Source: Promethearchaeia archaeon
GTDB lineage: Archaea; Asgardarchaeota; Lokiarchaeia; Sigyniarchaeales; SOKP01
DNA: 64,000 bases
NCBI GenBank assembly: GCA_029856235.1
Contig: JAHQWP010000193.1
Coordinates: forward strand, 9,646 to 73,645
Direction of reading: 5' to 3'
Shown here: positions 1 through 64,000 of the stretch, one piece after another
Position numbering within the stretch: position 1 is the first letter of the stretch
Layout: every line of letters begins with the position of its first letter
Position numbers and translations under genes: made by a program
The notes under the pieces: model-generated
Told to the model about the DNA's origin: nothing
Databases searched by the model: none
Seen by the model: only the letters and a program-made list of their open reading frames with translations

Positions 1-1046
1 ATTACGATGTAATTGGTTATAAAGAACCAAATTCTCCTCCTGTATTTATAAATAAAGAAAATTGCCTTAAATGTGGAATTTGTTATCATTTATGTCCGCA
101 AACTCATGTATTCGATGATGAGCTTAATAGAACTTTTAATCTATTAGATTTTTCGTCGATGCCCCTTGGCAATACATGTGATCTCTATTCGTGTCAAGCA
201 GTTGATTACGATTTTTTGCGCCACGGTACGGACGGAGGAGTTGTAAACTCCTTGCTGAATTACCTGTTTGAAAAGAAATTAATAGATGGAGCAATAGTAG
301 CAAAAACGAATGCCCCTTTCTCTAGAGAGCCGTTTTTTGCCAGGAACAAGGAAGACTTACTAAGTGCTTCAGGGCTTGGATTAGGGCTTTCTAAGCAATT
401 AGAGGAAGTTCAGAGGTTTCATTCGTATACGAGCGCGCTTCCTAAGATAAAGACTACCAAGTTCAAAAAGTTAGCGGTCGTCGGAACTCCGTGTCAAATT
501 TACACGATTAGGAGTATGCAGAATCTTGGCATTATACCTTCACAAAATATAGAATACTGTTTAGGGTTATTTTGTTTCGAGAATTTCGAATTTGATCAGC
601 AAAAAGTCAAACAGTTTGAACGGGAGTTTAATCTTAAATTTGAGGACATAGAGAAGATTAAGATCAAAGAAGACCTGATTATACAATTGAAGGGAGACAA
701 AAACAAAGAATCCTTAATCCATATTGCTTTTGAGGATTTAAAAAATTACATGCGACCTGCGTGTAATGCGTGTAGTGATTTTTCGAATGTATATGCGGAT
801 GTGTCGTTTGGGGGTTTAGGTTCGCCAGATAATTATACCACAGTAATTACAAGAACTAAAAAGGGGCGTCAATTAATAACAGAGGCCTTAAGAAATGGTA
901 AAATCCAAAGCTTAGAAATCGACTCTGAAAGAGGAAGACGCATGAAAGATCTTCTATTGCGCTATGCAATTACGAAAATGGAACGCAAGGGTTATTTTGT
1001 GAAATCTAAATTAAGATCTTATAAAAAAGTTAAATCTATGGTTTAG
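1..1046 (+). CDS. Coenzyme F420 hydrogenase/dehydrogenase beta-subunit family protein (FrhB/FdhB-like) with an N-terminal 4Fe-4S ferredoxin motif; the 5' end lies outside the window
   Basis: Frame 3 is open from the window edge into ORF 159..1046. The upstream part reads ...NKENCLKCGICYHLCPQTH (CxxCxxCxxxCP). The body has FrhB-type motifs: GGVVNSLL, VVGTPCQI, CLGLFCFENF and CNACSDF...ADVSFGGLG. Confidence 0.75.
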   Translation, partial: YDVIGYKEPNSPPVFINKENCLKCGICYHLCPQTHVFDDELNRTFNLLDFSSMPLGNTCDLYSCQAVDYDFLRHGTDGGVVNSLLNYLFEKKLIDGAIVAKTNAPFSREPFFARNKEDLLSASGLGLGLSKQLEEVQRFHSYTSALPKIKTTKFKKLAVVGTPCQIYTIRSMQNLGIIPSQNIEYCLGLFCFENFEFDQQKVKQFEREFNLKFEDIEKIKIKEDLIIQLKGDKNKESLIHIAFEDLKNYMRPACNACSDFSNVYADVSFGGLGSPDNYTTVITRTKKGRQLITEALRNGKIQSLEIDSERGRRMKDLLLRYAITKMERKGYFVKSKLRSYKKVKSMV

Positions 1047-1129
1047 AAATTATTGAATTAAATGAAGAAATCAAAATAAAAAAAAAATAAAAAAAAATTA
1101 TATGGTGATATTGTAAAAAGGTGTATTAA

Positions 1130-3157
1130 ATGTCTGATTTACAGATCAATGTTAGAATCGGTGTTTATATCTGCAAATGAGGAGTTAATATTGGTAATAC
1201 TGTGGACTGCGATAGAGTAAGAGATGCTGTTGAAGGGCTTTCGGACGTAAAAATTGCTCGGATTAACAAATTCACTTGTAGCGATCCAGGTCAAAACTTA
1301 ATTAAGAACGATATTTTAGACTTTGGATTAAATCGAATAGTTGTTGCGGCGTGTACTCCAAAAATTCACGAGACTACTTATCGAGCGGTGTTAATAGAAG
1401 CGGGATTGAGTCCATATTATTTTGAAATGGTTAATATTCGCGAACATTGTTCGTTTGTGCACTCAAATGACAAGAAGAGAGCTACCGAAAAGGCTATTAG
1501 AATGGTAAAAGGAGGAATAAATAGAGCTCGACAATTGGAAGTTGTCCCTTACAAGGAAATTTTGGTGGAAAAAGATGCGCTAGTTATTGGCGCAGGAATA
1601 GCTGGAATGAACGCTGCTTTAGACTTAGCGAACCAAGGAACCCACGTTTATTTAGTAGAAAAAGAAGCTACAATCGGGGGAAAAATGGCACAATTAGACA
1701 GAATCTATCCCACTGACGATTGCGGGATATGAGTTCTGGCGCCAATTATGGTTAGCACTTCGAAACATCCTAACATAACTCTGCTTACCTACAGCGAAAT
1801 CGTCGAATTTAGCGGCATTCCTGGGAATTTCAATGTTAAAGTCAAAAAAAATCCCCGCTATGTGAACGAAAAAAAATGCACAGGTTGTGGACTATGCACG
1901 GAAAATTGTCCTATCAAAGTTCCTAACGAATTTAATAGGGGGATTGGTGAAAGGAGCGCAATTTACATCCCATTCCCACAATCGGTACCTAAACTGGCTA
2001 CAATAGACGAAAGTATATGCATTGAATGCGGAAATTGCCAAAGAAATTGTCCTGCCGAAGCAATTGAGTTTGACCAACAACCAGAATATATTGATGTTAA
2101 TGTTGGAGCAGTAATAGCCGCTACAGGTTATGATGAATATCCAATTATGGAATATAACGATTATAAATATGGTATATATCCTGATGTGGTTACTCAAATA
2201 GAACTAGAACGCATGCTAAGCCCAATTGGTCCAACGGATGGTCATGTATACAGGATCTCTGATGGAAAAAAACCAAAAGTGGTAGCTATGATTCAGTGTG
2301 TTGGTTCAAGATCTTTGAAAGGAAACCCATACTGTTCAGTAGTGTGCTGCAGCGTTGCTCTTAAAAACGCTCAATTACTAAAACAAGAATACCCTGATAT
2401 GGAAATTGTCATATTTTACATAGATATGCGCACATGGGACAAAGGCAACGAAGAATATTATAGAAAAGTCAGAGAAGCGGGCGTTTTAACGATTCGGGGC
2501 AAAGTTGGAGATATCCAAGAGGACCTAGAATCAAATACATTAAAACTTACGGCTTTCGATACTCTTACTAATCAGCCAATAAATTTGAATGCTGATATGG
2601 TTGTTCTATCAACTGGTATGGTGCCTTCTAAAAATTCAGTAAAAATGATTGAGACATTAGGTTTAAGTAAAGATAGCTATGGATTTTTAACTGAAGTTCA
2701 TGGATGCTTAAAACCTCAGGAAACAACAAATATGGGCATTTATATATGTGGATGCGCTGCTGGCCCAAAAAACATTCCTTCATCCGTCTCAACAGCTTCA
2801 GCTGCCGCAAGTAAAGCAGCTACATTGCTTTCCAAAGACTCTATTGTTCAAGAACTAATGGTAGCTGAAATTGATGACAATCTCTGTATGGGGTGTCATA
2901 GATGCGAGAAAGTTTGTAATTACGAGGCTATAAAAGTCAACGAAGACGCAATCGCTGTAGTAGACGATTTAAAATGTAAAGGGTGCGGAATTTGCGTGTC
3001 GTCCTGTCCAGCTCGAGCAATTGACCTCAAATATTATAGAAACATCCAATTTGTTGAACAAATTAAAGGAATTTGTAGCACGGAGCTTACATACAAGGAA
3101 GAATTTATTGATACCGTTGAGTTTATTACTAAAGAGCAAAAGCCTTTAACTCCTTAA
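1130..3157 (+). CDS. hdrA: Heterodisulfide reductase subunit A (HdrA-type flavoprotein) with two in-frame TGA codons read as selenocysteine (1178-1180 and 1730-1732)
   Basis: ATG 1130 (with AGGTG about 7 nt upstream), ORF 1202..1732 and ORF 1748..3157 are all in the same frame. Read-through gives MSDLQINVRIGVYICK-U-GVNIGNTVDC... and ...IYPTDDCGI-U-VLAPIMVSTSKHPNITLLTYSEIVEFSG. These match the HdrA motifs IGV(F/Y)VCHCGxNI and DCSxCILAPKM..HPNIxLLTYSE. Also present are the FAD fold GAGIAGMNAALDLA, the ferredoxin motifs CTGCGLCTENCP, CIECGNCQRNCP, CMGCHRCEKVC and CKGCGICVSSCP, and the Cys-rich CVGSR...YCSVVCC. Confidence 0.88.
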
Positions 3158-3164
3158 AAAATTT

Positions 3165-3239
3165 AATCCGAATTAGAATGATGCTCTCAAAAAAATCATA
3201 GTTGGGAGAGAACTTACCCTCTGCAAGGGTTTTCGGATT
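3165..3239 (+). promoter_or_regulatory. Candidate 3'-UTR structured element (possible SECIS) downstream of hdrA
   Basis: AATCCGAA (3165-3172) is perfectly complementary to TTCGGATT (3232-3239). Inside this closing stem are a GC-rich hairpin, ACCCT(3216-3220)/AGGGT(3226-3230) with loop CTGCA, preceded by GAGAAC containing GAA, and a second small hairpin ATGAT...ATCAT. It lies in a 303-bp non-coding gap immediately after a gene with two putative Sec codons. I have not folded it computationally. Confidence 0.25.
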
Positions 3240-3460
3240 TGTCAATTTTTACCAATTAAATAAAAATTAGTTTCCAGATTACTAAGATAGAAGTTTTTAA
3301 AGTTTACCACTGAAGGTTTTTTTAAGCCTTCTTATCAAGATAATTTGCTATATTTCAAAAGGGCCGAAATCCATGTTCAAATTTTAGCTATTAGATAGTA
3401 GAAAAAGAACGGTTAAAATTATATCTAAGAGTTAGTTCTTTTCTTTTTAATTAGAAGAGA

Positions 3461-4885
3461 CTAGTAATTCAATCCTTTTAGCATCTGGACCGTAGTGTAT
3501 TGGTTTTTCCCACCAGTCCTTAAGTAGTCCATAGCTTCTTCGATTCCTTCCACTGTCAAATTATACATCGGGATGATGCTCGATATAATTTTTCGAGTCC
3601 ACGGCACCCACTCAAGCCGTATTAGTTCAGGATTTAACCAAACGACATTATTTTTGAAGTGATTAGCAATTTCTCTAATGTAGTAAATTCCGGGCATTTC
3701 ATTTCTGTGATAGTAATAAATTGAGCCGTATCGCTCAGTTAATTCCCATGAAGCCATAGCAGCGTCTCCTACTACGACGATTTTGTATTTGCTATCGTAT
3801 TTTTTGGCAAAATCTTCGAAATCTATGGCTTCTTCGGGATTGCGTTGTGCGTTAAAATAAAGCTTATCGTAAACACAATTATGGAAGTAATAATGCTTAA
3901 AATCTTTCCAGTGTGACATGTTATTAGCGGCAGAAAAAAGAAGATTAACTAAGTGAGCGTATGGGCTCATACTGCCACCAACATCCATTAAAAGAACGAG
4001 TTTTACATTATTTTTGCGGCGTTTTTCGAAAATGATTTCGATGTCTCCCCCATTTTTCGCGGTCTTGTCGATGGTTTTATCCATGTTTAGCTCGTCAAGC
4101 TTTCCGATTTCCTCCAATTTTTTGAGACGTTTCAACGCAACTTTAATTTGTCGAGTGTCTAAAACGACATCTTTTCGATAATCAGCAAATATTCTTTTCT
4201 GGGCGATTTGAACTGCCATGCGCATCCCAGAAGATCCACCTATCCGCATTCCCATCGGATTTTGTCCCGAATGTCCAAACGGGGATGTTCCTTCACCCCC
4301 TATCCAATGATCTCCACCGCTATGTTCTTCGTCTTGTCTTTGCATAAGGTCTTCGAATTGCTGCTGCATCTGTTCGAGGTTAAAAAATTGGTTTAACATT
4401 TCTTGAAAATTACCATCAACTTGCGATAAGTCCATATTTTTTTGTAGCCAATCCCAGATTTCGTCCTTAACCTCTTGCGGAGCGTTTATTAATAGGTTTC
4501 CTTCTAAGTCTTCGTTGATCTTCTGTAACAACTCTTCTAGGAACTGTTGAAGGTCTTCTATGTTTAAATATTGTTGATATTCACTTAATAGGATTTTTAA
4601 TCCTTCGAGTAATTCGGGAATAGTTATGTCCTTGTTTAACCAATCCCAGATTTCTTGCTTGATATCGTCAGGAAATTTAATAATAGCGTTCTTGAAAAAA
4701 TTTGCAAATGCGATATCGTAAATATCGAAGTGATGTTCGTTTTTACAAAGAATCGAGCGAGAAATGTAGTAAAACTCAACCATATTGCGAATAAGCCCTT
4801 TATTTAACGATTCAATAAGGGCCATATATTCTGTAATACTAACAGGTAATCTTTCTTTAAGATAGTAAAAATAATCAACAAACAT
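3461..4885 (-). CDS. VWA domain protein, CoxE-like (partner of a MoxR-type AAA+ ATPase)
   Basis: The C-terminal half has a MIDAS-like motif LLMDVGGSMSP, then KIVVVGDAAM. The central region is Gly/Met-rich. The N-terminus has a twice-repeated EIWDWL(N/Q)K motif. Length and layout are typical of CoxE-type VWA proteins. Confidence 0.8.
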   Translation of the reverse strand: MFVDYFYYLKERLPVSITEYMALIESLNKGLIRNMVEFYYISRSILCKNEHHFDIYDIAFANFFKNAIIKFPDDIKQEIWDWLNKDITIPELLEGLKILLSEYQQYLNIEDLQQFLEELLQKINEDLEGNLLINAPQEVKDEIWDWLQKNMDLSQVDGNFQEMLNQFFNLEQMQQQFEDLMQRQDEEHSGGDHWIGGEGTSPFGHSGQNPMGMRIGGSSGMRMAVQIAQKRIFADYRKDVVLDTRQIKVALKRLKKLEEIGKLDELNMDKTIDKTAKNGGDIEIIFEKRRKNNVKLVLLMDVGGSMSPYAHLVNLLFSAANNMSHWKDFKHYYFHNCVYDKLYFNAQRNPEEAIDFEDFAKKYDSKYKIVVVGDAAMASWELTERYGSIYYYHRNEMPGIYYIREIANHFKNNVVWLNPELIRLEWVPWTRKIISSIIPMYNLTVEGIEEAMDYLRTGGKNQYTTVQMLKGLNY

Positions 4886-5000
4886 TTAGCTAAGTTTTAT
4901 TCACTTCAATTCTGTTACTAGAAAATAATTAAAATAACAATATTAGCTTTTTGGAGAGACCTTAAGTTTTTTCGCTAACTGAATATAATATGAGGTTTCG

Positions 5001-5026
5001 AACGAGCATTTATTTGTATGCTCGTT
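5001..5026. terminator. Perfect 9-bp hairpin (AACGAGCAT / ATGCTCGTT) between the DsrE-like gene and the VWA gene
   Basis: The inverted repeat was read directly: 5001-5009 and 5018-5026 with an 8-nt loop. It sits about 60 nt downstream of the stop of 5089..5430 on the minus strand. There is no clear oligo-T tract, so a terminator role is only a guess. Confidence 0.25.
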
Positions 5027-5088
5027 AAAACCAGTTAAGATTCGATTGGTTATCTATCTTTCTTTCCTGTACTAAATTTATGAAATAA

Positions 5089-5430
5089 TTAAAACCACAT
5101 AGTTGCATCGGCTTCTAACACTAAATCGTTCAATGTCGCAGCTCCAACTATTTTCAATCCTGGTATTAACTCAGCTGTTTCCCATCCTAGCATTCTTTTT
5201 GAAGCTTCGCAAACAAAAATTTCGATACCTTCCGCAATCGTTTTATCAATCATTTCTCTGAGCGTAGGGAAGTTTCCCGCTTTTATTTCCTCTGCTTTAC
5301 CAGGTTTTAAGATTCTTAAGCTTTGACCTAAATAGTAAATAAGTGCTTTAACATTCATTGCTTTAGCAGTCTGTGCTAAAATGTGTGGCGAATATTGACG
5401 TTCCGGATCGTCGCTAGTTTGCACATACAA
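5089..5430 (-). CDS. DsrE/DsrF-like sulfur-relay family small protein
   Basis: It is 113 aa with a DsrE-like pattern: beta-strand FILYVQTSDDPER, ...ALIYYLGQSLRIL..., and IEIFVCEASKRMLG carrying a conserved Cys. The start is uncertain. The track start is TTG, but a GAGGTGA SD-like box lies 30 nt upstream, just before in-frame ATC/ATA codons. Confidence 0.5.
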   Translation of the reverse strand: MYVQTSDDPERQYSPHILAQTAKAMNVKALIYYLGQSLRILKPGKAEEIKAGNFPTLREMIDKTIAEGIEIFVCEASKRMLGWETAELIPGLKIVGAATLNDLVLEADATMWF

Positions 5431-5539
5431 GATAAACTCTTCTTTTTCGCTTATGATTCCTCACCTCTTTTTTAAATAATCATTTAAATAGACATAATTT
5501 CTAATATAAAGTAGTGCAATCCTTAAAGAAATTCTAAAA

Positions 5540-5953
5540 CTAATAAATCTCTCCTTTATAGTTTAAAAAGTAAATGAAGATTTTAATTTCCTCATTCTGC
5601 TCTCGAAGTAATTTTCTGAATTCCTCTTCTAATTTTTCTAAGCTCATATTTGGAAATAATTCTTCAAGAACTGCAGGTAATTGAAGAACGGTTATATTTT
5701 TATTTAGCCAATCCCAAATCTCTTGCTGAATCTCTTCAGGAAACTTGATGGAGGCATCCTTGAAAAAATTAGCGAAAGCAATGTCATATATGTCGAAATG
5801 ATGTTCATTTTTACAAAGAATTGAGCGAGAAATGTAATAGAATTCGACCATGTTCTTTATGAGCCCCTTATTGAGAGCTTCCAGTAAAGTTAAAAACTCA
5901 GTAATGCTTACCGGTAAAATTTCCTTGAGAATGAAAAAAAAATTCAAGAACAT
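5540..5953 (-). pseudogene. Truncated diverged paralog of the N-terminus of the CoxE-like VWA gene (first ~95 codons homologous, then unrelated tail)
   Basis: MFLNFFFILKEILPVSITEFLTLLEALNKGLIKNMVEFYYISRSILCKNEHHFDIYDIAFANFFKDASIKFPEEIQQEIWDWLNKNITV is collinear with residues 1-90 of 3461..4885. The DNA differs at many synonymous sites. There is no VWA domain. It could still be expressed as a short protein. Confidence 0.65.
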
Positions 5954-5965
5954 AGAAAAAGTGAA

Positions 5966-6110
5966 TCAGGTTGGGAATTTTAGTTTTTCTATTGCTATTT
6001 CAAAATCTTTCTCTTTTTTTTAACAACACGCCTAAGAAGGGTAACTCTTTTCTTAATTCTTCAATTGAAATTCCGCTTTTAAGCAGGACGCCTATCCAAT
6101 CGATAATGAC
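5966..6110 (-). pseudogene. Remnant of the 3' end of a MoxR-type AAA+ gene (frameshifted)
   Basis: The reverse-strand translation is VIIDWIGVLLKSGISIEELRKELPFLGVLLKK, followed after a 1-nt frameshift by EKDFEIAIEKLKFPT-stop. This parallels the C-terminus of 7922..8776 (ILDWISVLLKSGITIEELKKGIPFLGVLIKKEKDLEVVLEKIKFPI). It ends 12 nt before the ATG of the VWA fragment at 5953. Confidence 0.7.
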
Positions 6111-6254
6111 TTTGAATTTGTTTTATTATTTTTAAAAAAATCTTAAAATCCTATTACCTCTTCGTGATTTCGCTTAACATCATTTAACATTTGAGAAATA
6201 TATTTCTTAATTATATTAGATTAATATATAAGTTAGTGTGGAAATTATGGCATT

Positions 6255-7670
6255 TTACCGCTCCTTAGGAGGAAATAACTCATAATTACCTTTGTTAAAC
6301 TTTAAAAAACCTATGGAAAAGAGTTCGGGTACTAATCTTACTAAATCTTGATGTGTAGTATGATGACTTGACTTGTCTGGAAAAACCCATAAATTTTCAA
6401 TATTATTATCACTACGATCATAATTGATGTGATGAACGGGACATTCAGGTCTTAAATATTTTCCACTCTTCATACAAATTCTTGAAATTTCTGATTCTGG
6501 ATGATTTGCAAGATATTGCTCTACCACATAACGGTGTAACTTCATTCTGTTTCCTTCAAAAGCAAATGGATGATCCTTATCAGAAATTCTAACTGTCGAA
6601 ATTATTGTCTTTCTAGGAATAAATGATTTTTTTAGCTTATGTTTACTAAATTTCCAATCTCTTATCGTAGTTAGTTTTTCTTCACATAATTGAGCGATGT
6701 CTTTTTCTCGAAGGTGAAATCTTTTATCGGTGATGATGCGTTCAAACCATTGTTTGTGCGTATATAATGGGTTGTCTTTAGAACAATCGCTATAAGGATC
6801 AAGAGTGACTACAATATCGGGAGTATATTGATTCGATCCCTTTCCTTTGAAACTTACAGTCCAATCTTGAGAAATGTTATTCCATTCAATTTTTTTTATT
6901 GTTTCTTTGATGTTTTCGAGTTTTTTGTAATAATCTATTGATTCTAGCTCAAGAATATTTTTTATATCACCATAATTTAAAGATCTATAGTCAATATTTT
7001 TGTTTAGAAAGTAATGACCCTGAGAAAATGTTATTTGTCTCATTTTAATTAGTTTTTCAAAACATAGGTTTAAGCTAGCTTCTCCTTTTTGATGCTCGGA
7101 TTTACTACCATAAATCCATAAATTCTCGTATCTATTATCTCGTTTATCAAAATTAATATGATGGATCTCGATGCCTTTTTTTAGTCTTCCTTGTCTTAGA
7201 TATTTATTTGCCCAAATATGATTGGAGTTTTTTCTTAAGAATTCTAAAATAACTTCTTGATGTTCTCTCCTTATATCAAGTATTTTTGAACGAGAAGGTT
7301 TATATTTACTTGGTTTAGTAATCATATATCTATCTATATTAAACTTTTTCCTTGATCTCTGAATAGCACCTTTATCGATATTACATATTTTACCAATAAT
7401 TCTATTACTCAATCTTTTACCATTGTTCAAGGATGCGTCATTGCATACTCTGATTATCCACTCTCTATGTCTATATAAAGGATTCACCTTCGAACAAGGA
7501 AGCTTGGGATCAACTTTAATTGACACAGTCCGATACTTTCTAAGTACTGGTATGTATTGCTGTTCTGTGATTTCCCAAACAATTGAATCATCCCAATTGT
7601 AATTCAGAATTTTTTTTGAAATCTCATCAAAATGATTTTCTGGTAAGAAGATATCACTTTTCTCTGACAT
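6255..7670 (-). CDS. Tandem-duplicated HNH endonuclease-like protein (two HNH modules)
   Basis: There are two collinear halves. Each has NPLY(R/T)H(R/K)(E/Q)W, a basic HTH-like stretch, then an HNH-type motif: IEIHHINFDKRDNRYENLWIYGSKSEH in one and PVHHINYDRSDNNIENLWVFPDKSSHH in the other. Confidence 0.7.
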   Translation of the reverse strand: MSEKSDIFLPENHFDEISKKILNYNWDDSIVWEITEQQYIPVLRKYRTVSIKVDPKLPCSKVNPLYRHREWIIRVCNDASLNNGKRLSNRIIGKICNIDKGAIQRSRKKFNIDRYMITKPSKYKPSRSKILDIRREHQEVILEFLRKNSNHIWANKYLRQGRLKKGIEIHHINFDKRDNRYENLWIYGSKSEHQKGEASLNLCFEKLIKMRQITFSQGHYFLNKNIDYRSLNYGDIKNILELESIDYYKKLENIKETIKKIEWNNISQDWTVSFKGKGSNQYTPDIVVTLDPYSDCSKDNPLYTHKQWFERIITDKRFHLREKDIAQLCEEKLTTIRDWKFSKHKLKKSFIPRKTIISTVRISDKDHPFAFEGNRMKLHRYVVEQYLANHPESEISRICMKSGKYLRPECPVHHINYDRSDNNIENLWVFPDKSSHHTTHQDLVRLVPELFSIGFLKFNKGNYELFPPKER

Positions 7671-7921
7671 ATAATCCTAATGAATGTCTAAATATTTAAA
7701 TGAAAGGGGTGAATCAAAATGCTAAGAATTATAATTAATCAAATCTTGTTTGTATTTGAAAAATCAAGCTATGTTGCTTTCTATGGGATTGGACATCAAA
7801 ACAGCATTAAGAAGATATAATATCCAATAGAAAAATAAGATAAAGACAGCTATGAGAAAAACAAGATCCCAGCTCAACTACTACGATATTTTAACAGCTT
7901 TCAAATTCTGATTATATTGTA

Positions 7922-8776
7922 TTAGATCGGAAATTTGATTTTTTCTAGTACTACTTCAAGATCCTTTTCTTTTTTAATTAATACTCCTAAAAATGGTATT
8001 CCTTTCTTCAATTCTTCAATTGTTATACCGCTTTTTAATAACACAGATATCCAATCCAAGATTTCAGAAGTTGATGGCATTTTTCTTATTTTAGTGATAG
8101 CCCTGAGGGCATAGAAGTGTTTCAAGCATTGATCTAATAAGTTTTGCTTCAAATTTGGATAATGAAGGTTACAAATTTCAGTCATAAATTCTTTAGATGG
8201 AAATTCAATCCAATGAAACACACACCTCCTTAAAAACGCATCAGGAAGTTCCTTTTCGTTATTTGATGTGATAATTACAATGGGTCGATGTTTTGCCTTA
8301 ACAAACTCTTTTGTTTCTTTCACATAGAATTCCATTACATCTAACTCTTGTAAAAGGTCGTTAGGGAATTCGATATCTGCTTTATCTACTTCGTCAATAA
8401 GAAGAACAACTTGCTCGTCAGAGTCAAAAGCTTCCCCAAGAGGTCCAAGGGTGATGTAATCTTTCACATTATCTACATTGCGATCCTCGCTTCCAAATCG
8501 ACTATCGTTTAATCTTTGGACCGTATCGTACATGTAAGCCCCATCTATTGCTTCCGTTGTGCTCTTTACATTCCAAATAATTAATTTTTTTCCTAAAGAT
8601 TCAGCGATAGCGTGAGATAATAACGTTTTTCCTGTACCGGGTTCACCTTTTACCAATAAAGGTCGTGCTAAGGCAATAGAAACATTCACGATATTTCTCA
8701 ATTGAGGATCGGCAATATATTTAATCCTTTCGGTATTAACATCTCCTTTAAATTTATTAAATCCATCATTACTCAT
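7922..8776 (-). CDS. MoxR-like AAA+ ATPase (AAA_5 / CoxD-like)
   Basis: Walker A is GEPGTGKT and Walker B is VLLIDEVDKA. Sensor and arginine-finger regions are ITSNNEKELPDAFLRRC. The 284-aa size is typical of MoxR ATPases that pair with VWA proteins. Confidence 0.85.
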   Translation of the reverse strand: MSNDGFNKFKGDVNTERIKYIADPQLRNIVNVSIALARPLLVKGEPGTGKTLLSHAIAESLGKKLIIWNVKSTTEAIDGAYMYDTVQRLNDSRFGSEDRNVDNVKDYITLGPLGEAFDSDEQVVLLIDEVDKADIEFPNDLLQELDVMEFYVKETKEFVKAKHRPIVIITSNNEKELPDAFLRRCVFHWIEFPSKEFMTEICNLHYPNLKQNLLDQCLKHFYALRAITKIRKMPSTSEILDWISVLLKSGITIEELKKGIPFLGVLIKKEKDLEVVLEKIKFPI

Positions 8777-8861
8777 AATTAAATGAAATTAATTAGGAAT
8801 TAAATAATTTTTGACTAAAAAAAAAGAATAGAAAAAAAAGGAATCCCCTTTGATGTCTTCG

Positions 8862-9698
8862 TTATTTTTTAATGTAGTACTCGTCGTAGAATTCAGCGTT
8901 TTCACGAAGTTCCTTCTCCGTACAAAGATTTCCGTGTCCAGGAACATAAATTGCGATATCTTTTTCAGCATATTCTATTAAAATATCACGAAGGTGTTCA
9001 GGATCTGGGGGGTGTGGTACCCCTTCAGCAGCAGTAGCCCAACTGGGATCTGTTTCCTCGAATAATAAATCTCCCATAAAACAGATTTTTTCCTTTTCGA
9101 AGTAAGCTATAATATCTCCTTTTGAGTGAGCCGCTCCTATGTAAATTATTTGAACTTGGTTTTTAGTGCCTTTAATTGTAAAGGAATCGTTAATAATAAA
9201 ATCTGGTAACCTTAAACTAAAACTCGGTTCCTTAATTTCGTTCCATGTATTTACATCATTCTTCAATTCCAGTATTTTATTTGGATCTTTCTCGTTTAAC
9301 AATAATTCTTCTGTTCTTTTAATTTCTTCGGGGGCTCTTTCTTTAAAATCTTTAACTCGTGTCCCTAAAGTTTGTTGCGCTTCTATGAGAGCTTCAGAAC
9401 TGCTAATAATAGGTACGTTCATAGGGAATTTACGATTTCCGAATAAATGATCCATATGATGGTGACTGTTTATTAGAAAAGATGGTTCTTTGTTTGTAAA
9501 TTGTTTTGACGCTTTGATGAGATCAACAGTAGAGTAAGGATCCATGAGCGCATCGAACACTACTAAATAATTCCCAAGATCAAAAAATCCCGCATTTGAA
9601 GTAGGCATTTTTTCTGCTGAGATTGCCGCAAATATCCCTGAACTTAATTCGTAGAGATCAAAGTATATTGACTCAAATTCCAATTTTGTAGCTTCCAC
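8862..9698 (-). CDS. MBL-fold metallo-hydrolase
   Basis: HxHxDH motif NSHHHMDH, a later AAHSKGD, and C-terminal PGHG. Confidence 0.8.
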   Translation of the reverse strand: MEATKLEFESIYFDLYELSSGIFAAISAEKMPTSNAGFFDLGNYLVVFDALMDPYSTVDLIKASKQFTNKEPSFLINSHHHMDHLFGNRKFPMNVPIISSSEALIEAQQTLGTRVKDFKERAPEEIKRTEELLLNEKDPNKILELKNDVNTWNEIKEPSFSLRLPDFIINDSFTIKGTKNQVQIIYIGAAHSKGDIIAYFEKEKICFMGDLLFEETDPSWATAAEGVPHPPDPEHLRDILIEYAEKDIAIYVPGHGNLCTEKELRENAEFYDEYYIKK

Positions 9699-9701
9699 TT
9701 T

Positions 9702-10031
9702 TTAATCACCTCTTTCGGAAACACGTTCTAATTTAAAACAAACGGGACGAATTCCATCTGGACAGGCGGTATAGATCATATCCTTTCCAGTCCAGTTAGG
9801 AAAACCACCCCCAGATTGTAAAATTGCTATATTTTTGTAAAGCCCATACCACGCGTGGTGACAGAATCCCTCTGGCATATTCCCCGATTCACTAACGGTG
9901 AACTCAAGGCCTTCTTTCATTCCACATTTCTCAATTGGAGTCCCATCAGCTCGGATAAACTCCTTTCCTATAACATCTTCGGGACCAAATTGTTTTACTA
10001 CGGTTATTTTAACATCATTCATCTTAACCAC
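9702..10031 (-). CDS. Small Cys-containing protein, TIGR04076-like (function unknown)
   Basis: It is 109 aa with the pattern KCGMKEG..F.V....MPEGFCHHAW.......GG.F.....D..YTACPDGIRPVCFKLERV, which I recall as TIGR04076-like. It lies 3 nt from the MBL gene, so they probably form an operon. Confidence 0.45.
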   Translation of the reverse strand: MVKMNDVKITVVKQFGPEDVIGKEFIRADGTPIEKCGMKEGLEFTVSESGNMPEGFCHHAWYGLYKNIAILQSGGGFPNWTGKDMIYTACPDGIRPVCFKLERVSERGD

Positions 10032-10288
10032 TTTTAATTTCTCAAGATTTTGTTATTATTTAATATTAGATGATAATTTCATCATTATGTATAATTAACA
10101 TTAAGGGTATTAATAGTGTTAATGTTCGAAGTTCGTATAAAGTTCGAATCAAAGCGGAATCTATTCAAAACGAAGTCAGCATTATTTCATTTTATTTCAT
10201 AGGTCATAAATAAAAAATTTAAGTACGATCAAAATAAGTATTAATTAAAAAAATCTAAAGAAATTAAAAAAAAATAAGGTGAATTTAT

Positions 10289-10663
10289 TTGACAACCGAT
10301 ACAGATATGTTAGAAGAATTGAAGAAAATTCGAGAACTCCTGACTCCAGTACCGCCACCACCAAAAGAAAAACCAAAAAATCTAGCGAAAGAATTTTTAG
10401 AATTTATCAAAGAGTATAAAATTCTTGGTCTTGCATCTGCTTTCATACTCGGTCTTGCCGTAAATGCTTTAATTCTTTCCTTAGCCCAAGATATTATAAC
10501 TCCTATAATCGGACTCCTTGTGCCTGGATTTGAAGATCTTTCATCGTTCAAGATTGGAGTATTTAGGCTAGGGAATTTTCTTGCTGCTATCATCAATTTC
10601 ATAATAATAGCATTAATAATATTCCTTATTGTAAAATTTGCTTCAAAGATAGGAATTGAATAA
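10289..10663 (+). CDS. mscL: Large-conductance mechanosensitive channel MscL with an N-terminal extension
   Basis: KEFLEFIKEYKILGLASAFILGLAVNALILSLAQDIITPIIGLL... parallels E. coli MscL [44 protein letters not shown]. There is a second TM helix near the C-terminus. Confidence 0.8.
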   Translation: MTTDTDMLEELKKIRELLTPVPPPPKEKPKNLAKEFLEFIKEYKILGLASAFILGLAVNALILSLAQDIITPIIGLLVPGFEDLSSFKIGVFRLGNFLAAIINFIIIALIIFLIVKFASKIGIE

Positions 10664-10756
10664 TCTCTCAATCAATATTTTTTTTTATTTTATGTTCTCA
10701 TTCCGTAGAATTTTGAAATTATTTAAGATTTTAAAGTACTGAGCACTAGAGATATT

Positions 10757-11278
10757 ATGGTTGAATTTCTCCCTATTAATTTAGACTTGCATAAATCACA
10801 CTTAATTAAACTAACCGAGGAATATTTTACTTGGATCAATGATGAAGTACAGAAACATTATACCATTGATACGTTTTCGATAATAGGAGAAAGCATCCTT
10901 GAATACTCAGAGAGAACTCTTGAAGATTTAACATCTTATATACCACCTGAGGGTATTTACTACATTATACAAAACGATGGCTCCGTAATCGGAATGGGCG
11001 CACTGAGAACAATAAAAAAGGGAATTGGAGAAATTAAGAGAATGTACATAAGACCGAACTATAGGGGAAATGGTTATGGAAAAAAAATCTTAGAAATATT
11101 ATTAGAAAAGGGAAAAGAATTCGGCTTTTCTTCGATTCGCCTGGATACAGGAGAATTTATGGCTGCTGCGCAAAAAGTGTATCGATTAGCGGGATTTCAG
11201 GAAAGAGAGCGATATCTTGAGAGCGAAGTACCAACTTCTTTTTTACCCCACTGGTTATTCATGGAGAAATTGGTTTAA
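10757..11278 (+). CDS. GNAT family N-acetyltransferase
   Basis: Acetyl-CoA binding motif IRPNYRGNGYGKKILE, with a 173-aa GNAT-like layout. Confidence 0.8.
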   Translation: MVEFLPINLDLHKSHLIKLTEEYFTWINDEVQKHYTIDTFSIIGESILEYSERTLEDLTSYIPPEGIYYIIQNDGSVIGMGALRTIKKGIGEIKRMYIRPNYRGNGYGKKILEILLEKGKEFGFSSIRLDTGEFMAAAQKVYRLAGFQERERYLESEVPTSFLPHWLFMEKLV

Positions 11279-11371
11279 AGATAGTATTTTTCGAAAGACT
11301 AATTGCATATAATTCCTATTTTTTAATTCAATAAATTATAAAAGCTTGTTTTCTCTTATTTACCGTGAACT

Positions 11372-11998
11372 ATGAGCCAAAAAAAGTTAAAGATTATCGT
11401 ATTCTCTGATTATATTTGCCCTTTTTGTTACATCGGATTTTATCGCGTAGAGCAGCTTAAAGAAAATTTTGATATTGAAGTTGAGTGGCGACCTTTTGAG
11501 ATTCATCCGGAAACTCCAAAAGAGGGCACTGAGTTGAAAAATTTGCCCTTTCCTAAAGAATATTTAGAGATGATGATGTCTAATATTGTAAAGCTTGCAG
11601 ACGACGTCGGTATAACACTAAAGCTTACAGATAAGCTACCAAATTCTCGGTTAGCATTGTATTTCTCGGAATTTGCAAGGCAAAAAGGAAAATTTGACGA
11701 GTTCCACAAGTTAGTGTTCGATGCGTACTGGAAAGATGGTCAGGATATCGGCAATCAGGATTTTTTATTGAGTATTGCAGAATCAATCGGTTTTAAAAGG
11801 AGTGAAATTCTTGAATATATTGATAGCGAAGAGCCTTATGAGGAGTTAAAGAAATCGCTTAGAGAATTAAGGAAATACGGAATAAATGGCGTACCAACAT
11901 TTATTATTGGTGATAGAATAGTAGTTGGAGCTCAACCTTACGAGGTTTTTGAGAATGTTATAAGAATTGGTCTTGAAACTGATCCAGTATTATTATAA
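11372..11998 (+). CDS. DsbA-family (FrnE/HCCA-isomerase-like) thiol oxidoreductase
   Basis: N-terminal FSDYICPFCY (CxxC) and C-terminal GINGVPTFIIGD, typical of DsbA-like thioredoxin folds. Confidence 0.75.
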   Translation: MSQKKLKIIVFSDYICPFCYIGFYRVEQLKENFDIEVEWRPFEIHPETPKEGTELKNLPFPKEYLEMMMSNIVKLADDVGITLKLTDKLPNSRLALYFSEFARQKGKFDEFHKLVFDAYWKDGQDIGNQDFLLSIAESIGFKRSEILEYIDSEEPYEELKKSLRELRKYGINGVPTFIIGDRIVVGAQPYEVFENVIRIGLETDPVLL

Positions 11999-12074
11999 TT
12001 ATAAAATAATAAGGTATTATTAAAAACTAAAAAAATATTCTTAAGTACTATACATATAAATTTTGGTCATAAAA

Positions 12075-12452
12075 ATGGATAGAAAAAATTTATGGTTAAT
12101 TCTCGGCGCTTTTAACGGCGCCTTTGCCGTTTTAGCGGGTGCTTATGGGGCACACATTATAGGTGGAAATCAGCTTAATCCTACTCTCATAACCATGCAA
12201 AAAGCTGTGAGATATCAAATGTATCACGCGATCGCTTTAGTAATTGTTGCGTTATTAGCAAGAAATATTGAATTAAAAATGGTTGATATCTCAGGATGGT
12301 TATTTTTAATCGGCATCATCCTTTTCAGTGGGAGCTTATACATCATTGTCTTCACAGGTATGCAATGGATTGAATTTCTAACTCCTATCGGTGGTTTTGC
12401 GTTCACCTTTGGGTGGTTGGGCCTGATGTATGTAGGATTCAAGAGTAAATGA
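12075..12452 (+). CDS. DUF423-family small membrane protein
   Basis: Four TM helices with GAYGAH and YQMYHA motifs. I prefer ATG 12075 over the upstream TTG 12063 used in the track. Confidence 0.6.
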   Translation: MDRKNLWLILGAFNGAFAVLAGAYGAHIIGGNQLNPTLITMQKAVRYQMYHAIALVIVALLARNIELKMVDISGWLFLIGIILFSGSLYIIVFTGMQWIEFLTPIGGFAFTFGWLGLMYVGFKSK

Positions 12453-12547
12453 CACAGATAAAATGCAATAGTTAAAAGTGATTTTATTTCTTTTCTATTT
12501 TTTTATACATTTCTTTTAAGTAAAAATAAAAAAAAAAATCTATTAGA

Positions 12548-13027
12548 TTATTCAACTCGGGGAAGTTTTTGTTCCCGAAAAACTAGTACGATTGAAGTTA
12601 TTGACAAGGCTATTACTATAATATCGCTTGTAATACGTAAGGGTAATATTATACTCGTGTACCCTCCTAATGTTAGAACTATCAAAGCCCTAATCCCGAT
12701 AAAAAGAGCTAGCCCCGAAAATATCGATACTATCATTGGCATAGCTTTTGTTCTTTTAAGAGCCAATGTTAATGCCCCGAAAACGGCATAAATTATTGCG
12801 TTAATTATTCCTACAAAAATCATAGCAAAGAAAAAAATAAGTCCGGCAACTAAACCGGCAACAGCACCTGCAATTGCTTCGCCTATATTTCCAGCACTGA
12901 TATCTATCCCAAAGTTAAAAAGGACTGCTAATGAATCAATTTCCAGAAATAATAAAGCAAAGATCGTAACGGTGCTAACAAGTAGCAATATTCCTACAAC
13001 AATTCTGAACGTTCTGTCTACATTCAT
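12548..13027 (-). CDS. Polytopic membrane protein, unknown function
   Basis: It is 159 aa and almost entirely hydrophobic, with Gly/Ala-rich helices. I recognise no family motif. Confidence 0.4.
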   Translation of the reverse strand: MNVDRTFRIVVGILLLVSTVTIFALLFLEIDSLAVLFNFGIDISAGNIGEAIAGAVAGLVAGLIFFFAMIFVGIINAIIYAVFGALTLALKRTKAMPMIVSIFSGLALFIGIRALIVLTLGGYTSIILPLRITSDIIVIALSITSIVLVFREQKLPRVE

Positions 13028-13174
13028 AATTAGATTTCACTTATATTTTAGATTTCAACGAAATAATTTTGATATTTGAAATTATTAATGATATAAATCT
13101 TTAAATATGTTTCTACAAAAGTGTGTAAGAAGAAAATTTATTTGAAATTCTAAATTTTATCAATTGCTGAGAAT

Positions 13175-14059
13175 ATGGTTGTTCAAAAGATATATCACTG
13201 TAACAATGAAATTTTAGAGTGGAAATGGTCCTCAGATAACAAATTAATGCCACAACCCTTTTGGACTTCAGTATTTTTAATTGATGGTCTGTTAATCGAC
13301 GCGGGTCCTCCAGGTGGGGTTGAAGATCTTCGAAATTTTGTCAAGTCTCTTGATTCCGACGATATGATTGAAAAATGTGTCATTACCCATAATCACGAAG
13401 ATCATTGTGGCGGGGGTCGAATGCTTCAAGAAGAATTTAATATTCCCGTCTTTGCAAGTAAACTTGCCATTCCATTACTATTGAAAGAAAAAGACTACCC
13501 CGATTATCGTCAAATGACCTGGGGCGAGAATTATCAGCCATTTAAAGCTGAACTATTAAAAAGTTCAATTTATTCTAAATCTGGTAAATATTTTTTTGAT
13601 GTACTAGATACACCTGGACACGCTCTTGAACAAATTAGTTTAATTGAACGAAAACAACAATGGGCATTTATCACCGACGCAGTAATGCCAAAATACCAAA
13701 TGATATTTGGTAGAGATACAGATATTCCCGAAGACATCTCCTTGATATATCAATCTATTAAAATCTTATATGAATTCACAGATAAAATGAATGATTTGCT
13801 TCTCTTTACTTCAGGGAAGGGAATTTTTAAAGGCAGAAAGTTTCTAAAAGAAAAAATGGATGAGATTAGTTCACTTCATCTGGAAGCTCATAAATTCCAA
13901 GACGAAGCCAAACAACAAGGCCTTCATGGTAACCAAATTTTACGGTATGCCTTAAAAAAAATGTATACACGAGAAAACTTTATAGGCACACTTACTCGAG
14001 GAGGATTATCTCATAAAAATCTAATAATATCTTTGCTCGAATGGTCCATAGATTATTAA
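13175..14059 (+). CDS. MBL-fold metallo-hydrolase
   Basis: THNHEDHCGG (HxHxDH) and DTPGHA motifs. Confidence 0.75.
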   Translation: MVVQKIYHCNNEILEWKWSSDNKLMPQPFWTSVFLIDGLLIDAGPPGGVEDLRNFVKSLDSDDMIEKCVITHNHEDHCGGGRMLQEEFNIPVFASKLAIPLLLKEKDYPDYRQMTWGENYQPFKAELLKSSIYSKSGKYFFDVLDTPGHALEQISLIERKQQWAFITDAVMPKYQMIFGRDTDIPEDISLIYQSIKILYEFTDKMNDLLLFTSGKGIFKGRKFLKEKMDEISSLHLEAHKFQDEAKQQGLHGNQILRYALKKMYTRENFIGTLTRGGLSHKNLIISLLEWSIDY

Positions 14060-15298
14060 CTAATTTTTAGCCAATTGTATACTACATGGAAAAAGAGCTG
14101 CTTTTGGAGAAACTCCATGAACTCTGGATAATTCTTCTATTAAATTATTCCATTTTTTATATAATTTCACTGATTTTGGATAAAAATGATTTAAATCAGG
14201 CTTGCTTATATTTGGAGAAAAGAAATATACTTGTCTTCTTTTGACAATACCTTTCCATACGAGACCATCTCCAATATTTTTATATAGCTTAGCTCCTGTT
14301 TCAGCAATTAGACTATGATATCCTCGTCCTTCGTATGAGGACGCCATTAGAACAATACTACCCTTACTATCGAGAATATTATTTGGAGCGGTCATTAAAA
14401 AATTGAATCCCTTAATCGATTGATTTAGTTCAGAATCCTCAGGGAATAGATTAAAGAAGCAAATTTGATTGTTAAGAGTGATTTTTGTAGCATAATTCCA
14501 TTTTCCTATTTCCATTGCTTTTCTATGGGCGTCTCTGAAATGTCCCGAACTCAAGGCCGCAATTTCTCCAGATTCCGTTAGGATGGCATTAATAGAAAAA
14601 TCCAACCTAACTTTATCGGCAATATCCTCGATATCTTTTCGAATATCTGTCATCCGACCGATCCCAGCACCAACTCCTCGCATGCCAGCAGAATGATTGG
14701 CCTCAAGCGTTCGAATACCACATACTCCAGGCAATACATTTTTAGCACCTCCGCCAAATCCGGCTAATGGATGAGGAATCACGCCCCCGATCGAAATTTT
14801 TAAATCAGCATCTACATATGTGGAATTAACTTCTATAGGCGTGCCTATCTTGGATTCACCAAGGTTCGTCAAGTTTTCGTAAGGATGGTGGTTTTCTATG
14901 TTAATTTGATTTACCACATCTATTCCGAGTTTAAGAATACAATCATGTCTATTCATTGGCTTATGAGCGCCTAAAGCCAGTAAGATAGTGATCTGATCAA
15001 TATTTATATTTGCTTTATCTAATTCTTCAAGGACATGAGGAATAATTCTTGATACGGGAGTAGATCTTGTCATATCATCAACGACAATAACTACAGCTTC
15101 CTTGTCTTTTGCTAACTCCGATATCCTTTGAGCTCCAATAGGATTTAAAATTGAGTGTTTAATCTCGTTATCATTTAAAACAGGTCCATCAGCACCTTCC
15201 ATCCTACAAGCGGTTACATCCCACGAATCGGGAAACGATAATTCTAAATACTCAGGCTCTCTCCACGCGGCCCAAGGGATTTGATAAGACTTTACCAT
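14060..15298 (-). CDS. LarA-like (nickel-dependent lactate racemase family, DUF2088) protein
   Basis: VVIVVDDMTRSTP, LLALGAHKP and GGVIPHPLAGFGGGAKNVLPG follow the LarA N-terminal and catalytic-domain pattern. Confidence 0.7.
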   Translation of the reverse strand: MVKSYQIPWAAWREPEYLELSFPDSWDVTACRMEGADGPVLNDNEIKHSILNPIGAQRISELAKDKEAVVIVVDDMTRSTPVSRIIPHVLEELDKANINIDQITILLALGAHKPMNRHDCILKLGIDVVNQINIENHHPYENLTNLGESKIGTPIEVNSTYVDADLKISIGGVIPHPLAGFGGGAKNVLPGVCGIRTLEANHSAGMRGVGAGIGRMTDIRKDIEDIADKVRLDFSINAILTESGEIAALSSGHFRDAHRKAMEIGKWNYATKITLNNQICFFNLFPEDSELNQSIKGFNFLMTAPNNILDSKGSIVLMASSYEGRGYHSLIAETGAKLYKNIGDGLVWKGIVKRRQVYFFSPNISKPDLNHFYPKSVKLYKKWNNLIEELSRVHGVSPKAALFPCSIQLAKN

Positions 15299-15435
15299 TT
15301 ATTTACAGACTAAACTATTAAATTATTAATATAAATTTTATTTGATTTTAATTGTCAAAGATATTAAATAAAATATTTGAAAAGAAGTTAGAAAATTTCT
15401 AAATTAGAATAAAACAGAAAGGAAAAAAAATAGAT

Positions 15436-16278
15436 TTAATATTTCTTCAGTTTTTTCCATATAAGGATTGCTACAACTGATAGAATACCAAGGAGAAAGA
15501 ATAGATTATAACCTGGAATGCCTGGTATTTGATCATCGTTCGAATTAATGCTGCTAATCGTAATATTGTCCCAGTACGCTATAGGTCCATACATTGCCTT
15601 CACTCCAATAAAACCAGAGGTGAAGAAAACTCCTGAAAATGAAAGTACTAAGGAATTATTCAGATGAAATTCTACATCAGCTCCAGTTGATATGAGTTTA
15701 AAGTGATACCATTGGCTATTGCTAAAGTTATAAGATACAATTTTATGAGTGGCTTGATAATTTTGTGTGGAATATAATATTATACTGTTTTTTCTATCAC
15801 CGGGGTCATCATAGAAAAGTGTCAGTTGGCAGTAATGCCCTTGGTCTACGCCTAGAGAAATATTATGAATATTAAATATTATTTGCATTTCAGTACCAGA
15901 AACGAGGTTGAAATCACCTTCATAGATATAGTTGTGAAATGTTTGATTATTATAATAACTCCTCACGCGTTCCCCCGGAGCACCTGTGGCTTTATATCGA
16001 TCATTTTCAACAGTCCATGTCCCCCCGACAGTTTCCCAGAAATCCGCAACACCATCATCAAAATCTTCAGAATAAAGTAAAACATCTTGGGAAGTCTTTA
16101 AAGTATCCAAATCAATTATATCGTTATTTCTCGAACTCTTAACATTATTTTCTGCCGGGAAATTAAGATCGGTGGCAACAAATAGCATTAGACCAAATAC
16201 AATTCCTGAAGTGACCAAAATTATTGATGTTAATTTTGCTTTTGAATTCATTTTAACTAACTTTCCTAGCATATTCAT
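15436..16278 (-). CDS. Secreted or cell-surface protein with a LamG/DUF1080-like beta-sandwich and a C-terminal PGF-CTERM-like anchor
   Basis: It has an N-terminal signal/anchor helix. The motif DFWETVGGTWTVENDRYKATG is typical of DUF1080/LamG-like domains. The C-terminus is IPGIPGYNLFFLLGILSVVAILIWKKLKKY, i.e. PG(Y), a TM helix and a basic tail. Confidence 0.45.
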   Translation of the reverse strand: MNMLGKLVKMNSKAKLTSIILVTSGIVFGLMLFVATDLNFPAENNVKSSRNNDIIDLDTLKTSQDVLLYSEDFDDGVADFWETVGGTWTVENDRYKATGAPGERVRSYYNNQTFHNYIYEGDFNLVSGTEMQIIFNIHNISLGVDQGHYCQLTLFYDDPGDRKNSIILYSTQNYQATHKIVSYNFSNSQWYHFKLISTGADVEFHLNNSLVLSFSGVFFTSGFIGVKAMYGPIAYWDNITISSINSNDDQIPGIPGYNLFFLLGILSVVAILIWKKLKKY

Positions 16279-16429
16279 TCACCTTCTTCTTCTCTCTCAA
16301 ATTTAATTCTCAATTATAATTATCTTGAGTAATATAATATCTATTATCTATAGGGAATATAAAGATTATACTGAAATTAAGTAGTAAATCCTTATTTTTA
16401 CCGGCAGTTTTAAAACAAAAAATAATTAT

Positions 16430-16612
16430 AAATTACTTGGTTAATACCCATCTACTTTTACTATAGTACCACCCTCAGTATACTAGAGAACGAGTTCTCC
16501 GTATCTGGATTGACAGATATTAACAATCTTTTGCCCTCGATGCTTCTTTAATGCTCTTGAGAAACTTTACAAGAAAAATCTATATAGCTACTTTAATTCT
16601 TAAATAAGTCAT
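16430..16612 (+). pseudogene. Degenerate partial copy of the small zinc-ribbon gene at 20829..21050 (left arm of the direct repeat flanking the rSAM cassette)
   Basis: Identical runs are shared with 20772-21060, for example AAATTACTTGGTTAATACCCATCTA (16430-16454 = 20772-20796) and CACCCTCAGTATAC (16470-16483 = 20904-20917). Translated fragments HPQYTRERVLRIW and CPRCFFNALEKLYKKNLYSYFNS parallel HPQYTKERALLIW and CPKCFINAPEKPYKKNRYSYFNS. The start codon and first CxxC are deleted, and there are internal stops. Confidence 0.7.
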
Positions 16613-16944
16613 TAATGGATGAGTTGGGATAAATAGATCTCTAGAAAAAATATTATTTAATGTGATAGGAATTACTGCTTAAATTAATAATACTATGCAT
16701 CTGATATGGCTTTAATTGCTATCCTATTTTAAAATTAAATATTAAAAAAAAAAGAAATTATTTAATTATCATAATCGTGTGATCCATTGCTAGAGTGGCC
16801 TATTGATTATTGAATCTTCTTAGTGTTATCCAAAAATGTTAAATAACAACTCAGCTTATTTTAAAACATCCAATTTTCTAAAATATTTCGAAGTTTATAT
16901 CTGTACTTAAATAAACATAAAAAATTTGAATCCAAATCTAAAAT

Positions 16945-18048
16945 ATGCCAAGCTTAACCTCTTTAATATCTAAGATGATTAAACCAAGTTGCGCTGTATG
17001 GGAAATTACTCTAAAGTGTAATAGCAACTGCATTCATTGTGGTTCAAAAGCTGGGAAAGTTCGGCATGATGAATTAAGTACTGAAGAATCATTAAACTTA
17101 GTTAGGGATATCCGTGATTGTGGTTATAAGGGAATCGCTTTAATGGGAGGAGAACCATTAGTTAGAGACGATTGGTATGAAATCGCACGGGAGATTAAAA
17201 AAAATAAACTTGATTTATCGATTGTTACTAATGGATTAAATCTGATTGATAACCTTCAAAAGTTAAAAAGCTTAAAAGCTGACTGTGTCTCGCTAAGTTT
17301 GGATGGAGGGACAGCTAAAGTTCACGATTACCTTAGAGGAATTTCAGGAGCATTCGAAAAAACATTAAATGCGATTAACAGATTAAAAGAGGAAAAATTA
17401 CCTGTCAGCGTTATTACAACTGTAAGTAAAACGAATTTAAATGAACTAGATAAAATAAAAAAACTGTTATTAGATAGAGAGATTGCCTGGCAAATTCAGA
17501 TTGCACTTCCTATTGGACGTTTTCCAAGAGAATTGACTATATCCAGAGAAGAGTTTTACACTGTAGCGTTATTCATTGCTATAAATGTTAAAAAATATTC
17601 TTATAAAAGATTGCCAGTTATTGGTGCTCACTGTTTCGGTCATTTTTCAAGGTTCATACCTAATCTAGGGTTGGATCCATGGATTGGATGCCAAGCAGGA
17701 ATATCTGTTTTAGGAATTCAGAGTAATGGGAACATTAAGGGATGTTTAACGCTCCCCGATGAATTTATCGAAGGCAATATTAGAACGCAGAGATTGAAGA
17801 CGATTCTGGAAAAATTAAGGTTAAAACAAATACAGGTAAAAGGCTATTGCACAGATTGTGATTTGACAAATTCATGTCGGGGAGGATGTTTGGGAACAGC
17901 TTATGCATTAAAAGAATTTGAAGAGCCTTATTGCTTAAGAGCAATAGAAAATAAAATGTTTTCATCGAAACAATTCCCAATGAAAGGAAAATTGGATTCA
18001 ACTATTTCGTCCTTAAGGAATATGTTTCATACCTTAATATTCAAATAA
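16945..18048 (+). CDS. Radical SAM / SPASM-domain peptide-maturase-like enzyme
   Basis: CNSNCIHC (CX3CX2C) lies near the N-terminus, with the GGEP motif (MGGEPL). The C-terminal Cys-rich SPASM-like region reads GCQAG...GNIKGC...CTDCDLTNSCRGGCLG. Confidence 0.85.
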   Translation: MPSLTSLISKMIKPSCAVWEITLKCNSNCIHCGSKAGKVRHDELSTEESLNLVRDIRDCGYKGIALMGGEPLVRDDWYEIAREIKKNKLDLSIVTNGLNLIDNLQKLKSLKADCVSLSLDGGTAKVHDYLRGISGAFEKTLNAINRLKEEKLPVSVITTVSKTNLNELDKIKKLLLDREIAWQIQIALPIGRFPRELTISREEFYTVALFIAINVKKYSYKRLPVIGAHCFGHFSRFIPNLGLDPWIGCQAGISVLGIQSNGNIKGCLTLPDEFIEGNIRTQRLKTILEKLRLKQIQVKGYCTDCDLTNSCRGGCLGTAYALKEFEEPYCLRAIENKMFSSKQFPMKGKLDSTISSLRNMFHTLIFK

Positions 18049-18082
18049 ACCGAAAATAAACGTTAATGGAGGTAGCTTAAAA

Positions 18083-18334
18083 ATGATAGACAATCTTTTT
18101 CAATTGGTTAAAATAGGTAAAGAATTAGGATTAAGTAAAAAAGAAATTACTAAAGTATTACTATTTAACAATACTAAGAACCCGATACTATATACGATCT
18201 TAATGATAATAGCAATTATCTTTTCAGGGATAATCATTATTTTTTTAGCAATTGTAGTCTCAAGAAATATCTATCCCGCTGGAACATTATATTCTACGGT
18301 AAAAACAAAGGATTTCAAAGCTAAAAAAAAATAG
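18083..18334 (+). CDS. Small membrane-tethered peptide A (precursor-like; conserved C-terminal YPAGTLYSTVKTKDF motif)
   Basis: GGAGG lies 10 nt upstream of the ATG. The 83-aa product has an N-terminal IGKELGLSKKEIT, one TM helix, then NIYPAGTLYSTVKTKDFKAKKK. It is a paralog of 19836..20105. Confidence 0.6.
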   Translation: MIDNLFQLVKIGKELGLSKKEITKVLLFNNTKNPILYTILMIIAIIFSGIIIIFLAIVVSRNIYPAGTLYSTVKTKDFKAKKK

Positions 18335-18371
18335 AATGGCAAATTTCAAATAAGGAGAGTTTATTTAGAAA

Positions 18372-18500
18372 TTGAAAAGATTAGCTAGTTTAACTGCGAT
18401 ACCAAATTCACCATATGTTCCATCAAATAATACCTACCAAACAGGAACTCTATATTCTACTGTCAGAATAAAAGATTTTGATAAAAAAAATGAAGCTTAA
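18372..18500 (+). CDS. Cryptic short ORF B (not in the ORF track) carrying a third copy of the GTLYSTV(K/R)xKDF motif
   Basis: It starts at TTG 18372, with AAGGAGAG about 14 nt upstream. The translation is (M)KRLASLTAIPNSPYVPSNNTYQTGTLYSTVRIKDFDKKNEA-stop. It overlaps the methyltransferase ATG at 18490. Confidence 0.4.
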   Translation: MKRLASLTAIPNSPYVPSNNTYQTGTLYSTVRIKDFDKKNEA

Positions 18501-19809
18501 TATTGGTTGCGGAAAAAAATACGAACCGGAATATTGTAATATTGATCTATACGAAGAATTAGTGGCTGATAGACTAATGTCAGCTTTTAACCTTGAAATT
18601 AATGACAATACCTGCGAGGAAATTAAAGCGATTCATATAATTGAACACTTGAGTTTTTTTGAAACTATTTACGCTCTTAGTGAATTTTTTAGAGTATTAG
18701 AACCTGATGGAAAATTAATCCTTGAAACTCCTGATCTCGAGAAAGGTTGTCAACATTATTTAAAAGCAGACGCAGAACAAAAAAAAGAAATATTAGGATG
18801 GTTTTTTGGAATTCCTCATAAAGGTCTGCAACATAAACTATGTTTTCCCCCTTTCCTCTTAATCGAACTATTAGAAAATACAGGATTTGACAATATCTCG
18901 AACTTGGTTTTTTACAACGATGAGTCTATTCCCTCAGTTAGGTTTATATGCTGTAAAAGTGGGAATAGTGATGGAATTGGGGTATTTCAAGTCATTTCTA
19001 AACTCCGTAAGGAGCTACTCTTAAGCAACCAAATTGATTTTGCTGATTCCTTCTTACTTAAAGAGCAAGAAGATTTAGTAGCTTTCATAGCTTTAAATCT
19101 ACTTGAGTTTAAAAAAACCAAAAAAAAAAAGTTAATTCAGGATTTATTTGTCGAATTGCTGTTTAAGTGGCCTGGAATCGTTAAAACATTATTAATGGTT
19201 GTAGAGAATGAGAATTTTATCTCTCAGGTTTACAAATTAAACATTAAAGAAATATCAGAGCTTTTAACTAAGTATAAAATTGTGAATATACTTTTTAATT
19301 CGATAACTGAAGCTGCTACAAATCCCGGAACGCAAAGAATTATCTATTTCTCAGTTGAATCGTTTGCCAGGAAATTAATAGAAAACCTACTAAATTCCAA
19401 GGAAGATCGAGAAAAGTTGATAGAGAAACTTGAAACTCTGAATAAATCCTCTAAAGATATAAGTAATAAAATATTCTCAGCTGTTTTAATTGAAAGAGAA
19501 GCTTTAAACTTATTTTATCTAGGAATTAAATCATTTCATCAAGAGAATTATACTCAGGCTCATAATTTATTTTTAAGAGCAATTAAACTCAACCGTGATA
19601 ATTATTTATTTTTTTGGAATTTAAGTAAAACTCTAGCAAGGCTAAAATCTTACATTCAAGCGGAAAAAGTTTATAAGAAGACATTGCGTCTAATAAAAAT
19701 AACCAATGTTAAAAATAAACATGAATTAAAATCGCAAATCCAATATGAATACGATTGGATTAAGAAAAAGAAAGGAAATAAACCCAAGTTCGGTCCGATA
19801 ATAGTGTAA
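18490..19809 (+). CDS. Class I SAM-dependent methyltransferase fused to a helical/TPR-like C-terminal domain
   Basis: MKLNIGCGKKYEPEYCNIDL, IHIIEHL and LEPDGKLILETPD are Methyltransf_11/23-like. The C-terminal ~250 aa is helical with TPR-like repeats (NYTQAHNLFLRAIKLNRDNYLFFWNLSKTLARL). I prefer ATG 18490 over TTG 18478. Confidence 0.75.
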   Translation: MKLNIGCGKKYEPEYCNIDLYEELVADRLMSAFNLEINDNTCEEIKAIHIIEHLSFFETIYALSEFFRVLEPDGKLILETPDLEKGCQHYLKADAEQKKEILGWFFGIPHKGLQHKLCFPPFLLIELLENTGFDNISNLVFYNDESIPSVRFICCKSGNSDGIGVFQVISKLRKELLLSNQIDFADSFLLKEQEDLVAFIALNLLEFKKTKKKKLIQDLFVELLFKWPGIVKTLLMVVENENFISQVYKLNIKEISELLTKYKIVNILFNSITEAATNPGTQRIIYFSVESFARKLIENLLNSKEDREKLIEKLETLNKSSKDISNKIFSAVLIEREALNLFYLGIKSFHQENYTQAHNLFLRAIKLNRDNYLFFWNLSKTLARLKSYIQAEKVYKKTLRLIKITNVKNKHELKSQIQYEYDWIKKKKGNKPKFGPIIV

Positions 19810-19835
19810 AGATATATTAAATTAAGGGAAGTAAT

Positions 19836-20105
19836 ATGATTGCTGATATATTGAAATTTTATGAAGTAGGAAAAGAATTAGGATTAACAAAGAAAGAAAT
19901 AACTCAGATAATGATTTTTGATAATAGCAAATATGCTTATTTATGGAGATTTCTGCTAATTATCTTCATGCTCCTAATTATGATTGGATGGTTTAACTCA
20001 TTAGTTTTCTTAACTCAAAAAATTAACGAAAATGTTTACCCTGCTGGTACGATGTACTCTACGGTAAAACTTAAAGATTTTAATAAGAAATTTAAAGCTA
20101 GTTAG
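19836..20105 (+). CDS. Small membrane-tethered peptide C (precursor-like; conserved C-terminal YPAGTMYSTVKLKDF motif)
   Basis: The 89-aa product has an N-terminal VGKELGLTKKEIT, one TM helix, then NVYPAGTMYSTVKLKDFNKKFKAS. It is a full-length paralog of 18083..18334. Confidence 0.6.
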   Translation: MIADILKFYEVGKELGLTKKEITQIMIFDNSKYAYLWRFLLIIFMLLIMIGWFNSLVFLTQKINENVYPAGTMYSTVKLKDFNKKFKAS

Positions 20106-20123
20106 AGAGATGCAGGTGAAAAC

Positions 20124-20729
20124 ATGATTGAGAAAATTAGAATTATCGTAAAGAATAAAATAGCAATATTGCCAATACTAGGGGCAGTTCTAATAATAAT
20201 CTCGCTTTTTACACCATTCGCAATTTCTATGGGATTGGAAGGAATTTCCGTCTCAAGTCAATCTAATGTGTGGTATTGGGGATTTTATGAGGGGCAAAAC
20301 CAAATTCTTCTTCTCAATATACCCTTTATGCTAAATATACTCCTACCTATGACCACGTTTGTATGTGCAATTTTGATACTAATACTTTCTATTGAATTTG
20401 GTTTAAATGAAATAAATAGAAAATTATTTGGTGAATTATTGTTCATTTTTATTGTTTTAATTTATCTCTCCATGACTTTAACAGTAAAATTAATAGAATA
20501 CTCGTTTTCTCTCATGCCAGATTTAGAACCTGTCTTAATGACGGGCGCTCCTTTTTGGCATTATCGAATAGCTGGTTTTGGCCCTTTTGGAATAAATATA
20601 GCGATCTTCTTAGTTATAGTAGGAAGTTTAATATCGTTATTAGAGTCAAGAAAAAGTTTTTTCTATATTGAAATAACGGTTATTGTAATTTGGATAATTA
20701 TCCTCCTAGCTTTCTCTCCTCTCATTTAA
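20124..20729 (+). CDS. Polytopic membrane protein of the rSAM cassette (unknown function)
   Basis: It is 201 aa with several hydrophobic helices. AGGTGA lies upstream. It sits 18 nt after peptide C. I recognise no family. Confidence 0.5.
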   Translation: MIEKIRIIVKNKIAILPILGAVLIIISLFTPFAISMGLEGISVSSQSNVWYWGFYEGQNQILLLNIPFMLNILLPMTTFVCAILILILSIEFGLNEINRKLFGELLFIFIVLIYLSMTLTVKLIEYSFSLMPDLEPVLMTGAPFWHYRIAGFGPFGINIAIFLVIVGSLISLLESRKSFFYIEITVIVIWIIILLAFSPLI

Positions 20730-20828
20730 AATAGCAATGGTAAAAAGAGAATTTTTTAATCACGAATTCATAAATTACTTGGTTAATACCCATCTATTTT
20801 TAATATAGATCGTTTAAGAACTACAAGT

Positions 20829-21050
20829 ATGGCTCTTTTATCTTCAGAACGAAATTGTGCTGATTGTAGAAAAAGCATCTCGTTTGACGAGTTTTTGACG
20901 AATCACCCTCAGTATACAAAAGAACGAGCCCTTCTTATCTGGAATGACAAAATTCTTACGATTTTATGTCCCAAATGTTTCATTAATGCTCCTGAGAAAC
21001 CCTACAAAAAAAATCGATATAGCTACTTCAATTCATACTTTAGACATTGA
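20829..21050 (+). CDS. Small zinc-ribbon protein (CxxC...CxxC)
   Basis: It is 73 aa with CADC and CPKC pairs. It lies inside the right arm of the direct repeat. Confidence 0.5.
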   Translation: MALLSSERNCADCRKSISFDEFLTNHPQYTKERALLIWNDKILTILCPKCFINAPEKPYKKNRYSYFNSYFRH

Positions 21051-21183
21051 TGGATGAATTTTTTAAGGATTCTAGCTCATTGATTAGAAGCTGACGATTT
21101 CGCAAAATCAAGAATAAAAATCTATCAAATCTATTTATAAGACTAGATTTCCTTATTAGTACTTGGGGTTTGTAATCGTTAAA

Positions 21184-21714
21184 ATGTCGAGTTTTAAGTT
21201 AAAAGTTTTACTTACGGGAGCTGCCGCTGTTGGAAAAAAGAGACTTGTTCAGAGGTTTATCAAAAATCGATTTGCTGAAAACTACAAGCTCACCGTTGGA
21301 GTAGACATTCTCACCAAAGATGTAGAATATAAACCGGGCGAAGTAGCAACTCTCTCTATATGGGACATAGGCGGTCAACAAAGGTTCGAATTCATCCGAT
21401 CGACATTTTACAAAGGAGCTGCTGGCGTTTTGTTAGTCTTTGACTTAACAAGGGAGCAAACTTTCGTTGAATCAAAGAAGTGGCTTACAGAAACCCGGCA
21501 ATTTAGCAATGAGAACATTCCATTTGTATTGATTGGAAATAATGTAGATCTCCTCGAAGATGTTGGAGAAGTTATTGATCGAGAAGAAGCGCGAGCTTTT
21601 GCTGAAAAAGAAGGCGGTATTTACATTGAAACTTCAATTAAAACAGGGGCCAATGTAGATGAAGCCTTTAATGAACTCACACGTAGAATAATCGAATCAA
21701 GACATAGTAATTAA
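21184..21714 (+). CDS. Ras/Rab-like small GTPase with non-canonical G1 and G4 motifs
   Basis: G1 is GAAAVGKK and G2 is LTVGVD. G3 is WDIGGQ, G4 is GNNVD and G5 is ETSIKTG. Order and spacing are typical of Ras-superfamily proteins. I prefer ATG 21184 over TTG 21163. Confidence 0.85.
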   Translation: MSSFKLKVLLTGAAAVGKKRLVQRFIKNRFAENYKLTVGVDILTKDVEYKPGEVATLSIWDIGGQQRFEFIRSTFYKGAAGVLLVFDLTREQTFVESKKWLTETRQFSNENIPFVLIGNNVDLLEDVGEVIDREEARAFAEKEGGIYIETSIKTGANVDEAFNELTRRIIESRHSN

Positions 21715-21776
21715 TAGCTCTTCCGTTTAAACAATTCATGTTTTTCTTGACATCTTCTATTGAAGTTTCTACTTTT

Positions 21777-22871
21777 TCAAGGTAATGAGGGATAATCAGT
21801 GTAACCCTTCTCACCAGGAGTGTAAAAAGTGTGCTTATCCCATCTTGCTATTTCACCATCAAGTTCAAAGCGTTTTGGGAGATCGGGATTAGATATAAAA
21901 AGCTTCCCAAACGCCACGAGATCGGCGAGATTCTCCTGCAGAAATCTATTCCCTTTTTCTTGGGTAAATTCGCTATTTATCATTAGAGTCCCTTTATATA
22001 ACGGTCTAAAATGTTTCGCGATATTAGGTTCCGCAAAGGGTACGTTAGTTACATCTGTGAATGGTTCGGATAGATGCAAATATGCTAAGTCGTAATTGTT
22101 CAGTCTTTCTACTATATATTCGAATGTAGGAATAGTCTCCTCGTCAACTGTAATTCCAAATATATCGTGAAACGAAGGATTTAGCCTCGTTCCAATGCGA
22201 TTCTCCGGCACTACTTCCTTTATTGCATCAATGACCTCGAATAGAAATCTGGCTCGATTTTCAATTGATCCACCATACTCGTCTGTTCTGTTGTTAGAAC
22301 ATCGTGTAAAAAATTGATGGAATAAATACCCGTTTGAGGAGTGAATCTCTACTCCGTCAAATCCCGCCTTCATAGCATTACTAGCAGCATTCTTGAAATC
22401 TTGAACAGTTTGTTTAATATCAGCGATATCCATCGCTTTAGGAGTAACAGTATCTTTAAACCCTTCGTAAGTGAATGATTTCGATTTAGGATTTATTGCA
22501 GATGGAGCCAGTGGTAGTTCGCCATTGTGGAGATCTGGATGCGACATTCTTCCAACGTGCCACAATTGGATAAATATTTTTCCTTCTCTTTTATGAACAG
22601 CGTTGGTTACTAACTTCCATCCTTCGACTTGGGCCTCTGAATAGATCCCAGGGGTGTGAATGTAACCGACGGCATCTTTCGAGACTTGGGATCCACAGGT
22701 GATAATCAGCCCCGCAGACGATCTCTGCCCATAATGTTTAGCTTGAAGCTCAGTGGGGCGATTCTCTGGATTATTAGCCCTATTCCGAGTCATAGGAGCC
22801 ATTACCATTCTATTTTTTAGGTGTAAATCTCCTATCGTTATTTCTTTTAAAAGAGGTTGCACTCTAGACAT
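21777..22871 (-). CDS. Old Yellow Enzyme family NADH:flavin oxidoreductase (alkene reductase)
   Basis: NRMVMAPMTR, QLWHVGR, GFDGVEIHSSNGYLFHQF and RTDEYGGS are classic OYE motifs. Confidence 0.85.
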   Translation of the reverse strand: MSRVQPLLKEITIGDLHLKNRMVMAPMTRNRANNPENRPTELQAKHYGQRSSAGLIITCGSQVSKDAVGYIHTPGIYSEAQVEGWKLVTNAVHKREGKIFIQLWHVGRMSHPDLHNGELPLAPSAINPKSKSFTYEGFKDTVTPKAMDIADIKQTVQDFKNAASNAMKAGFDGVEIHSSNGYLFHQFFTRCSNNRTDEYGGSIENRARFLFEVIDAIKEVVPENRIGTRLNPSFHDIFGITVDEETIPTFEYIVERLNNYDLAYLHLSEPFTDVTNVPFAEPNIAKHFRPLYKGTLMINSEFTQEKGNRFLQENLADLVAFGKLFISNPDLPKRFELDGEIARWDKHTFYTPGEKGYTDYPSLP

Positions 22872-23007
22872 ATCTAATCGTTTTGATTATAATGTGTTAA
22901 TTAAATTTTTATATAATGAGCAATATTTAACGCTATTCAGTATAATCTATAATTATGAAAAATTAATTGAATAATCTTTCTCATATCGAAAAAATAGGTG
23001 TATAATT

Positions 23008-25398
23008 ATGCAAACAAGTGAGTCAATTGATCCGTTTTTTACCGAGCCATATGTGGATATCGATGAGTGGCGGGACGATCCTGTACGCCATCGATACATC
23101 CATGGCGGTTTTAAAGGCACCGATGCCAGATTTTCGTTCTATTTCCCACCGAAGGAGCAATACGAAGGCCGGTTCTTCCAGTATATCATGCCAATGTCTG
23201 GGAATGAAAACCTTGTACAGAATCCAAGTTATCCTGATCCTCCCTACGCATTAGATTTTGTCTTCGAGAGTGGCGGTTATTTTGTGGAATCAAACCTAGG
23301 GAGGTTGGACATGTTCCCAGGGGATGATCCCACCATCGCCGGATATAGAACCAGTGCGGCAGTGGCGAAATATTCGCGCGTTTTGGCCTCTGAAATGTAT
23401 AGTCCCCACCGCTCCTATGGTTATGCTTTTGGCGGTAGCGGCGGAGGATATAAGACAATGAGTTGTATAGAAAACACAACCGGTATCTGGGACGGTGTGG
23501 TGCCATTTATTCACGCAACACCAATGGCCATGATCAATGTATTTTCGGTACAGGCTCATGCAATGCGCGTGTTGAATGATAAAATGCCCGCCATCATCGA
23601 TGCAGTAGAACCTGGTGGTAGCGGAGATATGTATGCTAATCTAAATGAAGAAGAACGAGAAGCGCTTACCGAAGTGACTAAGATGGGATTTCCGCCACGA
23701 GCTTGGTTCAATTACAGGAGAATAGCGTTCGGTTACACCGGAGTCTTAACTACGCTCCTTGACCCAATGATTAAATGGGATCCCACATACTTTGAAGATT
23801 TTTGGAAGGAGCCGGGCTATCTCGGTGCGAACCCGCCCCAATCGCTCTTAGACGCGCGGATAAAACACGAAACAACCATAAGCAAGCTTATTATGCCCGA
23901 AGATATCAGGAAAATGGGAGGGTCATTGTCCATATCTGCGGGGCAAGCTGGTAACGTAGTCCCAGCAGGGTTTGAATTAGAAAGCGTGCCTGAAGGTGAC
24001 ATACAGGGGGCCTCAATATACTTGAAAAACGGCAAAGCAGAGGGTTGCGTGGTTTACGCTGTTGCAGCGTTCGATAACATGGTAATGTTAGCCTATGGCG
24101 AAGAAAACTACCAGTTTCTATCAAGTGTCAAGGTGGGTGACAAAGTGCAGATCGACAATTCTAATTATCTCGCTACTCAAACCTATCATCGACATCAGGT
24201 TCCGGCACCGGAATACTATGTCTGGGACCAGTTCCGGGGCGCTGATGGTAAACCGTTGTATCCGCAACGACCCGAGATAATAGGCCCGCTTCATGCGTAT
24301 CAGGGCGCTGGTTCGGTCCAGACTGGCAAGTTTGAGGGCAAGATGATTGTAGTAGAAATGTTAATGGACGAGGCAGCTTATCCTTGGCAAGCCGACTGGT
24401 ATCGCTCGAAAGTAAAAGCCGCATTGGGAGAGAAATTCGATGATAACTATCGGCTCTGGTTCATTGACAATGCAATGCATACTCCACCAGTGATCTCAGC
24501 GTTAGACTCCCATCCAGCAATAACCACGCGAGTTATTCACTATGGTGGTGTGTTGCAGCAAGCACTGCGTGACGTGAGCGCATGGGTTGAAAAAGGCGTG
24601 GCACCCCCAGCAAGTACTACATATAAAGTAGTAGATGGCCAAGTGGAAGTACCTCCCACTGCTGCGGAGCGTAAAGGTATTCAACCAGTGGTCACTCTTG
24701 CAGTAAATGGAAGCGATCGTGCAGATGTCAAGTTCGGGAAGAAACTTAAGTTTTCCGCGGTGATTGAAACACCCCCGGATACTGGTTCGGTAGTTAGCGT
24801 TGAATGGGATTTTGAGGGCAATGGTGATTATCCAATAACTGAGCAACTCAAAGATAGCAAGAGTAAAACTGTGAAGGTGAAAACCACTTATACTTTCGCC
24901 GAGAACGGCATGTACTTTCCTGCAGTGCGTGTATCTTCGCAGAGGGAAGGCAACGCTCAAACACCCCACACAAGAATCCAGAACATCGCTCGCGTGAGGG
25001 TTGTAGTCAGCGGTAAAGAACAACAAGTACCTGAAACTAAGCAATTAATATTTGAATTAAAAGAGAAACGAGCCGATTTGGGAAACATAATTAACAAGTT
25101 CTTTGATACAGTTGGACAACATACTACGGTAGCTCAGGGAAAAGAGTTATCAACCAATGAGATTGGCCCAAGAACTGAACGTTCTACAAGATTCGAAGTT
25201 GTTCCTTCTCCTGGGACAACTTTTTATACGATAAGTTTTGAAGATATAGATTCAGGTATTGGCGTCTTTATTGAAATAGAAATGGAAGTCACAGGATCCT
25301 ATAAAATGATGGCAAAAACCATAAAAAAAGTGTTCTCAAAAAGCATTATAGAAAATGCTACAGAAACTCTCAATAAAATTTTAAAAGAAACGGAGTGA
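23008..25398 (+). CDS. Multidomain serine-hydrolase-like protein (alpha/beta-hydrolase, tannase/feruloyl-esterase-like) with a PKD-like domain and an AT-rich C-terminal extension
   Basis: FGGSGGGYK contains a GxSxG nucleophile elbow. The C-terminal third has a PKD-like VSVEWDFEGNGDY. The gene body at 23040-25020 is markedly GC-rich, while the first ~11 and last ~120 codons have the local AT-rich composition. Confidence 0.55.
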   Translation: MQTSESIDPFFTEPYVDIDEWRDDPVRHRYIHGGFKGTDARFSFYFPPKEQYEGRFFQYIMPMSGNENLVQNPSYPDPPYALDFVFESGGYFVESNLGRLDMFPGDDPTIAGYRTSAAVAKYSRVLASEMYSPHRSYGYAFGGSGGGYKTMSCIENTTGIWDGVVPFIHATPMAMINVFSVQAHAMRVLNDKMPAIIDAVEPGGSGDMYANLNEEEREALTEVTKMGFPPRAWFNYRRIAFGYTGVLTTLLDPMIKWDPTYFEDFWKEPGYLGANPPQSLLDARIKHETTISKLIMPEDIRKMGGSLSISAGQAGNVVPAGFELESVPEGDIQGASIYLKNGKAEGCVVYAVAAFDNMVMLAYGEENYQFLSSVKVGDKVQIDNSNYLATQTYHRHQVPAPEYYVWDQFRGADGKPLYPQRPEIIGPLHAYQGAGSVQTGKFEGKMIVVEMLMDEAAYPWQADWYRSKVKAALGEKFDDNYRLWFIDNAMHTPPVISALDSHPAITTRVIHYGGVLQQALRDVSAWVEKGVAPPASTTYKVVDGQVEVPPTAAERKGIQPVVTLAVNGSDRADVKFGKKLKFSAVIETPPDTGSVVSVEWDFEGNGDYPITEQLKDSKSKTVKVKTTYTFAENGMYFPAVRVSSQREGNAQTPHTRIQNIARVRVVVSGKEQQVPETKQLIFELKEKRADLGNIINKFFDTVGQHTTVAQGKELSTNEIGPRTERSTRFEVVPSPGTTFYTISFEDIDSGIGVFIEIEMEVTGSYKMMAKTIKKVFSKSIIENATETLNKILKETE

Positions 25399-25509
25399 TT
25401 TCCTTTTTTTTATTTCTTTTAGAATGAATAATTACCTTTTCTTATGTTCTTTATAATTTTTACAGATAGGCATATAAAAAACCTGACTGGTATACAATTT
25501 ATATGCTTT

Positions 25510-25534
25510 TTGCGAAGAGAATAACTCTTCGCAA
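25510..25534. terminator. Perfect 10-bp hairpin between convergent genes
   Basis: TTGCGAAGAG-aataa-CTCTTCGCAA lies between the stops of 23008..25398 (+) and 25677..26864 (-). A T-tract (TTTTTTTTATTTCTTTT) directly follows the plus-strand stop. Confidence 0.3.
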
Positions 25535-25676
25535 TACCAATCGCGGTATCTATCATTCTTTCCTGAGATTTATGGCATCGCTAAACATTAATGAATTGAG
25601 CTATTCAAAAATATATTTCTATCAAGTAAAATTACAGCCAAAAAAAGGAAAAATATATAAAAAAAAATAGAAAGTT

Positions 25677-26864
25677 TTAATCTCGTTGACCTAATATGGT
25701 CGTGGAACAAACGCTAAACGCACCGCCGAGGTTATGAGCCAAACCAATCTTGGCATCGGGTACTTGTCTCCCTTCAGCGCGTCCTTGAACTTGTTTGGCA
25801 ATCTCTGTTAGCATCCTGCAACCCGTACTTCCAATAGGATGACCAAAGCTTTTTAATCCTCCAGATGGGTTTACAGCAGTTTCTCCATCCCAATTGAACG
25901 TACCATTTTTAAGCTCTTCAGCTGCTTGACCCCTATCACAGAATTGTAAATCCTGACAATTTATTAATTCAGTGATCGTAAAACAGTCGTGAACTTCTGC
26001 GGCGTCAATTTCTTTTCGGGGATTGGTAATTCCCGCTTCTTTATAGGCATACTGCGCTGCTTTTATGGTCGAAGGGAACGCTGTAAAGTCTGCTCCGGGT
26101 CCTCCTTGAGGAATGTACCAAGGAAAATTGGTTTGGGCCGAAATCGCGTTGGCTTTAACTAATACATAATCATCTGCATGAGCGTAAGACTCTGCGAGTT
26201 CTGGTGTTGTAAGGATCAACGCAGCTGCTCCGTCCGACATCGCGCAACAATCGAAGCGACCAAGGGGATCAGCAATCATAGGAGCTTTCATCGCAGCCTC
26301 AATTGTAATCGGGCTTCGAAAGTGTGCTTTTGGATGATGAGAGCCGTTCTCGTGATTTTTTACGGCAACTCGAGCAAGATCCTCTTTTGTCCAACCAAAT
26401 TCGTGGAAGCACCTAGTTGCTGCCATCGAAAACATTGCGGGTGCGGAAGGTGTTGGGTACAATGGATGTCCAAATTGTCTGAATCCCGGTAGGCCACTAC
26501 CACCTTCGTCCATGAGTTTCTCCACTCCACAGGCGAGAGCAATATCATATGCGCCAGAGGCAATAGCGAAAGAAGCGTTACGGAACGCGTCCATACCCGA
26601 AGCGCAATAATTTTCCACTCGAGTGGCAGGTTTCCCATCCATTTTAAGGATATCTTCTACCATTGAACCGGAAAGTCCAGTAAAATAGTAAAATATCCCA
26701 ATCCAGCTCGCATCTACCTCGTCCTTGGTGATTCCGGCGTCTTTTAAAGCGCTTTGGAACGCTTCGAAAAGCAGGTCGTATTGCGACTTGTCCCATAGTT
26801 CTCCATATTTTGTCATATCGCAACCGATAATCGCGACTTTGTCTTTAATACCATGTCTTGTCAT
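25677..26864 (-). CDS. Thiolase (SCP-x / archaeal acetoacetyl-CoA thiolase type)
   Basis: The nucleophile motif is VENYCASGMDA. The C-terminal motifs are GGLKSFGHPIGSTGCRM and GLAHNLGG. It is 395 aa. Confidence 0.85.
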   Translation of the reverse strand: MTRHGIKDKVAIIGCDMTKYGELWDKSQYDLLFEAFQSALKDAGITKDEVDASWIGIFYYFTGLSGSMVEDILKMDGKPATRVENYCASGMDAFRNASFAIASGAYDIALACGVEKLMDEGGSGLPGFRQFGHPLYPTPSAPAMFSMAATRCFHEFGWTKEDLARVAVKNHENGSHHPKAHFRSPITIEAAMKAPMIADPLGRFDCCAMSDGAAALILTTPELAESYAHADDYVLVKANAISAQTNFPWYIPQGGPGADFTAFPSTIKAAQYAYKEAGITNPRKEIDAAEVHDCFTITELINCQDLQFCDRGQAAEELKNGTFNWDGETAVNPSGGLKSFGHPIGSTGCRMLTEIAKQVQGRAEGRQVPDAKIGLAHNLGGAFSVCSTTILGQRD

Positions 26865-26879
26865 TTTGCATTACCTCCT

Positions 26880-28325
26880 TTAAGGTCTCCCCCTCACGGG
26901 TCGACATTTCCAATAATAATTTTTAAATTCAGCACCTTCGTGTTCTTTTCGGAAGGTCAGCTCGAGTTTCATCCCAATTTTGACGTTTTCTTCGGGATTT
27001 TCAATTTCAGTCATATTGACGAGCACTCTACCACCACCATCGAGGTCTATTACGCATCGAGGGACGGGTGTGTTGAGATATGCTCCACCAACTAAGTGAT
27101 CGAGGGTATATGTAAAGAGTTCTCCGGTCTTTGCGAGTTTCACGGGTTCCAGTTGATCATCAGCTCTACAGACGCAACAAGCCCTTGCAAGGTCTGGATA
27201 TTGCACGGCTCCGCAATTCTTGCATTTCACACCATACCACTTATAAACTGAGGGAGTATCACGCCAAATTAAGACAGCTGAGCTTTTACGTGTATATCTG
27301 TCCTTTTTGAGTAATTCTTTAGCATCGATGACGCTATTATAATTCTTTAGAAGAGCCATCGATTTTTGGTGACCAATAAATCCCATTCTTCCTTTACCAA
27401 TAGCTTTAACACCATCTTTATCTCGAACTTGCATTAGAATTGCATCAGCACCATCTCCAAACCCAGCCATGATGATTTTGGCATCTAGTTTGGGCCTTCG
27501 TAAGCTGGCAATGAGGAGCATAAAGGGCATTGGTGTCCCCGTATCTCCTATTTGAAAGAATAGGCTATTTTGTGCAACTCCTTGGCCAAACTTCATTATT
27601 TTAGAGATTCTGCTGTGCATTCGAGGGTTATTATAGTAATAAGCTGCAATATCGATGTCTTCAGTAGGATTTAAATTATTACGTTTCAATATTTCACCCA
27701 TTACTTTGGTGATGCTTTCCACGTAAAACTTTGCGTCCATTTTAACTTCAAAAGTTCTGATAAAGTCGTCCTTATCTGCTCTTTTCCACGGTCCAGTCAC
27801 ATTCGCTGAGACGGAATAATAATCATCAATTGAAATTGGAATATTTTCTTCGTCCGCAACGAGTATGGCAGCAGCACCATCTGCAAATCCAAATTCCCAC
27901 ATAGTTGAGGGTTCTGGTTTTCTAGTATCAGCTGCAACTACCAAGATACTATTGATATCTTTGTTAGCCTTGATCGTATCAACAGCTCTAGTTAAGGCTG
28001 ATGTGCCTGCTTTAGTAGAGTCTGTGAAATCTGCGGTAATGATGTCCTCTCTCATATCGAGTACGGTAGCGATTAATGACGCTGAATCCTTTTCGGTATA
28101 GACCTGTGTTGTTGAAGCAAAGAAGATTCCATCAACCGTTTTTGGGTCAATTCCCGCCAAGCAATCAAGTCCGGCTTCTACGGACATTGTCAAGCTGTCC
28201 TCATCTATCATTGCTACTGCTTTAGTCCCAGGAACTGAAGGAAAATCCCATGCTTTCGAAATAAGTTCTCGGGGTAGCATGTATTTAGGTAAATACGCAC
28301 CATAACTTTTAATACCAATTGGCAT
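26880..28325 (-). CDS. HMG-CoA-synthase-like domain (catalytic residues apparently substituted) fused to a DUF35 zinc-ribbon/OB-fold domain
   Basis: The N-terminal ~345 aa are collinear with archaeal HMGCS (IGIKSYGAYLPKY, DEDSLTM, ILVVAADT, GFADGAAAILV). At the Glu/Cys/His positions I read ASTTQ, DSTKAGT and YYNNPRM. The C-terminal ~130 aa are DUF35: CKNCGAVQYP...CCVCRADD, then an OB-fold (GELFTYT..., VKIGMKLELTF). It ends 15 nt upstream of the thiolase gene. Confidence 0.75.
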   Translation of the reverse strand: MPIGIKSYGAYLPKYMLPRELISKAWDFPSVPGTKAVAMIDEDSLTMSVEAGLDCLAGIDPKTVDGIFFASTTQVYTEKDSASLIATVLDMREDIITADFTDSTKAGTSALTRAVDTIKANKDINSILVVAADTRKPEPSTMWEFGFADGAAAILVADEENIPISIDDYYSVSANVTGPWKRADKDDFIRTFEVKMDAKFYVESITKVMGEILKRNNLNPTEDIDIAAYYYNNPRMHSRISKIMKFGQGVAQNSLFFQIGDTGTPMPFMLLIASLRRPKLDAKIIMAGFGDGADAILMQVRDKDGVKAIGKGRMGFIGHQKSMALLKNYNSVIDAKELLKKDRYTRKSSAVLIWRDTPSVYKWYGVKCKNCGAVQYPDLARACCVCRADDQLEPVKLAKTGELFTYTLDHLVGGAYLNTPVPRCVIDLDGGGRVLVNMTEIENPEENVKIGMKLELTFRKEHEGAEFKNYYWKCRPVRGRP

Positions 28326-28520
28326 ATTAAATTTTTACCTCTTATATCTTATAGTTTTGTTATTTGGATATATATATAATTAGTTATATGAATCTCAATT
28401 CTTGAGATTAAATATATTTTGGTTTTTAATTTCGAGGAAAATTCAATTTAACAATTATGTTCAAAAAGGAAGAGTGTAAAAAATTATCACTATAAGGTAG
28501 AAGGATTAAATTTAAAAAAC

Positions 28521-29006
28521 TCAGTCGTTTTCAAATTTCTTTTCTAGAACGGTAATTATTGGTTTGAATCCGACTTTTCCAAACACATCAATTAATTTTT
28601 TATCTCCTAAATAAGCCATATTAATTCTAACGGCGTCGCAACCCCACGATTTTAATATTTGTATGGCTCGATCTGCGAGGATTTTGCCCACTCCTGCCCC
28701 AATGAATTCCCTCTCAGTAGCCCAATTATTTAGGTATCCAATATACTGTCCTAAGTTGCTTTTTACTGCTTCCAGCATACCCATCGACACAACCTGACCG
28801 GTTTTTTTAAGTTCTGCGATTAACGTTATTCGTTTCAAGTTGGGTTTAAATTGTCGTAATCCTGAAGTTTCTCTCCATTTAGATTCGACGAATCCAATAT
28901 TATATTGGCTTTGGAGTTCTTGTAAAATTTTTAAAGTTGCTTTATAATCAGACGTTCTGTAATTCCTTATTATTATATCTTCTTCTTTTAACTTCTCGCT
29001 AGCCAT
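28521..29006 (-). CDS. GNAT family N-acetyltransferase
   Basis: The 161-aa product has the motif TEREFIGAGVGKILADRAI (an R/Q-x-x-G-x-G/A-like acetyl-CoA site). Confidence 0.7.
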   Translation of the reverse strand: MASEKLKEEDIIIRNYRTSDYKATLKILQELQSQYNIGFVESKWRETSGLRQFKPNLKRITLIAELKKTGQVVSMGMLEAVKSNLGQYIGYLNNWATEREFIGAGVGKILADRAIQILKSWGCDAVRINMAYLGDKKLIDVFGKVGFKPIITVLEKKFEND

Positions 29007-29031
29007 TTACCATACACCATTTCCTTAATAA

Positions 29032-30063
29032 TTATGATTTTTTCAAAAGTTTTAAATCAATCCTTTTTGATAATAACTTCTCGTTCGTTACCTCGTCAAT
29101 AATGAAGAAGAGGTATTCTTCTATGTAGGGAATAATCGGCGAGATAAATACCAATTCTTCTTGAGCATCCCAGGTATCAATTGTTTCAATCATTAATTCT
29201 TTCTCAAAATATTCTTTTAGGTGATTGATTCTTACCACTGACCCCTTGATTGTGTGGAGCGAATTATTCTGGACCAGTATCTCTAGTTCTTGGCTATCTT
29301 CTATGATATTGATTTTAAGAATTATAAAGGGTTTTTTATCTACAAAACTTACTTCTCCTTTTATGTTAGGGTCAAATAATTGAATGTTTGAGAAGGTCCC
29401 GTTATAATCTTTACCATAAATATGCGATACATCTATGCCTTTGAAGGCCAAATATGCTATAGCTTTTTGCATTCTTATCGAAGTGGTATCAGAATTCCTT
29501 ATCACATCAGAAAAAAAAGTATTCGTGATTTTTTCAATTGAATTTCTAAGTTCTTTCTTAATAGATACCCCTTTTTCTATGCGTTTCTTAATTTTAGGAG
29601 ATTTAATTACCTCTTCCTTTAAGATCTCAGATTCTATTATTTCAAACAGTTTGTCTTCATATTTATCTTTCACTTCTTGGGTCAAAATTCTAATAAGCTC
29701 GTCGCCAAAAAGTTCAATCTTGTTTGGTAAAGATACTATTATCACTATCGTTTCAGGAGTTTCCTCTTCGAGTCCAGACCTTCTTTTCTCTCTGTTAGAT
29801 TTAGTTAAAAATTTCTTGCCAAAGAAAGTAAAACCTTTAAATTCAAGGTCTATATGATCTAAAGCATCTGATTCATCCAAGCTTAAAAACCAAATTGGAT
29901 GATATTTAATTGGACGCATGAATGCTTTATCGTTTTTGTATTTTTCTTCGGGGAAAATAAGTAATGGCATATGACCTTGAGCTTCGTCAAAATATAACAC
30001 ATAGACTACAGCTAATTCTTCAAGAGGATTTTTTACCGATGACGAATCAAACAAATCACCCAA
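29032..30063 (-). CDS. Hypothetical protein whose N-terminal ~130 aa have a longin/uDENN-like alternation pattern (speculative)
   Basis: It is a long intact ORF of 343 aa. See the findings for the N-terminal pattern. I recognise no enzymatic motif. Confidence 0.45.
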   Translation of the reverse strand: MGDLFDSSSVKNPLEELAVVYVLYFDEAQGHMPLLIFPEEKYKNDKAFMRPIKYHPIWFLSLDESDALDHIDLEFKGFTFFGKKFLTKSNREKRRSGLEEETPETIVIIVSLPNKIELFGDELIRILTQEVKDKYEDKLFEIIESEILKEEVIKSPKIKKRIEKGVSIKKELRNSIEKITNTFFSDVIRNSDTTSIRMQKAIAYLAFKGIDVSHIYGKDYNGTFSNIQLFDPNIKGEVSFVDKKPFIILKINIIEDSQELEILVQNNSLHTIKGSVVRINHLKEYFEKELMIETIDTWDAQEELVFISPIIPYIEEYLFFIIDEVTNEKLLSKRIDLKLLKKS

Positions 30064-30183
30064 AACCTTACCCTTCCAACCAATTTTTTCTGAAATATAC
30101 TATAGATTTAAATAATTCTTTGTCTAAAAAGTTTAATTAAAAAATATGTATTATAATTAATATCATTTTTGAAGTGAGTATTT

Positions 30184-31275
30184 ATGCAAATAACAGATAT
30201 CAAAACATATGTTTTAAAAATGGATTTTAAAGTTAAAATTGGAAGTATGCCGAGACTTCAAGCTAGTGGTGTTTATACAAATCTCAAGACAGACGAAGGA
30301 ATTGATGGATGGGCCTTAACCCATTGGAATCTGAGCAACCTCGCACAAAAGCAGTTTATAGACGAAGCCTTAAGAAAGCTGGTTTTAAATAAGGATCCAT
30401 TTATGGTTGAGGAAATCTTTCACGAAGTATATCAAAACACTAATAGAATTTTGTTTGGAATACCACAAGCTACTTCTGCTATACAGATTGCGTGTTGGGA
30501 TATAATGGGAAAAGCAACTAACCAACCGATTTATAAATTACTCGGTGGTCGTAAGAGAGAGGTTAAGTGTTATGCTTCTATTCTACGCGGGTATAAACCA
30601 AAACCTGCTGTAAAAACCGTTGAGAATGCTGTGAATCCCGAATTGGGAGGGTTTAAAGCAGTGAAATTACGTATAGGAATGGGGGTAGATCAAGACGCAG
30701 CAATTTTGAAGGAAGTTAGAGATGTTTTTCCAGATATCGATATTATGGTTGACGCAAATTCTGCTTATCAATCTGTTAACGACGCTTTGAAAGTAGCAAA
30801 AATTTGTGATAAGTACGATGTTTTATGGTTAGAAGAACCTATACCGACAGATAACTTGAACGGATTAGCAAAGATAAGAGCAAATTCTCCAGTACAAATA
30901 GCTGGTGGTGAAAATGATATGGGTATTTTTCGATTTGAAGACATTCTCTCGCGAGATTGTTTTGATATAATACAACCAGACGTTACCAGATGCGGTGGAT
31001 TTTTACAATTGAAAAAGATCGATGCTATGGCAGAAGTAAAAGGAGTTCAATGTATACCCCACATTTTTGGATTTGGACATATTTTAGCGGCTAATTTGCA
31101 CTTTATCATGGCTTCACGATGTGAATGGTGTGAGTTTCCTTTTTATCCAGAGGAATTCCAATTATTTGAGGAACCAATAAGGATTAAGAATGGAAAAGTG
31201 AAAGCCTTAGAGAAACCTGGGTTAGGTGTAGAGATTGATAAAGAAATGTTTGAAAAAAATGTTTTAAAAACTTAA
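30184..31275 (+). CDS. Enolase-superfamily enzyme (mandelate racemase/muconate lactonizing enzyme family)
   Basis: FKAVKLRIG, IMVDANSAY, LWLEEP, AGGEN and IIQPD mark the metal-ligand and catalytic positions of MR/MLE enzymes. Confidence 0.85.
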   Translation: MQITDIKTYVLKMDFKVKIGSMPRLQASGVYTNLKTDEGIDGWALTHWNLSNLAQKQFIDEALRKLVLNKDPFMVEEIFHEVYQNTNRILFGIPQATSAIQIACWDIMGKATNQPIYKLLGGRKREVKCYASILRGYKPKPAVKTVENAVNPELGGFKAVKLRIGMGVDQDAAILKEVRDVFPDIDIMVDANSAYQSVNDALKVAKICDKYDVLWLEEPIPTDNLNGLAKIRANSPVQIAGGENDMGIFRFEDILSRDCFDIIQPDVTRCGGFLQLKKIDAMAEVKGVQCIPHIFGFGHILAANLHFIMASRCEWCEFPFYPEEFQLFEEPIRIKNGKVKALEKPGLGVEIDKEMFEKNVLKT

Positions 31276-31294
31276 CAAATGTTTTTTTAATAGT

Positions 31295-31325
31295 ATTTTC
31301 ATTGAAATCAGACGCTGAATTTACC
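31295..31325. repeat. 31-nt perfect direct repeat, copy 1 (ATTTTCATTGAAATCAGACGCTGAATTTACC)
   Basis: It is identical to 32561-32591, read directly from the sequence. It contains a small imperfect hairpin, AAATCAG-acg-CTGAATTT. Confidence 0.9.
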
Positions 31326-31399
31326 CTTCATGAAAAATATGTAAAAATCGAGCTTTAAAAGATTTAAAATCAGTCTTATTAACATCAGATTAAAGTTTA

Positions 31400-32326
31400 T
31401 CACATTATTTCTCTGCTAAAAATGTGAATAGGATCCTCAATGTCAGGACTTTCTATTACTATAACCATTTTATTGATACCTAAATTTTCAGCTTCTTTTA
31501 TTTTTTCTTTAATCTCTTCAGGAGTTCCTATGAATAGATATTTCATATCAGATTTTAAGATATTCCTTTCTTTTCTTATCCTTTCAACTGTTTCTTGACT
31601 GCTTACTATTGTAAAATTTGTGAAAAGAGAGATCTCAAACTCAGAAGGATCGCGGTTGTATTTTCTTACTTTTTCTTTAACTAGTGAAATATTCTCCATT
31701 CTCTTTTTCTGTTGCGAAAGTTCAAATGAAGCTAGATTTATTCCATCAGCTTCTCGGCATGCAATATCAATCATCCTCTTACCATTTGTCCCTATAACTA
31801 GTTGTGGGTAAGGTTTCTGGATTGACTTAGGAAAGTTCCGATGTTTTTCAAGTTTCCAAAATCTTCCATCAAAGTTTGTTTCATCTTCCGTAAATATCTT
31901 CTTATAGATAGTCAATGATTCCTCAAACTCATCAACTCTTCTTTTAGGAGAATGAAAAGGGTAACCATATGCCTTATATTCTTCCTCATACCAACCTGCT
32001 CCTAACCACATTAAAACTCGACCATTAGAAATGTGATCCAAAGTCAATATCATTTTTGCTAAATAAGCGGGATTACGAAAAGAGTTACACAATACAATTT
32101 GCCCTAATTTTATATTATTTGTTTCTACTGCTAAGGCTCCCAATAGCGTCATAACCTCTAAAAACGTTTCTTTTTTTTCTTGAGTTTCATCAAAACCTAG
32201 TAAATGGTCGGTAACATGAATAGAATCAAAATCTAAGTTTTCAATTCTTAATGTTAAGTCTCTAATTTCAGAATATGTACGAGAAGAAGGATTTCTTACA
32301 CAATAACCAAACTTCATAGTATTCAA
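31400..32326 (-). CDS. LLM-class (luciferase-like) flavin/F420-dependent oxidoreductase
   Basis: SIHVTDHL, LGAGWYEEEYKAYGYPF and the TIM-barrel length (308 aa) are typical of LLM-class oxidoreductases. Confidence 0.8.
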   Translation of the reverse strand: MNTMKFGYCVRNPSSRTYSEIRDLTLRIENLDFDSIHVTDHLLGFDETQEKKETFLEVMTLLGALAVETNNIKLGQIVLCNSFRNPAYLAKMILTLDHISNGRVLMWLGAGWYEEEYKAYGYPFHSPKRRVDEFEESLTIYKKIFTEDETNFDGRFWKLEKHRNFPKSIQKPYPQLVIGTNGKRMIDIACREADGINLASFELSQQKKRMENISLVKEKVRKYNRDPSEFEISLFTNFTIVSSQETVERIRKERNILKSDMKYLFIGTPEEIKEKIKEAENLGINKMVIVIESPDIEDPIHIFSREIM

Positions 32327-32560
32327 AAAATAGTGACTATTTTAAGTTTTGTTATTTTTGTTAAAAAATTCTTTCCCTTTTTTATTAAATAGAACTTGGT
32401 AAAAAATGCAGTAAAATTCCTGAAAATTCTTCAATTCTATAAAAAAGTTTTTACTTTCTCATTTATCAAAAGTTCAGATAATTAAGGACAGATAGCAAGT
32501 AGGTTCAAATTCCTCATTTTTAATAAATTGACAGAAGTTCAATATTGTAACTTTCACTAA

Positions 32561-32591
32561 ATTTTCATTGAAATCAGACGCTGAATTTACC
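32561..32591. repeat. 31-nt perfect direct repeat, copy 2
   Basis: It is identical to 31295-31325. Together the two copies bracket the LLM oxidoreductase gene and about 230 bp of non-coding DNA. Confidence 0.9.
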
Positions 32592-32735
32592 TTTCTAATA
32601 ATTATCAAATTTTTTAATTGATTAATGAAGAAAAGAAAAAATAATTGTAAAAAATAGGTAATTTATTTGCTCCCATATATCCCAAAAATATCAAAGGAAA
32701 ATAATAAGAATTCATATATTCAAGTTTAACTTCTT

Positions 32736-33200
32736 TTATAGGTTCTGCTTCAGGTTCTGAGCAAACTCCTCCGCATGTTTGAGGTCTTCAGCGTTAGGTC
32801 TACCTTTATTCATACCCCCGAAATATTTCATGAAACTATTAGTATTAAAACCTTTACACGCAAATTCATCAATTATCGTGTAACCTTTCGATTGCAATTT
32901 TTCCCTTAACAGCGAGTGATCTTCGGCGACTTTAGCTTTTCCCATCATTGCACTTGTAGAAAAAATGAATGCTTTCTTGTCGGTGACAGGTGATAGTTTA
33001 TCGGCAAGGTCAAGCAGAGATTCATGGTGTTTTGCACCATATATCCCCGAGCCAATTCCTACTAGACCATAATCTTGAAGTTCTTTAGGGTTTATTTGCT
33101 GTGGTGTTTTTATTTGTGCATCAAGAACTTTTGCGAAGACCTTAGCGATTTTCTCAGTATTTTTGTGATGATATGAAAGTAAAACCAATAGAGATTTCAT
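32736..33200 (-). CDS. Flavodoxin-family protein
   Basis: The 154-aa product has an N-terminal LVLLSYHHKNTEKIA (FMN phosphate loop-like) and GIGSGIYG. Confidence 0.65.
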   Translation of the reverse strand: MKSLLVLLSYHHKNTEKIAKVFAKVLDAQIKTPQQINPKELQDYGLVGIGSGIYGAKHHESLLDLADKLSPVTDKKAFIFSTSAMMGKAKVAEDHSLLREKLQSKGYTIIDEFACKGFNTNSFMKYFGGMNKGRPNAEDLKHAEEFAQNLKQNL

Positions 33201-33433
33201 TGGTAGTCTAGCATTCTCTTATATTTAAGTCTTGTTTTTATTCTATTTCTACGAATCCTACATTTTTTAACTTATTTTACAACAAACAGAGCCTCGATTT
33301 CAATGATTTATCATTGTTTCAATAACTTTTTGTTTAGTACATCAGTTTTAATAATATAATACAAAATAACTTATTTAGCAGTAATAGATTTAATGTAACA
33401 TTAGACAAATGAGATTTGGAGCTCTTTTAATAC

Positions 33434-36400
33434 ATGAAATTTGGTAGTAAGCTAGAATTGAGTTTTATCCCCTCTTCCTATTGGAATGAGCCCTTAAGTG
33501 GATTCAAATTAAGTTCCGAAGGACCAGATTTGCCTAAAGATTCTAATTTTTTTGTTTTATGGATTCCTTCAAATAACTCAGAAGACATTCTTTCGAAGCA
33601 CATAACTGAAATCTTTCCAAGGATACCTGTTAACAAGCTTATTAGCTGCAATATAAACTTGGCATTTCCTCCCTTGGAAATAGCAGATAATTCTCAAGAG
33701 AAGATTTCGTTAAATTTCTATGAAATATCATTGTGCATAGCAAAGATCATACCTATTGGTCCTGCTGTTAAGTTACTTTTTCAAATGGAAATTGTAGATA
33801 ATGTCGATCGTGGGATAAAGCATTACAGCAATTCAATTAAGACTTGGTCTTTTCTAACAAAATTAGTGTTCGAACTATTGAACAAAGGGCAGTTCATTCC
33901 TAGCTTGGAAACTAAAAACAATAAAGGGTATAATGGCAAGTGGAATTTACTACTAAAATCTCAAAACGATAAAGATCGACTTCAAACAATATTGAAAAGA
34001 GCTTCTTGGTCGGCTTTTTGTATTCCCATAAATTTCATTCAATTTAATGGGGGATACAAAACTAATGGATTATGGCACCCATCCTATTTATTTTCATTCT
34101 TTATAGATACTATTGGAGATTATCTGATACGATCAACATTAAATAAAATGAAGTTCCGTACTTTTAACGAATTTTATAGTAAAGAATTAAAAAAAGAGGA
34201 CAGTTCAGACTATAGGCCAGGTTGGGATTATAAATTTCTTAAATCCCTTATTACGAAGGATTCGAATTTTAAAATACAATCATTCCATGAAACTATTTTA
34301 CCAGCGTTGATTAAAAATTGGACTCAATCAGCGAGAGGATTTACGTTAAAGCATGGTTTTGTATTCAACTTAGAGTTAAAGTATCCAAAAACTCCAAAAA
34401 ACGATTGGCTGTTAGTTTTTTATGTTTCTTTTCAAGATGGAGCACAAAATATTCCTTTACACGAACTATGGGAAGAAAACAACCAAAAGAAACTAGAAAA
34501 GCTAAAGATCATTGATAGCAAAGGGGAATTTTTAGAGATAATTTTAAGAGCTATTGGTACAGCTTCAAAAGTTTTCCCCCCCATAAAAAGAGCTTTAGTA
34601 GAAAATCTTCAAGATGAAATTTCTCTTACTTCATCTGAAGTCATTGATTTTCTAAAATACCCTAAAGATTTATTAATACAAAGTGGATTTAACGTTATTC
34701 TCCCGGAAGTCTTCAGAAGAGATGGAAAACAGAGGTTATCAGCTAAACTCATTATTCGTTCAAACAGTAGTATTAAAACAAAAGAAGGTGTTTTCCAAAG
34801 TTTGCCTTCAATCTTCGATGTCCATTCAATGCTTGATTTCAAATGGGAAGCAACAATCGAAGGAAAAAGTATTTCGGATGAAGCATTTAAAGATTTAATC
34901 AATTTAGATGAATCTTTAATTAACATGGACGGAAAATGGATCTTAGTAGATCCACAATCAATAGCAGATTTTAAACAATCAAAAACCCCCGAGTTTGAAA
35001 ACTACATGGATGTGCTTAAAGTTGGTTTGCTCGGGAAGATACAATTACGGGAAAATGGTACTGAATACGATGTGATTATCGAAGGAGAATTCAACGATAT
35101 TATCAGTAATTTACAGTCAGTAAAATCTTTTGAAGATATTCCATGCCCATCATCATTTAACGGCACTTTAAGAGATTATCAACAAGAAGGTCTCACATGG
35201 ATGGGCAACATGACAAAGTTCAATTTTGGATTATGCTTAGCAGATGATATGGGTCTTGGTAAAACTATTCAGGTGATCGCCTTTCTATGCTATCTTAAGA
35301 AAAATTATCCTGAAAAGCCTGGAAGCGTAATCGTTGTATGCCCAACCTCAATTTTATTTAATTGGCATCGAGAAATAAAGAAGTTTGCCCCCGATTTAGA
35401 CGTATTGCTCCATTACGGACCTTCTCGGATTAAGGACGCATCAGACATACCAGAAATTATTAAACCACACAGAATTATCCTCACATCTTATGGAACGCTA
35501 AGAAACGATATTGATTTATTGGAATCCATCAATTTTAGCGGAATCATCGTTGATGAAAGCCAAAATATAAAAAATTATACTTCACAACAGTCTAAAGCTA
35601 TAAATAAGCTCAGAGGGCAATTCAAAATCTGTCTAAGCGGCACTCCAATTGAGAATCGTTTGCTCGAATTATGGTCACTTTTTAATTTCTTAAATATTGG
35701 TCTTCTAGGGAAGAGAAAGGAGTTTCATAACAGATATATCATCCCAATTGAACGCTTTCAAAATCAAGATGCCATTGAGAAATTAAGGTTAATCATTGCG
35801 CCTTTCATCTTACGGCGCGTAAAATCTGATAAGACCGTCATTAAAGATCTACCTGATAAAAACGAAATGAAAATTATCGTCGATTTAAGCGAAACGCAAG
35901 TTAAATTATACAGAGAACTCGTAGATAACACTCTGAAAGATATTGCCGATATGTCTTCAGATAAAAGAAAAAAGAGGGGAATAGTCCTAGCTCTATTAGT
36001 AAAACTAAAACAGATTTGTAATCATCCTTCTCAATACCTGAAACTTGATATGGAATCATTAGAATTAGAGAATAATTTGCAAGAATTCGTATCTCAATCA
36101 CAAAAGCTAGAACGACTGATCGAAATGACCGATGAGGTTCTACTGAACGGAGAAAAAGTTTTAATATTTACTCAATTCACGCAAATGGGAGACATTCTAA
36201 AAAGTGTCCTTGAACAGAAATACAACTTTGAGATTCTCTACTTCCATGGAGGGGTACCAGAAAATAAAAGAAGGGAAATCATTGATCAGTTTCAATCAAA
36301 CGATTTAGAAAGCCCTCCAATATTAATTTTATCGTTAAGAGCCGGTGGAACGGGGTTAAACCTTACTCAGGGAACAACAGTTATACATATAGATAGGTGG

Positions 36401-36631
36401 TGGAATCCCGCAGTAGAAGACCAAGCAACAGATAGAGCTTATCGAATTGGTCAAAAATCGATTGTAAATGTGTATAAATTTATTACAAAAGGAACAATTG
36501 AAGAAAAAATCGACAATCTTTTGGAAGAAAAGCGCGAATTGGCTGATGCGATTGTAGCTTCTACAGGAGAATCTTGGATTTCAGACTTAAATGATGATAA
36601 ATTACGGAATTTGTTAAATTTAGGTGATTGA
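33434..36631 (+). CDS. SNF2-family helicase/ATPase with a ~560-aa N-terminal extension
   Basis: The helicase motifs are LADDMGLGKT (I), IIVDESQNIKN (II), LSGTPIENRL (III), LRAGGTGLNLT (V) and DRWWNPAVEDQATDRAYRIGQ (VI). Confidence 0.9.
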   Translation: MKFGSKLELSFIPSSYWNEPLSGFKLSSEGPDLPKDSNFFVLWIPSNNSEDILSKHITEIFPRIPVNKLISCNINLAFPPLEIADNSQEKISLNFYEISLCIAKIIPIGPAVKLLFQMEIVDNVDRGIKHYSNSIKTWSFLTKLVFELLNKGQFIPSLETKNNKGYNGKWNLLLKSQNDKDRLQTILKRASWSAFCIPINFIQFNGGYKTNGLWHPSYLFSFFIDTIGDYLIRSTLNKMKFRTFNEFYSKELKKEDSSDYRPGWDYKFLKSLITKDSNFKIQSFHETILPALIKNWTQSARGFTLKHGFVFNLELKYPKTPKNDWLLVFYVSFQDGAQNIPLHELWEENNQKKLEKLKIIDSKGEFLEIILRAIGTASKVFPPIKRALVENLQDEISLTSSEVIDFLKYPKDLLIQSGFNVILPEVFRRDGKQRLSAKLIIRSNSSIKTKEGVFQSLPSIFDVHSMLDFKWEATIEGKSISDEAFKDLINLDESLINMDGKWILVDPQSIADFKQSKTPEFENYMDVLKVGLLGKIQLRENGTEYDVIIEGEFNDIISNLQSVKSFEDIPCPSSFNGTLRDYQQEGLTWMGNMTKFNFGLCLADDMGLGKTIQVIAFLCYLKKNYPEKPGSVIVVCPTSILFNWHREIKKFAPDLDVLLHYGPSRIKDASDIPEIIKPHRIILTSYGTLRNDIDLLESINFSGIIVDESQNIKNYTSQQSKAINKLRGQFKICLSGTPIENRLLELWSLFNFLNIGLLGKRKEFHNRYIIPIERFQNQDAIEKLRLIIAPFILRRVKSDKTVIKDLPDKNEMKIIVDLSETQVKLYRELVDNTLKDIADMSSDKRKKRGIVLALLVKLKQICNHPSQYLKLDMESLELENNLQEFVSQSQKLERLIEMTDEVLLNGEKVLIFTQFTQMGDILKSVLEQKYNFEILYFHGGVPENKRREIIDQFQSNDLESPPILILSLRAGGTGLNLTQGTTVIHIDRWWNPAVEDQATDRAYRIGQKSIVNVYKFITKGTIEEKIDNLLEEKRELADAIVASTGESWISDLNDDKLRNLLNLGD

Positions 36632-36635
36632 ATAG

Positions 36636-37562
36636 ATGGATGAAAGAAAAAAATATTTCATGGATAATAGGAGAAACAAGAAAAAAGATGTCCCTAAAAG
36701 AAAAACGGAATATGAAAAAGAAAGAACCCGCGAAGAAGTTGAACAAATTAAAAAAAATCTAATCAATTATGCTAAGACACCTTGGGGAAGAGATTGGATT
36801 ATCTCAAACCTAAAAATTGGGCGTCCCTTCAGAATGCAGAGAGGAATTGATTATGCTAAAGATGAAGAGCGTATTGACAATTTCTCAATAAGTACTGGCC
36901 AAATCTTCGCAACCGTACAAGGTAACGCTCCTACACCTTACCGCGTGAAAATAAATTTTGAAATTATTCCGGATGAAACATGGGAAAAAATAGTTAAAGA
37001 ATTATCTACGAGACTAGATTACATCATCGAATTATTAGAAGGCTCTCTACCCCAAGAGATTGTTACTATCTTTGAAAACAATGGATATTCCCTATTCCCA
37101 GATTCAACTCAGGGATTAGATTCAACTTGCTCTTGTCCTGATAAAGCAATTCCCTGCAAACATATTGCTGCTGTAATTTTATATCTTGCTCGCGTGCTAG
37201 ATTATAATCCATTCTTATTGTTAGAGTTGCGAGGAAAATCTAAAGAAGAAATTCTTGTGGATCTTAGTTTATCACAACCAATAGAGAGTAGAGATGAATC
37301 CGAAGAAGTTTCTCTTAAGAATAAGATTGAATTTAAATTTAATGTCCCTAAAATTTACATCGAAGATATAACCGAACTCTATTCAGGTACTGATGAATAT
37401 ACGATTGGATTTGACATAAAAAAGCCGGGAAAGATTATAGAAACTTTAGAGAACTTAGGAATTCCCCAAAATATGGAGAATAAAGCTTTTGAAATTGTAT
37501 TAAGAGCAATTTATCGTAAAATTACATCAAAAATGCATGAAATATCTTTAGAACTCAGTTAA
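36636..37562 (+). CDS. SWIM zinc-finger protein (partner of the SNF2 helicase)
   Basis: CSCPDKAIPCKHIAAV matches the SWIM CxC...CxH signature. It starts 4 nt after the SNF2 stop. Confidence 0.8.
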   Translation: MDERKKYFMDNRRNKKKDVPKRKTEYEKERTREEVEQIKKNLINYAKTPWGRDWIISNLKIGRPFRMQRGIDYAKDEERIDNFSISTGQIFATVQGNAPTPYRVKINFEIIPDETWEKIVKELSTRLDYIIELLEGSLPQEIVTIFENNGYSLFPDSTQGLDSTCSCPDKAIPCKHIAAVILYLARVLDYNPFLLLELRGKSKEEILVDLSLSQPIESRDESEEVSLKNKIEFKFNVPKIYIEDITELYSGTDEYTIGFDIKKPGKIIETLENLGIPQNMENKAFEIVLRAIYRKITSKMHEISLELS

Positions 37563-37649
37563 TGATAAGAATTTGGGAAAAAAATATCTTTTAACCTCGT
37601 AAAAATCAAAAGCAAAAATCAAAGAAATGCTAAAATTAAAAGTCCAAAT

Positions 37650-38231
37650 TTAGACCCTTAGCGAGCCACGGAACCCCCTAACGCCATAATAAGAGGGCGC
37701 ACTATTGTGATACACGAAGACATTGCCGTAGCGACGATCAGCAAAGATGGCGCCGCCGAGTTTTCTAATATCAGAAGGTGTTTTCACCCAACTTGATGTC
37801 TTCGTATCGAAATTTCCAAGATTCTGCAACTCTCGATATTGTTCTTCCGTTAAAAGCTCAATGCCCATGGTAGCTGCCATATCAATAGCGTTATTTTCTG
37901 GTTTATTTGATTTCCTTGCCTCCAGCGCTTCACGGTCGTAACAAACATTTCTGCGGCCTTTAGGACTTTCCGCTGAACAATCATAAAAAATATATTCGCC
38001 CGTCTTTGTATCATGACCAATAACATCCGGTTCACCGCCAGTTCTTTCCATTTCATTGAGTGGCCACAATTTTTCAGTATTAGCTTCCAGCTTTGCTTGT
38101 ACTTTAGCCCATTCAAGACCTTTATGGCGGTTCATGTTTTTCTCAAACCGGGCTTTCAACGCTCTGAGTAGTTCTTCACGTTTTTCTGGTGACAACTCTT
38201 TTTTGAGCTTGCTCATAATCGTAGTAATCAT
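37650..38231 (-). CDS. DUF4256 family protein
   Basis: The near-full-length pattern LKARFEKNMNRHKGLEWAKVQAKLE...NEMERTGGEPDV...YDCSAESPKGRR...GIELLTEEQYRELQ...FDTKTSSWVKTP matches my memory of bacterial DUF4256 proteins. GC content is visibly higher than in the neighbouring genes. Confidence 0.7.
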   Translation of the reverse strand: MITTIMSKLKKELSPEKREELLRALKARFEKNMNRHKGLEWAKVQAKLEANTEKLWPLNEMERTGGEPDVIGHDTKTGEYIFYDCSAESPKGRRNVCYDREALEARKSNKPENNAIDMAATMGIELLTEEQYRELQNLGNFDTKTSSWVKTPSDIRKLGGAIFADRRYGNVFVYHNSAPSYYGVRGFRGSLRV

Positions 38232-38734
38232 CCATAGTTAATAAAATCATCTATGCAGGGTGGAGTTTACTTTACAACTCATATTCATTTAAAAGACAAT
38301 AACCCATAAAAAACATATAAAATCTTTTGTTAATGGATATTGTCTTTCATAAAATATTGCTTTAGAAACTATGAATGATACTGCGAGAACCAATATTTAC
38401 AAGGATAATCAATGGTATTATACTAAAATCGGATTCTTACATGTTCCTTTATATCATACTTAGATTTATTTCGAGGATTCTGCTGACCTGCGGAATGTAG
38501 CCTACAATGCAATGGGAATGTTCCAAGCTTATGGGATATGGCGGGTGGTACCACCTATCGAATAGGAACGGATTTTAACTTTTATTTTCTTAATTTATTA
38601 CTTAGTTTTATTTTTGATTGATTCGATAATTTATCTCCACCTTTCTCGAGTTGAAGTACCTCGATTGAAATCACGGATTTTAAATAATTTAGCACAATAT
38701 TCTATTTAATAAATAATCTTAAGAAAGTGAGAAA

Positions 38735-39880
38735 ATGCGACCTATTACCGAAGAAAAATTCGAATCAATTGTAGAATTTATAAAAGAAAAGAAACTCGAT
38801 GTTCTGATGATAACTGATTACGAAGATAGTCGGAATGTTAACTTACAATATCTTTCTGGTCATCCTACCGACGCAACGATATTAATAAATTCAAGTGGAG
38901 AAACGATCTTAATACCATGGGACGTACCTTTAGCCGAAAAACATTCGGAAGTTGATGAAATTATAAATCCTGCTAATTTCAACTTCAATCCATCTCTAGC
39001 AATAAAAGATTTATTTGAAAACCGCTGGAAAAAATCTTCAATTACAATTGGGGTCCATTCAATGACTACTTATGGATTAATTGTAAAAATGAAAGCAATA
39101 ATGACTGGTATTAAGTTTTTTGAAGAACCTATCCAAATAACGCAACTTTTCGAAAAACTGAGATCTACCAAAACAGAATTAGAGATTAAGAGATTATTAA
39201 AAGCAGGCCAAATTGGAAATAGAATTATCAATAATATCAAAGATTTCTGCATAAACAATCCTGACGGTACAGAAAAAGATTTATCGTTTCTAGTGCGTAA
39301 AAAAATCGGAGATTATGGTGGTGATGATGTAGCTTTTGAACCTCTTGTTGCAAATTCTTCACGAGCTCATGAAATTCACCAACATCCATTTGCTAGTGAT
39401 CAGAGATTTGGTTTACCAGGGTTAGCTTTAATCGATTTTGGGGCAAAATTTCAAGGATATAACAGTGATATTACAATTCCGATTAGTTTTGGTAAATTAT
39501 CAGACGAACAGAATAAAATGCGTGAATTAACGATCAAATCTTATGAAACTGCCATTGAGATGATTGATATGGATGTACCTCTATGGAAAATCCATGACAC
39601 AGCAGAAACTGTACTTAGGAAAGGCGGCTATCTCATGCCTTATTCTTTAGGTCATGGTTTAGGGTTAACTGTACACGATTCTCCATTTGTAACTCGAAAG
39701 CCTACGGATGAGTATTCAAAAAAACATTGGAAAGAAGTGACAATTCAAGATGGAATGGTGTTTACAATAGAACCTGGAGCTTATAAGCAAGGATTAGGCG
39801 GTCAAAGACTCGAGAACGATGTCTTAATTCGGAATGGCAAAGTAGAAATTATTACCAAATCAGAACCTTTGAACTTTTAA
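38735..39880 (+). CDS. M24-family Xaa-Pro aminopeptidase / creatinase-fold peptidase
   Basis: LIDFGAKFQGYNSDIT, GHGLGLTVHD, FTIEPG and LEND are the metal-ligand motifs of M24B peptidases. Confidence 0.85.
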   Translation: MRPITEEKFESIVEFIKEKKLDVLMITDYEDSRNVNLQYLSGHPTDATILINSSGETILIPWDVPLAEKHSEVDEIINPANFNFNPSLAIKDLFENRWKKSSITIGVHSMTTYGLIVKMKAIMTGIKFFEEPIQITQLFEKLRSTKTELEIKRLLKAGQIGNRIINNIKDFCINNPDGTEKDLSFLVRKKIGDYGGDDVAFEPLVANSSRAHEIHQHPFASDQRFGLPGLALIDFGAKFQGYNSDITIPISFGKLSDEQNKMRELTIKSYETAIEMIDMDVPLWKIHDTAETVLRKGGYLMPYSLGHGLGLTVHDSPFVTRKPTDEYSKKHWKEVTIQDGMVFTIEPGAYKQGLGGQRLENDVLIRNGKVEIITKSEPLNF

Positions 39881-39893
39881 TATTATTTTTTTA

Positions 39894-41162
39894 TTAATCT
39901 CGAGAAGTGTATTTCCAGTTAATATTAAACTGAATGTAAGTAAGAATTTCATAAACTAATATGATTACTACTCCTAAATTTAGAAATACGGTTGAAGTTA
40001 AGCCAATCATTAAGGATCCCGTCATTCTACCGCTAGACATTATTGCTTGAAAATACGAAAAAGGTTTAGCACTGTTTTTATCTCTTGCTTTGTAAGATAT
40101 CAAATTCATTATAAGTGGATAGATCATACCTTGACCAAAACCAGAGATTGTTAATAGAAGTGCTAAAGACCAGAGATCATTACTCAACATAATCAAAAAC
40201 CACGAAAATGCAACCACTGCAATTGATATCATGAGAAGTCTTGCTATTTGTTTCTTTTTGGTAAAGGAAAATATCATCGTAGCCACCATTTGTGAAAAAA
40301 GCTTGACCAAGGTTAGTAAAAATACCCAATAAAGTTCTTGATGAATTAAATCGACTTTTAGTGTTAGAAAAATAACCATTACTCCATCTGTTGAAGAGTG
40401 TAACAGGAGAACAAGTAAAAGAGAATAGAGAGGAAGCCTAGAAAGCCTTGATGTTATGCTTAATTGTCCATCTCTGATGAGTTCGTCATTAAATTCTTTA
40501 ATTATAGTTTGTTGAGAATCATTGACACTTTTTTTATCAGTTTTGAAGATTTCGTAAGTGTTTTTTACAAAAAATAGAGCAATAACAACGCCAAAGATTA
40601 ACCAAATTGCGTTAAAATAGAACACGGAATAATTTGAATTAAATAGATAGACAATAATCGCACCCCCTATCATTCCAAAAATAAATCCAAAGTTCCAACT
40701 GAAATTGTAACCACTCATGTATCTTTGTTTTAATCTTAATCCCCCAAATTTCTCTGTAAGAACACTAATTTGTTGTATTGTTGGCCAAAATAAACCACTT
40801 ACACCACCATCTATAAAAAAGAGGAGTCCGAAGATAATTAGATGAAGATTTGAGGTAATAGGGACTAAGTAGAAGAAACTACATCCCAATCTAATGAAAA
40901 GAATAATTATTATTACATTTCTCTGACCATATTTATCTGAAATATGCCCAAAAGCTAAAGTAAATATGAGAAATCCCGCTGAAGCCATACTAACCACAAT
41001 TCCTCCTATCCAAGGAGCATAATTTAACTCAGAGATGATATTATTAGATATGGCAGTACCTAGACTTCCCGTCGTAGATGTTATGATAATTTCTAACAAG
41101 AAAAAAGGAAAAAATTTTTTTAACGATATAGTTAGCCTAAGATTCTTAGAATTTTTTAGCAC
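39894..41162 (-). CDS. MFS transporter
   Basis: It has about 12 hydrophobic helices and the MFS loop motif GHISDKYGQR between TM2 and TM3. Confidence 0.7.
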   Translation of the reverse strand: MLKNSKNLRLTISLKKFFPFFLLEIIITSTTGSLGTAISNNIISELNYAPWIGGIVVSMASAGFLIFTLAFGHISDKYGQRNVIIIILFIRLGCSFFYLVPITSNLHLIIFGLLFFIDGGVSGLFWPTIQQISVLTEKFGGLRLKQRYMSGYNFSWNFGFIFGMIGGAIIVYLFNSNYSVFYFNAIWLIFGVVIALFFVKNTYEIFKTDKKSVNDSQQTIIKEFNDELIRDGQLSITSRLSRLPLYSLLLVLLLHSSTDGVMVIFLTLKVDLIHQELYWVFLLTLVKLFSQMVATMIFSFTKKKQIARLLMISIAVVAFSWFLIMLSNDLWSLALLLTISGFGQGMIYPLIMNLISYKARDKNSAKPFSYFQAIMSSGRMTGSLMIGLTSTVFLNLGVVIILVYEILTYIQFNINWKYTSRD

Positions 41163-41179
41163 ATTCTCACATCTTTAAG

Positions 41180-41995
41180 TTAATGTCTCTTAGCGTAAAG
41201 CATATAAACGCCCATGAGAGAAAAACGGCTATCTAAGCCTTTCTTTACCTGAAAACCCTTTTCTTCTAACATTTTCGACAATTTTTTTAGAAGATTTTTT
41301 CCCCCTTGAATATGTTCGTGAACCTCCATGGTGATTTGATGGATTTTTTCCCAATCAGTTTGGTTAATCCCTGAAAGTACTTGGAATTCATAGTTCTCAG
41401 CGTCGATTTTCATTAGATTTATGGTTTTAATATCATTTTCTTGAATAATATCTGAGATCGTTCGCAATTTGCATTGTACTAGTTCAGCTTTATATAAATT
41501 TTTCAATATTTTCTCAATAATATCTTTTCGTTTAGACTCTGGGATTGATTCTGCACCCTGAAACCAATCAGCAACAGTTTCATCATAATTGAGAAGATAT
41601 TGCTCCACTTTAAGATCCCAATCAAATTCAATAATAGCAGAATCGGCACTCACATTTGGGTAATAATGAATATGTGTAATTTCCTCTCTTTCAGCTAACC
41701 CAACATTATAATTTTTGACTTCAGCTGGTAAATTCTTGAGGTTTTCTTCTAGCACTTTGAAAATTTTTGGTACGGGTTCAAAAGTAAAAATCCGTAAATT
41801 ATTCGCTTTCGTTGCTATAAAGCGAGAAAATAAACCGATATTTGCTCCAATATCAAAAATGACATCATTATCATTTACTTCAATATCGTGGCGAAGATAT
41901 TCATTTTCAACATAGATCTCATCGTATACATCAAGTGCAGTTAATTTATCTATGTATGAAATGACTTCTCCATTTGGTAATGTAAGCTTTTTCAT
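41180..41995 (-). CDS. FkbM-family SAM-dependent methyltransferase
   Basis: FDIGANIGLFS (SAM glycine loop) and FEPVP, with a 271-aa FkbM-like layout. Confidence 0.75.
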   Translation of the reverse strand: MKKLTLPNGEVISYIDKLTALDVYDEIYVENEYLRHDIEVNDNDVIFDIGANIGLFSRFIATKANNLRIFTFEPVPKIFKVLEENLKNLPAEVKNYNVGLAEREEITHIHYYPNVSADSAIIEFDWDLKVEQYLLNYDETVADWFQGAESIPESKRKDIIEKILKNLYKAELVQCKLRTISDIIQENDIKTINLMKIDAENYEFQVLSGINQTDWEKIHQITMEVHEHIQGGKNLLKKLSKMLEEKGFQVKKGLDSRFSLMGVYMLYAKRH

Positions 41996-42083
41996 AATGT
42001 CACTTCTATTCTAAATCGCTTGATGCATTATGAAAATGTGCCTTATTAATAAATTTTAAATTAATTTTCTAACTATTGGTTTT

Positions 42084-42884
42084 ATGTCTAAAGATAATGA
42101 CTGGTATGAAGTTATAAAACAGAAAGATTACCTATATATTATCCGAGAACACCTTGACGAGATCGATCCCCGATTTCTTACAATTTATACCAATATTTAT
42201 CTTATTCTTGGACACGACAAATCCTTACTGATTGACACTGGAAGTGGTATCTTCCCTATTAAACCCCTTATTAACGAATTGATTGAGAATCGAGAGTTAT
42301 TTGTAATTAATACGCATTCCCATTTCGACCATAGAGGATCAAATAATGAATTCGAAACGATTTATATCCACGATAACGAAGTGAGGGTTGCTTCTTTGCC
42401 TTTTGACATTTCAATGCTAAAAGATTCGCCTAAAGAGATTGTGAATCGATATTCTGCCATAGGATTTGTATACCAACCTTCTGATAATATAGAACCATTG
42501 CATGATGGAGATAGATTTGAATTGGGAGATATCTCAGTAGAAGTAATCGACACACCAGGTCATTCGATCGGATCTATATCCCTTTTGACTAGTAAGGGTG
42601 AATTATTCACTGGAGATACTGCTCATTACGGTACAATGTATCTCCCAAAAAGAAAAGAATTTCACATTATTCTAAAAAGCATATCAAGATTAAAGGATTT
42701 GTGTGATGCCGACATAGTTCAAGAGATCTATCCCTCGCACGAACAGTGCCCCGTAGGAAGAGAATTACTCGATGATCTATACGATGGGATAAGTAATATT
42801 GACAATATTTGGGATACAAAAAAAAGAAATAAGTTTTTAGAAGCTTGGATTATAGAAGACGATAATTTTAAGTATATTATTTAA
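42084..42884 (+). CDS. MBL-fold metallo-hydrolase
   Basis: NTHSHFDHRGS (HxHxDH) and DTPGHS motifs. Confidence 0.75.
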   Translation: MSKDNDWYEVIKQKDYLYIIREHLDEIDPRFLTIYTNIYLILGHDKSLLIDTGSGIFPIKPLINELIENRELFVINTHSHFDHRGSNNEFETIYIHDNEVRVASLPFDISMLKDSPKEIVNRYSAIGFVYQPSDNIEPLHDGDRFELGDISVEVIDTPGHSIGSISLLTSKGELFTGDTAHYGTMYLPKRKEFHIILKSISRLKDLCDADIVQEIYPSHEQCPVGRELLDDLYDGISNIDNIWDTKKRNKFLEAWIIEDDNFKYII

Positions 42885-42899
42885 CAAAATAAAAGAGAG

Positions 42900-45539
42900 T
42901 TGTTATTTATTCATAGTAAAGTCGAAAAAATATCTTTAAATGAGAATTGGTTCCTGACAAACGAACAAAAAGCAATTGAGGTACTAGCTGAAGTACCCGG
43001 AACTGTATTTGAAACATTAATTAATAACAAAATTATTGAAGATCCTTTTTATGGACTAAGAGAACACGAGGTTTCATGGGTTTACGAGTCAGAGTGGGAA
43101 TATAAAACGATTTTTGATCTGAACCCAGCTTTTTTAAACCATAATAACATCCTACTTCGCTTCCACGGGCTGGATACCATATCAGAAATTATTCTAAACG
43201 GAGAGAAGCTAGGATTTACAAAGAATATGTTCGTCAGATACGATTTTAAAGTAAGATCAATATTAAAAAGAAATAGAAATAAGTTGATTATTAAATTTCA
43301 AAGTCCTACTTTAAAAGCACGTGAAGAGATAGAAAATAGAGGTATAAATTTAAATACGGGGGAGGATGCGATTCCAGGAGTACCATATATCCGTAAAGCT
43401 CAGTATTCTTTTGGATGGGATTGGGGTCCTAAACTACCTGACATAGGAATATGGCAACCAGTCGAACTATTAGGCTACGACGACCTTAAAATCGACTCTA
43501 CTTATGTAAACCAAAAATTACACTATAATAAAAGTGTTGATAGAATATCTAAATTAGAACAGATCACTGATCTGGGGGTTATGTCAACTGATTTATCAAT
43601 TATAGTAAATTTACAATCAGATTTATCAATCAATGAACTCCATCAATATCGCCTAAGAATTGAATTGAAAGCTCCTGATGGTAAAACTTTTACATCTGAA
43701 ACATTTATCACTAGCCTGACTCCTAAAGTGGAGTTTAATCTCGAATACCCGTATTTATGGTGGACCCATGATCTAGGTGTTCCTAATTTGTACGATCTTA
43801 CAGTTGAACTTCTTAAAAGCGGATTAATAGATTCTTTTAAGCAGAAAGTCGGGATAAGAGAGATTCGTTTAATACAGAATTCTGATGAATGGGGAGAATC
43901 ATTTTTATTTAGGTTAAACGGTATTCCTGTATTTGCGAAAGGAGCTAATTGGATTCCAATCGATAGCTTTATTCCTAGAGGGAAAAAGAAAGGGCTCTAT
44001 AAATCAAATTTATACAACGCAAAAGAAGCTAATATGAACATGATTCGCGTTTGGGGCGGTGGAATCTATGAGGATAATACTTTTTACGATTTATGCGATA
44101 AGTTAGGTATTTTAGTCTGGCAAGATTTCCCATTTGCGTGTGCTTTCTATCCATATGAGGAAGAGTATATAGAAGATATAAAGAAAGAAGCTACTCAAAA
44201 TATTAAGAGGTTGCGTAATCATTCAAGCTTAGCGTTATGGTGTGGGAATAATGAGATTGAGTGGCTGTGGAAATACCTGGTAATGAGGTCTGAAATTACT
44301 GAGAAAAACATCATCAACGAGTTTGTTATAGGATATTTAAAAATATTCGAAAATTTATTACCCAAATTACTTGAAAAATATGATCCTAATCATCAATATT
44401 GGCCTAGTTCTCCTTCTAATGGCTATGTAGGGAATACATTTGGTAAACATGACGCTAATTCACCAAATACGGGTGATTCGCACTTTTGGGATGTTTGGCA
44501 TAATAATAAACCATTTAAAACCTACCGAAAATTTAATTCGCGTTTTATGTCTGAATTTGGTTACGAATCTTTTCCTTCAATAAAAACAATCGAAGATTTT
44601 TGTCCTGTAGAGCAATTTGATTTCTTCTCGCCAATCATGGAAAATCATCAAAAAAATTTAGCCGGGAATAGAAAAATATTGAAATATATGAAAAAGCGAT
44701 TTACTATACCCCAAGAGTTTGAAAATCAAGTAGTTTTATCACAGATAACGCAAGCTGAAGCCATCGAATATGGAGTTGAACATTGGCGTCGAAATCGCAA
44801 TGATTACCATTGTATGGGCGCACTGTACTGGCAACTAAATGATTGTTGGCCAGTAGCTAGTTGGTCGTCTTTGGACTACCATAATCGCTGGAAAGCGTTA
44901 CATTACTATGCCAAAAGGTTTTACCAGCCCGTTTTTCCAAGCGTTAAAGAAGATGCTAAATTTGTAGAGTTTTGGGTATCAAATGATCTTCGTACCCCTC
45001 AAAAATTCCAGTTCGAGTGGAAACTCTATAAATCAGATGGAAAAATAGAAAATAGTGGCTCTTTTGAATCAGAAATCCTTCCATGCTCATCAAAAAAGCT
45101 TGGAATGGTCGGTGTTTCTGATCTGAATCAAAATTATAAGAATTTATCGGACTATGCTATTTTCTTTGTGTTAAAATACAGTAATCTTGAAGGTGACCAA
45201 GAAATTCATGGATTTAGGTTGTTTTCAGCTCCAAAAGAATTTCAGTTAAGCAATCCTAATATATCTTGGAAACTCAGCGAATACTATTGTGAAGATAATA
45301 ATGAAAAAAAATACGAAATCAAGATAACAGCAAATAAAATTGCTCTATATGTTCATGTAGATTCAAAAAAATTTGATTTTATTGCGTCGGATAATTATTT
45401 CTCCTTAGAACCGGGTGAGTCGAGAACTATTACTCTGAAAAATTTAAGTTTAGTATATTCATCGGAACCCGCCTATAAAACCGTTAACAAAGAAGACTTT
45501 GTTATAAGATCACTCTACGATTTATTGAAAAATTCATAA
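42900..45539 (+). CDS. GH2 beta-mannosidase
   Basis: [43 protein letters not shown] and SEFGYESFP are beta-mannosidase-type GH2 motifs. It starts at TTG and has no signal peptide. Confidence 0.85.
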
Positions 45540-45555
45540 ATTTTTTACTTTCTAA

Positions 45556-46905
45556 TTGAATATAATACTTAATTTAATTAGGAAGTCAGAGATTGATATT
45601 TTGACAAAAAAGGAAAAAATAGTAATAATTGGTGCAGGTTCCTTACAATTTGGCTTAGGGTCTGTTGGAAGCGTAATAAACAGCGAAGTGTTACAAGGAT
45701 CTGCAATAAGTTTGCACGACATCAACCAGACTAATCTGGATTTAGTTACCCTATCGTGCAAAGAAGCAATTGAGCAAAAGAATTTAGATCTTGATTTAGA
45801 ATCTACAATTGACCGGAAAAAGGCCTTAAAAAATGCTACTTTCATAATAAATTCCATAGAAGTCTCTCCAAGATTTGAATTGTGGGAAAGAGATTACGAA
45901 ATCCCTCGTAAGTATGGAAATACGCAAATTATGGGCGAGAATGGTGGTCCGGGAGGATTATTTCATTCATTACGAGTGATTCCTCCGATCCTCGAAATTT
46001 GTGATGACATCAATAAAATATGCCCTGATGCTCATGTTATTAATTATTCCAATCCTATGAGTAGAATTTGTTTAGCTGTCAAGCGAAAGTTTCCTTCGTT
46101 AAATTTTGTAGGGCTATGTCACGAATTCCCTGGATTTGTACGTCATTATTCCAAGATACTAAACACTCCACTTTCTAATCTTGAGATGAGAGCTGGAGGA
46201 TTAAATCATTTTGGAGTTCTTCTATCAATTCGATATATCGATAAGAATAAAGATGCGTATCCTGACCTTAGAAAAAACGCTCTAAAATATCTGAGTGGGG
46301 CCATTGGATACCCCTACGATGTTGATTTGATTAAATATATCCTTGAAAAGTTTGGTTACATACCTTATACACAAGATTCCCACTATGGTGAGTATATTTC
46401 TTGGGGTTGGGAAAAAGCAAACTTCGAGGGCGCAAGAGATTTTTATAACAAGTATAAGGATCTTACATTATCAACGGGAAGACGAATCCAAAAGTTAATA
46501 AAAAGAGGAAAGGGCGCAAAACTTGTAAAACCAGATTTCGAGAGGGCAATACCGATTATTGAGGGCATAAAAACTGATTCTAATCATGAGGAGGCTTCTG
46601 TTAATTTACCTAATGATGATGTTATTACTAACATTCCACGTGATTTAGTTGTGGAATGTCCCGCAATTGTTACTAAGAATGGATTAAAGGCAATAACACT
46701 AGGAGATTATCCAAAAGGATTAGCAGCATTACTACGTAATCAAGCTTCGGTTCAGGATTTAGTAGTAGAATCGATTCTTAAAAAATCAAAAGAGATTGCG
46801 TTTCAAGCTTTGCTTATGGATCCTACAATAGAAAACGCTTCCAAAGCCGAAGAAATGTTTGAAGAAATGTTAAAAGTAAATCAAGATTATATCGATTTAC
46901 AATAG
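45556..46905 (+). CDS. GH4-family NAD+/Mn2+-dependent glycosidase
   Basis: KIVIIGAGSLQFG (Rossmann fold), NYSNPMS and the GLCHE catalytic motif. The start is uncertain: the track start is TTG 45556, and TTG 45601 (MTKKEKIVIIGAGS) is an alternative. Confidence 0.8.
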   Translation: MNIILNLIRKSEIDILTKKEKIVIIGAGSLQFGLGSVGSVINSEVLQGSAISLHDINQTNLDLVTLSCKEAIEQKNLDLDLESTIDRKKALKNATFIINSIEVSPRFELWERDYEIPRKYGNTQIMGENGGPGGLFHSLRVIPPILEICDDINKICPDAHVINYSNPMSRICLAVKRKFPSLNFVGLCHEFPGFVRHYSKILNTPLSNLEMRAGGLNHFGVLLSIRYIDKNKDAYPDLRKNALKYLSGAIGYPYDVDLIKYILEKFGYIPYTQDSHYGEYISWGWEKANFEGARDFYNKYKDLTLSTGRRIQKLIKRGKGAKLVKPDFERAIPIIEGIKTDSNHEEASVNLPNDDVITNIPRDLVVECPAIVTKNGLKAITLGDYPKGLAALLRNQASVQDLVVESILKKSKEIAFQALLMDPTIENASKAEEMFEEMLKVNQDYIDLQ

Positions 46906-48876
46906 CTCCTTTTTTTTAATCAATTCTTCATTTTCGAGATGGTTAACCATTTTCAATATTTTATCTGGCTTAACTAATGCCTCATATTCCAAGGATAGGA
47001 AAGCAGAGATCCGTAAAGTATTGTAACCTTTCCCTAAAAGATTAATCAGCTCGTTAATTGGCCCTAAAAACTCGTACTGTAATTCGGCCATAAATTCCTC
47101 AAAAATTGGATACTTGATTAATTTGAAAACTTCTCTTACAGCAAATGGTCCTTCGTAGTTGGGTTCGTAAATATCAGCGTACTTTGACTCGAGAATTTTT
47201 ATATCATTTTCATCAAAATTGAATTTTTCATTCCACTTATAAAGTTGATAGTCACACAATCCTTTTATTTCCTCTTTCGCTGATACTATTAGTTCAACAA
47301 TTTCTGAAGAAGTGTCAATCTGTTTTATCCACTCCAACGATTCAAGCTCATATTGATAGCACGCCTTTAAAATTTCGCAACCTAATAAAAACAAATCTTT
47401 TCCAAAGTCTTCTGCATTAGCTTCTACTGGATAGGATATAGACAGAAATAATTCTTCTATAAGTTTAATCGCATCTCCAAGTCTTTTAAATAATCCTCGG
47501 TGAATTAAAGGCCAAAACTTCTTTACAAGCCTATTGTCAAATATTGAATGGATATAGGATATACTCAGAGCCATCGCGATTACTCGTTTTAATTCAGTGG
47601 AATCGCTATATTCAACAGTATCCACGTTTGAATGCCAATTAGGATCATTATGACCAAACATGAGCGAGGGAATTCCAAAGTAGGAATCTATAAAGAGAAC
47701 ATGATCGCTACCTCCATCGTAGCTTCTAAGTCGATAAGACATTGGGGTTTTAGTTCCATTGACGGCAATTCCCTTGGGGTGATCCGCTATTTTTTTTACG
47801 AAGTCTGAAGCAATATCGTTAATAATTGATGGCGTAGAACGAGGAGCAAGGTTAACTTCTAATGGCTCACCTAATTTTAATTGGTGTTCTCCAATCATAT
47901 CTAAATTGATACACGCTAATACATTTCTCATCTTATCTTCGTGATACTTCATCCACGGGACCGTTCCATTAAACTCTGGAACCCATACAAATCTTATAGT
48001 TCGTTTTGGGTATTCTAAAATTTCTCTATCTATCATGTATTTATAAGCTCGCGCTAGCTCAAGTAGACCGGCAGCACCGCTAGCATTATCGTTAGCACAT
48101 GAGAGGGGATGACACAGATGAGCAATAATAATTATTTCTTGATCAGGGAATTCCGTTCCTTTAATAGGAGCTGTTAGAACTTCTAGGTTACCTTCCATAA
48201 ATTCAGCCCTAATGGTTGCTTTTACTTTCACAGGTCCCTTTTTTAACAAATCCTTCAAATGCATTGCTTGATTATAAGAAATACTATAACCAAATTTAGC
48301 ACTATTCATTCTTTCCTTTGTAGTAAAAAATCCATTATAAATCCGACGATCGAAATTACCTCTCGCTCTGTTCAAATCAGGATAATATATAACCCCTAAA
48401 GCTCCACTTTCCTCGATGTATGACCGGCACAAAAAGATTGAGCCTGACATTAATACGATTTTACCGTTTATATCGTCTCTGTCGTAATCTTCCTTTTTAT
48501 CACCTACACCGATATCTATTATTTCTGTAGTTACATTGCACGATATTGAATGAGTAAATATTGAAACGGCTATGTCGTTGAAATCACACAGTTTAGTCTT
48601 TTCTGGTTCTACAACCCATAGCTCGCCAGCTTCGATCTCCCATTGATACGATGCTTGATACTCCCAACTGGTTGTTTCTCCATCAGCGGGAGATTTAAAA
48701 TGCTCTATGTCGTCATACCCTAAATTCACCAATTCTTTCTTAATTGTCTCAAGACTATCGTGATACCCGTTTGATGCTTGAACTCGATTATACTGGGAAA
48801 TTTTAGCTACCCAATCCCACGCTTTTTGCCCATTTATCACACCTAGAATATCATTAAAGAATTTTTCAATATCCAT
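46897..48876 (-). CDS. M28-family (aminopeptidase-like, PA-domain) metallopeptidase with a long helical C-terminal extension
   Basis: HLCHPLSCANDNASGAAGLLELA and a later DGGSDH are M28 zinc-ligand-type motifs. The 3' end overlaps the GH4 gene by 9 nt in convergent orientation. Confidence 0.6.
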   Translation of the reverse strand: MDIEKFFNDILGVINGQKAWDWVAKISQYNRVQASNGYHDSLETIKKELVNLGYDDIEHFKSPADGETTSWEYQASYQWEIEAGELWVVEPEKTKLCDFNDIAVSIFTHSISCNVTTEIIDIGVGDKKEDYDRDDINGKIVLMSGSIFLCRSYIEESGALGVIYYPDLNRARGNFDRRIYNGFFTTKERMNSAKFGYSISYNQAMHLKDLLKKGPVKVKATIRAEFMEGNLEVLTAPIKGTEFPDQEIIIIAHLCHPLSCANDNASGAAGLLELARAYKYMIDREILEYPKRTIRFVWVPEFNGTVPWMKYHEDKMRNVLACINLDMIGEHQLKLGEPLEVNLAPRSTPSIINDIASDFVKKIADHPKGIAVNGTKTPMSYRLRSYDGGSDHVLFIDSYFGIPSLMFGHNDPNWHSNVDTVEYSDSTELKRVIAMALSISYIHSIFDNRLVKKFWPLIHRGLFKRLGDAIKLIEELFLSISYPVEANAEDFGKDLFLLGCEILKACYQYELESLEWIKQIDTSSEIVELIVSAKEEIKGLCDYQLYKWNEKFNFDENDIKILESKYADIYEPNYEGPFAVREVFKLIKYPIFEEFMAELQYEFLGPINELINLLGKGYNTLRISAFLSLEYEALVKPDKILKMVNHLENEELIKKKELL

Positions 48877-48980
48877 ACTACATCATTTTCTTATAAATCT
48901 CACTAAAATAAATTTAATATCTATAATGCCTTTTTTCAAATAAATTTGATACTAAATTTAAAATTTAATAGAACTAAATT

Positions 48981-49649
48981 ATGAAATACTTTTTAGATAG
49001 TGCAAAAATAGATGAAATTAAATATGCTTTAGATAATTGGGGAATTAACGGCGTAACTTCCAATCCGAAACATATAAAAACTTCTGGCAAATCATTTTAT
49101 AGTGTAGTAAAAGAATTTGCTGAAGAGTTTAAAGATATTGACTTTCCAATTTCGGTGGAGATTAACCCACATATAGCTAATGCTAAAGAAATGGTAGCTG
49201 CAGCTAAAGAGATCGCAAAAATATCGCCTAACTTTGTTATTAAAATCCCTTGTACAGAACAAGGATTAATTGCTACAAAGGTATTAGTAGAAGCAGGGAT
49301 AAAAGTTAATGTCACCTTAGTTTTTACAACTTCTCAAGCCTTACAGGTTGGAAGGATTGGCGCAGCATATTGTTCTCCCTTCATAGGATGGCAAGAAAGC
49401 TCAGGTGTGGATTGTGAACTCTTAGTCTCAGATATAATGCAAATTTATCGAAATTACGATTTTACTACTGAAGTGATAGTAGCTGCTTTACGAAACGCTA
49501 AGCAAATAGTTGACGCAGCACGTTTTGGTGCGTTTATTGTCACAGCAGGATTTGATGTTTATAAAAACAGTTTTGAGCATCCGTTTACTGAGAAAGGACT
49601 CAAAATATTTCAAGATGCGTGGGATGATACAGATCTAGGAACATTATAA
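48981..49649 (+). CDS. Transaldolase-family protein, short FSA/TalC type (fructose-6-phosphate aldolase-like)
   Basis: The 222-aa product has MKYFLDSAKIDEI, GVTSNP, VIKIPCT (Schiff-base Lys context) and NVTLVF. Confidence 0.85.
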   Translation: MKYFLDSAKIDEIKYALDNWGINGVTSNPKHIKTSGKSFYSVVKEFAEEFKDIDFPISVEINPHIANAKEMVAAAKEIAKISPNFVIKIPCTEQGLIATKVLVEAGIKVNVTLVFTTSQALQVGRIGAAYCSPFIGWQESSGVDCELLVSDIMQIYRNYDFTTEVIVAALRNAKQIVDAARFGAFIVTAGFDVYKNSFEHPFTEKGLKIFQDAWDDTDLGTL

Positions 49650-49673
49650 TAACAAAAAAAGAGGTTTATCAGA

Positions 49674-50990
49674 TTGAAACAAGAAATACGCGTTGGCCTT
49701 GTATGTTTAGCTCGTAAAACCTTCGATTACCAAGCAGCTAAAGAGATTTACGGCAAAATTAAAAATGATTTAAAAAAATTAGATAATGTTCATTGGGAAA
49801 TTGTAGAAGACTTGGTTATTGAAATTGACGAGGCACAAAACGCGGCTCATAGACTTTTTTGCCAAGAAATCGATGCCTTAGTATGTATTAGCGGTACCTT
49901 CGCATTAGGACATTTGATTTTGGAATTAAACAAGATAATAAATAAGCCAATTTTATTGTGGGGATTAGAAGAATTACCTTATGACGGTGGAAAAATTCGT
50001 CTAAATTCGGTATGTGGAATTAATTTGAATTCGAGTAATCTGTATAAAGCTGGTGTTAAAAATTACCAGGTTGTAATTGGCGAGAAAATCGATGAAGATT
50101 GGGTGGATGCAATTCGTATCATTAAAACTTTTTCCGCAAATCGGATAGGAATTTTAGGGTATAGAGCTAAAGGTTTTTTTAACTTGGATGTAGATGAATT
50201 AGATTTATATAAGCAGTTGGGAGTTCTCGTTGATCACTTTGAATTAGAGCAAGTTTACAACTTTGCAATCAATATTGATAAGATAAAAGATAAAATAACA
50301 CAGATCAAATCGACTTTTGATGTATCTGGTATTACGGAACAACAAGTTACCAAAGTCGCCGAATTAACCGTAAAATTTGAAGGATTCATGAAAGAGAACA
50401 AATTGAGTGCTCTAGCCATACGATGTTGGCCTGAATTTGCAGAAAATTTTGGTATTTCTCCGTGTGCGGCAATGTCGGTATTACAATCAGAAGGTAATAT
50501 CCTAACATGTGAGGGTGATTTGTTAGGAGCTTTATCGATGTTAGCCCATAAAGCTATTGGTGGTGAAACACCATTTATGGCCGATTTTTCACAAGTAGAT
50601 CTTAAAGAAAATATCGGACTATTATGGCATTGCGGTGTTGCAGCCTGTAATTTATGGGATGAGAAATGCGTCAGGTCATTAGATAGTTATTTTGCCGGAG
50701 GAAAAGGAGTAACAGCAGATTTTGTAATGAAGTCTGGAGAGCTTTCACTGCTTAGAATTGATTATACTCCTGGCGAATATAGAATCTTTTTACAAAAATC
50801 TAAAGGCATCCCAATGAATAAAGAGTTAAAAGGGACTTATGTAAAAGTGAGATTTAAGGATGATGTAAGGGATGTACTTGATAAAATAATATATAACGGG
50901 ATAGCTCATCATATATCTGTTGTTTACGGTGAATTTATAAAACCGCTGGAGATTTTTGCTAAATTAAAGGGTTGGAATGTAATTAAGTAA
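49674..50990 (+). CDS. L-fucose/L-arabinose isomerase family protein
   Basis: RVGLVCLARKTFD, LLWGLEE, NSVCGINL, AIRCWPEF and CEGDLLGALSM follow the pattern of the short FucI/AraA-like family. It starts at TTG, 24 nt after the transaldolase stop. Confidence 0.65.
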   Translation: MKQEIRVGLVCLARKTFDYQAAKEIYGKIKNDLKKLDNVHWEIVEDLVIEIDEAQNAAHRLFCQEIDALVCISGTFALGHLILELNKIINKPILLWGLEELPYDGGKIRLNSVCGINLNSSNLYKAGVKNYQVVIGEKIDEDWVDAIRIIKTFSANRIGILGYRAKGFFNLDVDELDLYKQLGVLVDHFELEQVYNFAINIDKIKDKITQIKSTFDVSGITEQQVTKVAELTVKFEGFMKENKLSALAIRCWPEFAENFGISPCAAMSVLQSEGNILTCEGDLLGALSMLAHKAIGGETPFMADFSQVDLKENIGLLWHCGVAACNLWDEKCVRSLDSYFAGGKGVTADFVMKSGELSLLRIDYTPGEYRIFLQKSKGIPMNKELKGTYVKVRFKDDVRDVLDKIIYNGIAHHISVVYGEFIKPLEIFAKLKGWNVIK

Positions 50991-51006
50991 AAATCTAAAG
51001 GTATTA

Positions 51007-52992
51007 ATGATGTTAAAACTAAAGCTTAACAAACTTGCTGATGGGTTTACAATCTATTTTAAGGATTATCCATTTTTAAAACACAATCAAAATGCTCCGT
51101 GTTTTAAAATTGGCAAAGGGAAAGCTAAATACAAACTGCATCACGGTGAGTTTAAAATTAGGGAGAAAGAAGTTACTGAAATTCCCTTGCAGAGATTTGA
51201 GATTTTAAGTGATGGACCAGATGAATTAGAATTAGAATTTAAAAATTCTGAGGAAGAAAAGCTTAGGGTTATGATTCTAATAGAAGATGATCAATTTAGG
51301 TTGAAGTTTGATTGCTCTGATCCCGATATTAATAGATTTTGGATGAAAATTCAAGCTACAAGCAATGAGGCTATATTTGGACTCGGAGAACAATTTTCTG
51401 AAATTAATTTTAGAGGTAAAGATCTTCCACTTTGGGTTGAAGAGCAAGGAGTTGGGCGAGGAGATCCTCCTATAACTGGAGATTGGTATACTACTTATCA
51501 TCCACAACCGAGTTTTGTCTCTTCTGAAAATTATTTTTGCCATTGTAATAGTACAAGTTATGCGAGATTTAATTTTACTAAAGAATCTTTCCATGAGTTG
51601 TATATTTGGAGCGTACCTGAAGAAATAACTTTCGGAAAATTTGAATCTACTCTTGAGACTGTAAGCAACCTTTCACAACTGTTAGGAATCCAACCTAAAT
51701 TACCAGATTGGGTATATGATGGAGTTTGGCTTGGAATCCAAGGTGGAAAAGATATCGTAGAGCAGAAGATTCAAACCTGTATTGAAAAGAAAGTTAAAAT
51801 TTCCGCAGTATGGTGTCAGGATTGGCAGGGAATTCACATGCAAGGTGCTCAGAAAAGATTGATTTGGAACTGGGAGTATGATTCAACACTTTATCCGGAT
51901 TTACCTGCCTACATAAAAAGTTTAAATAGTAGAGGGATAAAATATTTGGGATATAACAACTCTATGCTTGCACAGGGGGAAGAACAATATCAGTACGCGC
52001 TTGATAAAGGACTAACTATTAAAGATACAAATAGAAACCAATACAAAATAATTACAGATAGCGGAGAGAAATCTTTGCTTGATCTTAGCAACCCAGAAAC
52101 TCTACATTGGTTTAAAGAAATTGTTAAAGAAAATATGATAAAAATAGGATTGTCAGGATGGATGGCAGATTACGGAGAATATCTTCCAATCGATGCTGTT
52201 TTACATTCTGGCGAAAATCCCGAGACATTCCACAACAAGTATCCTGTCGAATTTGCTAAAGTTAATTACAAAGCTATAAAAGAAGCTGGTCGCTTGGAAG
52301 ATATTGTATTCTTTACAAGAGCAGGTTATTCGCATGTTTCAAAATACTCAACATTGGTATGGGCTGGCGACCAACTTGTAGATTGGAGTTTGGGAGATGG
52401 TCTAGGAACTGTTATACCAGCGGGCATTTCAATCGGTATATGCGGGATAGGTTATTATCATTTTGATATTGGTGGATTCCATAGCCTTGGCATTTATATT
52501 CGAACTAAGGAAATGTTCATGCGTTGGACAGAAATCGCTGTTTTCACAACGGTTATGCGTACTCACGAAAGTATTAAACCGTACGATAATTTACAATTTG
52601 ATTACGATGAGGAAACGCTTGAACATTTTGCTAAGATGGTATACATACATGTACAACTTAAACCATATTTTCAATATCTCTCAGAAGAGTATCAAAAAAC
52701 TGGGATAAGTCCTTTTAGAGGTTGTTTTTTGCATTATGAAAACGATCCTGAACTCTACGATTTAAAATACCAATACATGTTAGGACCTGATTTGGTCATC
52801 GCTCCGGTAATAGAACCGAATGAAGATACATGGAAGGTCTATTTACCCAAGGATGATTGGATTCACTTGTGGAGTAATATCGAGTACAAAGGTGGATGGA
52901 TCACCGTAGAAGCACCTATAGGTAACCCTCCCGTATTTTATAAAAAGGATTCGACATTTAAAGATTTATTCAAAAGCTTAGTTAAAATTTAA
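51007..52992 (+). CDS. yihQ: GH31 glycosidase of the YihQ (sulfoquinovosidase) type
   Basis: VWCQDWQGIHMQGAQKRLIWNWEYD (51811-51882) parallels E. coli YihQ QDW..G.R....FGKRVMWNW with the Gln and RxxW sulfonate-binding signature. The nucleophile context is GWMADYGEYLP and the acid/base context is WAGDQLVDWS. Confidence 0.8.
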   Translation: MMLKLKLNKLADGFTIYFKDYPFLKHNQNAPCFKIGKGKAKYKLHHGEFKIREKEVTEIPLQRFEILSDGPDELELEFKNSEEEKLRVMILIEDDQFRLKFDCSDPDINRFWMKIQATSNEAIFGLGEQFSEINFRGKDLPLWVEEQGVGRGDPPITGDWYTTYHPQPSFVSSENYFCHCNSTSYARFNFTKESFHELYIWSVPEEITFGKFESTLETVSNLSQLLGIQPKLPDWVYDGVWLGIQGGKDIVEQKIQTCIEKKVKISAVWCQDWQGIHMQGAQKRLIWNWEYDSTLYPDLPAYIKSLNSRGIKYLGYNNSMLAQGEEQYQYALDKGLTIKDTNRNQYKIITDSGEKSLLDLSNPETLHWFKEIVKENMIKIGLSGWMADYGEYLPIDAVLHSGENPETFHNKYPVEFAKVNYKAIKEAGRLEDIVFFTRAGYSHVSKYSTLVWAGDQLVDWSLGDGLGTVIPAGISIGICGIGYYHFDIGGFHSLGIYIRTKEMFMRWTEIAVFTTVMRTHESIKPYDNLQFDYDEETLEHFAKMVYIHVQLKPYFQYLSEEYQKTGISPFRGCFLHYENDPELYDLKYQYMLGPDLVIAPVIEPNEDTWKVYLPKDDWIHLWSNIEYKGGWITVEAPIGNPPVFYKKDSTFKDLFKSLVKI

Positions 52993-53008
52993 AAAGAGTA
53001 TTATTAAA

Positions 53009-53242
53009 ATGAAACCCCCAGTATGTTGTATATGTAATAAAAGGTTAGATTATCCTGATGAAGGAGGATTAATATATTTTAAAAAAAGAGCTTCAGACAA
53101 AAAATGGGATAAATTGATGGAAGAAAATGGAATGGTTGGACATCCTCCTTATGCAGAATGGTTTTGTGAAGACCATTATGCCAAGGCTAAAGAGTTGAAG
53201 GATTTAACCATTGATAGAGCTATGAAATTGTTAGAACCTTAA
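53009..53242 (+). CDS. Small Cys/His protein (zinc-binding-like), last gene of the operon
   Basis: The 77-aa product has CCIC...WFCEDH. It lies 16 nt after the GH31 stop. I recognise no family. Confidence 0.4.
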   Translation: MKPPVCCICNKRLDYPDEGGLIYFKKRASDKKWDKLMEENGMVGHPPYAEWFCEDHYAKAKELKDLTIDRAMKLLEP

Positions 53243-54376
53243 TTCTGAGATAACATCTACGAGTTCTTTATTTAGAGTAGCTTGAGCTGATCTTGGGCTT
53301 CCGCCACCTTTACCCCCAAACTTCTTGATTAACTCATTAATGACTTCGTTTGCTTTGAAAGCCTCATTATTAGAAAGAATATGTACTTTGTTATTGCCAG
53401 AATTCATTATTAAAAGAGAGTTTGGAGGAAAATTTTTAAAAGATTTAGACAAAAACTTATAATCTACTTCAAAATTTACCACACCGATTTTAATTCCCTT
53501 TAAAGTGGTAGCAGGAGAGATTGCAATTAATTTTAAAGCCTTTTCAATTAGAATTGCATTTTCCTCCTTAAGCTTGAAATACTGCGTCTTAAGAGAGGTA
53601 AATAGATTTGTAACTGATACATTTAATGCGTTTGCTAAATCCACAGCGGCAATATTTTGTTTAGAAAGCATTTTAATCGCTTTACTTCCCACTAAATATT
53701 TAAACTCCCTCTCTTTTTTAATTTCGTAGAAGTATACTGGGCCTACTTCCGATGATTCCGCGAGATGAGTTCCTCCACAGCAGTTTATATCATAATCTTC
53801 TATTTCTACAATTCTAAGGTCGGTATCACCAGTTACTCCCCCTCTTATTTGTGCGCTTAAATTGTTAATTTCAGTTTGAGGGACAATTTTACTGCGAAAT
53901 TGTAGATTTCGGATAGTACAGATGTTCAAAAATTGGAATAAGACATTCGTCAGTTCTACTTCACTTACACTCCTACTTATATGGATTGATACATCTTCAA
54001 ATGATATGTTTGCTCGAATTGTATCAATATCGAAAAGATTCTTAAAGACTGCCGATAAGATGTGCTGAGAAGAATGAGCTCGCATGATGCCGTATCTATA
54101 TTCCCAGTCAATTTCTCCTGAAATACTATCACCTATTTTCAACTTATCACCAAAAGGTTCCGAAATATGGTGAACGATTAATTCTCCTTTTTTTATCACA
54201 TGGTCTACATTAAATGTATACCCTTTATTATTAATAGCGCCTTTGTCGCTATTTTGATTCCCTCCTTCGGGATAGAAAAGAGTTTTATCTAATATTATAC
54301 CGTCTTCATCAATTTCGATTATTTTTGCTTCAAAACGAGTGTCATAAGGGTTGTCCCAATACAATTTTTCTGTCAT
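53231..54376 (-). CDS. alaX: AlaX-type alanyl-tRNA editing protein (tRNA_SAD + DHHA1-like C-terminus)
   Basis: N-terminal LYWDNPY...LFYPEGGNQ, the zinc motifs HSSQH (HxxxH) and CCGGTH (CxxxH), and C-terminal GGKGGGSPRSAQA. Confidence 0.8.
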   Translation of the reverse strand: MTEKLYWDNPYDTRFEAKIIEIDEDGIILDKTLFYPEGGNQNSDKGAINNKGYTFNVDHVIKKGELIVHHISEPFGDKLKIGDSISGEIDWEYRYGIMRAHSSQHILSAVFKNLFDIDTIRANISFEDVSIHISRSVSEVELTNVLFQFLNICTIRNLQFRSKIVPQTEINNLSAQIRGGVTGDTDLRIVEIEDYDINCCGGTHLAESSEVGPVYFYEIKKEREFKYLVGSKAIKMLSKQNIAAVDLANALNVSVTNLFTSLKTQYFKLKEENAILIEKALKLIAISPATTLKGIKIGVVNFEVDYKFLSKSFKNFPPNSLLIMNSGNNKVHILSNNEAFKANEVINELIKKFGGKGGGSPRSAQATLNKELVDVISELRF

Positions 54377-54498
54377 AATAATTATCTTCGTGAAACGCTT
54401 CTTTTACGATCTATTTAACATACCACAATAATATGGTAATGCATATTGAAATATTACATTTGAATAATTCTAAAAAAGAAATATATTTCTAATTAAAA

Positions 54499-55785
54499 CT
54501 ATTGAGAATCAATTATACTCAAATCTAAATTTAATGTATATTCCCTTAATTCTTCATCAAAAAAGGATTCAGCTTCCTGAATTACATTAGATATTAGTTT
54601 TTCATCAATTTTCAATAAATTCTTTCTTGGTAAAGTAAACCAATTATGAATTCCGAGTACATAAACATTCCATAAACCCTTTTCATCCTTAAAGGAGCGA
54701 TTTTTTGTCTCTTGGCATAGTAACATCCAGAATAGTATCAATTTATGTGATATTTTTACATCTTCATTAAATGAAGATCGATGAAAAGACCCAAAAGCCA
54801 ATATCATCAGAAAAGCAAGACCGTACTTAATTTGAATTTTACACGATTGTTTTAATAGGCTCTCCTTTAGTTGTTCCCATTCCATTCTAGTAAAATTGAA
54901 TTGATCGTAGGGAATTGACTCTGAACTAGATTTTATTACATTAAAATAAAAATTTTCTGTTAGGTACGATTTTGTTCCTACAAATTGAAAGATTCTTAAA
55001 GCTCCAGCAATCCTCCAGTCGATCCACTCCTGAGAATAGAGGAGCGCCTTTTGAATCGCTTTTTCTTCATTAGGTAACAATCTAAATATGTCTTTGAGAT
55101 TTTGATTAATTTTTTCATAATACACGGGATAATGATCAAAAATCCTCGAATAAGAATACCCCAATATATCTATATAAGTGAAAATTTCAAGTAAATCAAT
55201 GAATAAACTTAAATATTTATGATCAGAGAGTAGTTGAGCTAATATTGGATCCCTTATTAACGAGTAACTTCCATAATACGTCGATTCTCCCGTATAAATG
55301 GTTGCAAAGAGAACATGGTATTGTATGACCTTCTCGATTAAGATTCTATCATTTTCTAATAAATTGAAAGGTGAAAGGAGGTTTCGTGAGGATATTAAAA
55401 TAAAGCTTTGATGAGGGTGATCTCTCTTGCGGATAAACTTCCCAATATCGTGATAACTTAGAATTAAAGGGAATATTAAAGTATTATATTGTTGAATTTT
55501 CTCTAGTTTCTTAAGAATCTTCGATAATGTCTGACTCGAAAAGCCTTCAATAGTAAAAGAATCACTTAAGATATTTAGAAAAATTTTGATAGATCTAAAA
55601 ATATGTTTAACTGTTCTTGTAAACTCTTGTTTATCTCTGGTTATTCCCATTTCAAATATTTCAGAAAGATTGGGAAACGATTTGAGAAAATCGGTATAAA
55701 TTTGTGTCTTTTCAATCTCATTTGAAGATTCTATGCTGCTTAAAGAGATATCTGTAAATATTTGTTGAAGTTGGTTAATAATCAC
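54499..55785 (-). CDS. HD-domain-containing protein of unknown function
   Basis: LILSYHDIGKFIRKRDHPHQS contains an H...HD signature. The rest of the 428-aa product is helical with no recognised motif. Confidence 0.45.
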   Translation of the reverse strand: MIINQLQQIFTDISLSSIESSNEIEKTQIYTDFLKSFPNLSEIFEMGITRDKQEFTRTVKHIFRSIKIFLNILSDSFTIEGFSSQTLSKILKKLEKIQQYNTLIFPLILSYHDIGKFIRKRDHPHQSFILISSRNLLSPFNLLENDRILIEKVIQYHVLFATIYTGESTYYGSYSLIRDPILAQLLSDHKYLSLFIDLLEIFTYIDILGYSYSRIFDHYPVYYEKINQNLKDIFRLLPNEEKAIQKALLYSQEWIDWRIAGALRIFQFVGTKSYLTENFYFNVIKSSSESIPYDQFNFTRMEWEQLKESLLKQSCKIQIKYGLAFLMILAFGSFHRSSFNEDVKISHKLILFWMLLCQETKNRSFKDEKGLWNVYVLGIHNWFTLPRKNLLKIDEKLISNVIQEAESFFDEELREYTLNLDLSIIDSQ

Positions 55786-55846
55786 TTTAATTGAAAAAAT
55801 AATCAGTTAGTAATTAAAATTGGCAGTTTTACTAATTGCCCCAAAA

Positions 55847-57145
55847 TTAATACTTTCTTGGAGGTTTTTGCCTTTCATCCTTTATTTTCCCTTTTAACAA
55901 AGGATCTTCAGTTTTTTTCATCCAATTAAATAATTTTTGTCTTAATTCGAGCAAAACATCATTATAAGCGGGATTATATGCAAGGTTGTTATATTCGAGT
56001 GGATCTTCTTTTAAATCATAAAATTCTTCTTTTTTTCTATTCATTTTTATTTTATCCTTTAGAATTTGACCAGAAAGACTCCTCTCAATAAGGATCGGCA
56101 TTTGATAGAGAGATTCTTTAGGCTCAAAATTATGAATGTATTTAAACTCTCTGGTTCTGACGCTCCTCATAGGATCATATATATCGTGATAATTTTTTTC
56201 TGTAAAAATTTCTCTCCTAAAAGGAAGATTAGTATCTTTTAGAACAGGTAGAAAGCTTTTCCCCTCTATGTTTTCTGGAATTTCTGCTCCAATAAATTCT
56301 AATAAAGTTGGTAAAAGATCAATATTACTTATCATTTGCTCAAAGACTTTTCCGCCATTAAAGAAAATGTTATTAGGACAGTTCATTATGAGAAGAGTCT
56401 TTATGCCCGGATCATATAGCGTACATTTAGCTCTTGGGAAAGGGCTACCATGATCAGTTGTGTAAATGAAAAGGGTATTCTCTCTTAAACCAGTATTGTC
56501 TAAAAATTCAAGAATTTTTCCTATAGTTTCGTCTACAGGGTTAATAATTCCATAAAATAAACCTAAATCTTCCCGGACTTTATCAGATTCAGGTAGAAAA
56601 GGAGGAACTATAACCGTTTTTGGATCCACTGGTTCACTCCATATGTGAAAAGGGCGGTGTATCTCAATTACGCCTAAATTCGCAAAAAAAGGCTTTTCAT
56701 CGTCTTGATGTGCTTCAAAGAATTTTTTATATTCATTTAACATTATTTTAGTATCGTATTTATAGTCCTTCATCCTTTTACTAACAGTATCGTATCCTAA
56801 TGTTTTGACATCAACGCTCTCGTGCTGTAAACCAAGTAAATGGGTTGTATATCCGCTTTCTTTAAGATACATAGGCATCGTTTTATTGTGAGGCGGTAAA
56901 GTCCACCCCCGATTAACTAGCCCTATTAAACCATTTTGATGAGGATATAACGATGTTTGAATACTTCCTCGACTTGGGCTACATTGAGGAGCTGTACAAA
57001 AGTAATTCGTAAATCGTATCCCATCTTTCGCTAACTTGTCCAGGTTAGGTGTATGTAATGAATTTGGCGTTTGAGGTGTATCATAACAACCTAAAAATTG
57101 CCCTTGATCATGAGTTATAAACAGTAATATGTTAGGTTTCTTCAA
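55847..57145 (-). CDS. Cys-type sulfatase (formylglycine-dependent), no signal peptide
   Basis: NILLFITHDQG, CTAPQCSPSRGS (the C-x-P-x-R FGly motif) and YTTDHG are classic sulfatase motifs. Confidence 0.85.
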   Translation of the reverse strand: MKKPNILLFITHDQGQFLGCYDTPQTPNSLHTPNLDKLAKDGIRFTNYFCTAPQCSPSRGSIQTSLYPHQNGLIGLVNRGWTLPPHNKTMPMYLKESGYTTHLLGLQHESVDVKTLGYDTVSKRMKDYKYDTKIMLNEYKKFFEAHQDDEKPFFANLGVIEIHRPFHIWSEPVDPKTVIVPPFLPESDKVREDLGLFYGIINPVDETIGKILEFLDNTGLRENTLFIYTTDHGSPFPRAKCTLYDPGIKTLLIMNCPNNIFFNGGKVFEQMISNIDLLPTLLEFIGAEIPENIEGKSFLPVLKDTNLPFRREIFTEKNYHDIYDPMRSVRTREFKYIHNFEPKESLYQMPILIERSLSGQILKDKIKMNRKKEEFYDLKEDPLEYNNLAYNPAYNDVLLELRQKLFNWMKKTEDPLLKGKIKDERQKPPRKY

Positions 57146-57284
57146 CTTATCTCATTTTATTAGAGTTGGTGGGTTAAAATTAATTTAACTATCTGGTATA
57201 AAATTAGAAACTAAAAACTATAAAAAGATGGTCAACTAATATTTAAAAATACTTACATAATTTATAAAAAAATTGGTAAGAAAA

Positions 57285-58727
57285 ATGGTACAAGACGATT
57301 TAAATATTAAACATAGTAAAAAAGGAATGGTTTCTTATGGTTTCAACTCGTTTTCACGAGAGTTTCTTAGAATTGCCTTTACAACTTTTGGTTTCTTCTT
57401 CTATGAATCTGAACTCGGATTGAATGTTTGGTTGATATTTTTTGCATATTTCATTTTTGCGATTTATAATATGTTTAACGACCCACTTGTTGGATATTTA
57501 ACGAATAAGCCCTTCAAGTTTACTAAAAAATGGGGGCGAAGATTTCCCTGGATTTTAGTTGGTGGGCTACCTTGGGGTTTTACTTACATGCTTATATTTA
57601 CACCGCCAACTTACGATGCCGTAGGAGGTGCGTGGATACTGTTCGCTTGGTTACTTTTCACTACATGTTTGTTTGATACGTTTCACTCAATCTTTTTTGT
57701 TAACTTTCAGTCGTTATTCGTTGATAAATATCGATCAGTTCAGGAACGTAGGACTGCTAGTGGTATCTATATTATGATAGGTGTTGTAGGTGTTGCGTTG
57801 GGTTCTATCCTGCCTCCATTAATTTTTAACACCACGGAAGGCGGGGTCACAGATTTCCCTTCTTTTGCTTTTCAAGGATTAATAGTTGCTATCGTTACTT
57901 TCATTGGTTTCTTATTAGCTATACCAGGATCACGAGAAGATCAGGTTACTATCGACCTTTATTTAGCTTCTCAAACAGAAGAACGAGAAAAAACTTCTTT
58001 TTTCAAAAGCCTTTGGGGAGCTTTAAAGCAGATGCCATTCCTCGCATTCATGGTATTTTATTTCCTTTATCAGTCTCTAGTAGAAACAATGCAAGCTTCC
58101 GTTCAATACACAGTTAAATACTCCTTGCTAATGGACGAATCAGCCTCTACTTTAATTTTTGCGGCATTTCTTGTAGGTGTGTTAATTTCTAGCCCAATTT
58201 GGACTATATATGCAAGAAGAGTCAAAAACAACAAAAAAGTGATGTTGATATCTGGATTCCTTTTGGCTGCTTTTACAATTCCAATCACATTTTATAATCC
58301 TTATTTAATTCCATTGCCTGTTTTTGGGGTTTACTTATTAATAGTCTTTGAAATGTTATTATGGGGATTAGCGATGGGAGGTTTTTGGACGATGATATTC
58401 CCAGTATCGGCAGATGTAATTGATAACTCCGTCGTAGCAACAGGAAAACGCGAAGAGGGGGTTTATACAGGATTTCAACAGTTTTTTGCTAGAATCGGAA
58501 TTATCGTTCAAGCTCTCACATTTGCAATTGTGCATGAACTAACTGGATTCGACGAAAATTTAGGTTTAGCTCAACCAGAATCAGCAGTATGGGGCATTCA
58601 TCTTCATCAAGCTCTTATTCCTGCGATATTTGTTATAATTGGTGCTCTTGTATTTTGGAAGTGGTACAAATTAACTCCGGATATTGTGGCTGCTAATCAG
58701 GAGAAAATCAAAGAAATGGGTATATAG
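57285..58727 (+). CDS. GPH-family (glycoside-pentoside-hexuronide):cation symporter
   Basis: It has about 12 TM helices and the signature NMFNDPLVGYLTNK (the D-P-x-x-G loop after TM2), as in MelB/YihO/YihP-type carriers. I prefer ATG 57285 over TTG 57273. Confidence 0.7.
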   Translation: MVQDDLNIKHSKKGMVSYGFNSFSREFLRIAFTTFGFFFYESELGLNVWLIFFAYFIFAIYNMFNDPLVGYLTNKPFKFTKKWGRRFPWILVGGLPWGFTYMLIFTPPTYDAVGGAWILFAWLLFTTCLFDTFHSIFFVNFQSLFVDKYRSVQERRTASGIYIMIGVVGVALGSILPPLIFNTTEGGVTDFPSFAFQGLIVAIVTFIGFLLAIPGSREDQVTIDLYLASQTEEREKTSFFKSLWGALKQMPFLAFMVFYFLYQSLVETMQASVQYTVKYSLLMDESASTLIFAAFLVGVLISSPIWTIYARRVKNNKKVMLISGFLLAAFTIPITFYNPYLIPLPVFGVYLLIVFEMLLWGLAMGGFWTMIFPVSADVIDNSVVATGKREEGVYTGFQQFFARIGIIVQALTFAIVHELTGFDENLGLAQPESAVWGIHLHQALIPAIFVIIGALVFWKWYKLTPDIVAANQEKIKEMGI

Positions 58728-58778
58728 TAGCTTACTCTCATCAATTAATTTTTTCATTTTTTTTTTTAATACCTTCTT

Positions 58779-60038
58779 TTAGGATGAGAATTTTTTATCA
58801 ACAATTTCAATAAAACTAAGCGAAACTTCGAGAAAATCGCTTAGAACTTTTTTATTTAAATTTTCTGGAGCGTCTTTTACAGAATGCCAGTTAACTGCTC
58901 TATTTTTTACGTGTTCCATCCCCATTAAAGCTGCTGCCTTGAACCCTTCGTGGATATACCGACAAGCGTCACACGCTCCGATTTTAAGGCTTCCAGTTCG
59001 TATATTTAACAAGTCGGAATTTTCACTTTTTGTCTCTGAATGGGCCTGTAATAGCAAGTTATTGATTTCCGCATCATAGACTGCTTGGTGCATGTCTTTT
59101 TCAATAACACACATATCTTCTGCTGCACCACAACATTCTAACACCACGGTATAAGAATTATCCAGAATTCCCTTTTTCCCGTATTTTTCAACGAAAGCTT
59201 TAGCACCTTTATCACCTACTTCTTCGCTTCCTTGCGAACCAATCCAAACTTCAACATTCTTAGGTCTATTTTCGCTAAGGTGTTTCCCTATTGCGACAGC
59301 GACAGCAGAGGCAGATAAGTTATCGTTTGCGCCTAACACAACGTTCTTTCCCAAAAAACCTTTTAGTAACAAGAAAAAAAGGGGATATATGATGACAAGT
59401 GGAATAAAATAAATCAGATCTATTATTGTTATAGAAACAACGCCCCAATTCACAATTACAATAGAAGCTCCCGAAACGATTTGAGCGATAAATTTCCACA
59501 GAGAAAAAATAATGGTGTGAAACAAAAAGTAAAGCCCTGTTACTCCTATAATCCGACGAGAAAGGGGTTTAAAACTGGCAATATTCATTTCTTTTGCACT
59601 ATCTGAGTGACCTTCAAATATGATACGGAATTTTACTTCCTGTGTAGGTTTTACTATCCCAAACACGTTAGTAGATTTTTTAGTTTTAAAAAGAAATCCA
59701 ATCCACTCTTTCATTAGAAATAGCTCGCTATAAAGCACGATAATGCCTAGGATTACTAGAATTGCTGATAATATCGGTAAAGGAAACATTAATAGCATAA
59801 ATAGAGGAGAAATACCTCCTAAGATTCCCGCTACCTTGATAAAGCCTTGAGGATACAAGTCAGGTCGAGTTTCGAACTCATCAATAAATGTTTCGTCGCA
59901 AAAATTATCTAATTCTTGTTTTATCCAAATATTTGCGTTCTTTTCAGCTTCACTACACGAGTATCTTGGTCCAAACTTTTTACAAATTGTATCAATGAAA
60001 TTGTACATATAATTAGAATAGGATTCATCTGTTTTCAT
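58779..60038 (-). CDS. M28-like metallopeptidase with an inserted multi-helix membrane segment
   Basis: EGHSDSA, GANDNLSASAVAVAIG, GSQGSEEVGDKGA and a C-terminal WHSVKD resemble M28 metal-ligand motifs. About 150 aa of hydrophobic helices lie between them. Confidence 0.5.
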   Translation of the reverse strand: MKTDESYSNYMYNFIDTICKKFGPRYSCSEAEKNANIWIKQELDNFCDETFIDEFETRPDLYPQGFIKVAGILGGISPLFMLLMFPLPILSAILVILGIIVLYSELFLMKEWIGFLFKTKKSTNVFGIVKPTQEVKFRIIFEGHSDSAKEMNIASFKPLSRRIIGVTGLYFLFHTIIFSLWKFIAQIVSGASIVIVNWGVVSITIIDLIYFIPLVIIYPLFFLLLKGFLGKNVVLGANDNLSASAVAVAIGKHLSENRPKNVEVWIGSQGSEEVGDKGAKAFVEKYGKKGILDNSYTVVLECCGAAEDMCVIEKDMHQAVYDAEINNLLLQAHSETKSENSDLLNIRTGSLKIGACDACRYIHEGFKAAALMGMEHVKNRAVNWHSVKDAPENLNKKVLSDFLEVSLSFIEIVDKKFSS

Positions 60039-60163
60039 TGGCTTATCTCAACTTTTAATTAGTTAATTTAATTAAAATAATGAATTTAGCATAGATTTTA
60101 TTTATATCACATTTTTTTGATTGAATGGAAAAATTAAAACAGCGATCTTAATTATTAATTACT

Positions 60164-60544
60164 ATGAATGATATTAAAAATTTTGTTGACGATTTGGGGA
60201 TTGCTGCGTTTGAGGCAAGCGTAAAGATTGCTGGAGTTGCGATTTTGTCTGATTCAGGGAATATAATCTTCCAGACAGACAATTGGGATTTAAATAATGA
60301 ATCTAACAACATATTAAATATAGTTAAAGGAAGTAAATCAATTGATTTAAATGGGGCTACATTTTCGGTAATCAAGACTACTCCTGATGGAATAATTGCA
60401 ACCAACGAGAGTGGAATGGGACACATAATATTTGCTCCTTTTCAAGGGGGTGTGCTTGTATCATACGCTATGGCTCAAGCAGATACTTCAATAGCCCTAA
60501 GTTTTCTCAAAAGTTATGCGATGAGATTGAGTGGTAAGATTTAG
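60164..60544 (+). CDS. Profilin-like small protein (a roadblock/LC7-like fold is not excluded)
   Basis: The 126-aa product follows the pattern FVDDL...AGVAILSDSGNIIFQTDNW...NGATFSVIKTTPDGIIATNESGMGHIIFAPFQGGVLVSYA...SFLKSYAMRL. This tracks the profilin layout: N-terminal helix, AAI..dG.vwa, G.kY.vir, gk.g.gG..., and a C-terminal helix ending in L. Confidence 0.5.
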   Translation: MNDIKNFVDDLGIAAFEASVKIAGVAILSDSGNIIFQTDNWDLNNESNNILNIVKGSKSIDLNGATFSVIKTTPDGIIATNESGMGHIIFAPFQGGVLVSYAMAQADTSIALSFLKSYAMRLSGKI

Positions 60545-60677
60545 TCAAGATTTATTATTTCTTTTTTTTATTAATTCATTTAACAATTTAGTGCTTTAAT
60601 TCATCTGTTAATAAAAATAAAACGCAGTTTTTTATTAGTAAATGCCCTAATTTTAATTAATTAGAATCTAAATAAAA

Positions 60678-61376
60678 ATGGAAGTCAATAAAGGTGTCTA
60701 TATGTTAAAAATGAGTCGACTTTTAAAAAAGAAAACTGCTTACATTATCATTGGATTTAGTATAGCATGCTTAATATTAGGTCCTTTTTTTGGATTTTTA
60801 CTAGATAAGGTGTCTGTCTACGAAAGCAAACCTGAAATTATACGAGAGGATAGCAGCTCAGGTTTAACTAAAGCATTCGCTCAACGAGTAACATTAAGCA
60901 AAGATCAAAAATTAATAGTAGAAATCTCTGAATTTTATCCCAATGCATCTGTCACAATCAAAATCATAGCTAAAAGTGTGTACGATCGAGCTTATAGTTT
61001 GAATAGCACTCCAAGTGGAATTACAGGTTTACAATTTGTATATTCTGAATTTGGTTGGGGATCATCGCCAGCAGGAAGTACAACAGGAACGAGTTCATTG
61101 AGTTTACCTAGCAGCGGAATTTATTTCTATATAGAATTTATGGGGGATAGAGTAGGTGATTCGTTGATATCTTGGCCAGGTGATTATTATGTTATCGTTT
61201 ATGGTTCAAATTCGGGTCCATCTTCTTTTACAGCTGTGCCTTTCGACATCACTATGAAATTAGATGGTCCAGGAGAAATGTTGAATAATCTTCTCATACT
61301 AGTAGGAATACTCATACTCATAGTGTATGTAATGGCAGCGTTAATATCAGTTTTAAAAGCAAATTATTTAAGGTGA
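60678..61376 (+). CDS. Bitopic surface protein (N- and C-terminal TM helices, Ser/Gly-rich beta domain), unknown function
   Basis: It has hydrophobic helices at both ends. I recognise no family motif. Confidence 0.4.
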   Translation: MEVNKGVYMLKMSRLLKKKTAYIIIGFSIACLILGPFFGFLLDKVSVYESKPEIIREDSSSGLTKAFAQRVTLSKDQKLIVEISEFYPNASVTIKIIAKSVYDRAYSLNSTPSGITGLQFVYSEFGWGSSPAGSTTGTSSLSLPSSGIYFYIEFMGDRVGDSLISWPGDYYVIVYGSNSGPSSFTAVPFDITMKLDGPGEMLNNLLILVGILILIVYVMAALISVLKANYLR

Positions 61377-61382
61377 TAAAAA

Positions 61383-61856
61383 ATGGGGACAGAAGAGAGA
61401 AAAGTAAGTTTGTATGATATGTTGCCAATGATGGATAAGCAGAAAGCTACTAAATTCTTAATATATGGCTTATTAGTGGCTATAATCTTTGGCACTATAC
61501 TCATGATCAGTAAATCAATCGCAGATAACGCTTATACTTGGCTGCTTTTAGAAACTCAGCAAAATGAGATGAATTACATGCAAGGATTATATGGGTATAA
61601 CGATTACATTGTAAAACTTGAGAGAGCAAATCTTATTTATTATTGGATGGAATATCAAGTGGTTATTGTAGGGAACATCGCACGGATTGGAGTCAATGTT
61701 GGCATGTTCTTTATCGCTATAGCGTTCTTGAGTTTTGCTTTAAACGATAAATTTGATGAAAAATCTAGGCGTATCTACCTTATACTCGCAGGGCTTATCT
61801 TGTTCGTTATAATTTTTACAACATTCTTCTCGCAAATATCGGTTCAAGTATCTTAA
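61383..61856 (+). CDS. Membrane protein, unknown function
   Basis: The 157-aa product has three or four hydrophobic helices. It lies 6 nt after the preceding gene. Confidence 0.4.
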   Translation: MGTEERKVSLYDMLPMMDKQKATKFLIYGLLVAIIFGTILMISKSIADNAYTWLLLETQQNEMNYMQGLYGYNDYIVKLERANLIYYWMEYQVVIVGNIARIGVNVGMFFIAIAFLSFALNDKFDEKSRRIYLILAGLILFVIIFTTFFSQISVQVS

Positions 61857-61962
61857 ATCTAATAACTTTCTTTCTTTTTTTTTTATTTTTTAATATAATA
61901 GAATTTAATACAAAATCCTTTTTCTATAGTATAATTGTGAAAAATTGAATGATCGAATCATT

Positions 61963-63165
61963 ATGAAAACAGATCAGAAAAAGACTTCAAAACTAGTTGA
62001 AGTAATTATCTTTATACTTTTTGCGTTAGGTCCTCTTACTGGAAATGTTATATTAGTATTGTTTGGTGTTCTTTCCTTAGAATTTTCAGTAATACCAAGA
62101 GCTATATTGATAGCTATTCCATCATTTATGTTTCCATTTGCTATAGTTCAACTATTCTCTGGCGCCATCTCAGACATTAAAGGACGATTTCCCGTAATTC
62201 TCTTAGGTTTATTTATCTTTGGAATAGGAATGATCTTAGCATCCTTATCCTTCTCATTGATGGCCTTTATTATTGCGAATGTTCTAGCAGGTATTGGTTT
62301 CGGATTCGTCAATCCTGTTTTAATAGCTTTGCTTACAGATATCGTTCCAGGACCTAAGATTTCGAAGAAAATAGGTTTGTTAGGTGCGGTTGCTAATTTA
62401 GGAGTCGGTTTTGGACCATTAATTGCGGGTCAAATAATTAATCTAAGTTGGCGATACTTATATGTAATTTTTTTGAGTATTACGGTGTTAGGAATCCTAA
62501 TAATTTTTACAATAAGAAAAAGTCAATCAGCCACTAAAAGCGATGATGGGATCAGAACATTTTTCTCCCATTTAGCTCAGGAAATTCGTCGTTTACCGGT
62601 TATCTTATTAGTGATCTCAGCTTTTTTAATTTCGCATACTTCTATTGCAACTATAATCTGGACTTCGCAATCATTCGCAGAAGTACCCGAAGTAATCCCA
62701 GTGGCGATTTCAGGGCTAATTATTGCTTTGTTTGGATTAATGGGCTTCTTAGCAGGTATTTTAACGGGGTTTATTATAAAGAAAAAAGACGTAAAATTTG
62801 TTTTAGTCGTAGGATTGATTTCGTTATTTATCGCCGATATATTTTTAATTATATTTGGTGATAACAGTTTTGAAGCACTTATTCTCACTTCCATTGGGCT
62901 TCTCTTTATGGGTTTTGCTGGGGGAATTTTAGTGACATTGGTTATGTTTTTTAGTCAGACTTTATCAAGAGAGAGACGTGGTGCTCTCGCGGGTCTAACG
63001 ACAGCGTCTCTATTTATCGGAAATGCTTTTGTTCCAATGACGTTTAAACCATTTTATGATTCTGGAGGAATTTTTTTAGTTTATCTGATAATTCTAATAG
63101 CCTCAGTATTATTACTTGCTGCTCTATTAATCTTATATAAATTTGCAAAAATTAAAACCAAATGA
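61963..63165 (+). CDS. MFS transporter
   Basis: It has about 12 TM helices and the motif GAISDIKGRFP between TM2 and TM3. I prefer ATG 61963 over TTG 61945. Confidence 0.7.
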   Translation: MKTDQKKTSKLVEVIIFILFALGPLTGNVILVLFGVLSLEFSVIPRAILIAIPSFMFPFAIVQLFSGAISDIKGRFPVILLGLFIFGIGMILASLSFSLMAFIIANVLAGIGFGFVNPVLIALLTDIVPGPKISKKIGLLGAVANLGVGFGPLIAGQIINLSWRYLYVIFLSITVLGILIIFTIRKSQSATKSDDGIRTFFSHLAQEIRRLPVILLVISAFLISHTSIATIIWTSQSFAEVPEVIPVAISGLIIALFGLMGFLAGILTGFIIKKKDVKFVLVVGLISLFIADIFLIIFGDNSFEALILTSIGLLFMGFAGGILVTLVMFFSQTLSRERRGALAGLTTASLFIGNAFVPMTFKPFYDSGGIFLVYLIILIASVLLLAALLILYKFAKIKTK

Positions 63166-63209
63166 AACTCAATAATTATAGAATAAGAAGATAAAATAAG
63201 AAAGACTAT

Positions 63210-63647
63210 CTAATTTTTAAGGGGGCCTAACTCTTTTATTTGGTTAGTGAATTCAGTTATTACCTCAGCGAAGCGTTTACCCTCCGAAGCTGAAACCCAC
63301 TCCAATCTAACGCGTTTTTCGTTTATACCTAATTGTTTAATAATTATCCTATGCATTTTTTCGAATCGATCCCTCGTGTATTCATTACCAGAAATATAGT
63401 GACAATCACCAATATGACACCCGCTAATAAGAACTCCATCTGCGCCATCTTTAATGGCTTTTAAAATGAAGGAAGGGTCAACTCTCCCCGAACACATAAC
63501 GCGAATTACTCTAATATTTGGAGGGTATTGAAATCTCGATACACCTGCTAAGTCTGCACCCGCATAACTACACCAGTTACAGCAAAAAACTAAGATATCC
63601 GGCTCAAAGTCTTTGACCTTCTTGGATTTAGCTTTAGACTTTGACAT
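63210..63647 (-). CDS. mvhD: MvhD/FlpD-type hydrogenase delta subunit (all-Cys form)
   Basis: ILVFCCNWCSYAGADLAG, VMCSGRVDP and ISGCHIGDCHY are the canonical MvhD motifs. Confidence 0.85.
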   Translation of the reverse strand: MSKSKAKSKKVKDFEPDILVFCCNWCSYAGADLAGVSRFQYPPNIRVIRVMCSGRVDPSFILKAIKDGADGVLISGCHIGDCHYISGNEYTRDRFEKMHRIIIKQLGINEKRVRLEWVSASEGKRFAEVITEFTNQIKELGPLKN

Positions 63648-63649
63648 AA

Positions 63650-64000
63650 CTATGTGCTCCCTCCATTTTCTATTTTTTCTAACAAATATGAATCAATCAT
63701 CGCGCCAATTTGATCGAAATCGTAATGCTTGACGGATATCGCTCCCACAGGGCACGTAGCTGCACATGTCCCGCATCCCTTGCAGAGTGCTGAGTTTACC
63801 GAAGACTTTTTTATTGTTATTGTTACATCCTCATACTCTTTCGTTGTTTCTATTAGTTCAATCGCTTTGTAAGGGCAAACTTCCTCACAATCTCCACAAC
63901 CAATACATTTACTTTGAGTTACTTCTGCAACCAAACCAGAAGTAGTTATTTCTCCTGCGCTTAGAAATCTACTTGCTCGACCTGCAGCCCCACTCGCTTG
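63650..64000 (-). CDS. C-terminal part of a second HdrA-like protein (two 4Fe-4S ferredoxin motifs); the 5' part lies outside the window
   Basis: The frame stays open to the window edge: QASGAAGRASRFLSAGEITTSGLVAEVTQSKCIGCGDCEEVCPY...CKGCGTCAATCPVGAI. It ends 2 nt before mvhD. Confidence 0.75.
   Translation of the reverse strand, partial: QASGAAGRASRFLSAGEITTSGLVAEVTQSKCIGCGDCEEVCPYKAIELIETTKEYEDVTITIKKSSVNSALCKGCGTCAATCPVGAISVKHYDFDQIGAMIDSYLLEKIENGGST

Follow-up and report, generated by a model that had tools for sequence, protein, structure and literature searches.

Within the window, by which we mean the whole stretch of DNA analysed (64,000 nucleotides), a gene of the HdrA family carries two internal in-frame TGA codons that are almost certainly read as selenocysteine (Sec), aided by a hairpin located 3' of the stop codon. 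We hold with high confidence that the locus is a single, functional hdrA whose two UGA codons are both translated as Sec through a lokiSECIS element. The features concerned are the following:

1..1046, forward strand: frhB/fdhB-like gene directly upstream of hdrA (Pfam FrhB_FdhB_N and FrhB_FdhB_C), cut by the window start
1130..3157, forward strand: hdrA coding sequence, 675 codons including two UGA (Sec), single frame, stop TAA
1178..1180, forward strand: UGA at codon 17, within the N-terminal motif CxUG, inferred Sec; corresponds to Cys13 of M. thermolithotrophicus HdrA
1730..1732, forward strand: UGA codon 201, inferred Sec, in the CxxU motif DDCGIU; the canonical HdrA Sec/Cys197 position
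3155..3157, forward strand: hdrA stop codon TAA, from the frame translation
3165..3239, forward strand: extended SECIS-containing element, a three-helix fold predicted in 11 orthologous elements
3178..3212, forward strand: lokiSECIS core, the only well-shaped match in the window, supported by the covariance model and covariation

Translation of positions 1130-3157 gave exactly two internal stops, both TGA, at codon 17 (context RIGVYICK*GVNIGN) and codon 201 (context DDCGI*VLAPIMVSTSKHPNITLLTYSE), and the locus is free of frameshifts and of any other stop. The ATG at 1130 is immediately preceded by an in-frame TAA, with GGTG 7 nt upstream. An earlier note on this DNA had read ATG 1130, ORF 1202..1732 and ORF 1748..3157 as parts of one HdrA gene with two Sec residues; the translation confirmed that the three share a frame, and the reading as a whole is supported by column alignment to Sec-HdrA, by conservation of the TGAs and by the SECIS element. 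Gene callers, on every contig examined, broke the locus into ORFs of 176 and 469 aa and lost the first 16 codons. A variant of this reading is that decoding is conditional or partial, with Sec inserted only when selenium is available and the codons otherwise acting as stops (giving 16-aa and 200-aa products) or being read by near-cognate Cys or Trp tRNAs, such that the full-length Sec protein is one of several products. PMC11097638 describes selenium-dependent expression of Sec and Cys isoforms in Methanococcus maripaludis, and a second hdrA paralog with an all-Cys mvhD in the window could be a selenium-independent alternative, but no sequence feature favours regulated termination; we regard this variant, which is compatible with the main explanation, as improbable.

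The full-length Sec-containing product belongs to the HdrA family. When the window protein was aligned to structure chains with U read as C, residues 8-651 matched solved HdrA proteins (9sfi_A, E 3.8e-214; 5odc_A, E 1e-211; 8rvu_a, E 1e-199; 7bkb_A, E 6.5e-156), and the HdrA domain order was present: an N-terminal domain, a TrxR-like FAD domain with an inserted ferredoxin domain, and a ferredoxin domain at the C-terminus. The cofactor motifs are intact, with GxGxxG for FAD, four ferredoxin CxxCxxCxxxC motifs, the TrxR-domain cluster cysteines (C...C...CC) and the N-terminal Cys set (VIGAGIAGMNAALDLA is visible in the translation), and the Cys columns 250/253/256/260, 297/300/303/307, 586/589/592/596, 616/619/622/626 and 390/402/406/407 vary little or not at all across orthologs. 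Both TGAs had been proposed to lie on conserved Cys columns, and the alignment to solved HdrA places them there: codon 17 matches the CxCG motif's second Cys ('vCyCg'/'vChCg') in 9sfi_A, 5odc_A and 8rvu_a, and codon 201 falls on the Sec197/Cys197 column, which is 'X' (Sec197) in 9sfi_A and Cys in 5odc_A ('dcsiCilapkmv') and 8rvu_a. The best NCBIfam matches were HdrA2 and HdrA, at scores below their equivalog cut-offs (827.6 vs 1100 bits and 619.4 vs 1400 bits, respectively); these models are 771-777 positions long and the window protein spans only about positions 1-650. The family assignment holds, and the function 'CoB-CoM heterodisulfide reductase' should not be transferred.

Both TGAs were present in every readable ortholog from the Promethearchaeota (Lokiarchaeota), amounting to 18 distinct GTDB sequences. 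At 69-96% protein identity, 34-57% of the conserved codons differed synonymously and the Cys codons adjoining the TGAs alternated between TGC and TGT, yet the two TGAs were invariant. hdrA is under purifying selection and keeps TGA at both codons, which is more than chance would produce. A Thermoplasmatota homolog has TGT at both positions. Metagenomic hdrA genes showed the same state, with U at codon 17 in 15/15 standalone and 38/39 tandem genes and at codon 201 in 58/58 (15/15 standalone and 43/43 tandem). All orthologs stop at TAA or TAG, in line with the published observation that Loki hdrA always terminates in UAA or UAG and never in UGA (PMC4989117).

These comparisons bear on the possibility of a pseudogene, an hdrA put out of action when two TGC or TGT codons mutated to TGA. 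Since a single substitution converts either Cys codon to TGA, such mutations would naturally fall on Cys columns, and the split of the locus into two called ORFs gives the same impression. However, every ortholog, at protein identities from 69 to 100%, retains both TGAs, frameshifts and extra stops are absent, the other cluster motifs are intact amid plentiful synonymous drift, a conserved and covarying SECIS lies 20 nt downstream, and the orthologs do not appear relaxed in constraint; the comparative data effectively refute inactivation, to which we assign a negligible probability. An assembly or sequencing artefact concealing true TGC or TGT codons might be suspected in a metagenomic sequence, but is scarcely credible given that 6 contigs assembled independently from several samples (ENA, JGI; at least 6 independent assemblies) carry the identical gene, both TGAs included, that JGI contig L079 carries a further, 99.6% identical copy, and that TGA stands at the same codons in more than 50 diverged homologs.

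The SECIS element starts 20 nt past the hdrA stop. An AUGA at 3178-3181, invariant in all 11 aligned elements, lies directly 5' of a helix of 9 positions (3182-3190 with 3202-3210), of which 7 are Watson-Crick or G-U pairs; the remaining two, adjoining the core, form a U-G wobble (3182-3210) and a G.A mismatch (3183/3209). The apical loop of 11 nt (3191-3201, AAAAAUCAUAG) begins with five adenines and ends in AG. Immediately 3' of the stem, at 3211-3212, is AA rather than GA; AUGA_AA is a published variant in Loki hdrA/frhD, and among metagenomic elements AA was found in 22/23 of the standalone type, while the tandem type was divided between AA (42) and GA (38). In AUGA, stem, loop and 3' dinucleotide alike, the element agrees with all the features given in the published lokiSECIS description. 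A covariance-model search, with a model trained solely on SECIS elements downstream of vhuD, returned this element as the top match in the window (39.3 bits, E 3.8e-7), and in tandem loci the homolog of the window SECIS is the element found after vhuD. The runner-up, at 41259-41299 on the minus strand (about 21-22 bits), was rejected because it has no AUGA and is located within an ORF.

In the core stem, 96% of the alignment cells were paired and 6/9 pairs changed on both sides, a level reached by 0/500 shuffles. Among 62 distinct SECIS stems, pairing at the 7 positions that the search pattern left free was 93.1%, vs 71.4% with permuted partners. The extended element also has a lower stem (3165-3172 with 3232-3239); an additional small hairpin (3217-3220 with 3226-3229) follows the SECIS helix and precedes the lower stem's 3' strand. 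All three helices covary, with 11/21 pairs changing on both sides and again 0/500 shuffles reaching that level. We found no description of the extra hairpin in the main text of Mariotti 2016 or Huang 2024. Minimum free energy folding of 3155-3300 was no more stable than shuffles (z = 0.15), and Rfam searches (the whole window at gathering thresholds, and 900-3700 with E allowed up to 10) gave no SECIS family and only chance-level matches. Because thermodynamic stability alone gives no support, the case for the SECIS is built on covariation and the covariance-model search.

TGA serves as an ordinary stop elsewhere in the window. Eight of its 50 long ORFs end in TGA, each with the next in-frame stop 0-21 codons on, and the four TGA stops that the earlier note had quoted are all real gene ends. 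Scanning the window for in-frame TGA read-through gave no substantial candidate beyond the two hdrA codons; the others were short or antisense to real genes and were rejected, as was the in-frame TGA at 63693 upstream of a FlpD ORF, which overlaps the preceding hdrA paralog read in another frame. This second hdrA paralog of the window adjoins an all-Cys mvhD. A code in which the whole genome reads UGA as a standard amino acid (Trp, Gly or Cys) has precedents, in that some uncultured lineages have reassigned stop codons and recoding has been reported in some Asgard MAGs (PMC9723677), but the TGA-terminated ORFs, the lack of any other substantial read-through in the window, and the restriction of the hdrA TGAs to Cys/Sec columns with a SECIS alongside leave it with next to no likelihood. 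The suggestion of the earlier note that recoding is local, and not the sign of a variant code, stands on the same grounds.

We then considered the genomic setting of the gene. The frhB-like gene upstream is complete on contig L001, where it encodes 378 aa; it is probably in one operon with hdrA, and the order of the two genes is conserved in L001-L003, L007-L010 and L012. On the opposite strand, hdrA neighbours a VWA/CoxE-like gene. No vhuD lies downstream of hdrA, and the SECIS follows hdrA directly, likewise in L007-L010; 23 of 111 metagenomic SECIS matches were of this standalone hdrA type. No hdrB/hdrC-type families were found among about 50 ORFs of the window or the upstream genes on contig L001. 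Neither tRNA-Sec nor EFSec/SelB, PSTK, SepSecS or SelD was found within the 64-kb window, where ARAGORN detected no tRNA of any kind. With the machinery absent from the window, support for Sec decoding here comes from the SECIS and from sister genomes; 3 Sec-SelD, plus Sec-containing VhuD, FrhA and Prx-like proteins, are listed for GCA_019894885, the MAG with ortholog L010. In the sources consulted, we found no Asgard protein with demonstrated selenium incorporation.

According to the scheme that we propose, hdrA would yield a 675-residue flavo-iron-sulfur protein with two Sec residues, U17 and U201. The eukaryote-like lokiSECIS, a kink-turn hairpin, would recode both UGAs from 2000 nt and 1448 nt downstream, presumably read by an archaeal Sec elongation factor carrying Sec-tRNASec and encoded outside the window. 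In HdrA, Cys197 ligates the [4Fe-4S] cluster of the partner's N-terminal domain across the dimer (PMC9012536), and Sec197 has been seen in the cryo-EM structure of M. maripaludis HdrA (PMC13518236). Besides the partner's Cys197, the N-terminal domain supplies three ligands to this cluster, and Cys is invariant in that domain at positions 15, 17, 50 and 75 only. By homology, it is plausible that U17 is an Fe-S ligand, and both seleniums most likely act at or next to one inter-subunit cluster, which would lie on the low-potential branch leaving the bifurcating FAD. In a census of Sec in Asgard HdrA, the Sec-prone positions were not scattered, most of them corresponding to positions 17, 50, 75 and 201 of the window protein; ten paralogs have Sec at all four, and the window protein at 17 and 201. 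As a tentative proposal, somewhat short of an even chance, {17, 50, 75, 201'} may be the exact ligand set of one inter-subunit cluster, here a [4Fe-4S] with two selenolates and in some paralogs with four, tuning the low-potential exit of the bifurcating flavin. Positional homology between U17 and VhuD's first Sec was considered and dropped (profile-profile comparison of the N-terminal domain with VhuD/MvhD, E 0.22). The missing vhuD and the frhB-like gene upstream suggest an electron-input module other than a VhuD-linked hydrogenase.

The earlier note had suggested that Sec at the N-terminal CxCG position might be undescribed, and this proved wrong. Multi-Sec HdrA and lokiSECIS in Lokiarchaeota were published in 2016 (Mariotti et al. 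2016, PMC4989117), and such HdrA genes, the N-terminal Sec position included, have been on record for Lokiarchaeota since that year. Sec at this position is the majority state in published Asgard HdrA: the HdrA sequence file accompanying Huang et al. 2024 (PMC11227280), where Sec is written as 'X', has at least 250 CxUG motifs. The catalogued protein Lokiarchaeia_GCA_019894885_U_4, with both Sec positions, equals locus L010 at 255/255 residues shown, and L010 shares about 83% identity and the same standalone arrangement with the window protein. A two-Sec HdrA of this kind is ordinary for the Lokiarchaeota lineage, and our analysis of the gene mostly confirms published work on Loki multi-Sec HdrA decoded through a eukaryote-like SECIS. 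Its practical value lies in annotation: because gene callers split the gene and lose its first 16 codons, Asgard HdrA counts and domain inventories are distorted unless Sec is handled. The standalone arrangement of hdrA and SECIS also shows that a single lokiSECIS, with no vhuD present, can act on UGAs lying 1.4 and 2.0 kb upstream. That Sec-prone positions gather on what are probably the ligands of a single inter-subunit [4Fe-4S] cluster may be of interest for selenoproteins and for flavin-based electron bifurcation.

Compared with the multi-Sec HdrA proteins of Loki and other Asgard archaea, the window protein is alike in family, clade, Sec near position 200 and at CxUG, a lokiSECIS-type element and a UAA end, and differs in being a new ortholog that is not identical to the catalogued sequence. 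The two papers describe Loki hdrA as always adjacent to vhuD/frhD, with one shared SECIS downstream of vhuD, whereas in the window vhuD is missing and the SECIS stands directly after hdrA; an hdrA that stands alone, equipped with a SECIS whose three-helix architecture is conserved, departs from the published 'always hdrA-vhuD' description. The Sec-HdrA of Methanococcales and Methanopyrus (M. maripaludis, 9SFI) shares full-length homology, Sec at the U201 position, domain order and cluster motifs with the window protein, but has a single Sec, Cys at CxCG and a euryarchaeal GAA_A-type SECIS; it adjoins vhuD and works with HdrBC in CoM-S-S-CoB reduction, whereas neither is adjacent in the window and the host is no known methanogen. 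The Cys-type HdrA of M. thermolithotrophicus (5ODC) aligns over about 640 residues and shares all cluster Cys motifs and the FAD-binding motif, but has Cys at the U17 and U201 positions and forms a complex with MvhD and hydrogenase (HdrABC-MvhAGD). With the lokiSECIS and eukaryotic type I SECIS, the window element shares the AUGA core, an A-rich loop start, a kink-turn-type non-Watson-Crick quartet region, a 3'UTR location and action on distant UGAs (up to about 2 kb); relative to the eukaryotic SECIS, its stem is shorter (9 positions) and it has AA instead of GA. The element is further set apart from the lokiSECIS/eukaryotic type I SECIS by the extra hairpin at 3217-3229, which is conserved in the hdrA/vhuD clade.

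In the window, which has a G+C of 34%, hdrA was read as one frame:

1130-3157, + strand: hdrA, a single frame of 675 codons, from ATG to the TAA at 3155-3157

An in-frame TAA precedes the ATG, GGTG lies 7 nt upstream of it, and the only internal stops are the TGA of codon 17 (1178-1180) and the TGA of codon 201 (1730-1732). In the mechanical ORF list the gene is broken into 1202..1732 and 1748..3157; the 675-codon translation bears out the earlier note, which had placed ATG 1130 and both ORFs in one frame, and the peptides it quoted around the two TGAs are correct. In the gene calls on public contigs L001-L006, hdrA is cut into products of 176 aa and 469 aa and the first 16 codons are dropped, so that public protein databases contain fragments alone, with partial Pfam hits.

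When the protein, with both TGAs written as Cys, was compared with structure chains, we obtained whole-length matches to HdrA of Methanococcus maripaludis (9sfi_A, E 3.8e-214), HdrA of Methanothermococcus thermolithotrophicus (5odc_A, E 1e-211), 8rvu_a (E 1e-199) and 7bkb_A (E 6.5e-156). Codon 201 aligned with the 'X' of 9sfi_A (ptddcamXilapkmv), which is the known Sec197, and with Cys in 5odc_A, while codon 17 aligned with the second Cys of the N-terminal CxCG in the three best chains (3/3), placing both TGAs on conserved Cys columns of solved HdrA chains as had been proposed. The nearest NCBIfam models were HdrA2 and HdrA. Since the scores fell under the equivalog cut-offs and these models have 771-777 positions, of which the protein spans only about the first 650, we assign it by sequence to the HdrA family and do not transfer the function 'CoB-CoM heterodisulfide reductase'.

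We consider it very probable that hdrA encodes a two-Sec HdrA selenoprotein; the main gap in this case is that no Sec machinery was found in the 64-kb window. Conditional or partial decoding of the UGAs is compatible with this explanation. Among 26 aligned sequences, TGA stood at both codon 17 and codon 201 in 25/25 Promethearchaeota copies, the sole exception being a Thermoplasmatota homolog with TGT at both. Synonymous differences from the window gene affected 34-57% of codons for identical amino acids, and adjacent Cys codons switched between TGC and TGT among orthologs. Because the TGAs stayed fixed while synonymous and neighbouring Cys codons drifted, the alignment indicates that purifying selection acts on TGA itself across the Promethearchaeota copies, which excludes a pseudogene. 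Sequencing error as the source of the TGAs is contradicted by public contigs: the exact 469-aa C-terminal ORF is present on 10, and the 6 examined have the entire gene, both TGAs included, and do not differ in the 3' flank. Genome-wide UGA reassignment is contradicted by the 8/50 long ORFs of the window that end in TGA, among them the four genes named earlier as examples of an ordinary stop, with the next in-frame stop within 0-21 codons in each case. Against each of these last three explanations stand several independent results, from the origin, codon and SECIS data. A read-through screen of the window returned TGA 1730 as the only substantial candidate, the screen being blind to TGA 1178 with only 16 codons upstream.

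A scan with one genome per species gave 23 related loci (69-96% identity), nearly all labelled Promethearchaeota (Lokiarchaeota). L008 (DATKTW010000119.1) and L023 (JAENXI010000076.1) carry a Loki-type hdrA with 82-85% identity to the window protein, L008 additionally with a lokiSECIS (the eukaryote-like SECIS hairpin of Lokiarchaeota); their MAG labels are 'Candidatus Nanopelagicaceae bacterium' and 'Candidatus Bathyarchaeota archaeon', and both are probably mis-binned contigs.

A hairpin 20 nt past the hdrA stop shows every published lokiSECIS feature:

3178-3181, + strand: AUGA of the SECIS
3182-3190 with 3202-3210, + strand: SECIS stem of 9 positions
between stem strands 3190 and 3202, + strand: apical loop of 11 nt, AAAAAUCAUAG
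3211-3212, + strand: 3' dinucleotide AA (AUGA_AA variant)

The AUGA_AA variant of lokiSECIS has already been reported in the literature. No Rfam family matched the hairpin and the fold of the hdrA 3' region was not unusually stable, so that support for the SECIS is comparative. Eleven elements, preselected at no fewer than 7/9 pairs, which biases the pair count, aligned without gaps with 96% of cells paired and two-sided changes in 6/9 pairs; the observed covariation values were reached by 0/500 shuffles. A covariance model from seven Group B elements alone (loci in which vhuD follows hdrA) gave its top window match at 3178-3212 (39.3 bits, E 3.8e-7), the runner-up scoring 20.7 bits. A metagenome scan with a pattern leaving 7 stem positions free returned 111 loci, and the 62 distinct stems adjoining hdrA or vhuD were 93.1% paired at these positions, compared with 71.4 ± 1.6% (maximum 76.7%) for permuted partners. 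All 11 elements (window 3165-3239, L007, L009, L010, L015-L019, L022, L029) have a three-helix fold in common, with these further parts:

3165-3172 with 3232-3239, + strand: lower stem of the extended SECIS
3217-3220 with 3226-3229, + strand: extra hairpin of 4 bp, on the 3' side between SECIS helix and lower stem

All helices covary (11/21 pairs with two-sided changes, matched by 0/500 shuffles). We note the extra hairpin of this clade's hdrA/vhuD SECIS as a side observation only, and found no mention of it in the text of Mariotti 2016 or Huang 2024.

The GTDB loci form two groups. In Group A (window, L007-L010) a downstream gene is absent and the hairpin begins 12-21 nt after hdrA. Group B is the textbook tandem: vhuD ('AFGCEK-U-GY') begins at a distance of 11-22 nt from hdrA and is closely followed by the same hairpin, at 447-457 nt from the hdrA stop. 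Of the 111 metagenome hits, 80 have a vhuD/mvhD-like gene just upstream, and in 23 an hdrA ends there whose product is 69-99.6% identical to the window protein. Standalone hdrA genes are preceded by an frhB/fdhB-like gene, and Group B has a distant frhB-like paralog downstream of the SECIS. Neither the window nor L001, a contig with the identical gene, yielded hdrBC. On L007 (3946-5507, minus strand) and L008 (5157-6713, minus strand), two genes downstream of the standalone hdrA are oriented towards it, one mvhD-like and the other a second frhB-like gene; these mvhD-like genes are 57-64% identical to the Cys-type MvhD of the window.

A second hdrA paralog was seen in the 63210-64000 region (minus strand), its C-terminal ferredoxin domain visible and the rest past the window end, with an all-Cys MvhD/FlpD gene immediately after it (63210-63647, minus strand, 'ILVFCCNWCSYAGADLAG'; Pfam FlpD, E 7e-57); the genome thus has a canonical hdrA-mvhD tandem, Sec-free in its visible part, beside the standalone two-Sec hdrA. 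On L001 (contig ERZ27251135 k141_2118149), a gene run at 450-9299, outside the window, which begins too late, lies ahead of the frhB-like gene and hdrA. Its Pfam content, FeS/Fer4 (155 aa), Molybdopterin (435 aa), Molydop_binding (125 aa), Amidohydro_3 (554 aa), Fer4 (162 aa) and Pyr_redox_2 (526 aa), resembles fwdB/D/A-type formylmethanofuran-dehydrogenase subunits beside an Hdr module. The window also encodes a Ras-family small GTPase (21163-21714, + strand; Pfam Ras, E 1e-45), a type regarded as typical of Asgard archaea. The DsbA-like thioredoxin-fold protein at 11372-11998 (+ strand; Pfam DSBA, E 2e-42) has a CPFC motif and is thus the Cys form; Huang 2024 counts DsbA-like among the rare selenoprotein families of Asgard archaea (PMC11227280).

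In HdrA, Cys197 of one protomer ligates a [4Fe-4S] cluster in the partner's N-terminal domain (PMC9012536), and a cryo-EM study of M. maripaludis shows Sec197 joined to a Cys, between the N-terminal-domain cluster and FAD, its role being left open by the authors (PMC13518236).

Census of Sec in metagenomic hdrA genes (window protein numbering)
Standalone hdrA: U17 15/15; U201 15/15; U50 0; U75 0; U303 0
Tandem hdrA: U17 38/39; U201 43/43; U50 12/40; U75 12/41; U303 2/47

Position 15 was Cys in every census gene. Since position 107 is S, D or V in some paralogs and D in 9sfi_A and 8rvu_a, the invariant N-terminal Cys/Sec positions are 15, 17, 50 and 75; three of these must supply the remaining cluster ligands, which makes U17 a plausible Fe-S ligand (prior at least three in four). 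The Sec-prone set {17, 50, 75, 201} fits a ligand set in size and location. Sec at all four of these positions was seen in ten hdrA paralogs with 49-51% identity to the window protein (L052, L057, L080, L084, L088, L113, L128, L129, L132, L140), each followed by a vhuD/mvhD-like gene (10/10); their Sec columns are three of the four invariant N-terminal Cys positions and the Cys197 equivalent. Profile comparison gave no significant match to VhuD. A third in-frame TGA was seen in the tandem hdrA of L019 (4865-4954), L047 (minus strand, about 910) and L055, at column 303, the third Cys of the inserted-ferredoxin CxxCxxCxxxCP ('CIDCKN-U-ERxCP' in L019 and L047). These three genes share only 74-82% mutual identity, and a relative 92% identical to L019 has Cys there. 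Column 303 is an unambiguous [4Fe-4S] ligand position, which in these genes would be Sec; no such motif was found in the Huang 2024 dataset with the strings tried (KNXE and others).

The earlier note had named no description of Sec at the N-terminal CxCG; novelty is refuted by the literature for phenomenon, position and even lineage (Mariotti 2016; Huang 2024). In the Loki HdrA genes described by Mariotti et al. 2016, Sec can occupy five positions, with no more than four Sec per gene; the positions all align to conserved Cys, the canonical Sec near 200 is always present, and decoding runs via a lokiSECIS in common with vhuD (PMC4989117). The HdrA sequence file of Huang et al. 2024, in which Sec is written X (469 sequences, 437 Asgard; PMC11227280), contains at least 250 CxXG motifs (CRXG 175, CEXG 45, CHXG 23, CKXG 6, CNXG 1). 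Given these motifs and the published multi-Sec Loki HdrA, Sec at the CxCG is the majority state in Asgard HdrA and not new. One entry, Lokiarchaeia_GCA_019894885_U_4, equals Group A locus L010 at 255/255 residues shown, L010 being 83% identical to the window protein; its MAG is catalogued with 7 Sec-HdrA, 5 Sec-VhuD, 1 FrhA, 3 Prx-like and 3 SelD selenoproteins (PMC11227280). What the locus offers is modest leads: the three-helix SECIS architecture, a possible mapping of Sec onto one cluster's ligands, and the standalone SECIS arrangement. In the text of the published descriptions, hdrA and vhuD/frhD are always adjacent with a shared SECIS (PMC4989117; PMC11227280), whereas the window lineage is without vhuD and has the homologous SECIS directly 3' of hdrA. 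Since both arrangements have a homologous SECIS, and Methanococcales too carry the hdrA-vhuD tandem (PMC4989117), loss of vhuD would be the simplest history of the standalone arrangement.

Follow-up and report, generated by a model that had tools for sequence, protein, structure and literature searches.

The question raised by the cassette at 16945-20729 (+ strand) of the window, the whole 64-kb stretch of Asgard archaeal DNA analysed here, is what its radical SAM enzyme does to the small proteins encoded beside it. The cassette is real, and all six co-directional ORFs listed in the preliminary description were found. These encode, all on the + strand, an rSAM/SPASM enzyme (16945..18048, 367 aa), a small membrane protein or first precursor paralog (18083..18334, 83 aa), a 42-aa ORF with a TTG start (18372..18500), a class I SAM-dependent methyltransferase-TPR protein (18490..19809, 439 aa), a second small membrane protein or precursor paralog (19836..20105, 89 aa) and a polytopic membrane protein without recognisable family (20124..20729, 201 aa).

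The motif GT[LM]YSTV[KR].KDF, scanned with up to three substitutions in the six frames of the whole window, gave exactly three matches, all of them inside the 83-aa, 42-aa and 89-aa ORFs, and the N-terminal GKELGL[ST]KKEIT of the two longer ORFs occurs exactly twice; both shared segments had been described before, and no other copies exist in the window. The three core copies are only 68-73% identical in DNA, yet 15-16 of the 17 residues are kept, which indicates selection on the peptide and no recent DNA duplication. In the 83-aa protein, whose start codon is preceded by a GGAGGT box 10 nt upstream, a leader-like N-terminus GKELGLSKKEIT (18116-18151) is followed by one hydrophobic helix, the core NIYPAGTLYSTVKTKDF (18266-18316) and a Lys tail. 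In the 89-aa protein the leader GKELGLTKKEIT (19869-19904) and the core NVYPAGTMYSTVKLKDF (20031-20081) stand on either side of one hydrophobic helix. Homologs of the former form 87 clusters of about 82-88 aa and those of the latter 55 clusters (70-99% identity, almost all 89 aa), and none of the NCBIfam peptide models matches these small proteins.

The 42-aa ORF keeps the core only (NTYQTGTLYSTVRIKDF, 18429-18479) and shares 11 nt with the start of the methyltransferase gene. Window positions 18040-18380 and 18380-18478 align with 92-95% identity to 7096-7436 and 7586-7684 of the related locus L014, so that, compared with L014 7428-7700, the window lacks about 150 bp that specify the leader and the TM helix in a 90-aa paralog. 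Full-length counterparts of 87-90 aa are present at L011 7424-7687 and L014 7428-7700. Judged from this alignment, the ORF is a 5'-truncated deletion remnant of a full-length paralog; of the three precursor-like ORFs proposed earlier, the 83-aa and 89-aa ones stand and the third is no intact precursor. One further small-protein paralog of the relatives is absent from the window.

The methyltransferase ORF would encode 443 aa if read from the TTG at 18478. Its start is almost certainly the ATG at 18490 (MKLNIGCG, 439 aa), since the protein read from there is equal in length and 100% identical to the database protein P0143. A class I SAM-dependent domain (about residues 1-160) is fused to an all-helical TPR-like repeat domain of roughly 280 residues; Pfam gives TPR_2 at 28.5 bits (cutoff 27) with weak Methyltransf_23 and Methyltransf_11 matches, and the AF2 model has a pLDDT of 88.6. 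Foldseek searches of the PDB returned generic SAM-methyltransferase folds only, the best being 2p8j (E 3.9e-5). The RiPP tailoring methyltransferase LahSB (6uak) is found at rank 28 (E 1.9e-3) and shares the class I fold and the RiPP-type cluster, but the fold likeness is generic, the helical domain is an addition, and in the present gene set the methyltransferase is a core and not an optional member. The residues KLN[IL]GCG...IEHL...RVLxPxG...ETPD are kept from Loki-type through bacterial homologs, and the gene co-occurs with the rSAM gene in Asgard archaea, Thermoplasmatota and three bacterial loci; from this distribution the protein appears to be an obligatory partner of the rSAM branch to which the window enzyme belongs.

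A genome scan with the rSAM retrieved about 35 Promethearchaeota loci (58-91% identity), and all of those with enough downstream sequence have one to five small-protein genes and a methyltransferase-TPR gene within about 3 kb. The same triad exists in Thorarchaeota (L040-43), in Thermoplasmatota (L044-46, 50, 55, 59), where the cassettes have two rSAM paralogs with TIGR03913 as best HMM (216-233 bits), and in bacteria, namely Elusimicrobiota (L053), Patescibacteria (L056) and a Pseudomonadota MAG (L071). Its flanking genes differ between phyla. Within a Loki-type clade the cassette lies in the chromosome at roughly syntenic positions and is nearly universal, not sporadic. When contexts were retrieved through small-protein identity, 13 of 13 lay inside an rSAM/MT cassette, and small-protein homologs lacking an rSAM neighbour, which by the preliminary description would have refuted its reading if widespread, were not encountered in these contexts. 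The RiPP-like logic that it had recognised (a maturase, several precursor-like genes and a tailoring methyltransferase) is thus upheld by strong, conserved co-occurrence over archaeal phyla and some bacteria. The small proteins are strong candidates for the substrates of the rSAM and very probably undergo a modification made by it. On balance, we regard the cassette as a chromosomal operon whose products modify small proteins post-translationally and which is conserved among Asgard archaea of Lokiarchaeota type.

The core of the small proteins follows the pattern Y-x-x-G-x-X-Y-(S/G/A)-T-V..DF, in which X is the most variable position. Across 83 Loki-type cores no or almost no variation is seen at Y(-6), G(-3), Y(0), S(+1), D(+7) and F(+8). 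Entropy peaks at X(-1) with 2.40 bits (L39, K11, R11, F8, Y5, E4, M2, G2, I1), and this residue differs among paralogs within one cassette. The core has no Cys, hence it is no sacti- or ranthipeptide, as already pointed out. Conservation of the N-terminal segment and of the hydrophobic helix equals that of the core, and since the TM helix is kept in the Asgard homologs, the membrane-tethered product hinted at earlier is plausible; charge bias gave no direction for the topology, both helix flanks being positive. The Thermoplasmatota homologs are soluble peptides of 57-77 aa that share the LGL leader and have Y..G..YGT[VI]S..DF in their C-terminal part, some with two or three tandem cores (L049 5600-5857; P0306, P0308), and P0307 has three leader-core modules.

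The rSAM has the CNSNCIHC motif at residues 25-32, eight Cys in its C-terminal third and Pfam matches to Radical_SAM (4.6e-27) and SPASM (1.8e-5); its CxxxCxxC begins at residue 25, and an RRE domain is lacking at the N-terminus. The top NCBIfam match is TIGR04103, the tyramine-excising spliceases (198 bits against a cutoff of 725), followed by TIGR03913, the GDL motif peptide-associated radical SAM/SPASM maturases (166 against 592), AhbD (162 against 500) and TIGR04133 (154). TIGR03913 is the sister family of TIGR04103, cyanobacterial spliceases scoring 415 bits on it, but both the window enzyme and the Thermoplasmatota paralogs fall far under its cutoff in the comparison by HMM score. Cyanobacterial homologs with about 36% identity to the window enzyme pass TIGR04103 (833 against 725 bits) and adjoin Nif11 precursors with xYG sites, as in classical spliceotide clusters (PMC11414181, PMC11002830). 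In a neighbour-joining tree of rSAMs chosen by similarity to the query, with other SPASM families left out, the window enzyme falls inside the MT-associated clade; the adjoining clades are melainabacterial, with neighbouring peptides that carry xYG(V), and the cyanobacterial spliceases lie further out. The enzyme would thus stand on a deep branch, archaeal for the most part, with the tyramine-excising spliceases (PlpX family) as its most likely closest characterised relatives.

The comparison with spliceotide systems (the tyramine spliceases PlpX/PcpX with PlpY, and the binary RhaX/RhaA, RcsX and RasX) adds several likenesses to this kinship. Several precursor genes adjoin the enzyme, cores are repeated in homologs, and the core X-Y-(S/G/A), an invariant Tyr between a variable and a small residue, mirrors the spliceotide XYG site. 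Moreover, a Y protein is lacking and the leader is helical, as in the binary systems, which use a leader helix (PMC11414181). Differences from spliceotides are the X-Y-S site, the low family score, an enzyme length about 50 residues below that of the cyanobacterial ones, precursors in which a TM helix separates leader from core and the leader is not of Nif11/NHLP type, the obligatory methyltransferase-TPR partner, the archaeal hosts (Asgard, Thermoplasmatota) and a cassette without exporter or peptidase. We somewhat favour the view that this is a spliceotide-type system in a new archaeal variant, anchored in the membrane and coupled to a methyltransferase; to our knowledge nobody has characterised such a splicease-like archaeal variant. 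The novelty proposed earlier would accordingly hold for a divergent variant and not for a wholly new class, the system most likely belonging to the known spliceotide-type superfamily as one of its divergent branches. The sequences point moderately to splicing chemistry, and we place tyramine splicing itself slightly below an even chance.

In such a system the substrates, namely the 83-aa and 89-aa proteins in the window and as many as five such proteins per cassette in relatives, would be recognised through the N-terminal helical segment hydrophobic-x-x-L-x-K-I-G-K-E-L-G-L-S-K-K-E-I, anchored by their single hydrophobic helix and modified in the cytoplasm on the C-terminal core N-x-Y-P-x-G-x-X-Y-S-T-V-K-x-K-D-F. 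The most likely reaction would be of splicease type at the invariant second Tyr, the putative site reading X-Y-S in the window, whereas Thor, Thermoplasmatota and bacterial homologs have X-Y-G or X-Y-A there. For the methyltransferase and the biological function we offer weak suggestions: the former may bind the peptide via its helical repeat domain and methylate some site on it. As product one would expect a membrane-tethered protein with an electrophilic ketoamide, which could inhibit proteases with a specificity set by X (L/M, F/Y, K/R or E by paralog); if the ketoamide is made, membrane-tethered protease inhibitors are a plausible guess.

Against splicing it can be said that X-Y-G defines spliceotides, while the canonical Gly is here replaced by Ser, and we know of no splicease acting on Y-S. 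Since the rSAM is far below all curated cutoffs, and other SPASM families are only marginally more remote from it than the spliceases, with AhbD and TIGR04133 scoring close to TIGR04103, another Tyr-directed or different chemistry is possible. The same substrates might undergo a Tyr-centred C-C or C-O crosslink (e.g. of Tyr-6 or Tyr0 with a neighbour), epimerisation or a beta-carbon modification on the conserved core, the product then being capped by the methyltransferase. The invariant Y-6 and Y0 with G-3, D+7 and F+8 exceed the needs of a splice site, the two rSAM paralogs of Thermoplasmatota hint at more than one reaction, and the obligatory methyltransferase, which described spliceotide clusters are not known to have, may be a sign of a different reaction. 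We nevertheless rate such chemistry as rather unlikely: spliceases and their sister family are nearest by HMM score and identity, and a hypervariable residue, an invariant Tyr and a small residue form the exact XYG pattern. The cyclophane crosslinks suggested earlier find no support, the closest curated family and the splice-site-like core pointing elsewhere. Aromatic residues in a conserved core beside an rSAM/SPASM enzyme do recall triceptides (three-residue cyclophanes) and other crosslinking RiPPs, but the core shows X-Y-small with variable X and no aromatic-x-x repeat, the RRE domain is missing, cyclophane-forming rSAMs of triceptide type are absent among the top 25 NCBIfam matches, and of crosslinking enzymes the top matches include only weak WgkB (127 bits) and DynA (79 bits). 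Highly improbable is a cofactor or metabolite enzyme of AhbD/NirJ type with unrelated membrane-protein neighbours. Similar length, an rSAM domain with full SPASM and no RRE, and 130-160 bits on the AhbD and NirJ2 models would agree with it; these scores are far under the family cutoffs of 500-650 bits, no AhbD, NirJ or PqqE cutoff is reached, no heme, siroheme or other cofactor-pathway genes lie near the cassette, the triad is kept across phyla though its flanking genes differ, and the peptides are organised as leader, core and repeated core. By these scores and this gene context, the grouping with cofactor enzymes that would have spoken against a peptide maturase was not found.

A secreted, bacteriocin-like antimicrobial RiPP, with the helix in a cleaved leader or signal, the core released outside and the 201-aa protein serving export or immunity, would fit the precursor paralogs with a variable residue, the operon-end membrane protein of some cassettes, the soluble multi-core peptides of Thermoplasmatota and the Peptidase_M50 gene that lies 3' of the cassette at L071 (Pseudomonadota). 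We consider it improbable, because neither the window nor most archaeal cassettes have a peptidase, ABC transporter or other exporter, a chromosomal cassette in rough synteny is found almost throughout the Loki-type clade, the N-terminal segment and helix are conserved like the core, and many cassettes have no 201-aa protein.

The latter has no Pfam, NCBIfam or PADLOC match, and its single-sequence AF2 model (pLDDT 58.8) is unusable. It had been counted as part of the cassette, but only a subset of Asgard cassettes has one, and by this distribution it is an accessory gene and not a core component. Its homologs lie 3' of the last small gene at L001, L003, L005, L008, L011, L013, L019, L022, L025, L032 and L088-L092.

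Six co-directional ORFs on the forward strand make up the cassette of the window, all of them at the positions given in the preliminary description. These include the gene encoding a radical-SAM/SPASM enzyme (rSAM) of 367 aa (16945-18048; ORF call and Pfam), an 83-aa ORF (18083-18334), a 42-aa ORF with a TTG start (18372-18500), the gene encoding a 439-aa methyltransferase fused to a TPR-like helical domain (MT-TPR), which begins with the ATG at 18490 and has the same length and sequence as database protein P0143, an 89-aa ORF (19836-20105) and a gene encoding a polytopic hydrophobic protein of 201 aa (20124-20729). Since the intergenic gaps are 18-37 nt or negative, the cassette is considered to be one operon. 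Pfam matches were obtained for Radical_SAM (4.6e-27), SPASM (1.8e-5) and TPR_2, together with weak methyltransferase matches, and database cluster mates of the window proteins carry the label "hypothetical protein, Candidatus Lokiarchaeota archaeon". The C-terminal motif GT[LM]YSTV[KR].KDF, described as shared by three ORFs, was found in exactly three copies by a six-frame scan of the 64 kb allowing up to three substitutions, and the N-terminal motif GKELGL[ST]KKEIT occurs exactly twice in the window, again as described. The DNA of the motif copies is just 68-73% identical and the encoded peptide is nearly invariant, which indicates that the repeat is kept at the protein level. The 42-aa ORF, which had been described as one of three small ORFs with the motif, turned out to be a relic: in the close relative L014 a gene for a 90-aa paralog is present, of which the window has lost about 150 bp comprising the leader and the TM helix, and one further paralog is also absent from the window.

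Protein-cluster searches returned 55 clusters for the 89-aa protein and 87 for the 83-aa protein, all metagenomic or from Asgard MAGs and nearly all of 81-94 aa. The search for co-occurrence of motif and rSAM, which had been proposed beforehand, gave a uniform result, as all 13 genomic contexts reached via the small proteins (L001-L007, L088-L093) hold the rSAM cassette, in the order rSAM (367 aa), one to four small genes, MT-TPR (438-447 aa) and one small gene, and usually closed by a membrane protein of about 200 aa. A scan with the rSAM of one genome per prokaryotic species identified about 35 Promethearchaeota loci at 58-91% identity and, further away, loci of Thorarchaeota (47-51%), Thermoplasmatota (44-49%), cyanobacteria (about 36%) and a few Elusimicrobiota, Patescibacteria, Melainabacteria and Proteobacteria (36-46%). 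When all ORFs of these loci were searched with an HMM of the small proteins, and with phmmer for MT-TPR and the membrane protein, all Asgard loci with flanks of sufficient length turned out to carry small-protein genes and MT-TPR beside the rSAM; the triad extends to Thorarchaeota, to most Thermoplasmatota loci and to the three bacterial loci L053, L056 and L071. As had been proposed, the cassette of the window includes the 201-aa membrane protein, which is found solely in a subset of Asgard cassettes, for which reason it is regarded as accessory; its single-sequence AF2 model (pLDDT 58.8, pTM 0.39) is too poor for a fold search. A profile of the Loki-type small proteins retrieved only 51 clusters from 1.84 billion representative proteins. 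The small proteins are therefore a small, lineage-restricted family without a curated model.

Some of the related loci have features of their own. In the metagenomic relative L001 (4632-9124) the cassette adjoins genes for an NB-ARC/STAND ATPase, an LRR-TIR protein and TIR-domain proteins, a defence-island-like neighbourhood. Thermoplasmatota loci L044-L046, L049, L050, L055 and L057 encode two rSAM/SPASM paralogs per cassette (three in L049), usually in tandem and split into two separate clades, along with soluble multi-copy or multi-core peptides; in three of these loci a phenylacetate-CoA-ligase-like AMP-binding gene lies convergently downstream. A high-GC bacterial version of the cassette is found in L071 (2107-9214), from a Pseudomonadota MAG, with two Lys-rich peptides of 54-57 aa ending ...YAPGT(L/Y)YGL..., a 504-aa methyltransferase homolog and two rSAM paralogs. 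This locus also encodes a Peptidase_M50 (site-2 protease family) membrane protein, which could be the processing protease that archaeal cassettes are without.

Across lineages the small proteins conserve an N-terminal part, hydrophobic-x-x-(L/I)-x-x-(I/L)-G-x-x-L-G-L-x-K-K-(E/D)-I, and a C-terminal part, Y-x-x-G-x-X-Y-(S/G/A)-(T/S)-(V/I)-x-x-(K/N)-D-F. A hydrophobic helix separates both parts in the Asgard, Thorarchaeota, Patescibacteria and some Thermoplasmatota homologs; most Thermoplasmatota homologs are without it and consist of leader-core peptides of 57-77 aa that end at or just past DF. Two or three tandem cores are present in L049 (5600-5857) and in the database proteins P0306 and P0308, and P0307 contains three leader+core modules in one protein. 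RiPP precursors are generally expected to be encoded by short genes beside a maturase and to combine a recognition part that is conserved with a core that is conserved or repeated, and all of these were found. The small proteins have the classical architecture of RiPP precursors.

No peptide model of Pfam or NCBIfam matches the small proteins of the window, of Thorarchaeota, of Thermoplasmatota or of bacteria, and the leader gave only weak, noise-level NCBIfam matches (E about 0.1) to the HTH proteins MAD1, HigA and Tfx. The conserved leader segment x-I-G-K-E-L-G-L-S-K-K-E-I-x-K-V-L (window 18092-18166; also P0306 and P0307) resembles the turn and recognition helix of an HTH. The 15 residues flanking the hydrophobic helix carry +2.2 on the N side and +0.8 on the C side, and the whole flanks +3.6 and +4.6, both positive, so that the positive-inside rule favours neither orientation. 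A mid-helix Gly (G49 of the 83-aa protein, 18083-18334) is invariant in a 17-sequence alignment (A3), and the helix may be kinked or re-entrant with both termini in the cytoplasm. Sactipeptides and ranthipeptides are ruled out, as the window small proteins contain no Cys and the core is without Cys donors. Searches of all cassette proteins against Pfam and NCBIfam gave no PqqD-like RiPP recognition element (RRE), peptidase or transporter family.

With Y(0) as the second conserved Tyr, the 83 Loki-type cores show little or no variation at Y(-6), G(-3), Y(0), S(+1), D(+7) and F(+8). Variability is highest at X(-1), directly before Y(0), with an entropy of 2.40 bits (L39, K11, R11, F8, Y5, E4, M2, G2, I1); entropy is almost as high at -4 and +5, yet the substitutions there are conservative. 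Moreover X(-1) differs within single cassettes (for example L/Y/K/R/L in L001 and L/E/L in L005), and in Thorarchaeota cassettes R, L and D precede Y-G or Y-A. Y(0) is followed by Ser in 82 of the 83 Loki-type cores, by Gly (8/11) or Ala (3/11) in Thorarchaeota and by Gly in 15 of 16 cores of Thermoplasmatota and other homologs; the cores of the window read L-Y-S, L-Y-S and M-Y-S, with no X-Y-G. By analogy, a hypervariable X followed by an invariant Tyr and a small residue looks like the pattern of spliceotides, the products of the tyramine-excising splicease (PlpX) family TIGR04103. In spliceotides the X of the splice site turns into a beta-amino acid, and this source of ribosomal beta-amino acids has, to our knowledge, so far been demonstrated in bacteria only. 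The extra invariant core residues suggest additional recognition or a different reaction.

The rSAM carries the cluster motif CNSNCIHC at residues 25-32, matches PF04055 with 95.7 bits (cutoff 29.5) and SPASM PF13186 with 25.4 bits (cutoff 21.5), and has eight Cys at residues ~230-340, among them CTDCDLTNSCRGGC, features that place it in the Radical SAM / SPASM superfamily. It has no N-terminal RRE, the CxxxCxxC starting at residue 25. The best NCBIfam match, to TIGR04103 "nif11-class peptide radical SAM maturase 3", scores 198 bits where the cutoff is 725, and the enzyme thus falls short of membership in the PlpX family, which corresponds to IPR026482 (PMC11002830); TIGR03913 (166 bits) and AhbD (162 bits) come next, far under their cutoffs. 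As controls, the cyanobacterial homologs score 833-835 bits on TIGR04103, above the cutoff, and lie directly downstream of Nif11-leader precursors with xYG cores (QPYGLPP, LLYGVVIS, QLMYGVIR); with a conserved ORF of ~70 aa 3' of the splicease, in the PlpY position, these loci are classical spliceotide clusters. Peptides with xYG or xYA were also found beside the intermediate rSAM homologs of Melainabacteria and Endomicrobia (TTLYGVQDIKDF, VTKYGVYF, EKYGV and, three times, RYAGPPNP) and in the methyltransferase-containing L071 (PPYAPGTLYGLV and TPYAPGTYYGLA). In a neighbour-joining tree the window rSAM falls in a Loki-type clade that is sister to Thorarchaeota; both lie inside a methyltransferase-associated clade with Thermoplasmatota and the three bacterial loci, outside which come Melainabacterial clades and then the cyanobacterial spliceases. 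This rough tree was built without any other SPASM family and is therefore evidence of continuity, not of exclusivity. The closest PDB sequences (SkfB, a cytosylglucuronate decarboxylase and PqqE) share only the rSAM core and are uninformative on chemistry.

A PlpY-like activator was considered, given that the leader IGKELGLS resembles by eye the C-terminus IEKEAGIS of the cyanobacterial ~70-aa ORFs. It was rejected after a leader HMM (--max, 2108 ORFs, L061-L087) missed these ORFs, the best hit being unrelated (E about 1.7). Spliceotide systems of type I obtain their activating helix from a Y protein, those of binary types from the leader of the precursor. No Y-like ORF is present in the window cassette, and the conserved N-terminal segment of the small proteins is a candidate activating helix. 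Nothing points to a known anti-phage defence system: PADLOC gives just a generic likeness of the rSAM to viperins (84 bits) and no match for the 201-aa membrane protein or the four other non-rSAM proteins.

The AF2 model of MT-TPR, built on 35 homologs (pLDDT 88.6), has a class I methyltransferase fold at the N-terminus, for which Foldseek against the PDB returned exclusively generic SAM methyltransferases (best 2p8j, E 3.9e-5), and a C-terminal stack of 13 consecutive helices (residues 162-427), with no beta-strands beyond the methyltransferase domain and hence no winged-helix RRE. The TPR match (PF07719) reaches 28.5 bits (cutoff 27) and the Pfam methyltransferase matches lie below cutoff; the SAM-binding motif LNIGCG is invariant in the 35 homologs and kept in distant ones too. 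By these features the protein is a class I SAM-dependent methyltransferase with a TPR helical repeat. The motifs KLN[IL]GCG, IEHL, RVLxPxG, ETPD and W-I-[YF]-G...G-x-x-H are kept from Loki-type to bacterial homologs, the latter being without most of the helical domain. This protein is probably an active methyltransferase and a core partner of this rSAM branch, with Asp+7, Tyr-6 or a terminus as candidate methylation targets.

The small proteins would be made in the cytoplasm, where the N-terminal helix would recruit the rSAM, possibly via the helical domain of MT-TPR. The rSAM would act on X-Y-S at its invariant Tyr, with tyramine excision of the splicease type as the most likely reaction; MT-TPR would add a methyl group, and the hydrophobic helix would keep the product at the membrane. 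We are confident that the small proteins undergo an rSAM-dependent modification, and the RiPP-like interpretation of the preliminary description is largely right, its main idea being supported by the leader, the core and the repeated cores; the cyclophane formation it had speculated on gives way to splicease-like chemistry as the likely one. That this chemistry is splicing proper has a little less than even odds. Several differences count against it: the window site is Y-S and the defining spliceotide site is Y-G, the rSAM is far short of the TIGR04103 cutoff and only modestly nearer to it than to AhbD, and the obligatory methyltransferase is foreign to the described spliceotide clusters. The main rival keeps the substrates but has the rSAM carry out some other Tyr-directed reaction on them, which we regard as possible rather than probable.

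Ketoamides are known as protease-inhibitor warheads (PMC11626197, PMC9811515). We tentatively suggest that a deep-branching splicease and MT-TPR make electrophilic alpha-keto-beta-amino acid warheads at X-Y-Ser in the C-terminal tails of membrane-anchored proteins, and that the paralogs form a tethered panel of protease inhibitors or regulators differing in P1 (Leu/Met, Phe/Tyr, Lys/Arg, Glu). The system would then serve the cells of Lokiarchaeota-type archaea themselves and would not be a secreted antibiotic. Within this proposal, protease inhibition as the function is a guess of low confidence, and so is the idea that L/M, F/Y, K/R and E at X(-1) give the paralogs differing specificities. 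A secreted bacteriocin-like product is improbable, because most archaeal cassettes are without peptidase or exporter, nearly all members of a Loki-type clade have the cassette, in roughly syntenic position, and the leader and hydrophobic helix are as strongly conserved as the core. A cofactor enzyme with chance neighbours, for which the AhbD match might speak, is essentially excluded: that match (162 bits) and the one to NirJ2 (135 bits) are both below cutoffs of 500, and no tetrapyrrole-pathway genes were found among the cassette neighbours.

If the splicing reading is true, backbone tyramine splicing would reach the Asgard archaea, the closest prokaryotic relatives of eukaryotes, with X-Y-Ser as a new site motif. 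In no earlier case would a spliced product have remained on its membrane anchor or a methyltransferase have been the dedicated partner, and a panel of paralogs that vary at no position but the warhead residue would be a sign of regulated proteolysis at the membrane. Should the chemistry be another one, the rSAM-methyltransferase-peptide triad is still common to Asgard archaea, Thermoplasmatota and a few bacteria. A curated family model for it does not exist, all its genes are annotated as hypothetical and, as there are soluble homologs, the triad offers enzyme discovery a well-defined target. The literature searched on Asgard/Lokiarchaeota RiPPs, radical SAM/SPASM, TIGR04103 and the "GDL motif" holds nothing on this system, a comparison outside which the bioinformatic types of the main splicease survey, Scott et al. 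2022 (Chem), stand. According to PMC11626197, that survey covered archaeal as well as bacterial genomes and found spliceotide clusters in both, so that the methyltransferase-associated clade may already be listed there bioinformatically.

The window has a low G+C of about 33%, in keeping with an Asgard archaeon. Copies of a direct repeat of ~200-290 bp with 79-95% identity lie on both sides of the cassette (16428-16625 and 20770-21060). The downstream copy consists of a 73-aa ORF (20829-21050, forward strand) and 60 bp upstream of it; the upstream copy has a gap of ~92 bp and is a degenerate, start-less duplicate of the 3' half of this ORF. This points to an earlier segmental duplication or rearrangement in the region of the cassette. 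The 73-aa product has a zinc-ribbon-like CxxC...CxxC and no family match, and its gene is also found 3' of the cassette in L003 (8986-9207, E 3e-41) and in no other locus. In relatives the cassette directly follows a Lactamase_B gene; in the window Lar_N and a 3-keto-disaccharide-hydrolase-like gene lie between. Downstream, 21163-21714 (forward strand) encodes a Ras/Rab/Roc-type small GTPase (Pfam Ras 1.2e-45), a type that is a hallmark of Asgard archaea. From 22001 to 28000 the G+C rises to 0.42-0.44, from ~0.29-0.36 elsewhere. The genes of this stretch encode an Old Yellow Enzyme homolog (21777-22871, reverse strand), a protein of 796 aa whose sole match, to tannase/feruloyl-esterase, stays below threshold (23008-25398, forward strand) and, both on the reverse strand, a thiolase (25677-26864) and an ACP_syn_III/OB_ChsH2 protein that is HMG-CoA-synthase-like (26880-28325).

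What the first reader, a model, noticed from the sequence alone, without database searches (positions are those of the whole stretch)
25677..28325. Thiolase partnered with an HMG-CoA-synthase-like/DUF35 fusion that appears catalytically dead
Archaea are known to make acetoacetyl-CoA and HMG-CoA with a thiolase/HMGCS/DUF35 complex in which DUF35 is the scaffold. Here the HMGCS-like and DUF35 parts form one 481-aa chain, 15 nt upstream of a thiolase that retains its nucleophile (NYCASG). When I align by eye to archaeal HMGCS (VATESAFDNSKP...FACIAGT...HQP), this protein reads FASTTQVYTEKD...DSTKAGT...YNNP. The Glu, Cys and His of the catalytic triad therefore seem to be replaced by Thr, Thr and Asn. 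That would make it a pseudo-enzyme scaffold for the thiolase rather than the mevalonate-pathway HMGCS. The pair is also GC-enriched relative to its neighbours.
Basis: partly seen in the sequence, partly recalled or inferred. Interest (0 to 1): 0.6.

Follow-up and report, generated by a model that had tools for sequence, protein, structure and literature searches.

The report
Thiolase with dead HMG-CoA-synthase/DUF35 partner
An Asgard archaeon carries a transcribed two-gene operon for a working thiolase and a partner protein that is a catalytically dead HMG-CoA synthase fused to its DUF35 scaffold; this partner type was shown in 2026 in a bacterium to support only thiolytic cleavage, so databases that call it "HMG-CoA synthase" are misleading.

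Summary
Window 26880-28325(-) encodes a 481-aa HMGCS-like/DUF35 fusion. A 15-nt spacer (AGGAGG...) separates it from a 395-aa SCP2-type thiolase at 25677-26864(-).

Computed alignments and a confident AlphaFold model (pLDDT 95.5; TM 0.92 to archaeal HMGCS 6ESQ) place T72/T104/Y230/D261 at the HMGCS catalytic tetrad E82/C114/H238/N270. The thiolase keeps Cys87 (CxS), H292-D-C-F and G341-H-P.

The pseudo-enzyme reading holds, but the arrangement is not new. None of the 150 best representatives of the fused family (bacteria and archaea) has the tetrad. The family forms one clade, with PhlA as sister. A P. fluorescens member was shown in 2026 to make no HMG-CoA but to cleave acetoacetyl-CoA.

New here is the Asgard clade:
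- The proteins are 69-94% identical across 64 loci.
- The thiolase lies directly downstream in 59 of 60 loci.
- dN/dS is 0.05-0.1.
- Sediment metatranscriptome contigs cover exactly the two genes and cross the spacer.

The GC enrichment occurs in all 42 loci tested and reflects protein composition, not recent transfer.

The cultured relative MK-D1 lists a separate HMGCS gene in its mevalonate cluster.

Verdict: new member of a known kind.

The parts
27396..28325 (-). HMGCS-like (thiolase-fold) domain of the fusion protein, residues 1-310. Catalytically dead: T72/T104/Y230/D261 stand where HMGCS has E/C/H/N.
   Evidence: NF003274 at 162.6 bits, below the 244 cutoff. phmmer alignments to PhlA and 6esq_I. 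MAFFT tetrad columns. AF2 pLDDT 95.5, and Foldseek 6esq_I TMt 0.92 at rmsd 1.7. dN/dS 0.05-0.085.
27246..27395 (-). Linker, residues 311-360. Helical, and the least conserved part of the chain.
   Evidence: AF2 secondary structure. dN 2-3 times that of the flanking domains.
26880..27245 (-). DUF35 module, residues 361-481 plus the stop codon. It has a 4-Cys zinc ribbon (C368, C371, C383, C386) and an OB fold.
   Evidence: PF12172 at residues 361-390 and PF01796 at residues 395-459. Match to 6esq_E DUF35 at 41.5 bits. The four Cys are invariant in 60/60 Asgard orthologs.
26865..26879 (-). 15-nt intercistronic spacer, AGGAGGTAATGCAAA, with a Shine-Dalgarno-like AGGAGG. RNA contigs cross it.
   Evidence: Sequence. 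X5 contig 26716-26883, X13 contig 26635-26925 and X16 contig 26799-26925 span it.
25677..26864 (-). SCP2/archaeal-type thiolase, 395 aa, with an intact catalytic set: Cys87 (CxS), His292-Asp-Cys294-Phe (HDxF) and Gly341-His342-Pro (GHx).
   Evidence: NF004810 at 503.9 bits, above the 403 cutoff. 6esq_A at 218 bits. Motif positions. The motifs are invariant in 47/47 Asgard orthologs.
25638..25676 (-). T-rich tract directly after the thiolase stop codon (T9, T5, T7 runs). It is a likely archaeal terminator (inferred).
   Evidence: Sequence read. RNA contig coverage stops before this region.
28326..28520 (-). AT-rich upstream intergenic region that presumably holds the promoter (inferred). The RNA contig ends at 28329, 4 nt upstream of the ATG.
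   Evidence: Sequence. X5 contig 26863-28329, with no RNA contig on 28341-33676.

Best explanation
The two genes form a bicistronic operon for a heteromeric thiolase complex.

The thiolase is the only catalyst. It has the Cys87 nucleophile, the HDCF motif and the GHP motif. It carries out reversible thiolysis or Claisen condensation of acetoacetyl-CoA, or of another short 3-ketoacyl-CoA.

The 481-aa partner is a pseudo-enzyme. Its HMGCS-fold domain has lost the whole Glu-Cys-His-Asn tetrad. It is covalently fused to the DUF35 zinc-ribbon/OB module, which in the solved archaeal (6ESQ), PhlACB and MucABC complexes staples the HMGCS-like dimer to the thiolase dimer.

The partner therefore most likely acts as a scaffold. 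It would keep the thiolase soluble and correctly shaped and help build the interface chamber where CoA binds. It would not make HMG-CoA.

In Asgard archaea the complex most likely serves as the housekeeping acetoacetyl-CoA/3-ketoacyl-CoA thiolase of butyrate-type fermentation or beta-oxidation. It may also supply acetoacetyl-CoA to a separately encoded HMGCS.

Shown here: the gene anatomy, loss of the tetrad, retention of the thiolase motifs, the fold, family membership, purifying selection, conserved adjacency and transcription.

Inferred: physical complex formation, the substrate and the physiological direction.
For: Tetrad loss:
- Pairwise and multiple alignments agree.
- Across 60 Asgard orthologs the columns read T / L,T,I / Y / D.
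- None of the 150 best family representatives reads ECHN.

Fold: AF2 pLDDT 95.5 and pTM 0.94 for the whole chain. Best PDB matches are HMGCS of 6ESQ (TMt 0.92), PhlA (0.88) and MucA (0.88).

Thiolase:
- CxS, HDxF and GHx are invariant in 47/47 orthologs.
- The closest solved relative is the archaeal acetoacetyl-CoA thiolase 6esq_A (218 bits).

Phylogeny: the dead fused family is one clade (SH-aLRT 100) with PhlA as sister (100). It is separate from active HMGCS, whether fused or unfused.

Precedent:
- PfACAT/HMGS-DUF35 has the same architecture and the same motif pattern. [quoted passage not shown]
- PhlA and PhlB are structural only (PMC6392133).
- The archaeal thiolase alone is insoluble and the HMGS alone is inactive.

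Conservation: the thiolase lies directly downstream in 59/60 Asgard loci. dN/dS is 0.05-0.11 for the fusion and 0.02-0.06 for the thiolase.

Expression: metatranscriptome contigs cover 25728-28329 and cross the spacer. None lie on the upstream neighbours.

Physiology: Imachi et al. 2020 list 3-ketoacyl-CoA thiolase among the catabolic genes conserved and monophyletic across Asgard phyla, and assign it to butyrate fermentation. Whether that gene is this one is not shown.
Against: - No biochemistry exists for any archaeal member.
- The Asgard protein is only about 30-40% identical to bacterial family members. The P. fluorescens protein itself was not in my alignments.
- The former active-site stretch is exceptionally conserved. 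ASTTQVYTEK is invariant in the 25-sequence alignment A1, and E78, R135 and D149 are at least 90% conserved across the family. That is more than a passive scaffold obviously needs, so the domain may bind a ligand or have another role.
- No beta-oxidation or butyrate genes lie next to the pair in the window, so the physiological role rests on analogy.
- The metatranscriptome is known only as assembled contigs, and DNA carry-over cannot be fully excluded.
Confidence: 0.72

Rival explanations
1. The dead HMGCS-like domain is not a mere scaffold. It has gained a new ligand-binding, regulatory or catalytic role. Alternatively, the complex acts on a specialised 3-ketoacyl-CoA, such as an aromatic, branched or longer-chain substrate, rather than acetoacetyl-CoA.
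For: - The HMGCS-like domain is the most constrained part of the chain (dN/dS 0.05-0.085).
- T72-K79 is invariant in the 25-sequence Asgard alignment A1.
- E78, R135 and D149 are at least 90% conserved family-wide but absent from active HMGCS.
- Some family members are fused to SCP2 lipid-binding and SDR domains (P0227, P0250).
- An earlier-scan note places a family member in an indoleacetate-type degradation operon (unchecked lead).
Against: - The position of the lost nucleophile varies (L, T or I) even within Asgard orthologs.
- No alternative conserved Cys, Ser or His cluster was found. A Cys two positions downstream occurs in only about a dozen of the 150 representatives and never in Asgard.
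- The one tested member showed plain acetoacetyl-CoA thiolysis.
Confidence: 0.15
2. The pair is the condensing (anabolic) module of an ACP-independent archaeal fatty-acid synthesis route of the Sulfolobus ketothiolase/DUF35 type. It would run in the Claisen direction, coupled to reductases encoded elsewhere.
For: Schmerling et al. (bioRxiv 10.1101/2024.07.05.601840) describe fatty-acid synthesis in S. acidocaldarius. They report that multiple ketothiolase/DUF35 pairs are conserved in 67% of 62 Asgard genomes, at 3.8 pairs per genome on average, and suggest these may support fatty-acid synthesis.
Against: - That system uses stand-alone DUF35 proteins, not HMGCS-like fusions.
- No ketoacyl-CoA reductase, dehydratase or enoyl reductase lies within 10 kb in the window. 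The two related loci inspected show none either.
- The tested bacterial fusion complex gave no condensation product from acetyl-CoA.
Confidence: 0.07
3. It is the organism's real mevalonate-pathway HMG-CoA synthase and works with non-canonical catalytic residues.
For: - JGI and NCBI name it hydroxymethylglutaryl-CoA synthase or a family protein.
- No other HMGCS homolog lies in the window or within 10 kb of 64 related loci.
Against: - There is no Cys at or near the nucleophile position, and the only Cys in the domain is C55.
- The quadruple tetrad mutant of the archaeal enzyme is inactive, and so is the tetrad-less PfHMGS-DUF35.
- The score is below both HMGCS equivalog cutoffs.
- The protein clades apart from active HMGCS.
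- The cultured Lokiarchaeon MK-D1 lists a separate K01641/arCOG01767 gene inside its IDI-IPK-MVK-HMGR cluster.
Confidence: 0.03
4. It is a CoA-independent Friedel-Crafts C-acyltransferase of the PhlACB/MucABC type, acting in secondary metabolism.
For: PhlA is the best sequence match in the PDB (77.7 bits). It is also the sister of the family in the tree.
Against: - PhlC and MucB lack the HDxF motif. This thiolase has HDCF, invariant in 47/47 orthologs.
- The thiolase is much closer to the archaeal acetoacetyl-CoA thiolase (218 bits) than to PhlC (89.6 bits).
- No PKS or NRPS genes are nearby.
Confidence: 0.03

Closest known systems
PfACAT/HMGS-DUF35 complex of Pseudomonas fluorescens (Nat Commun 2026, PMC12960953)
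   Same: - The HMGS-like domain is fused to DUF35 and lacks the E-C-H-N tetrad.
- The adjacent thiolase keeps the catalytic Cys, HDxF and GHx.
- No PKS or NRPS genes are nearby.
- The window protein falls in the same large clade of about 470-aa tetrad-less fusions.
   Different: - This is an archaeal (Asgard) clade, only about 30-40% identical to the bacterial representatives.
- It is near-universal, strongly conserved and transcribed in Asgard archaea. It does not look like an 'evolutionary intermediate that lost its primary function'.
- The P. fluorescens sequence itself was not available for direct comparison.
[quoted passage not shown]
   Same: - All three modules are present.
- The HMGCS-fold domain superposes at TMt 0.92 and rmsd 1.7 A.
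- That thiolase is the closest solved relative of this one (218 bits).
- The DUF35 matches 6esq_E.
   Different: - The HMGCS module is dead here (T/T/Y/D instead of E/C/H/N), so no channelled HMG-CoA synthesis is possible.
- HMGCS and DUF35 form one chain.
- Sequence identity to the active HMGCS is only about 20-23%.
PhlACB (P. protegens, 5M3K/5MG5) and MucABC (S. macacae, 9VBO) acyltransferases
   Same: - The HMGS-like subunit has no catalytic residues and serves structurally.
- PhlA is the sister of this family in the tree and the best sequence match in the PDB.
   Different: - Those thiolase subunits lost HDxF and acylate small aromatic or tetramic acceptors.
- Their DUF35 is a separate chain.
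- They sit in PKS/NRPS clusters.
Active HMGCS-DUF35 fusions of Bathyarchaeia, Aenigmatarchaeota, Nitrososphaeria and others
   Same: They have the same domain order and similar length, about 480-510 aa.
   Different: They are 45-60% identical to the M. thermolithotrophicus HMGCS and fall in the active-HMGCS clade. The fusion to DUF35 therefore appears to have arisen at least twice, or to predate the inactivation.

Membership tests
Archaeal HMG-CoA synthase (EC 2.3.3.10; NCBIfam NF003274 / TIGR00748) | Score at or above the curated equivalog cutoff | tested here: not met
   NF003274 scores 162.6 bits against a cutoff of 244. TIGR00748 scores 104.8 against 353.35.
Archaeal HMG-CoA synthase (EC 2.3.3.10; NCBIfam NF003274 / TIGR00748) | Catalytic tetrad Glu82-Cys114-His238-Asn270 (M. 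thermolithotrophicus numbering) | tested here: not met
   The columns read T72/T104/Y230/D261 in both the phmmer and MAFFT alignments. No Cys lies near the nucleophile column.
Archaeal HMG-CoA synthase (EC 2.3.3.10; NCBIfam NF003274 / TIGR00748) | HMGCS/KAS-III thiolase fold | tested here: met
   AF2 pLDDT 95.5. Foldseek match to 6esq_I at TMt 0.92 and rmsd 1.7 A.
Tetrad-less HMGS-DUF35 fusion with ACAT partner (PfACAT/HMGS-DUF35 type) | One chain with an N-terminal HMGS-like domain and a C-terminal DUF35 (zinc ribbon plus OB fold) | tested here: met
   Pfam, NCBIfam and PDB domain matches. The whole-chain model has pTM 0.94.
Tetrad-less HMGS-DUF35 fusion with ACAT partner (PfACAT/HMGS-DUF35 type) | Loss of E-C-H-N in the HMGS part | tested here: met
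   None of the 150 family representatives reads ECHN.
Tetrad-less HMGS-DUF35 fusion with ACAT partner (PfACAT/HMGS-DUF35 type) | Adjacent thiolase that keeps the catalytic Cys (CxS), HDxF and GHx | tested here: met
   C87-A-S89, H292-D-C-F and G341-H-P. These are invariant in 47/47 orthologs. The thiolase is adjacent in 59/60 loci.
Tetrad-less HMGS-DUF35 fusion with ACAT partner (PfACAT/HMGS-DUF35 type) | Common descent with the characterised member | tested here: inconclusive
   The window protein sits inside a clade of 84 tetrad-less fusions from bacteria and archaea (SH-aLRT 100). The P. fluorescens sequence was not in hand to confirm that it lies in that clade.
Tetrad-less HMGS-DUF35 fusion with ACAT partner (PfACAT/HMGS-DUF35 type) | Cleaves acetoacetyl-CoA thiolytically and makes no HMG-CoA | not testable with these tools
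   This needs a biochemical assay of the purified Asgard complex.
PhlACB/MucABC Friedel-Crafts acyltransferase | Thiolase subunit lacks the HDxF motif and has a remodelled acceptor pocket | tested here: not met
   HDCF is present and invariant. PhlC scores 89.6 bits against 218 for the archaeal thiolase.
PhlACB/MucABC Friedel-Crafts acyltransferase | Embedded in a PKS or NRPS biosynthetic cluster | tested here: not met
   The neighbours are a GNAT, an unknown protein, an enolase-superfamily protein, an LLM oxidoreductase, an OYE and a tannase-like hydrolase.
BbsAB benzoylsuccinyl-CoA thiolase | Scores at or above the equivalog cutoffs for BbsA and BbsB | tested here: not met
   BbsB NF053628 scores 161 bits against a cutoff of 750. 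BbsA NF053627 scores 31.5 against 250.
DUF35 (PF01796 OB_ChsH2_C + PF12172 zf-ChsH2) | OB-fold domain above the gathering score, plus a four-Cys zinc ribbon | tested here: met
   PF01796 scores 40.8 against 27.1. PF12172 scores 18 against 23.2, below its cutoff. However, C368, C371, C383 and C386 are invariant in 60/60 orthologs.

The most novel reading that the evidence does not exclude
Asgard archaea may have split the ancestral archaeal thiolase/HMGCS/DUF35 channelling complex into two parts.
- This near-universal, highly conserved complex keeps the only archaeal-type acetoacetyl-CoA thiolase, clamped to a dead HMGCS-DUF35 chain.
- The real HMGCS sits without a thiolase in the mevalonate cluster, as the MK-D1 gene table suggests.

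The dead domain, whose former active-site stretch is invariant among the Asgard sequences aligned, would then be more than a scaffold. It could be a gate or sensor that partitions acetoacetyl-CoA between fermentation (butyrate) and isoprenoid lipid synthesis. It could also dock the separate HMGCS.
Probability: 0.2. Interest if true: 0.6.

Novelty: new member of a known kind. Interest (0 to 1): 0.35.

Why it matters
- Annotation. JGI, and some NCBI records, name this protein "hydroxymethylglutaryl-CoA synthase" or a family protein. [quoted passage not shown] It cannot be that enzyme.
- Distribution. The 2026 bacterial finding of a tetrad-less HMGS-DUF35 partner for an active thiolase extends to an ancient family that spans both domains. 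In Asgard archaea the family is conserved, under strong purifying selection and transcribed in sediments. That argues against the published view of such complexes as evolutionary leftovers awaiting a new job.
- Lipid divide. It leaves open where Asgard isoprenoid synthesis gets its acetoacetyl-CoA and HMG-CoA. That bears on the 'lipid divide' discussion, but it is not a new kind of system.

Tried and rejected
The decisive test, whether another HMGCS lies elsewhere in the genome, was therefore not run.
2. The look-up of encoding contigs for the window's own protein: not on record.
3. tblastn of M. thermolithotrophicus HMGCS against the window and against 970 kb of 65 Asgard loci: it hit only the fusion gene itself.
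4. The search for homologous proteins with the canonical HMGCS: the top 120 hits were all methanogens.
5. A length-filter trick, using an 830-aa concatenated query scored on residues 1-349: it recovered active HMGCS-DUF35 fusions in Bathyarchaeia, Aenigmatarchaeota, Nitrososphaeria and others. None of the top 120 was labelled Asgard.
6. First AlphaFold run with a shallow 25-sequence Asgard alignment: poor (pLDDT 53). It was replaced by a 136-sequence alignment (pLDDT 95.5).
7. Recent horizontal transfer as the cause of the GC enrichment: rejected. The enrichment is present in 42/42 Asgard loci and lies mainly in codon positions 1 and 2.
8. BbsAB, Ltp2 and PhlC membership: rejected on scores and motifs.
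9. Literature searches for an explicit description of the Asgard or archaeal dead fusion: none found. The Vogeli 2018 PNAS paper is not held.
10. A DUF35 hit in the Andalucia paper turned out to be DUF3501 and is irrelevant.
Full report
**Observation**

One is a 481-aa ORF at 26880..28325 and the other a 395-aa ORF at 25677..26864. They are separated by 15 nt, AGGAGGTAATGCAAA, which contains a Shine-Dalgarno-like AGGAGG.

Domain matches for the 481-aa protein:
- Residues 2-303 match archaeal HMG-CoA synthase, but only at 162.6 bits against a curated cutoff of 244 (NF003274).
- Residues 361-459 match the zinc ribbon and OB fold of DUF35/ChsH2.

The 395-aa protein is an SCP2/archaeal-type thiolase. 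It scores 503.9 bits against NF004810 (cutoff 403). Its closest solved relative is the acetoacetyl-CoA thiolase of the M. thermolithotrophicus thiolase/HMGCS/DUF35 complex (6esq_A, 218 bits).

A Ras-family GTPase in the window and the names of the homologs place the window in an Asgard (Lokiarchaeia/Promethearchaeota-like) genome of about 30-34% GC.

**Catalytic residues**

The HMGCS tetrad of the M. thermolithotrophicus enzyme is E82/C114/H238/N270 (PMC12960953 and PMC6392133). A phmmer alignment to 6esq_I and an independent 153-sequence MAFFT alignment agree on four replacements:
- E82 -> T72
- C114 -> T104
- H238 -> Y230
- N270 -> D261

His is replaced by Tyr rather than Asn. The only cysteine in the N-terminal domain is C55.

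An AlphaFold2 model built on 136 family sequences is confident (pLDDT 95.5, pTM 0.94). Its best PDB matches are the HMGCS subunit of 6ESQ (TMt 0.92, rmsd 1.7 A), then PhlA and MucA at 0.87-0.88.

The thiolase keeps everything it needs: C87-A-S89 (CxS), H292-D-C294-F (HDxF) and G341-H342-P.

**What it belongs to**

Searching 1.84 billion representatives gave 322 clusters at E<1e-30. Nearly all of the best 150 are about 470-aa fusions of the same architecture.
- None of the 150 has E-C-H-N.
- The Glu column is Thr in 126 of them and the Cys column is Leu in 106.
- Named members come from Helarchaeota, Dehalococcoidia, Actinomycetota and Deltaproteobacteria.

In a maximum-likelihood tree of the HMGCS-like domain, active HMGCS, both unfused and DUF35-fused, form one group. 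The 84 tetrad-less fusions form another group (SH-aLRT 100), with PhlA as sister (100). The Asgard sequences form a tight clade nested inside the tetrad-less group, next to a Helarchaeota sequence and then a Dehalococcoidia cluster.

Exactly this architecture was characterised in January 2026. The P. fluorescens PfACAT/HMGS-DUF35 complex has a fused, tetrad-less HMGS-DUF35 and an ACAT with Cys, HDxF and GHx. It makes neither HMG-CoA nor acetoacetyl-CoA from acetyl-CoA, but it cleaves acetoacetyl-CoA. The H294Y mutation in HDxF nearly abolishes that activity. About 1,000 bacterial loci were counted (PMC12960953).

PhlA of the PhlACB acyltransferase is likewise structural only (PMC6392133).

**The Asgard clade**
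- Sixty-three loci from species-representative genomes carry orthologs 69-94% identical. Two more came from the look-up of encoding contigs.
- The thiolase lies directly downstream on the same strand in 59 of the 60 loci whose contig continues.
- In 47 thiolase orthologs, all nine motif residues are invariant.
- In 60 fusion orthologs, T72 and Y230 are invariant and D261 is nearly so. The former nucleophile column varies (L 42, T 17, I 1), as expected for a position with no chemical role.
- Against the closest relatives, dN/dS is 0.06-0.11 for the fusion. It is lowest in the dead domain (0.05-0.085), and 0.02-0.06 for the thiolase. The dead domain is therefore maintained, not decaying.
- The stretch ASTTQVYTEK around the lost Glu is invariant in the 25-sequence Asgard alignment.

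**Transcription**

A marine-sediment metatranscriptome (X5) comes from the same sample as the best DNA run (X1). Its contigs cover 25728-28329.
- One 1,467-nt contig spans 26863-28329.
- Another spans 26716-26883 and crosses the spacer.
- It has none on 28341-33676, while the DNA run covers everything.

Two other sediment metatranscriptomes hold contigs that cross the spacer, from related strains. These are assembled contigs, so depth is not quantitative and DNA carry-over cannot be formally excluded. The gene-bounded pattern still supports a bicistronic mRNA.

**GC enrichment**

The enrichment is real in the window (0.415 and 0.464 against 0.342). It also occurs in all 42 Asgard loci tested, where the fusion averages 0.37, the thiolase 0.41 and the flanks 0.30. 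It sits mostly in codon positions 1 and 2. It therefore reflects the constrained, Gly/Ala-rich composition of these enzymes, perhaps with some codon bias. It does not indicate recent acquisition.

**Is there a real HMGCS elsewhere?**

Indirect evidence:
- No second HMGCS homolog lies in the window or within 10 kb of the 65 related loci.
- The gene table of the cultured Lokiarchaeon MK-D1 (4.43 Mb, 31.1% GC) lists a K01641/COG3425/arCOG01767 'HMG-CoA synthase', DSAG12_01214. It sits inside an IDI-IPK-MVK-HMGR-decarboxylase cluster.
- The same table separately lists a K07068 (DUF35-type) gene followed by an arCOG01278 thiolase, DSAG12_00435/00436. Both loci are expressed (PMC7015854 supplement).
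- The second pair has the gene order of the window's operon. That it is the ortholog is my inference. The held table is also cut at roughly 60% of the genome.
- Active HMGCS-DUF35 fusions exist in other archaeal phyla.

Earlier-scan notes are unchecked leads. They describe complementary 'half-dead' complexes in Thermoplasmata and a diverged HMGCS-DUF35 in Hodarchaeales.

**Mechanism proposed**

The thiolase is the sole catalyst. The fused partner supplies, in one chain, the HMGCS-like dimer and the DUF35 staple, which in the three solved complexes hold the thiolase dimers and close the interface chamber.

In the archaeal complex the isolated thiolase is insoluble and the isolated HMGS is inactive, so a structural dependence is plausible.

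Without an exergonic HMGCS step to pull the reaction, the complex is expected to favour thiolysis, as was found for the P. fluorescens enzyme. In vivo it could be pulled towards acetoacetyl-CoA by downstream reductases or by a separate HMGCS.

Imachi et al. list 3-ketoacyl-CoA thiolase among the catabolic genes conserved and monophyletic across Asgard phyla, and assign it to butyrate fermentation. That fits, but whether it is the same gene was not verified.

**Verdict**

The system is a new (archaeal, Asgard-wide) member of a kind described in 2026. Its main value is to correct annotation and to frame the question of how Asgard archaea feed their mevalonate pathway.

Noticed in passing
window 23008-25398 (+): A 796-aa ORF has the highest GC in the neighbourhood (0.458). 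It has only weak tannase/feruloyl-esterase (alpha/beta-hydrolase) and PKD matches. The X5 metatranscriptome covers it. In MK-D1 the gene after the K07068-thiolase pair is also an alpha/beta hydrolase.
   Followed up: partly
window 28521-30063 (-): An unknown 343-aa protein followed by a 161-aa GNAT acetyltransferase sits directly upstream of the operon. The same unknown+GNAT pair recurs 2-4 kb upstream of the fusion gene in a Promethearchaeota locus and a Hodarchaeota locus (L001 6934-8465, L002 5032-6565). No RNA contigs lie on it in X5.
   Followed up: partly
window 21163-21714 (+): A Ras/Roc/Arf-type small GTPase (PF00071, 155 bits) is a eukaryotic-signature protein and supports an Asgard origin for the window. 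Arf or Ras genes also lie near the operon in L001 and L002.
   Followed up: no
window 33434-37562 (+): A 1065-aa SNF2-family helicase with DUF3670 is followed by a 308-aa SWIM zinc-finger protein.
   Followed up: no
proteins P0227 (722 aa) and P0250 (911 aa): Some members of the tetrad-less HMGS-DUF35 family carry extra C-terminal regions. By eye these look like SCP2-type sterol-carrier repeats and, in P0250, a short-chain dehydrogenase region. This hints at lipid or acyl-CoA handling.
   Followed up: no
loci L002, L030, L034, L046, L061; also L022/L035/L046: Several Asgard genomes carry a second thiolase paralog (74-78% identical) just downstream of the operon. One MAG (DZ2S.252) has three copies of the fusion gene on three contigs.
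   Followed up: no
locus L003: A 5.3-kb contig with a 94%-identical copy of the operon is filed under the bacterial name 'Candidatus Deferrimicrobium sp.'. It is probably an Asgard contig binned into the wrong MAG.
   Followed up: no
locus L049: This is the only locus where the thiolase is not directly downstream. It lies about 1.3 kb away on the opposite strand.
   Followed up: no
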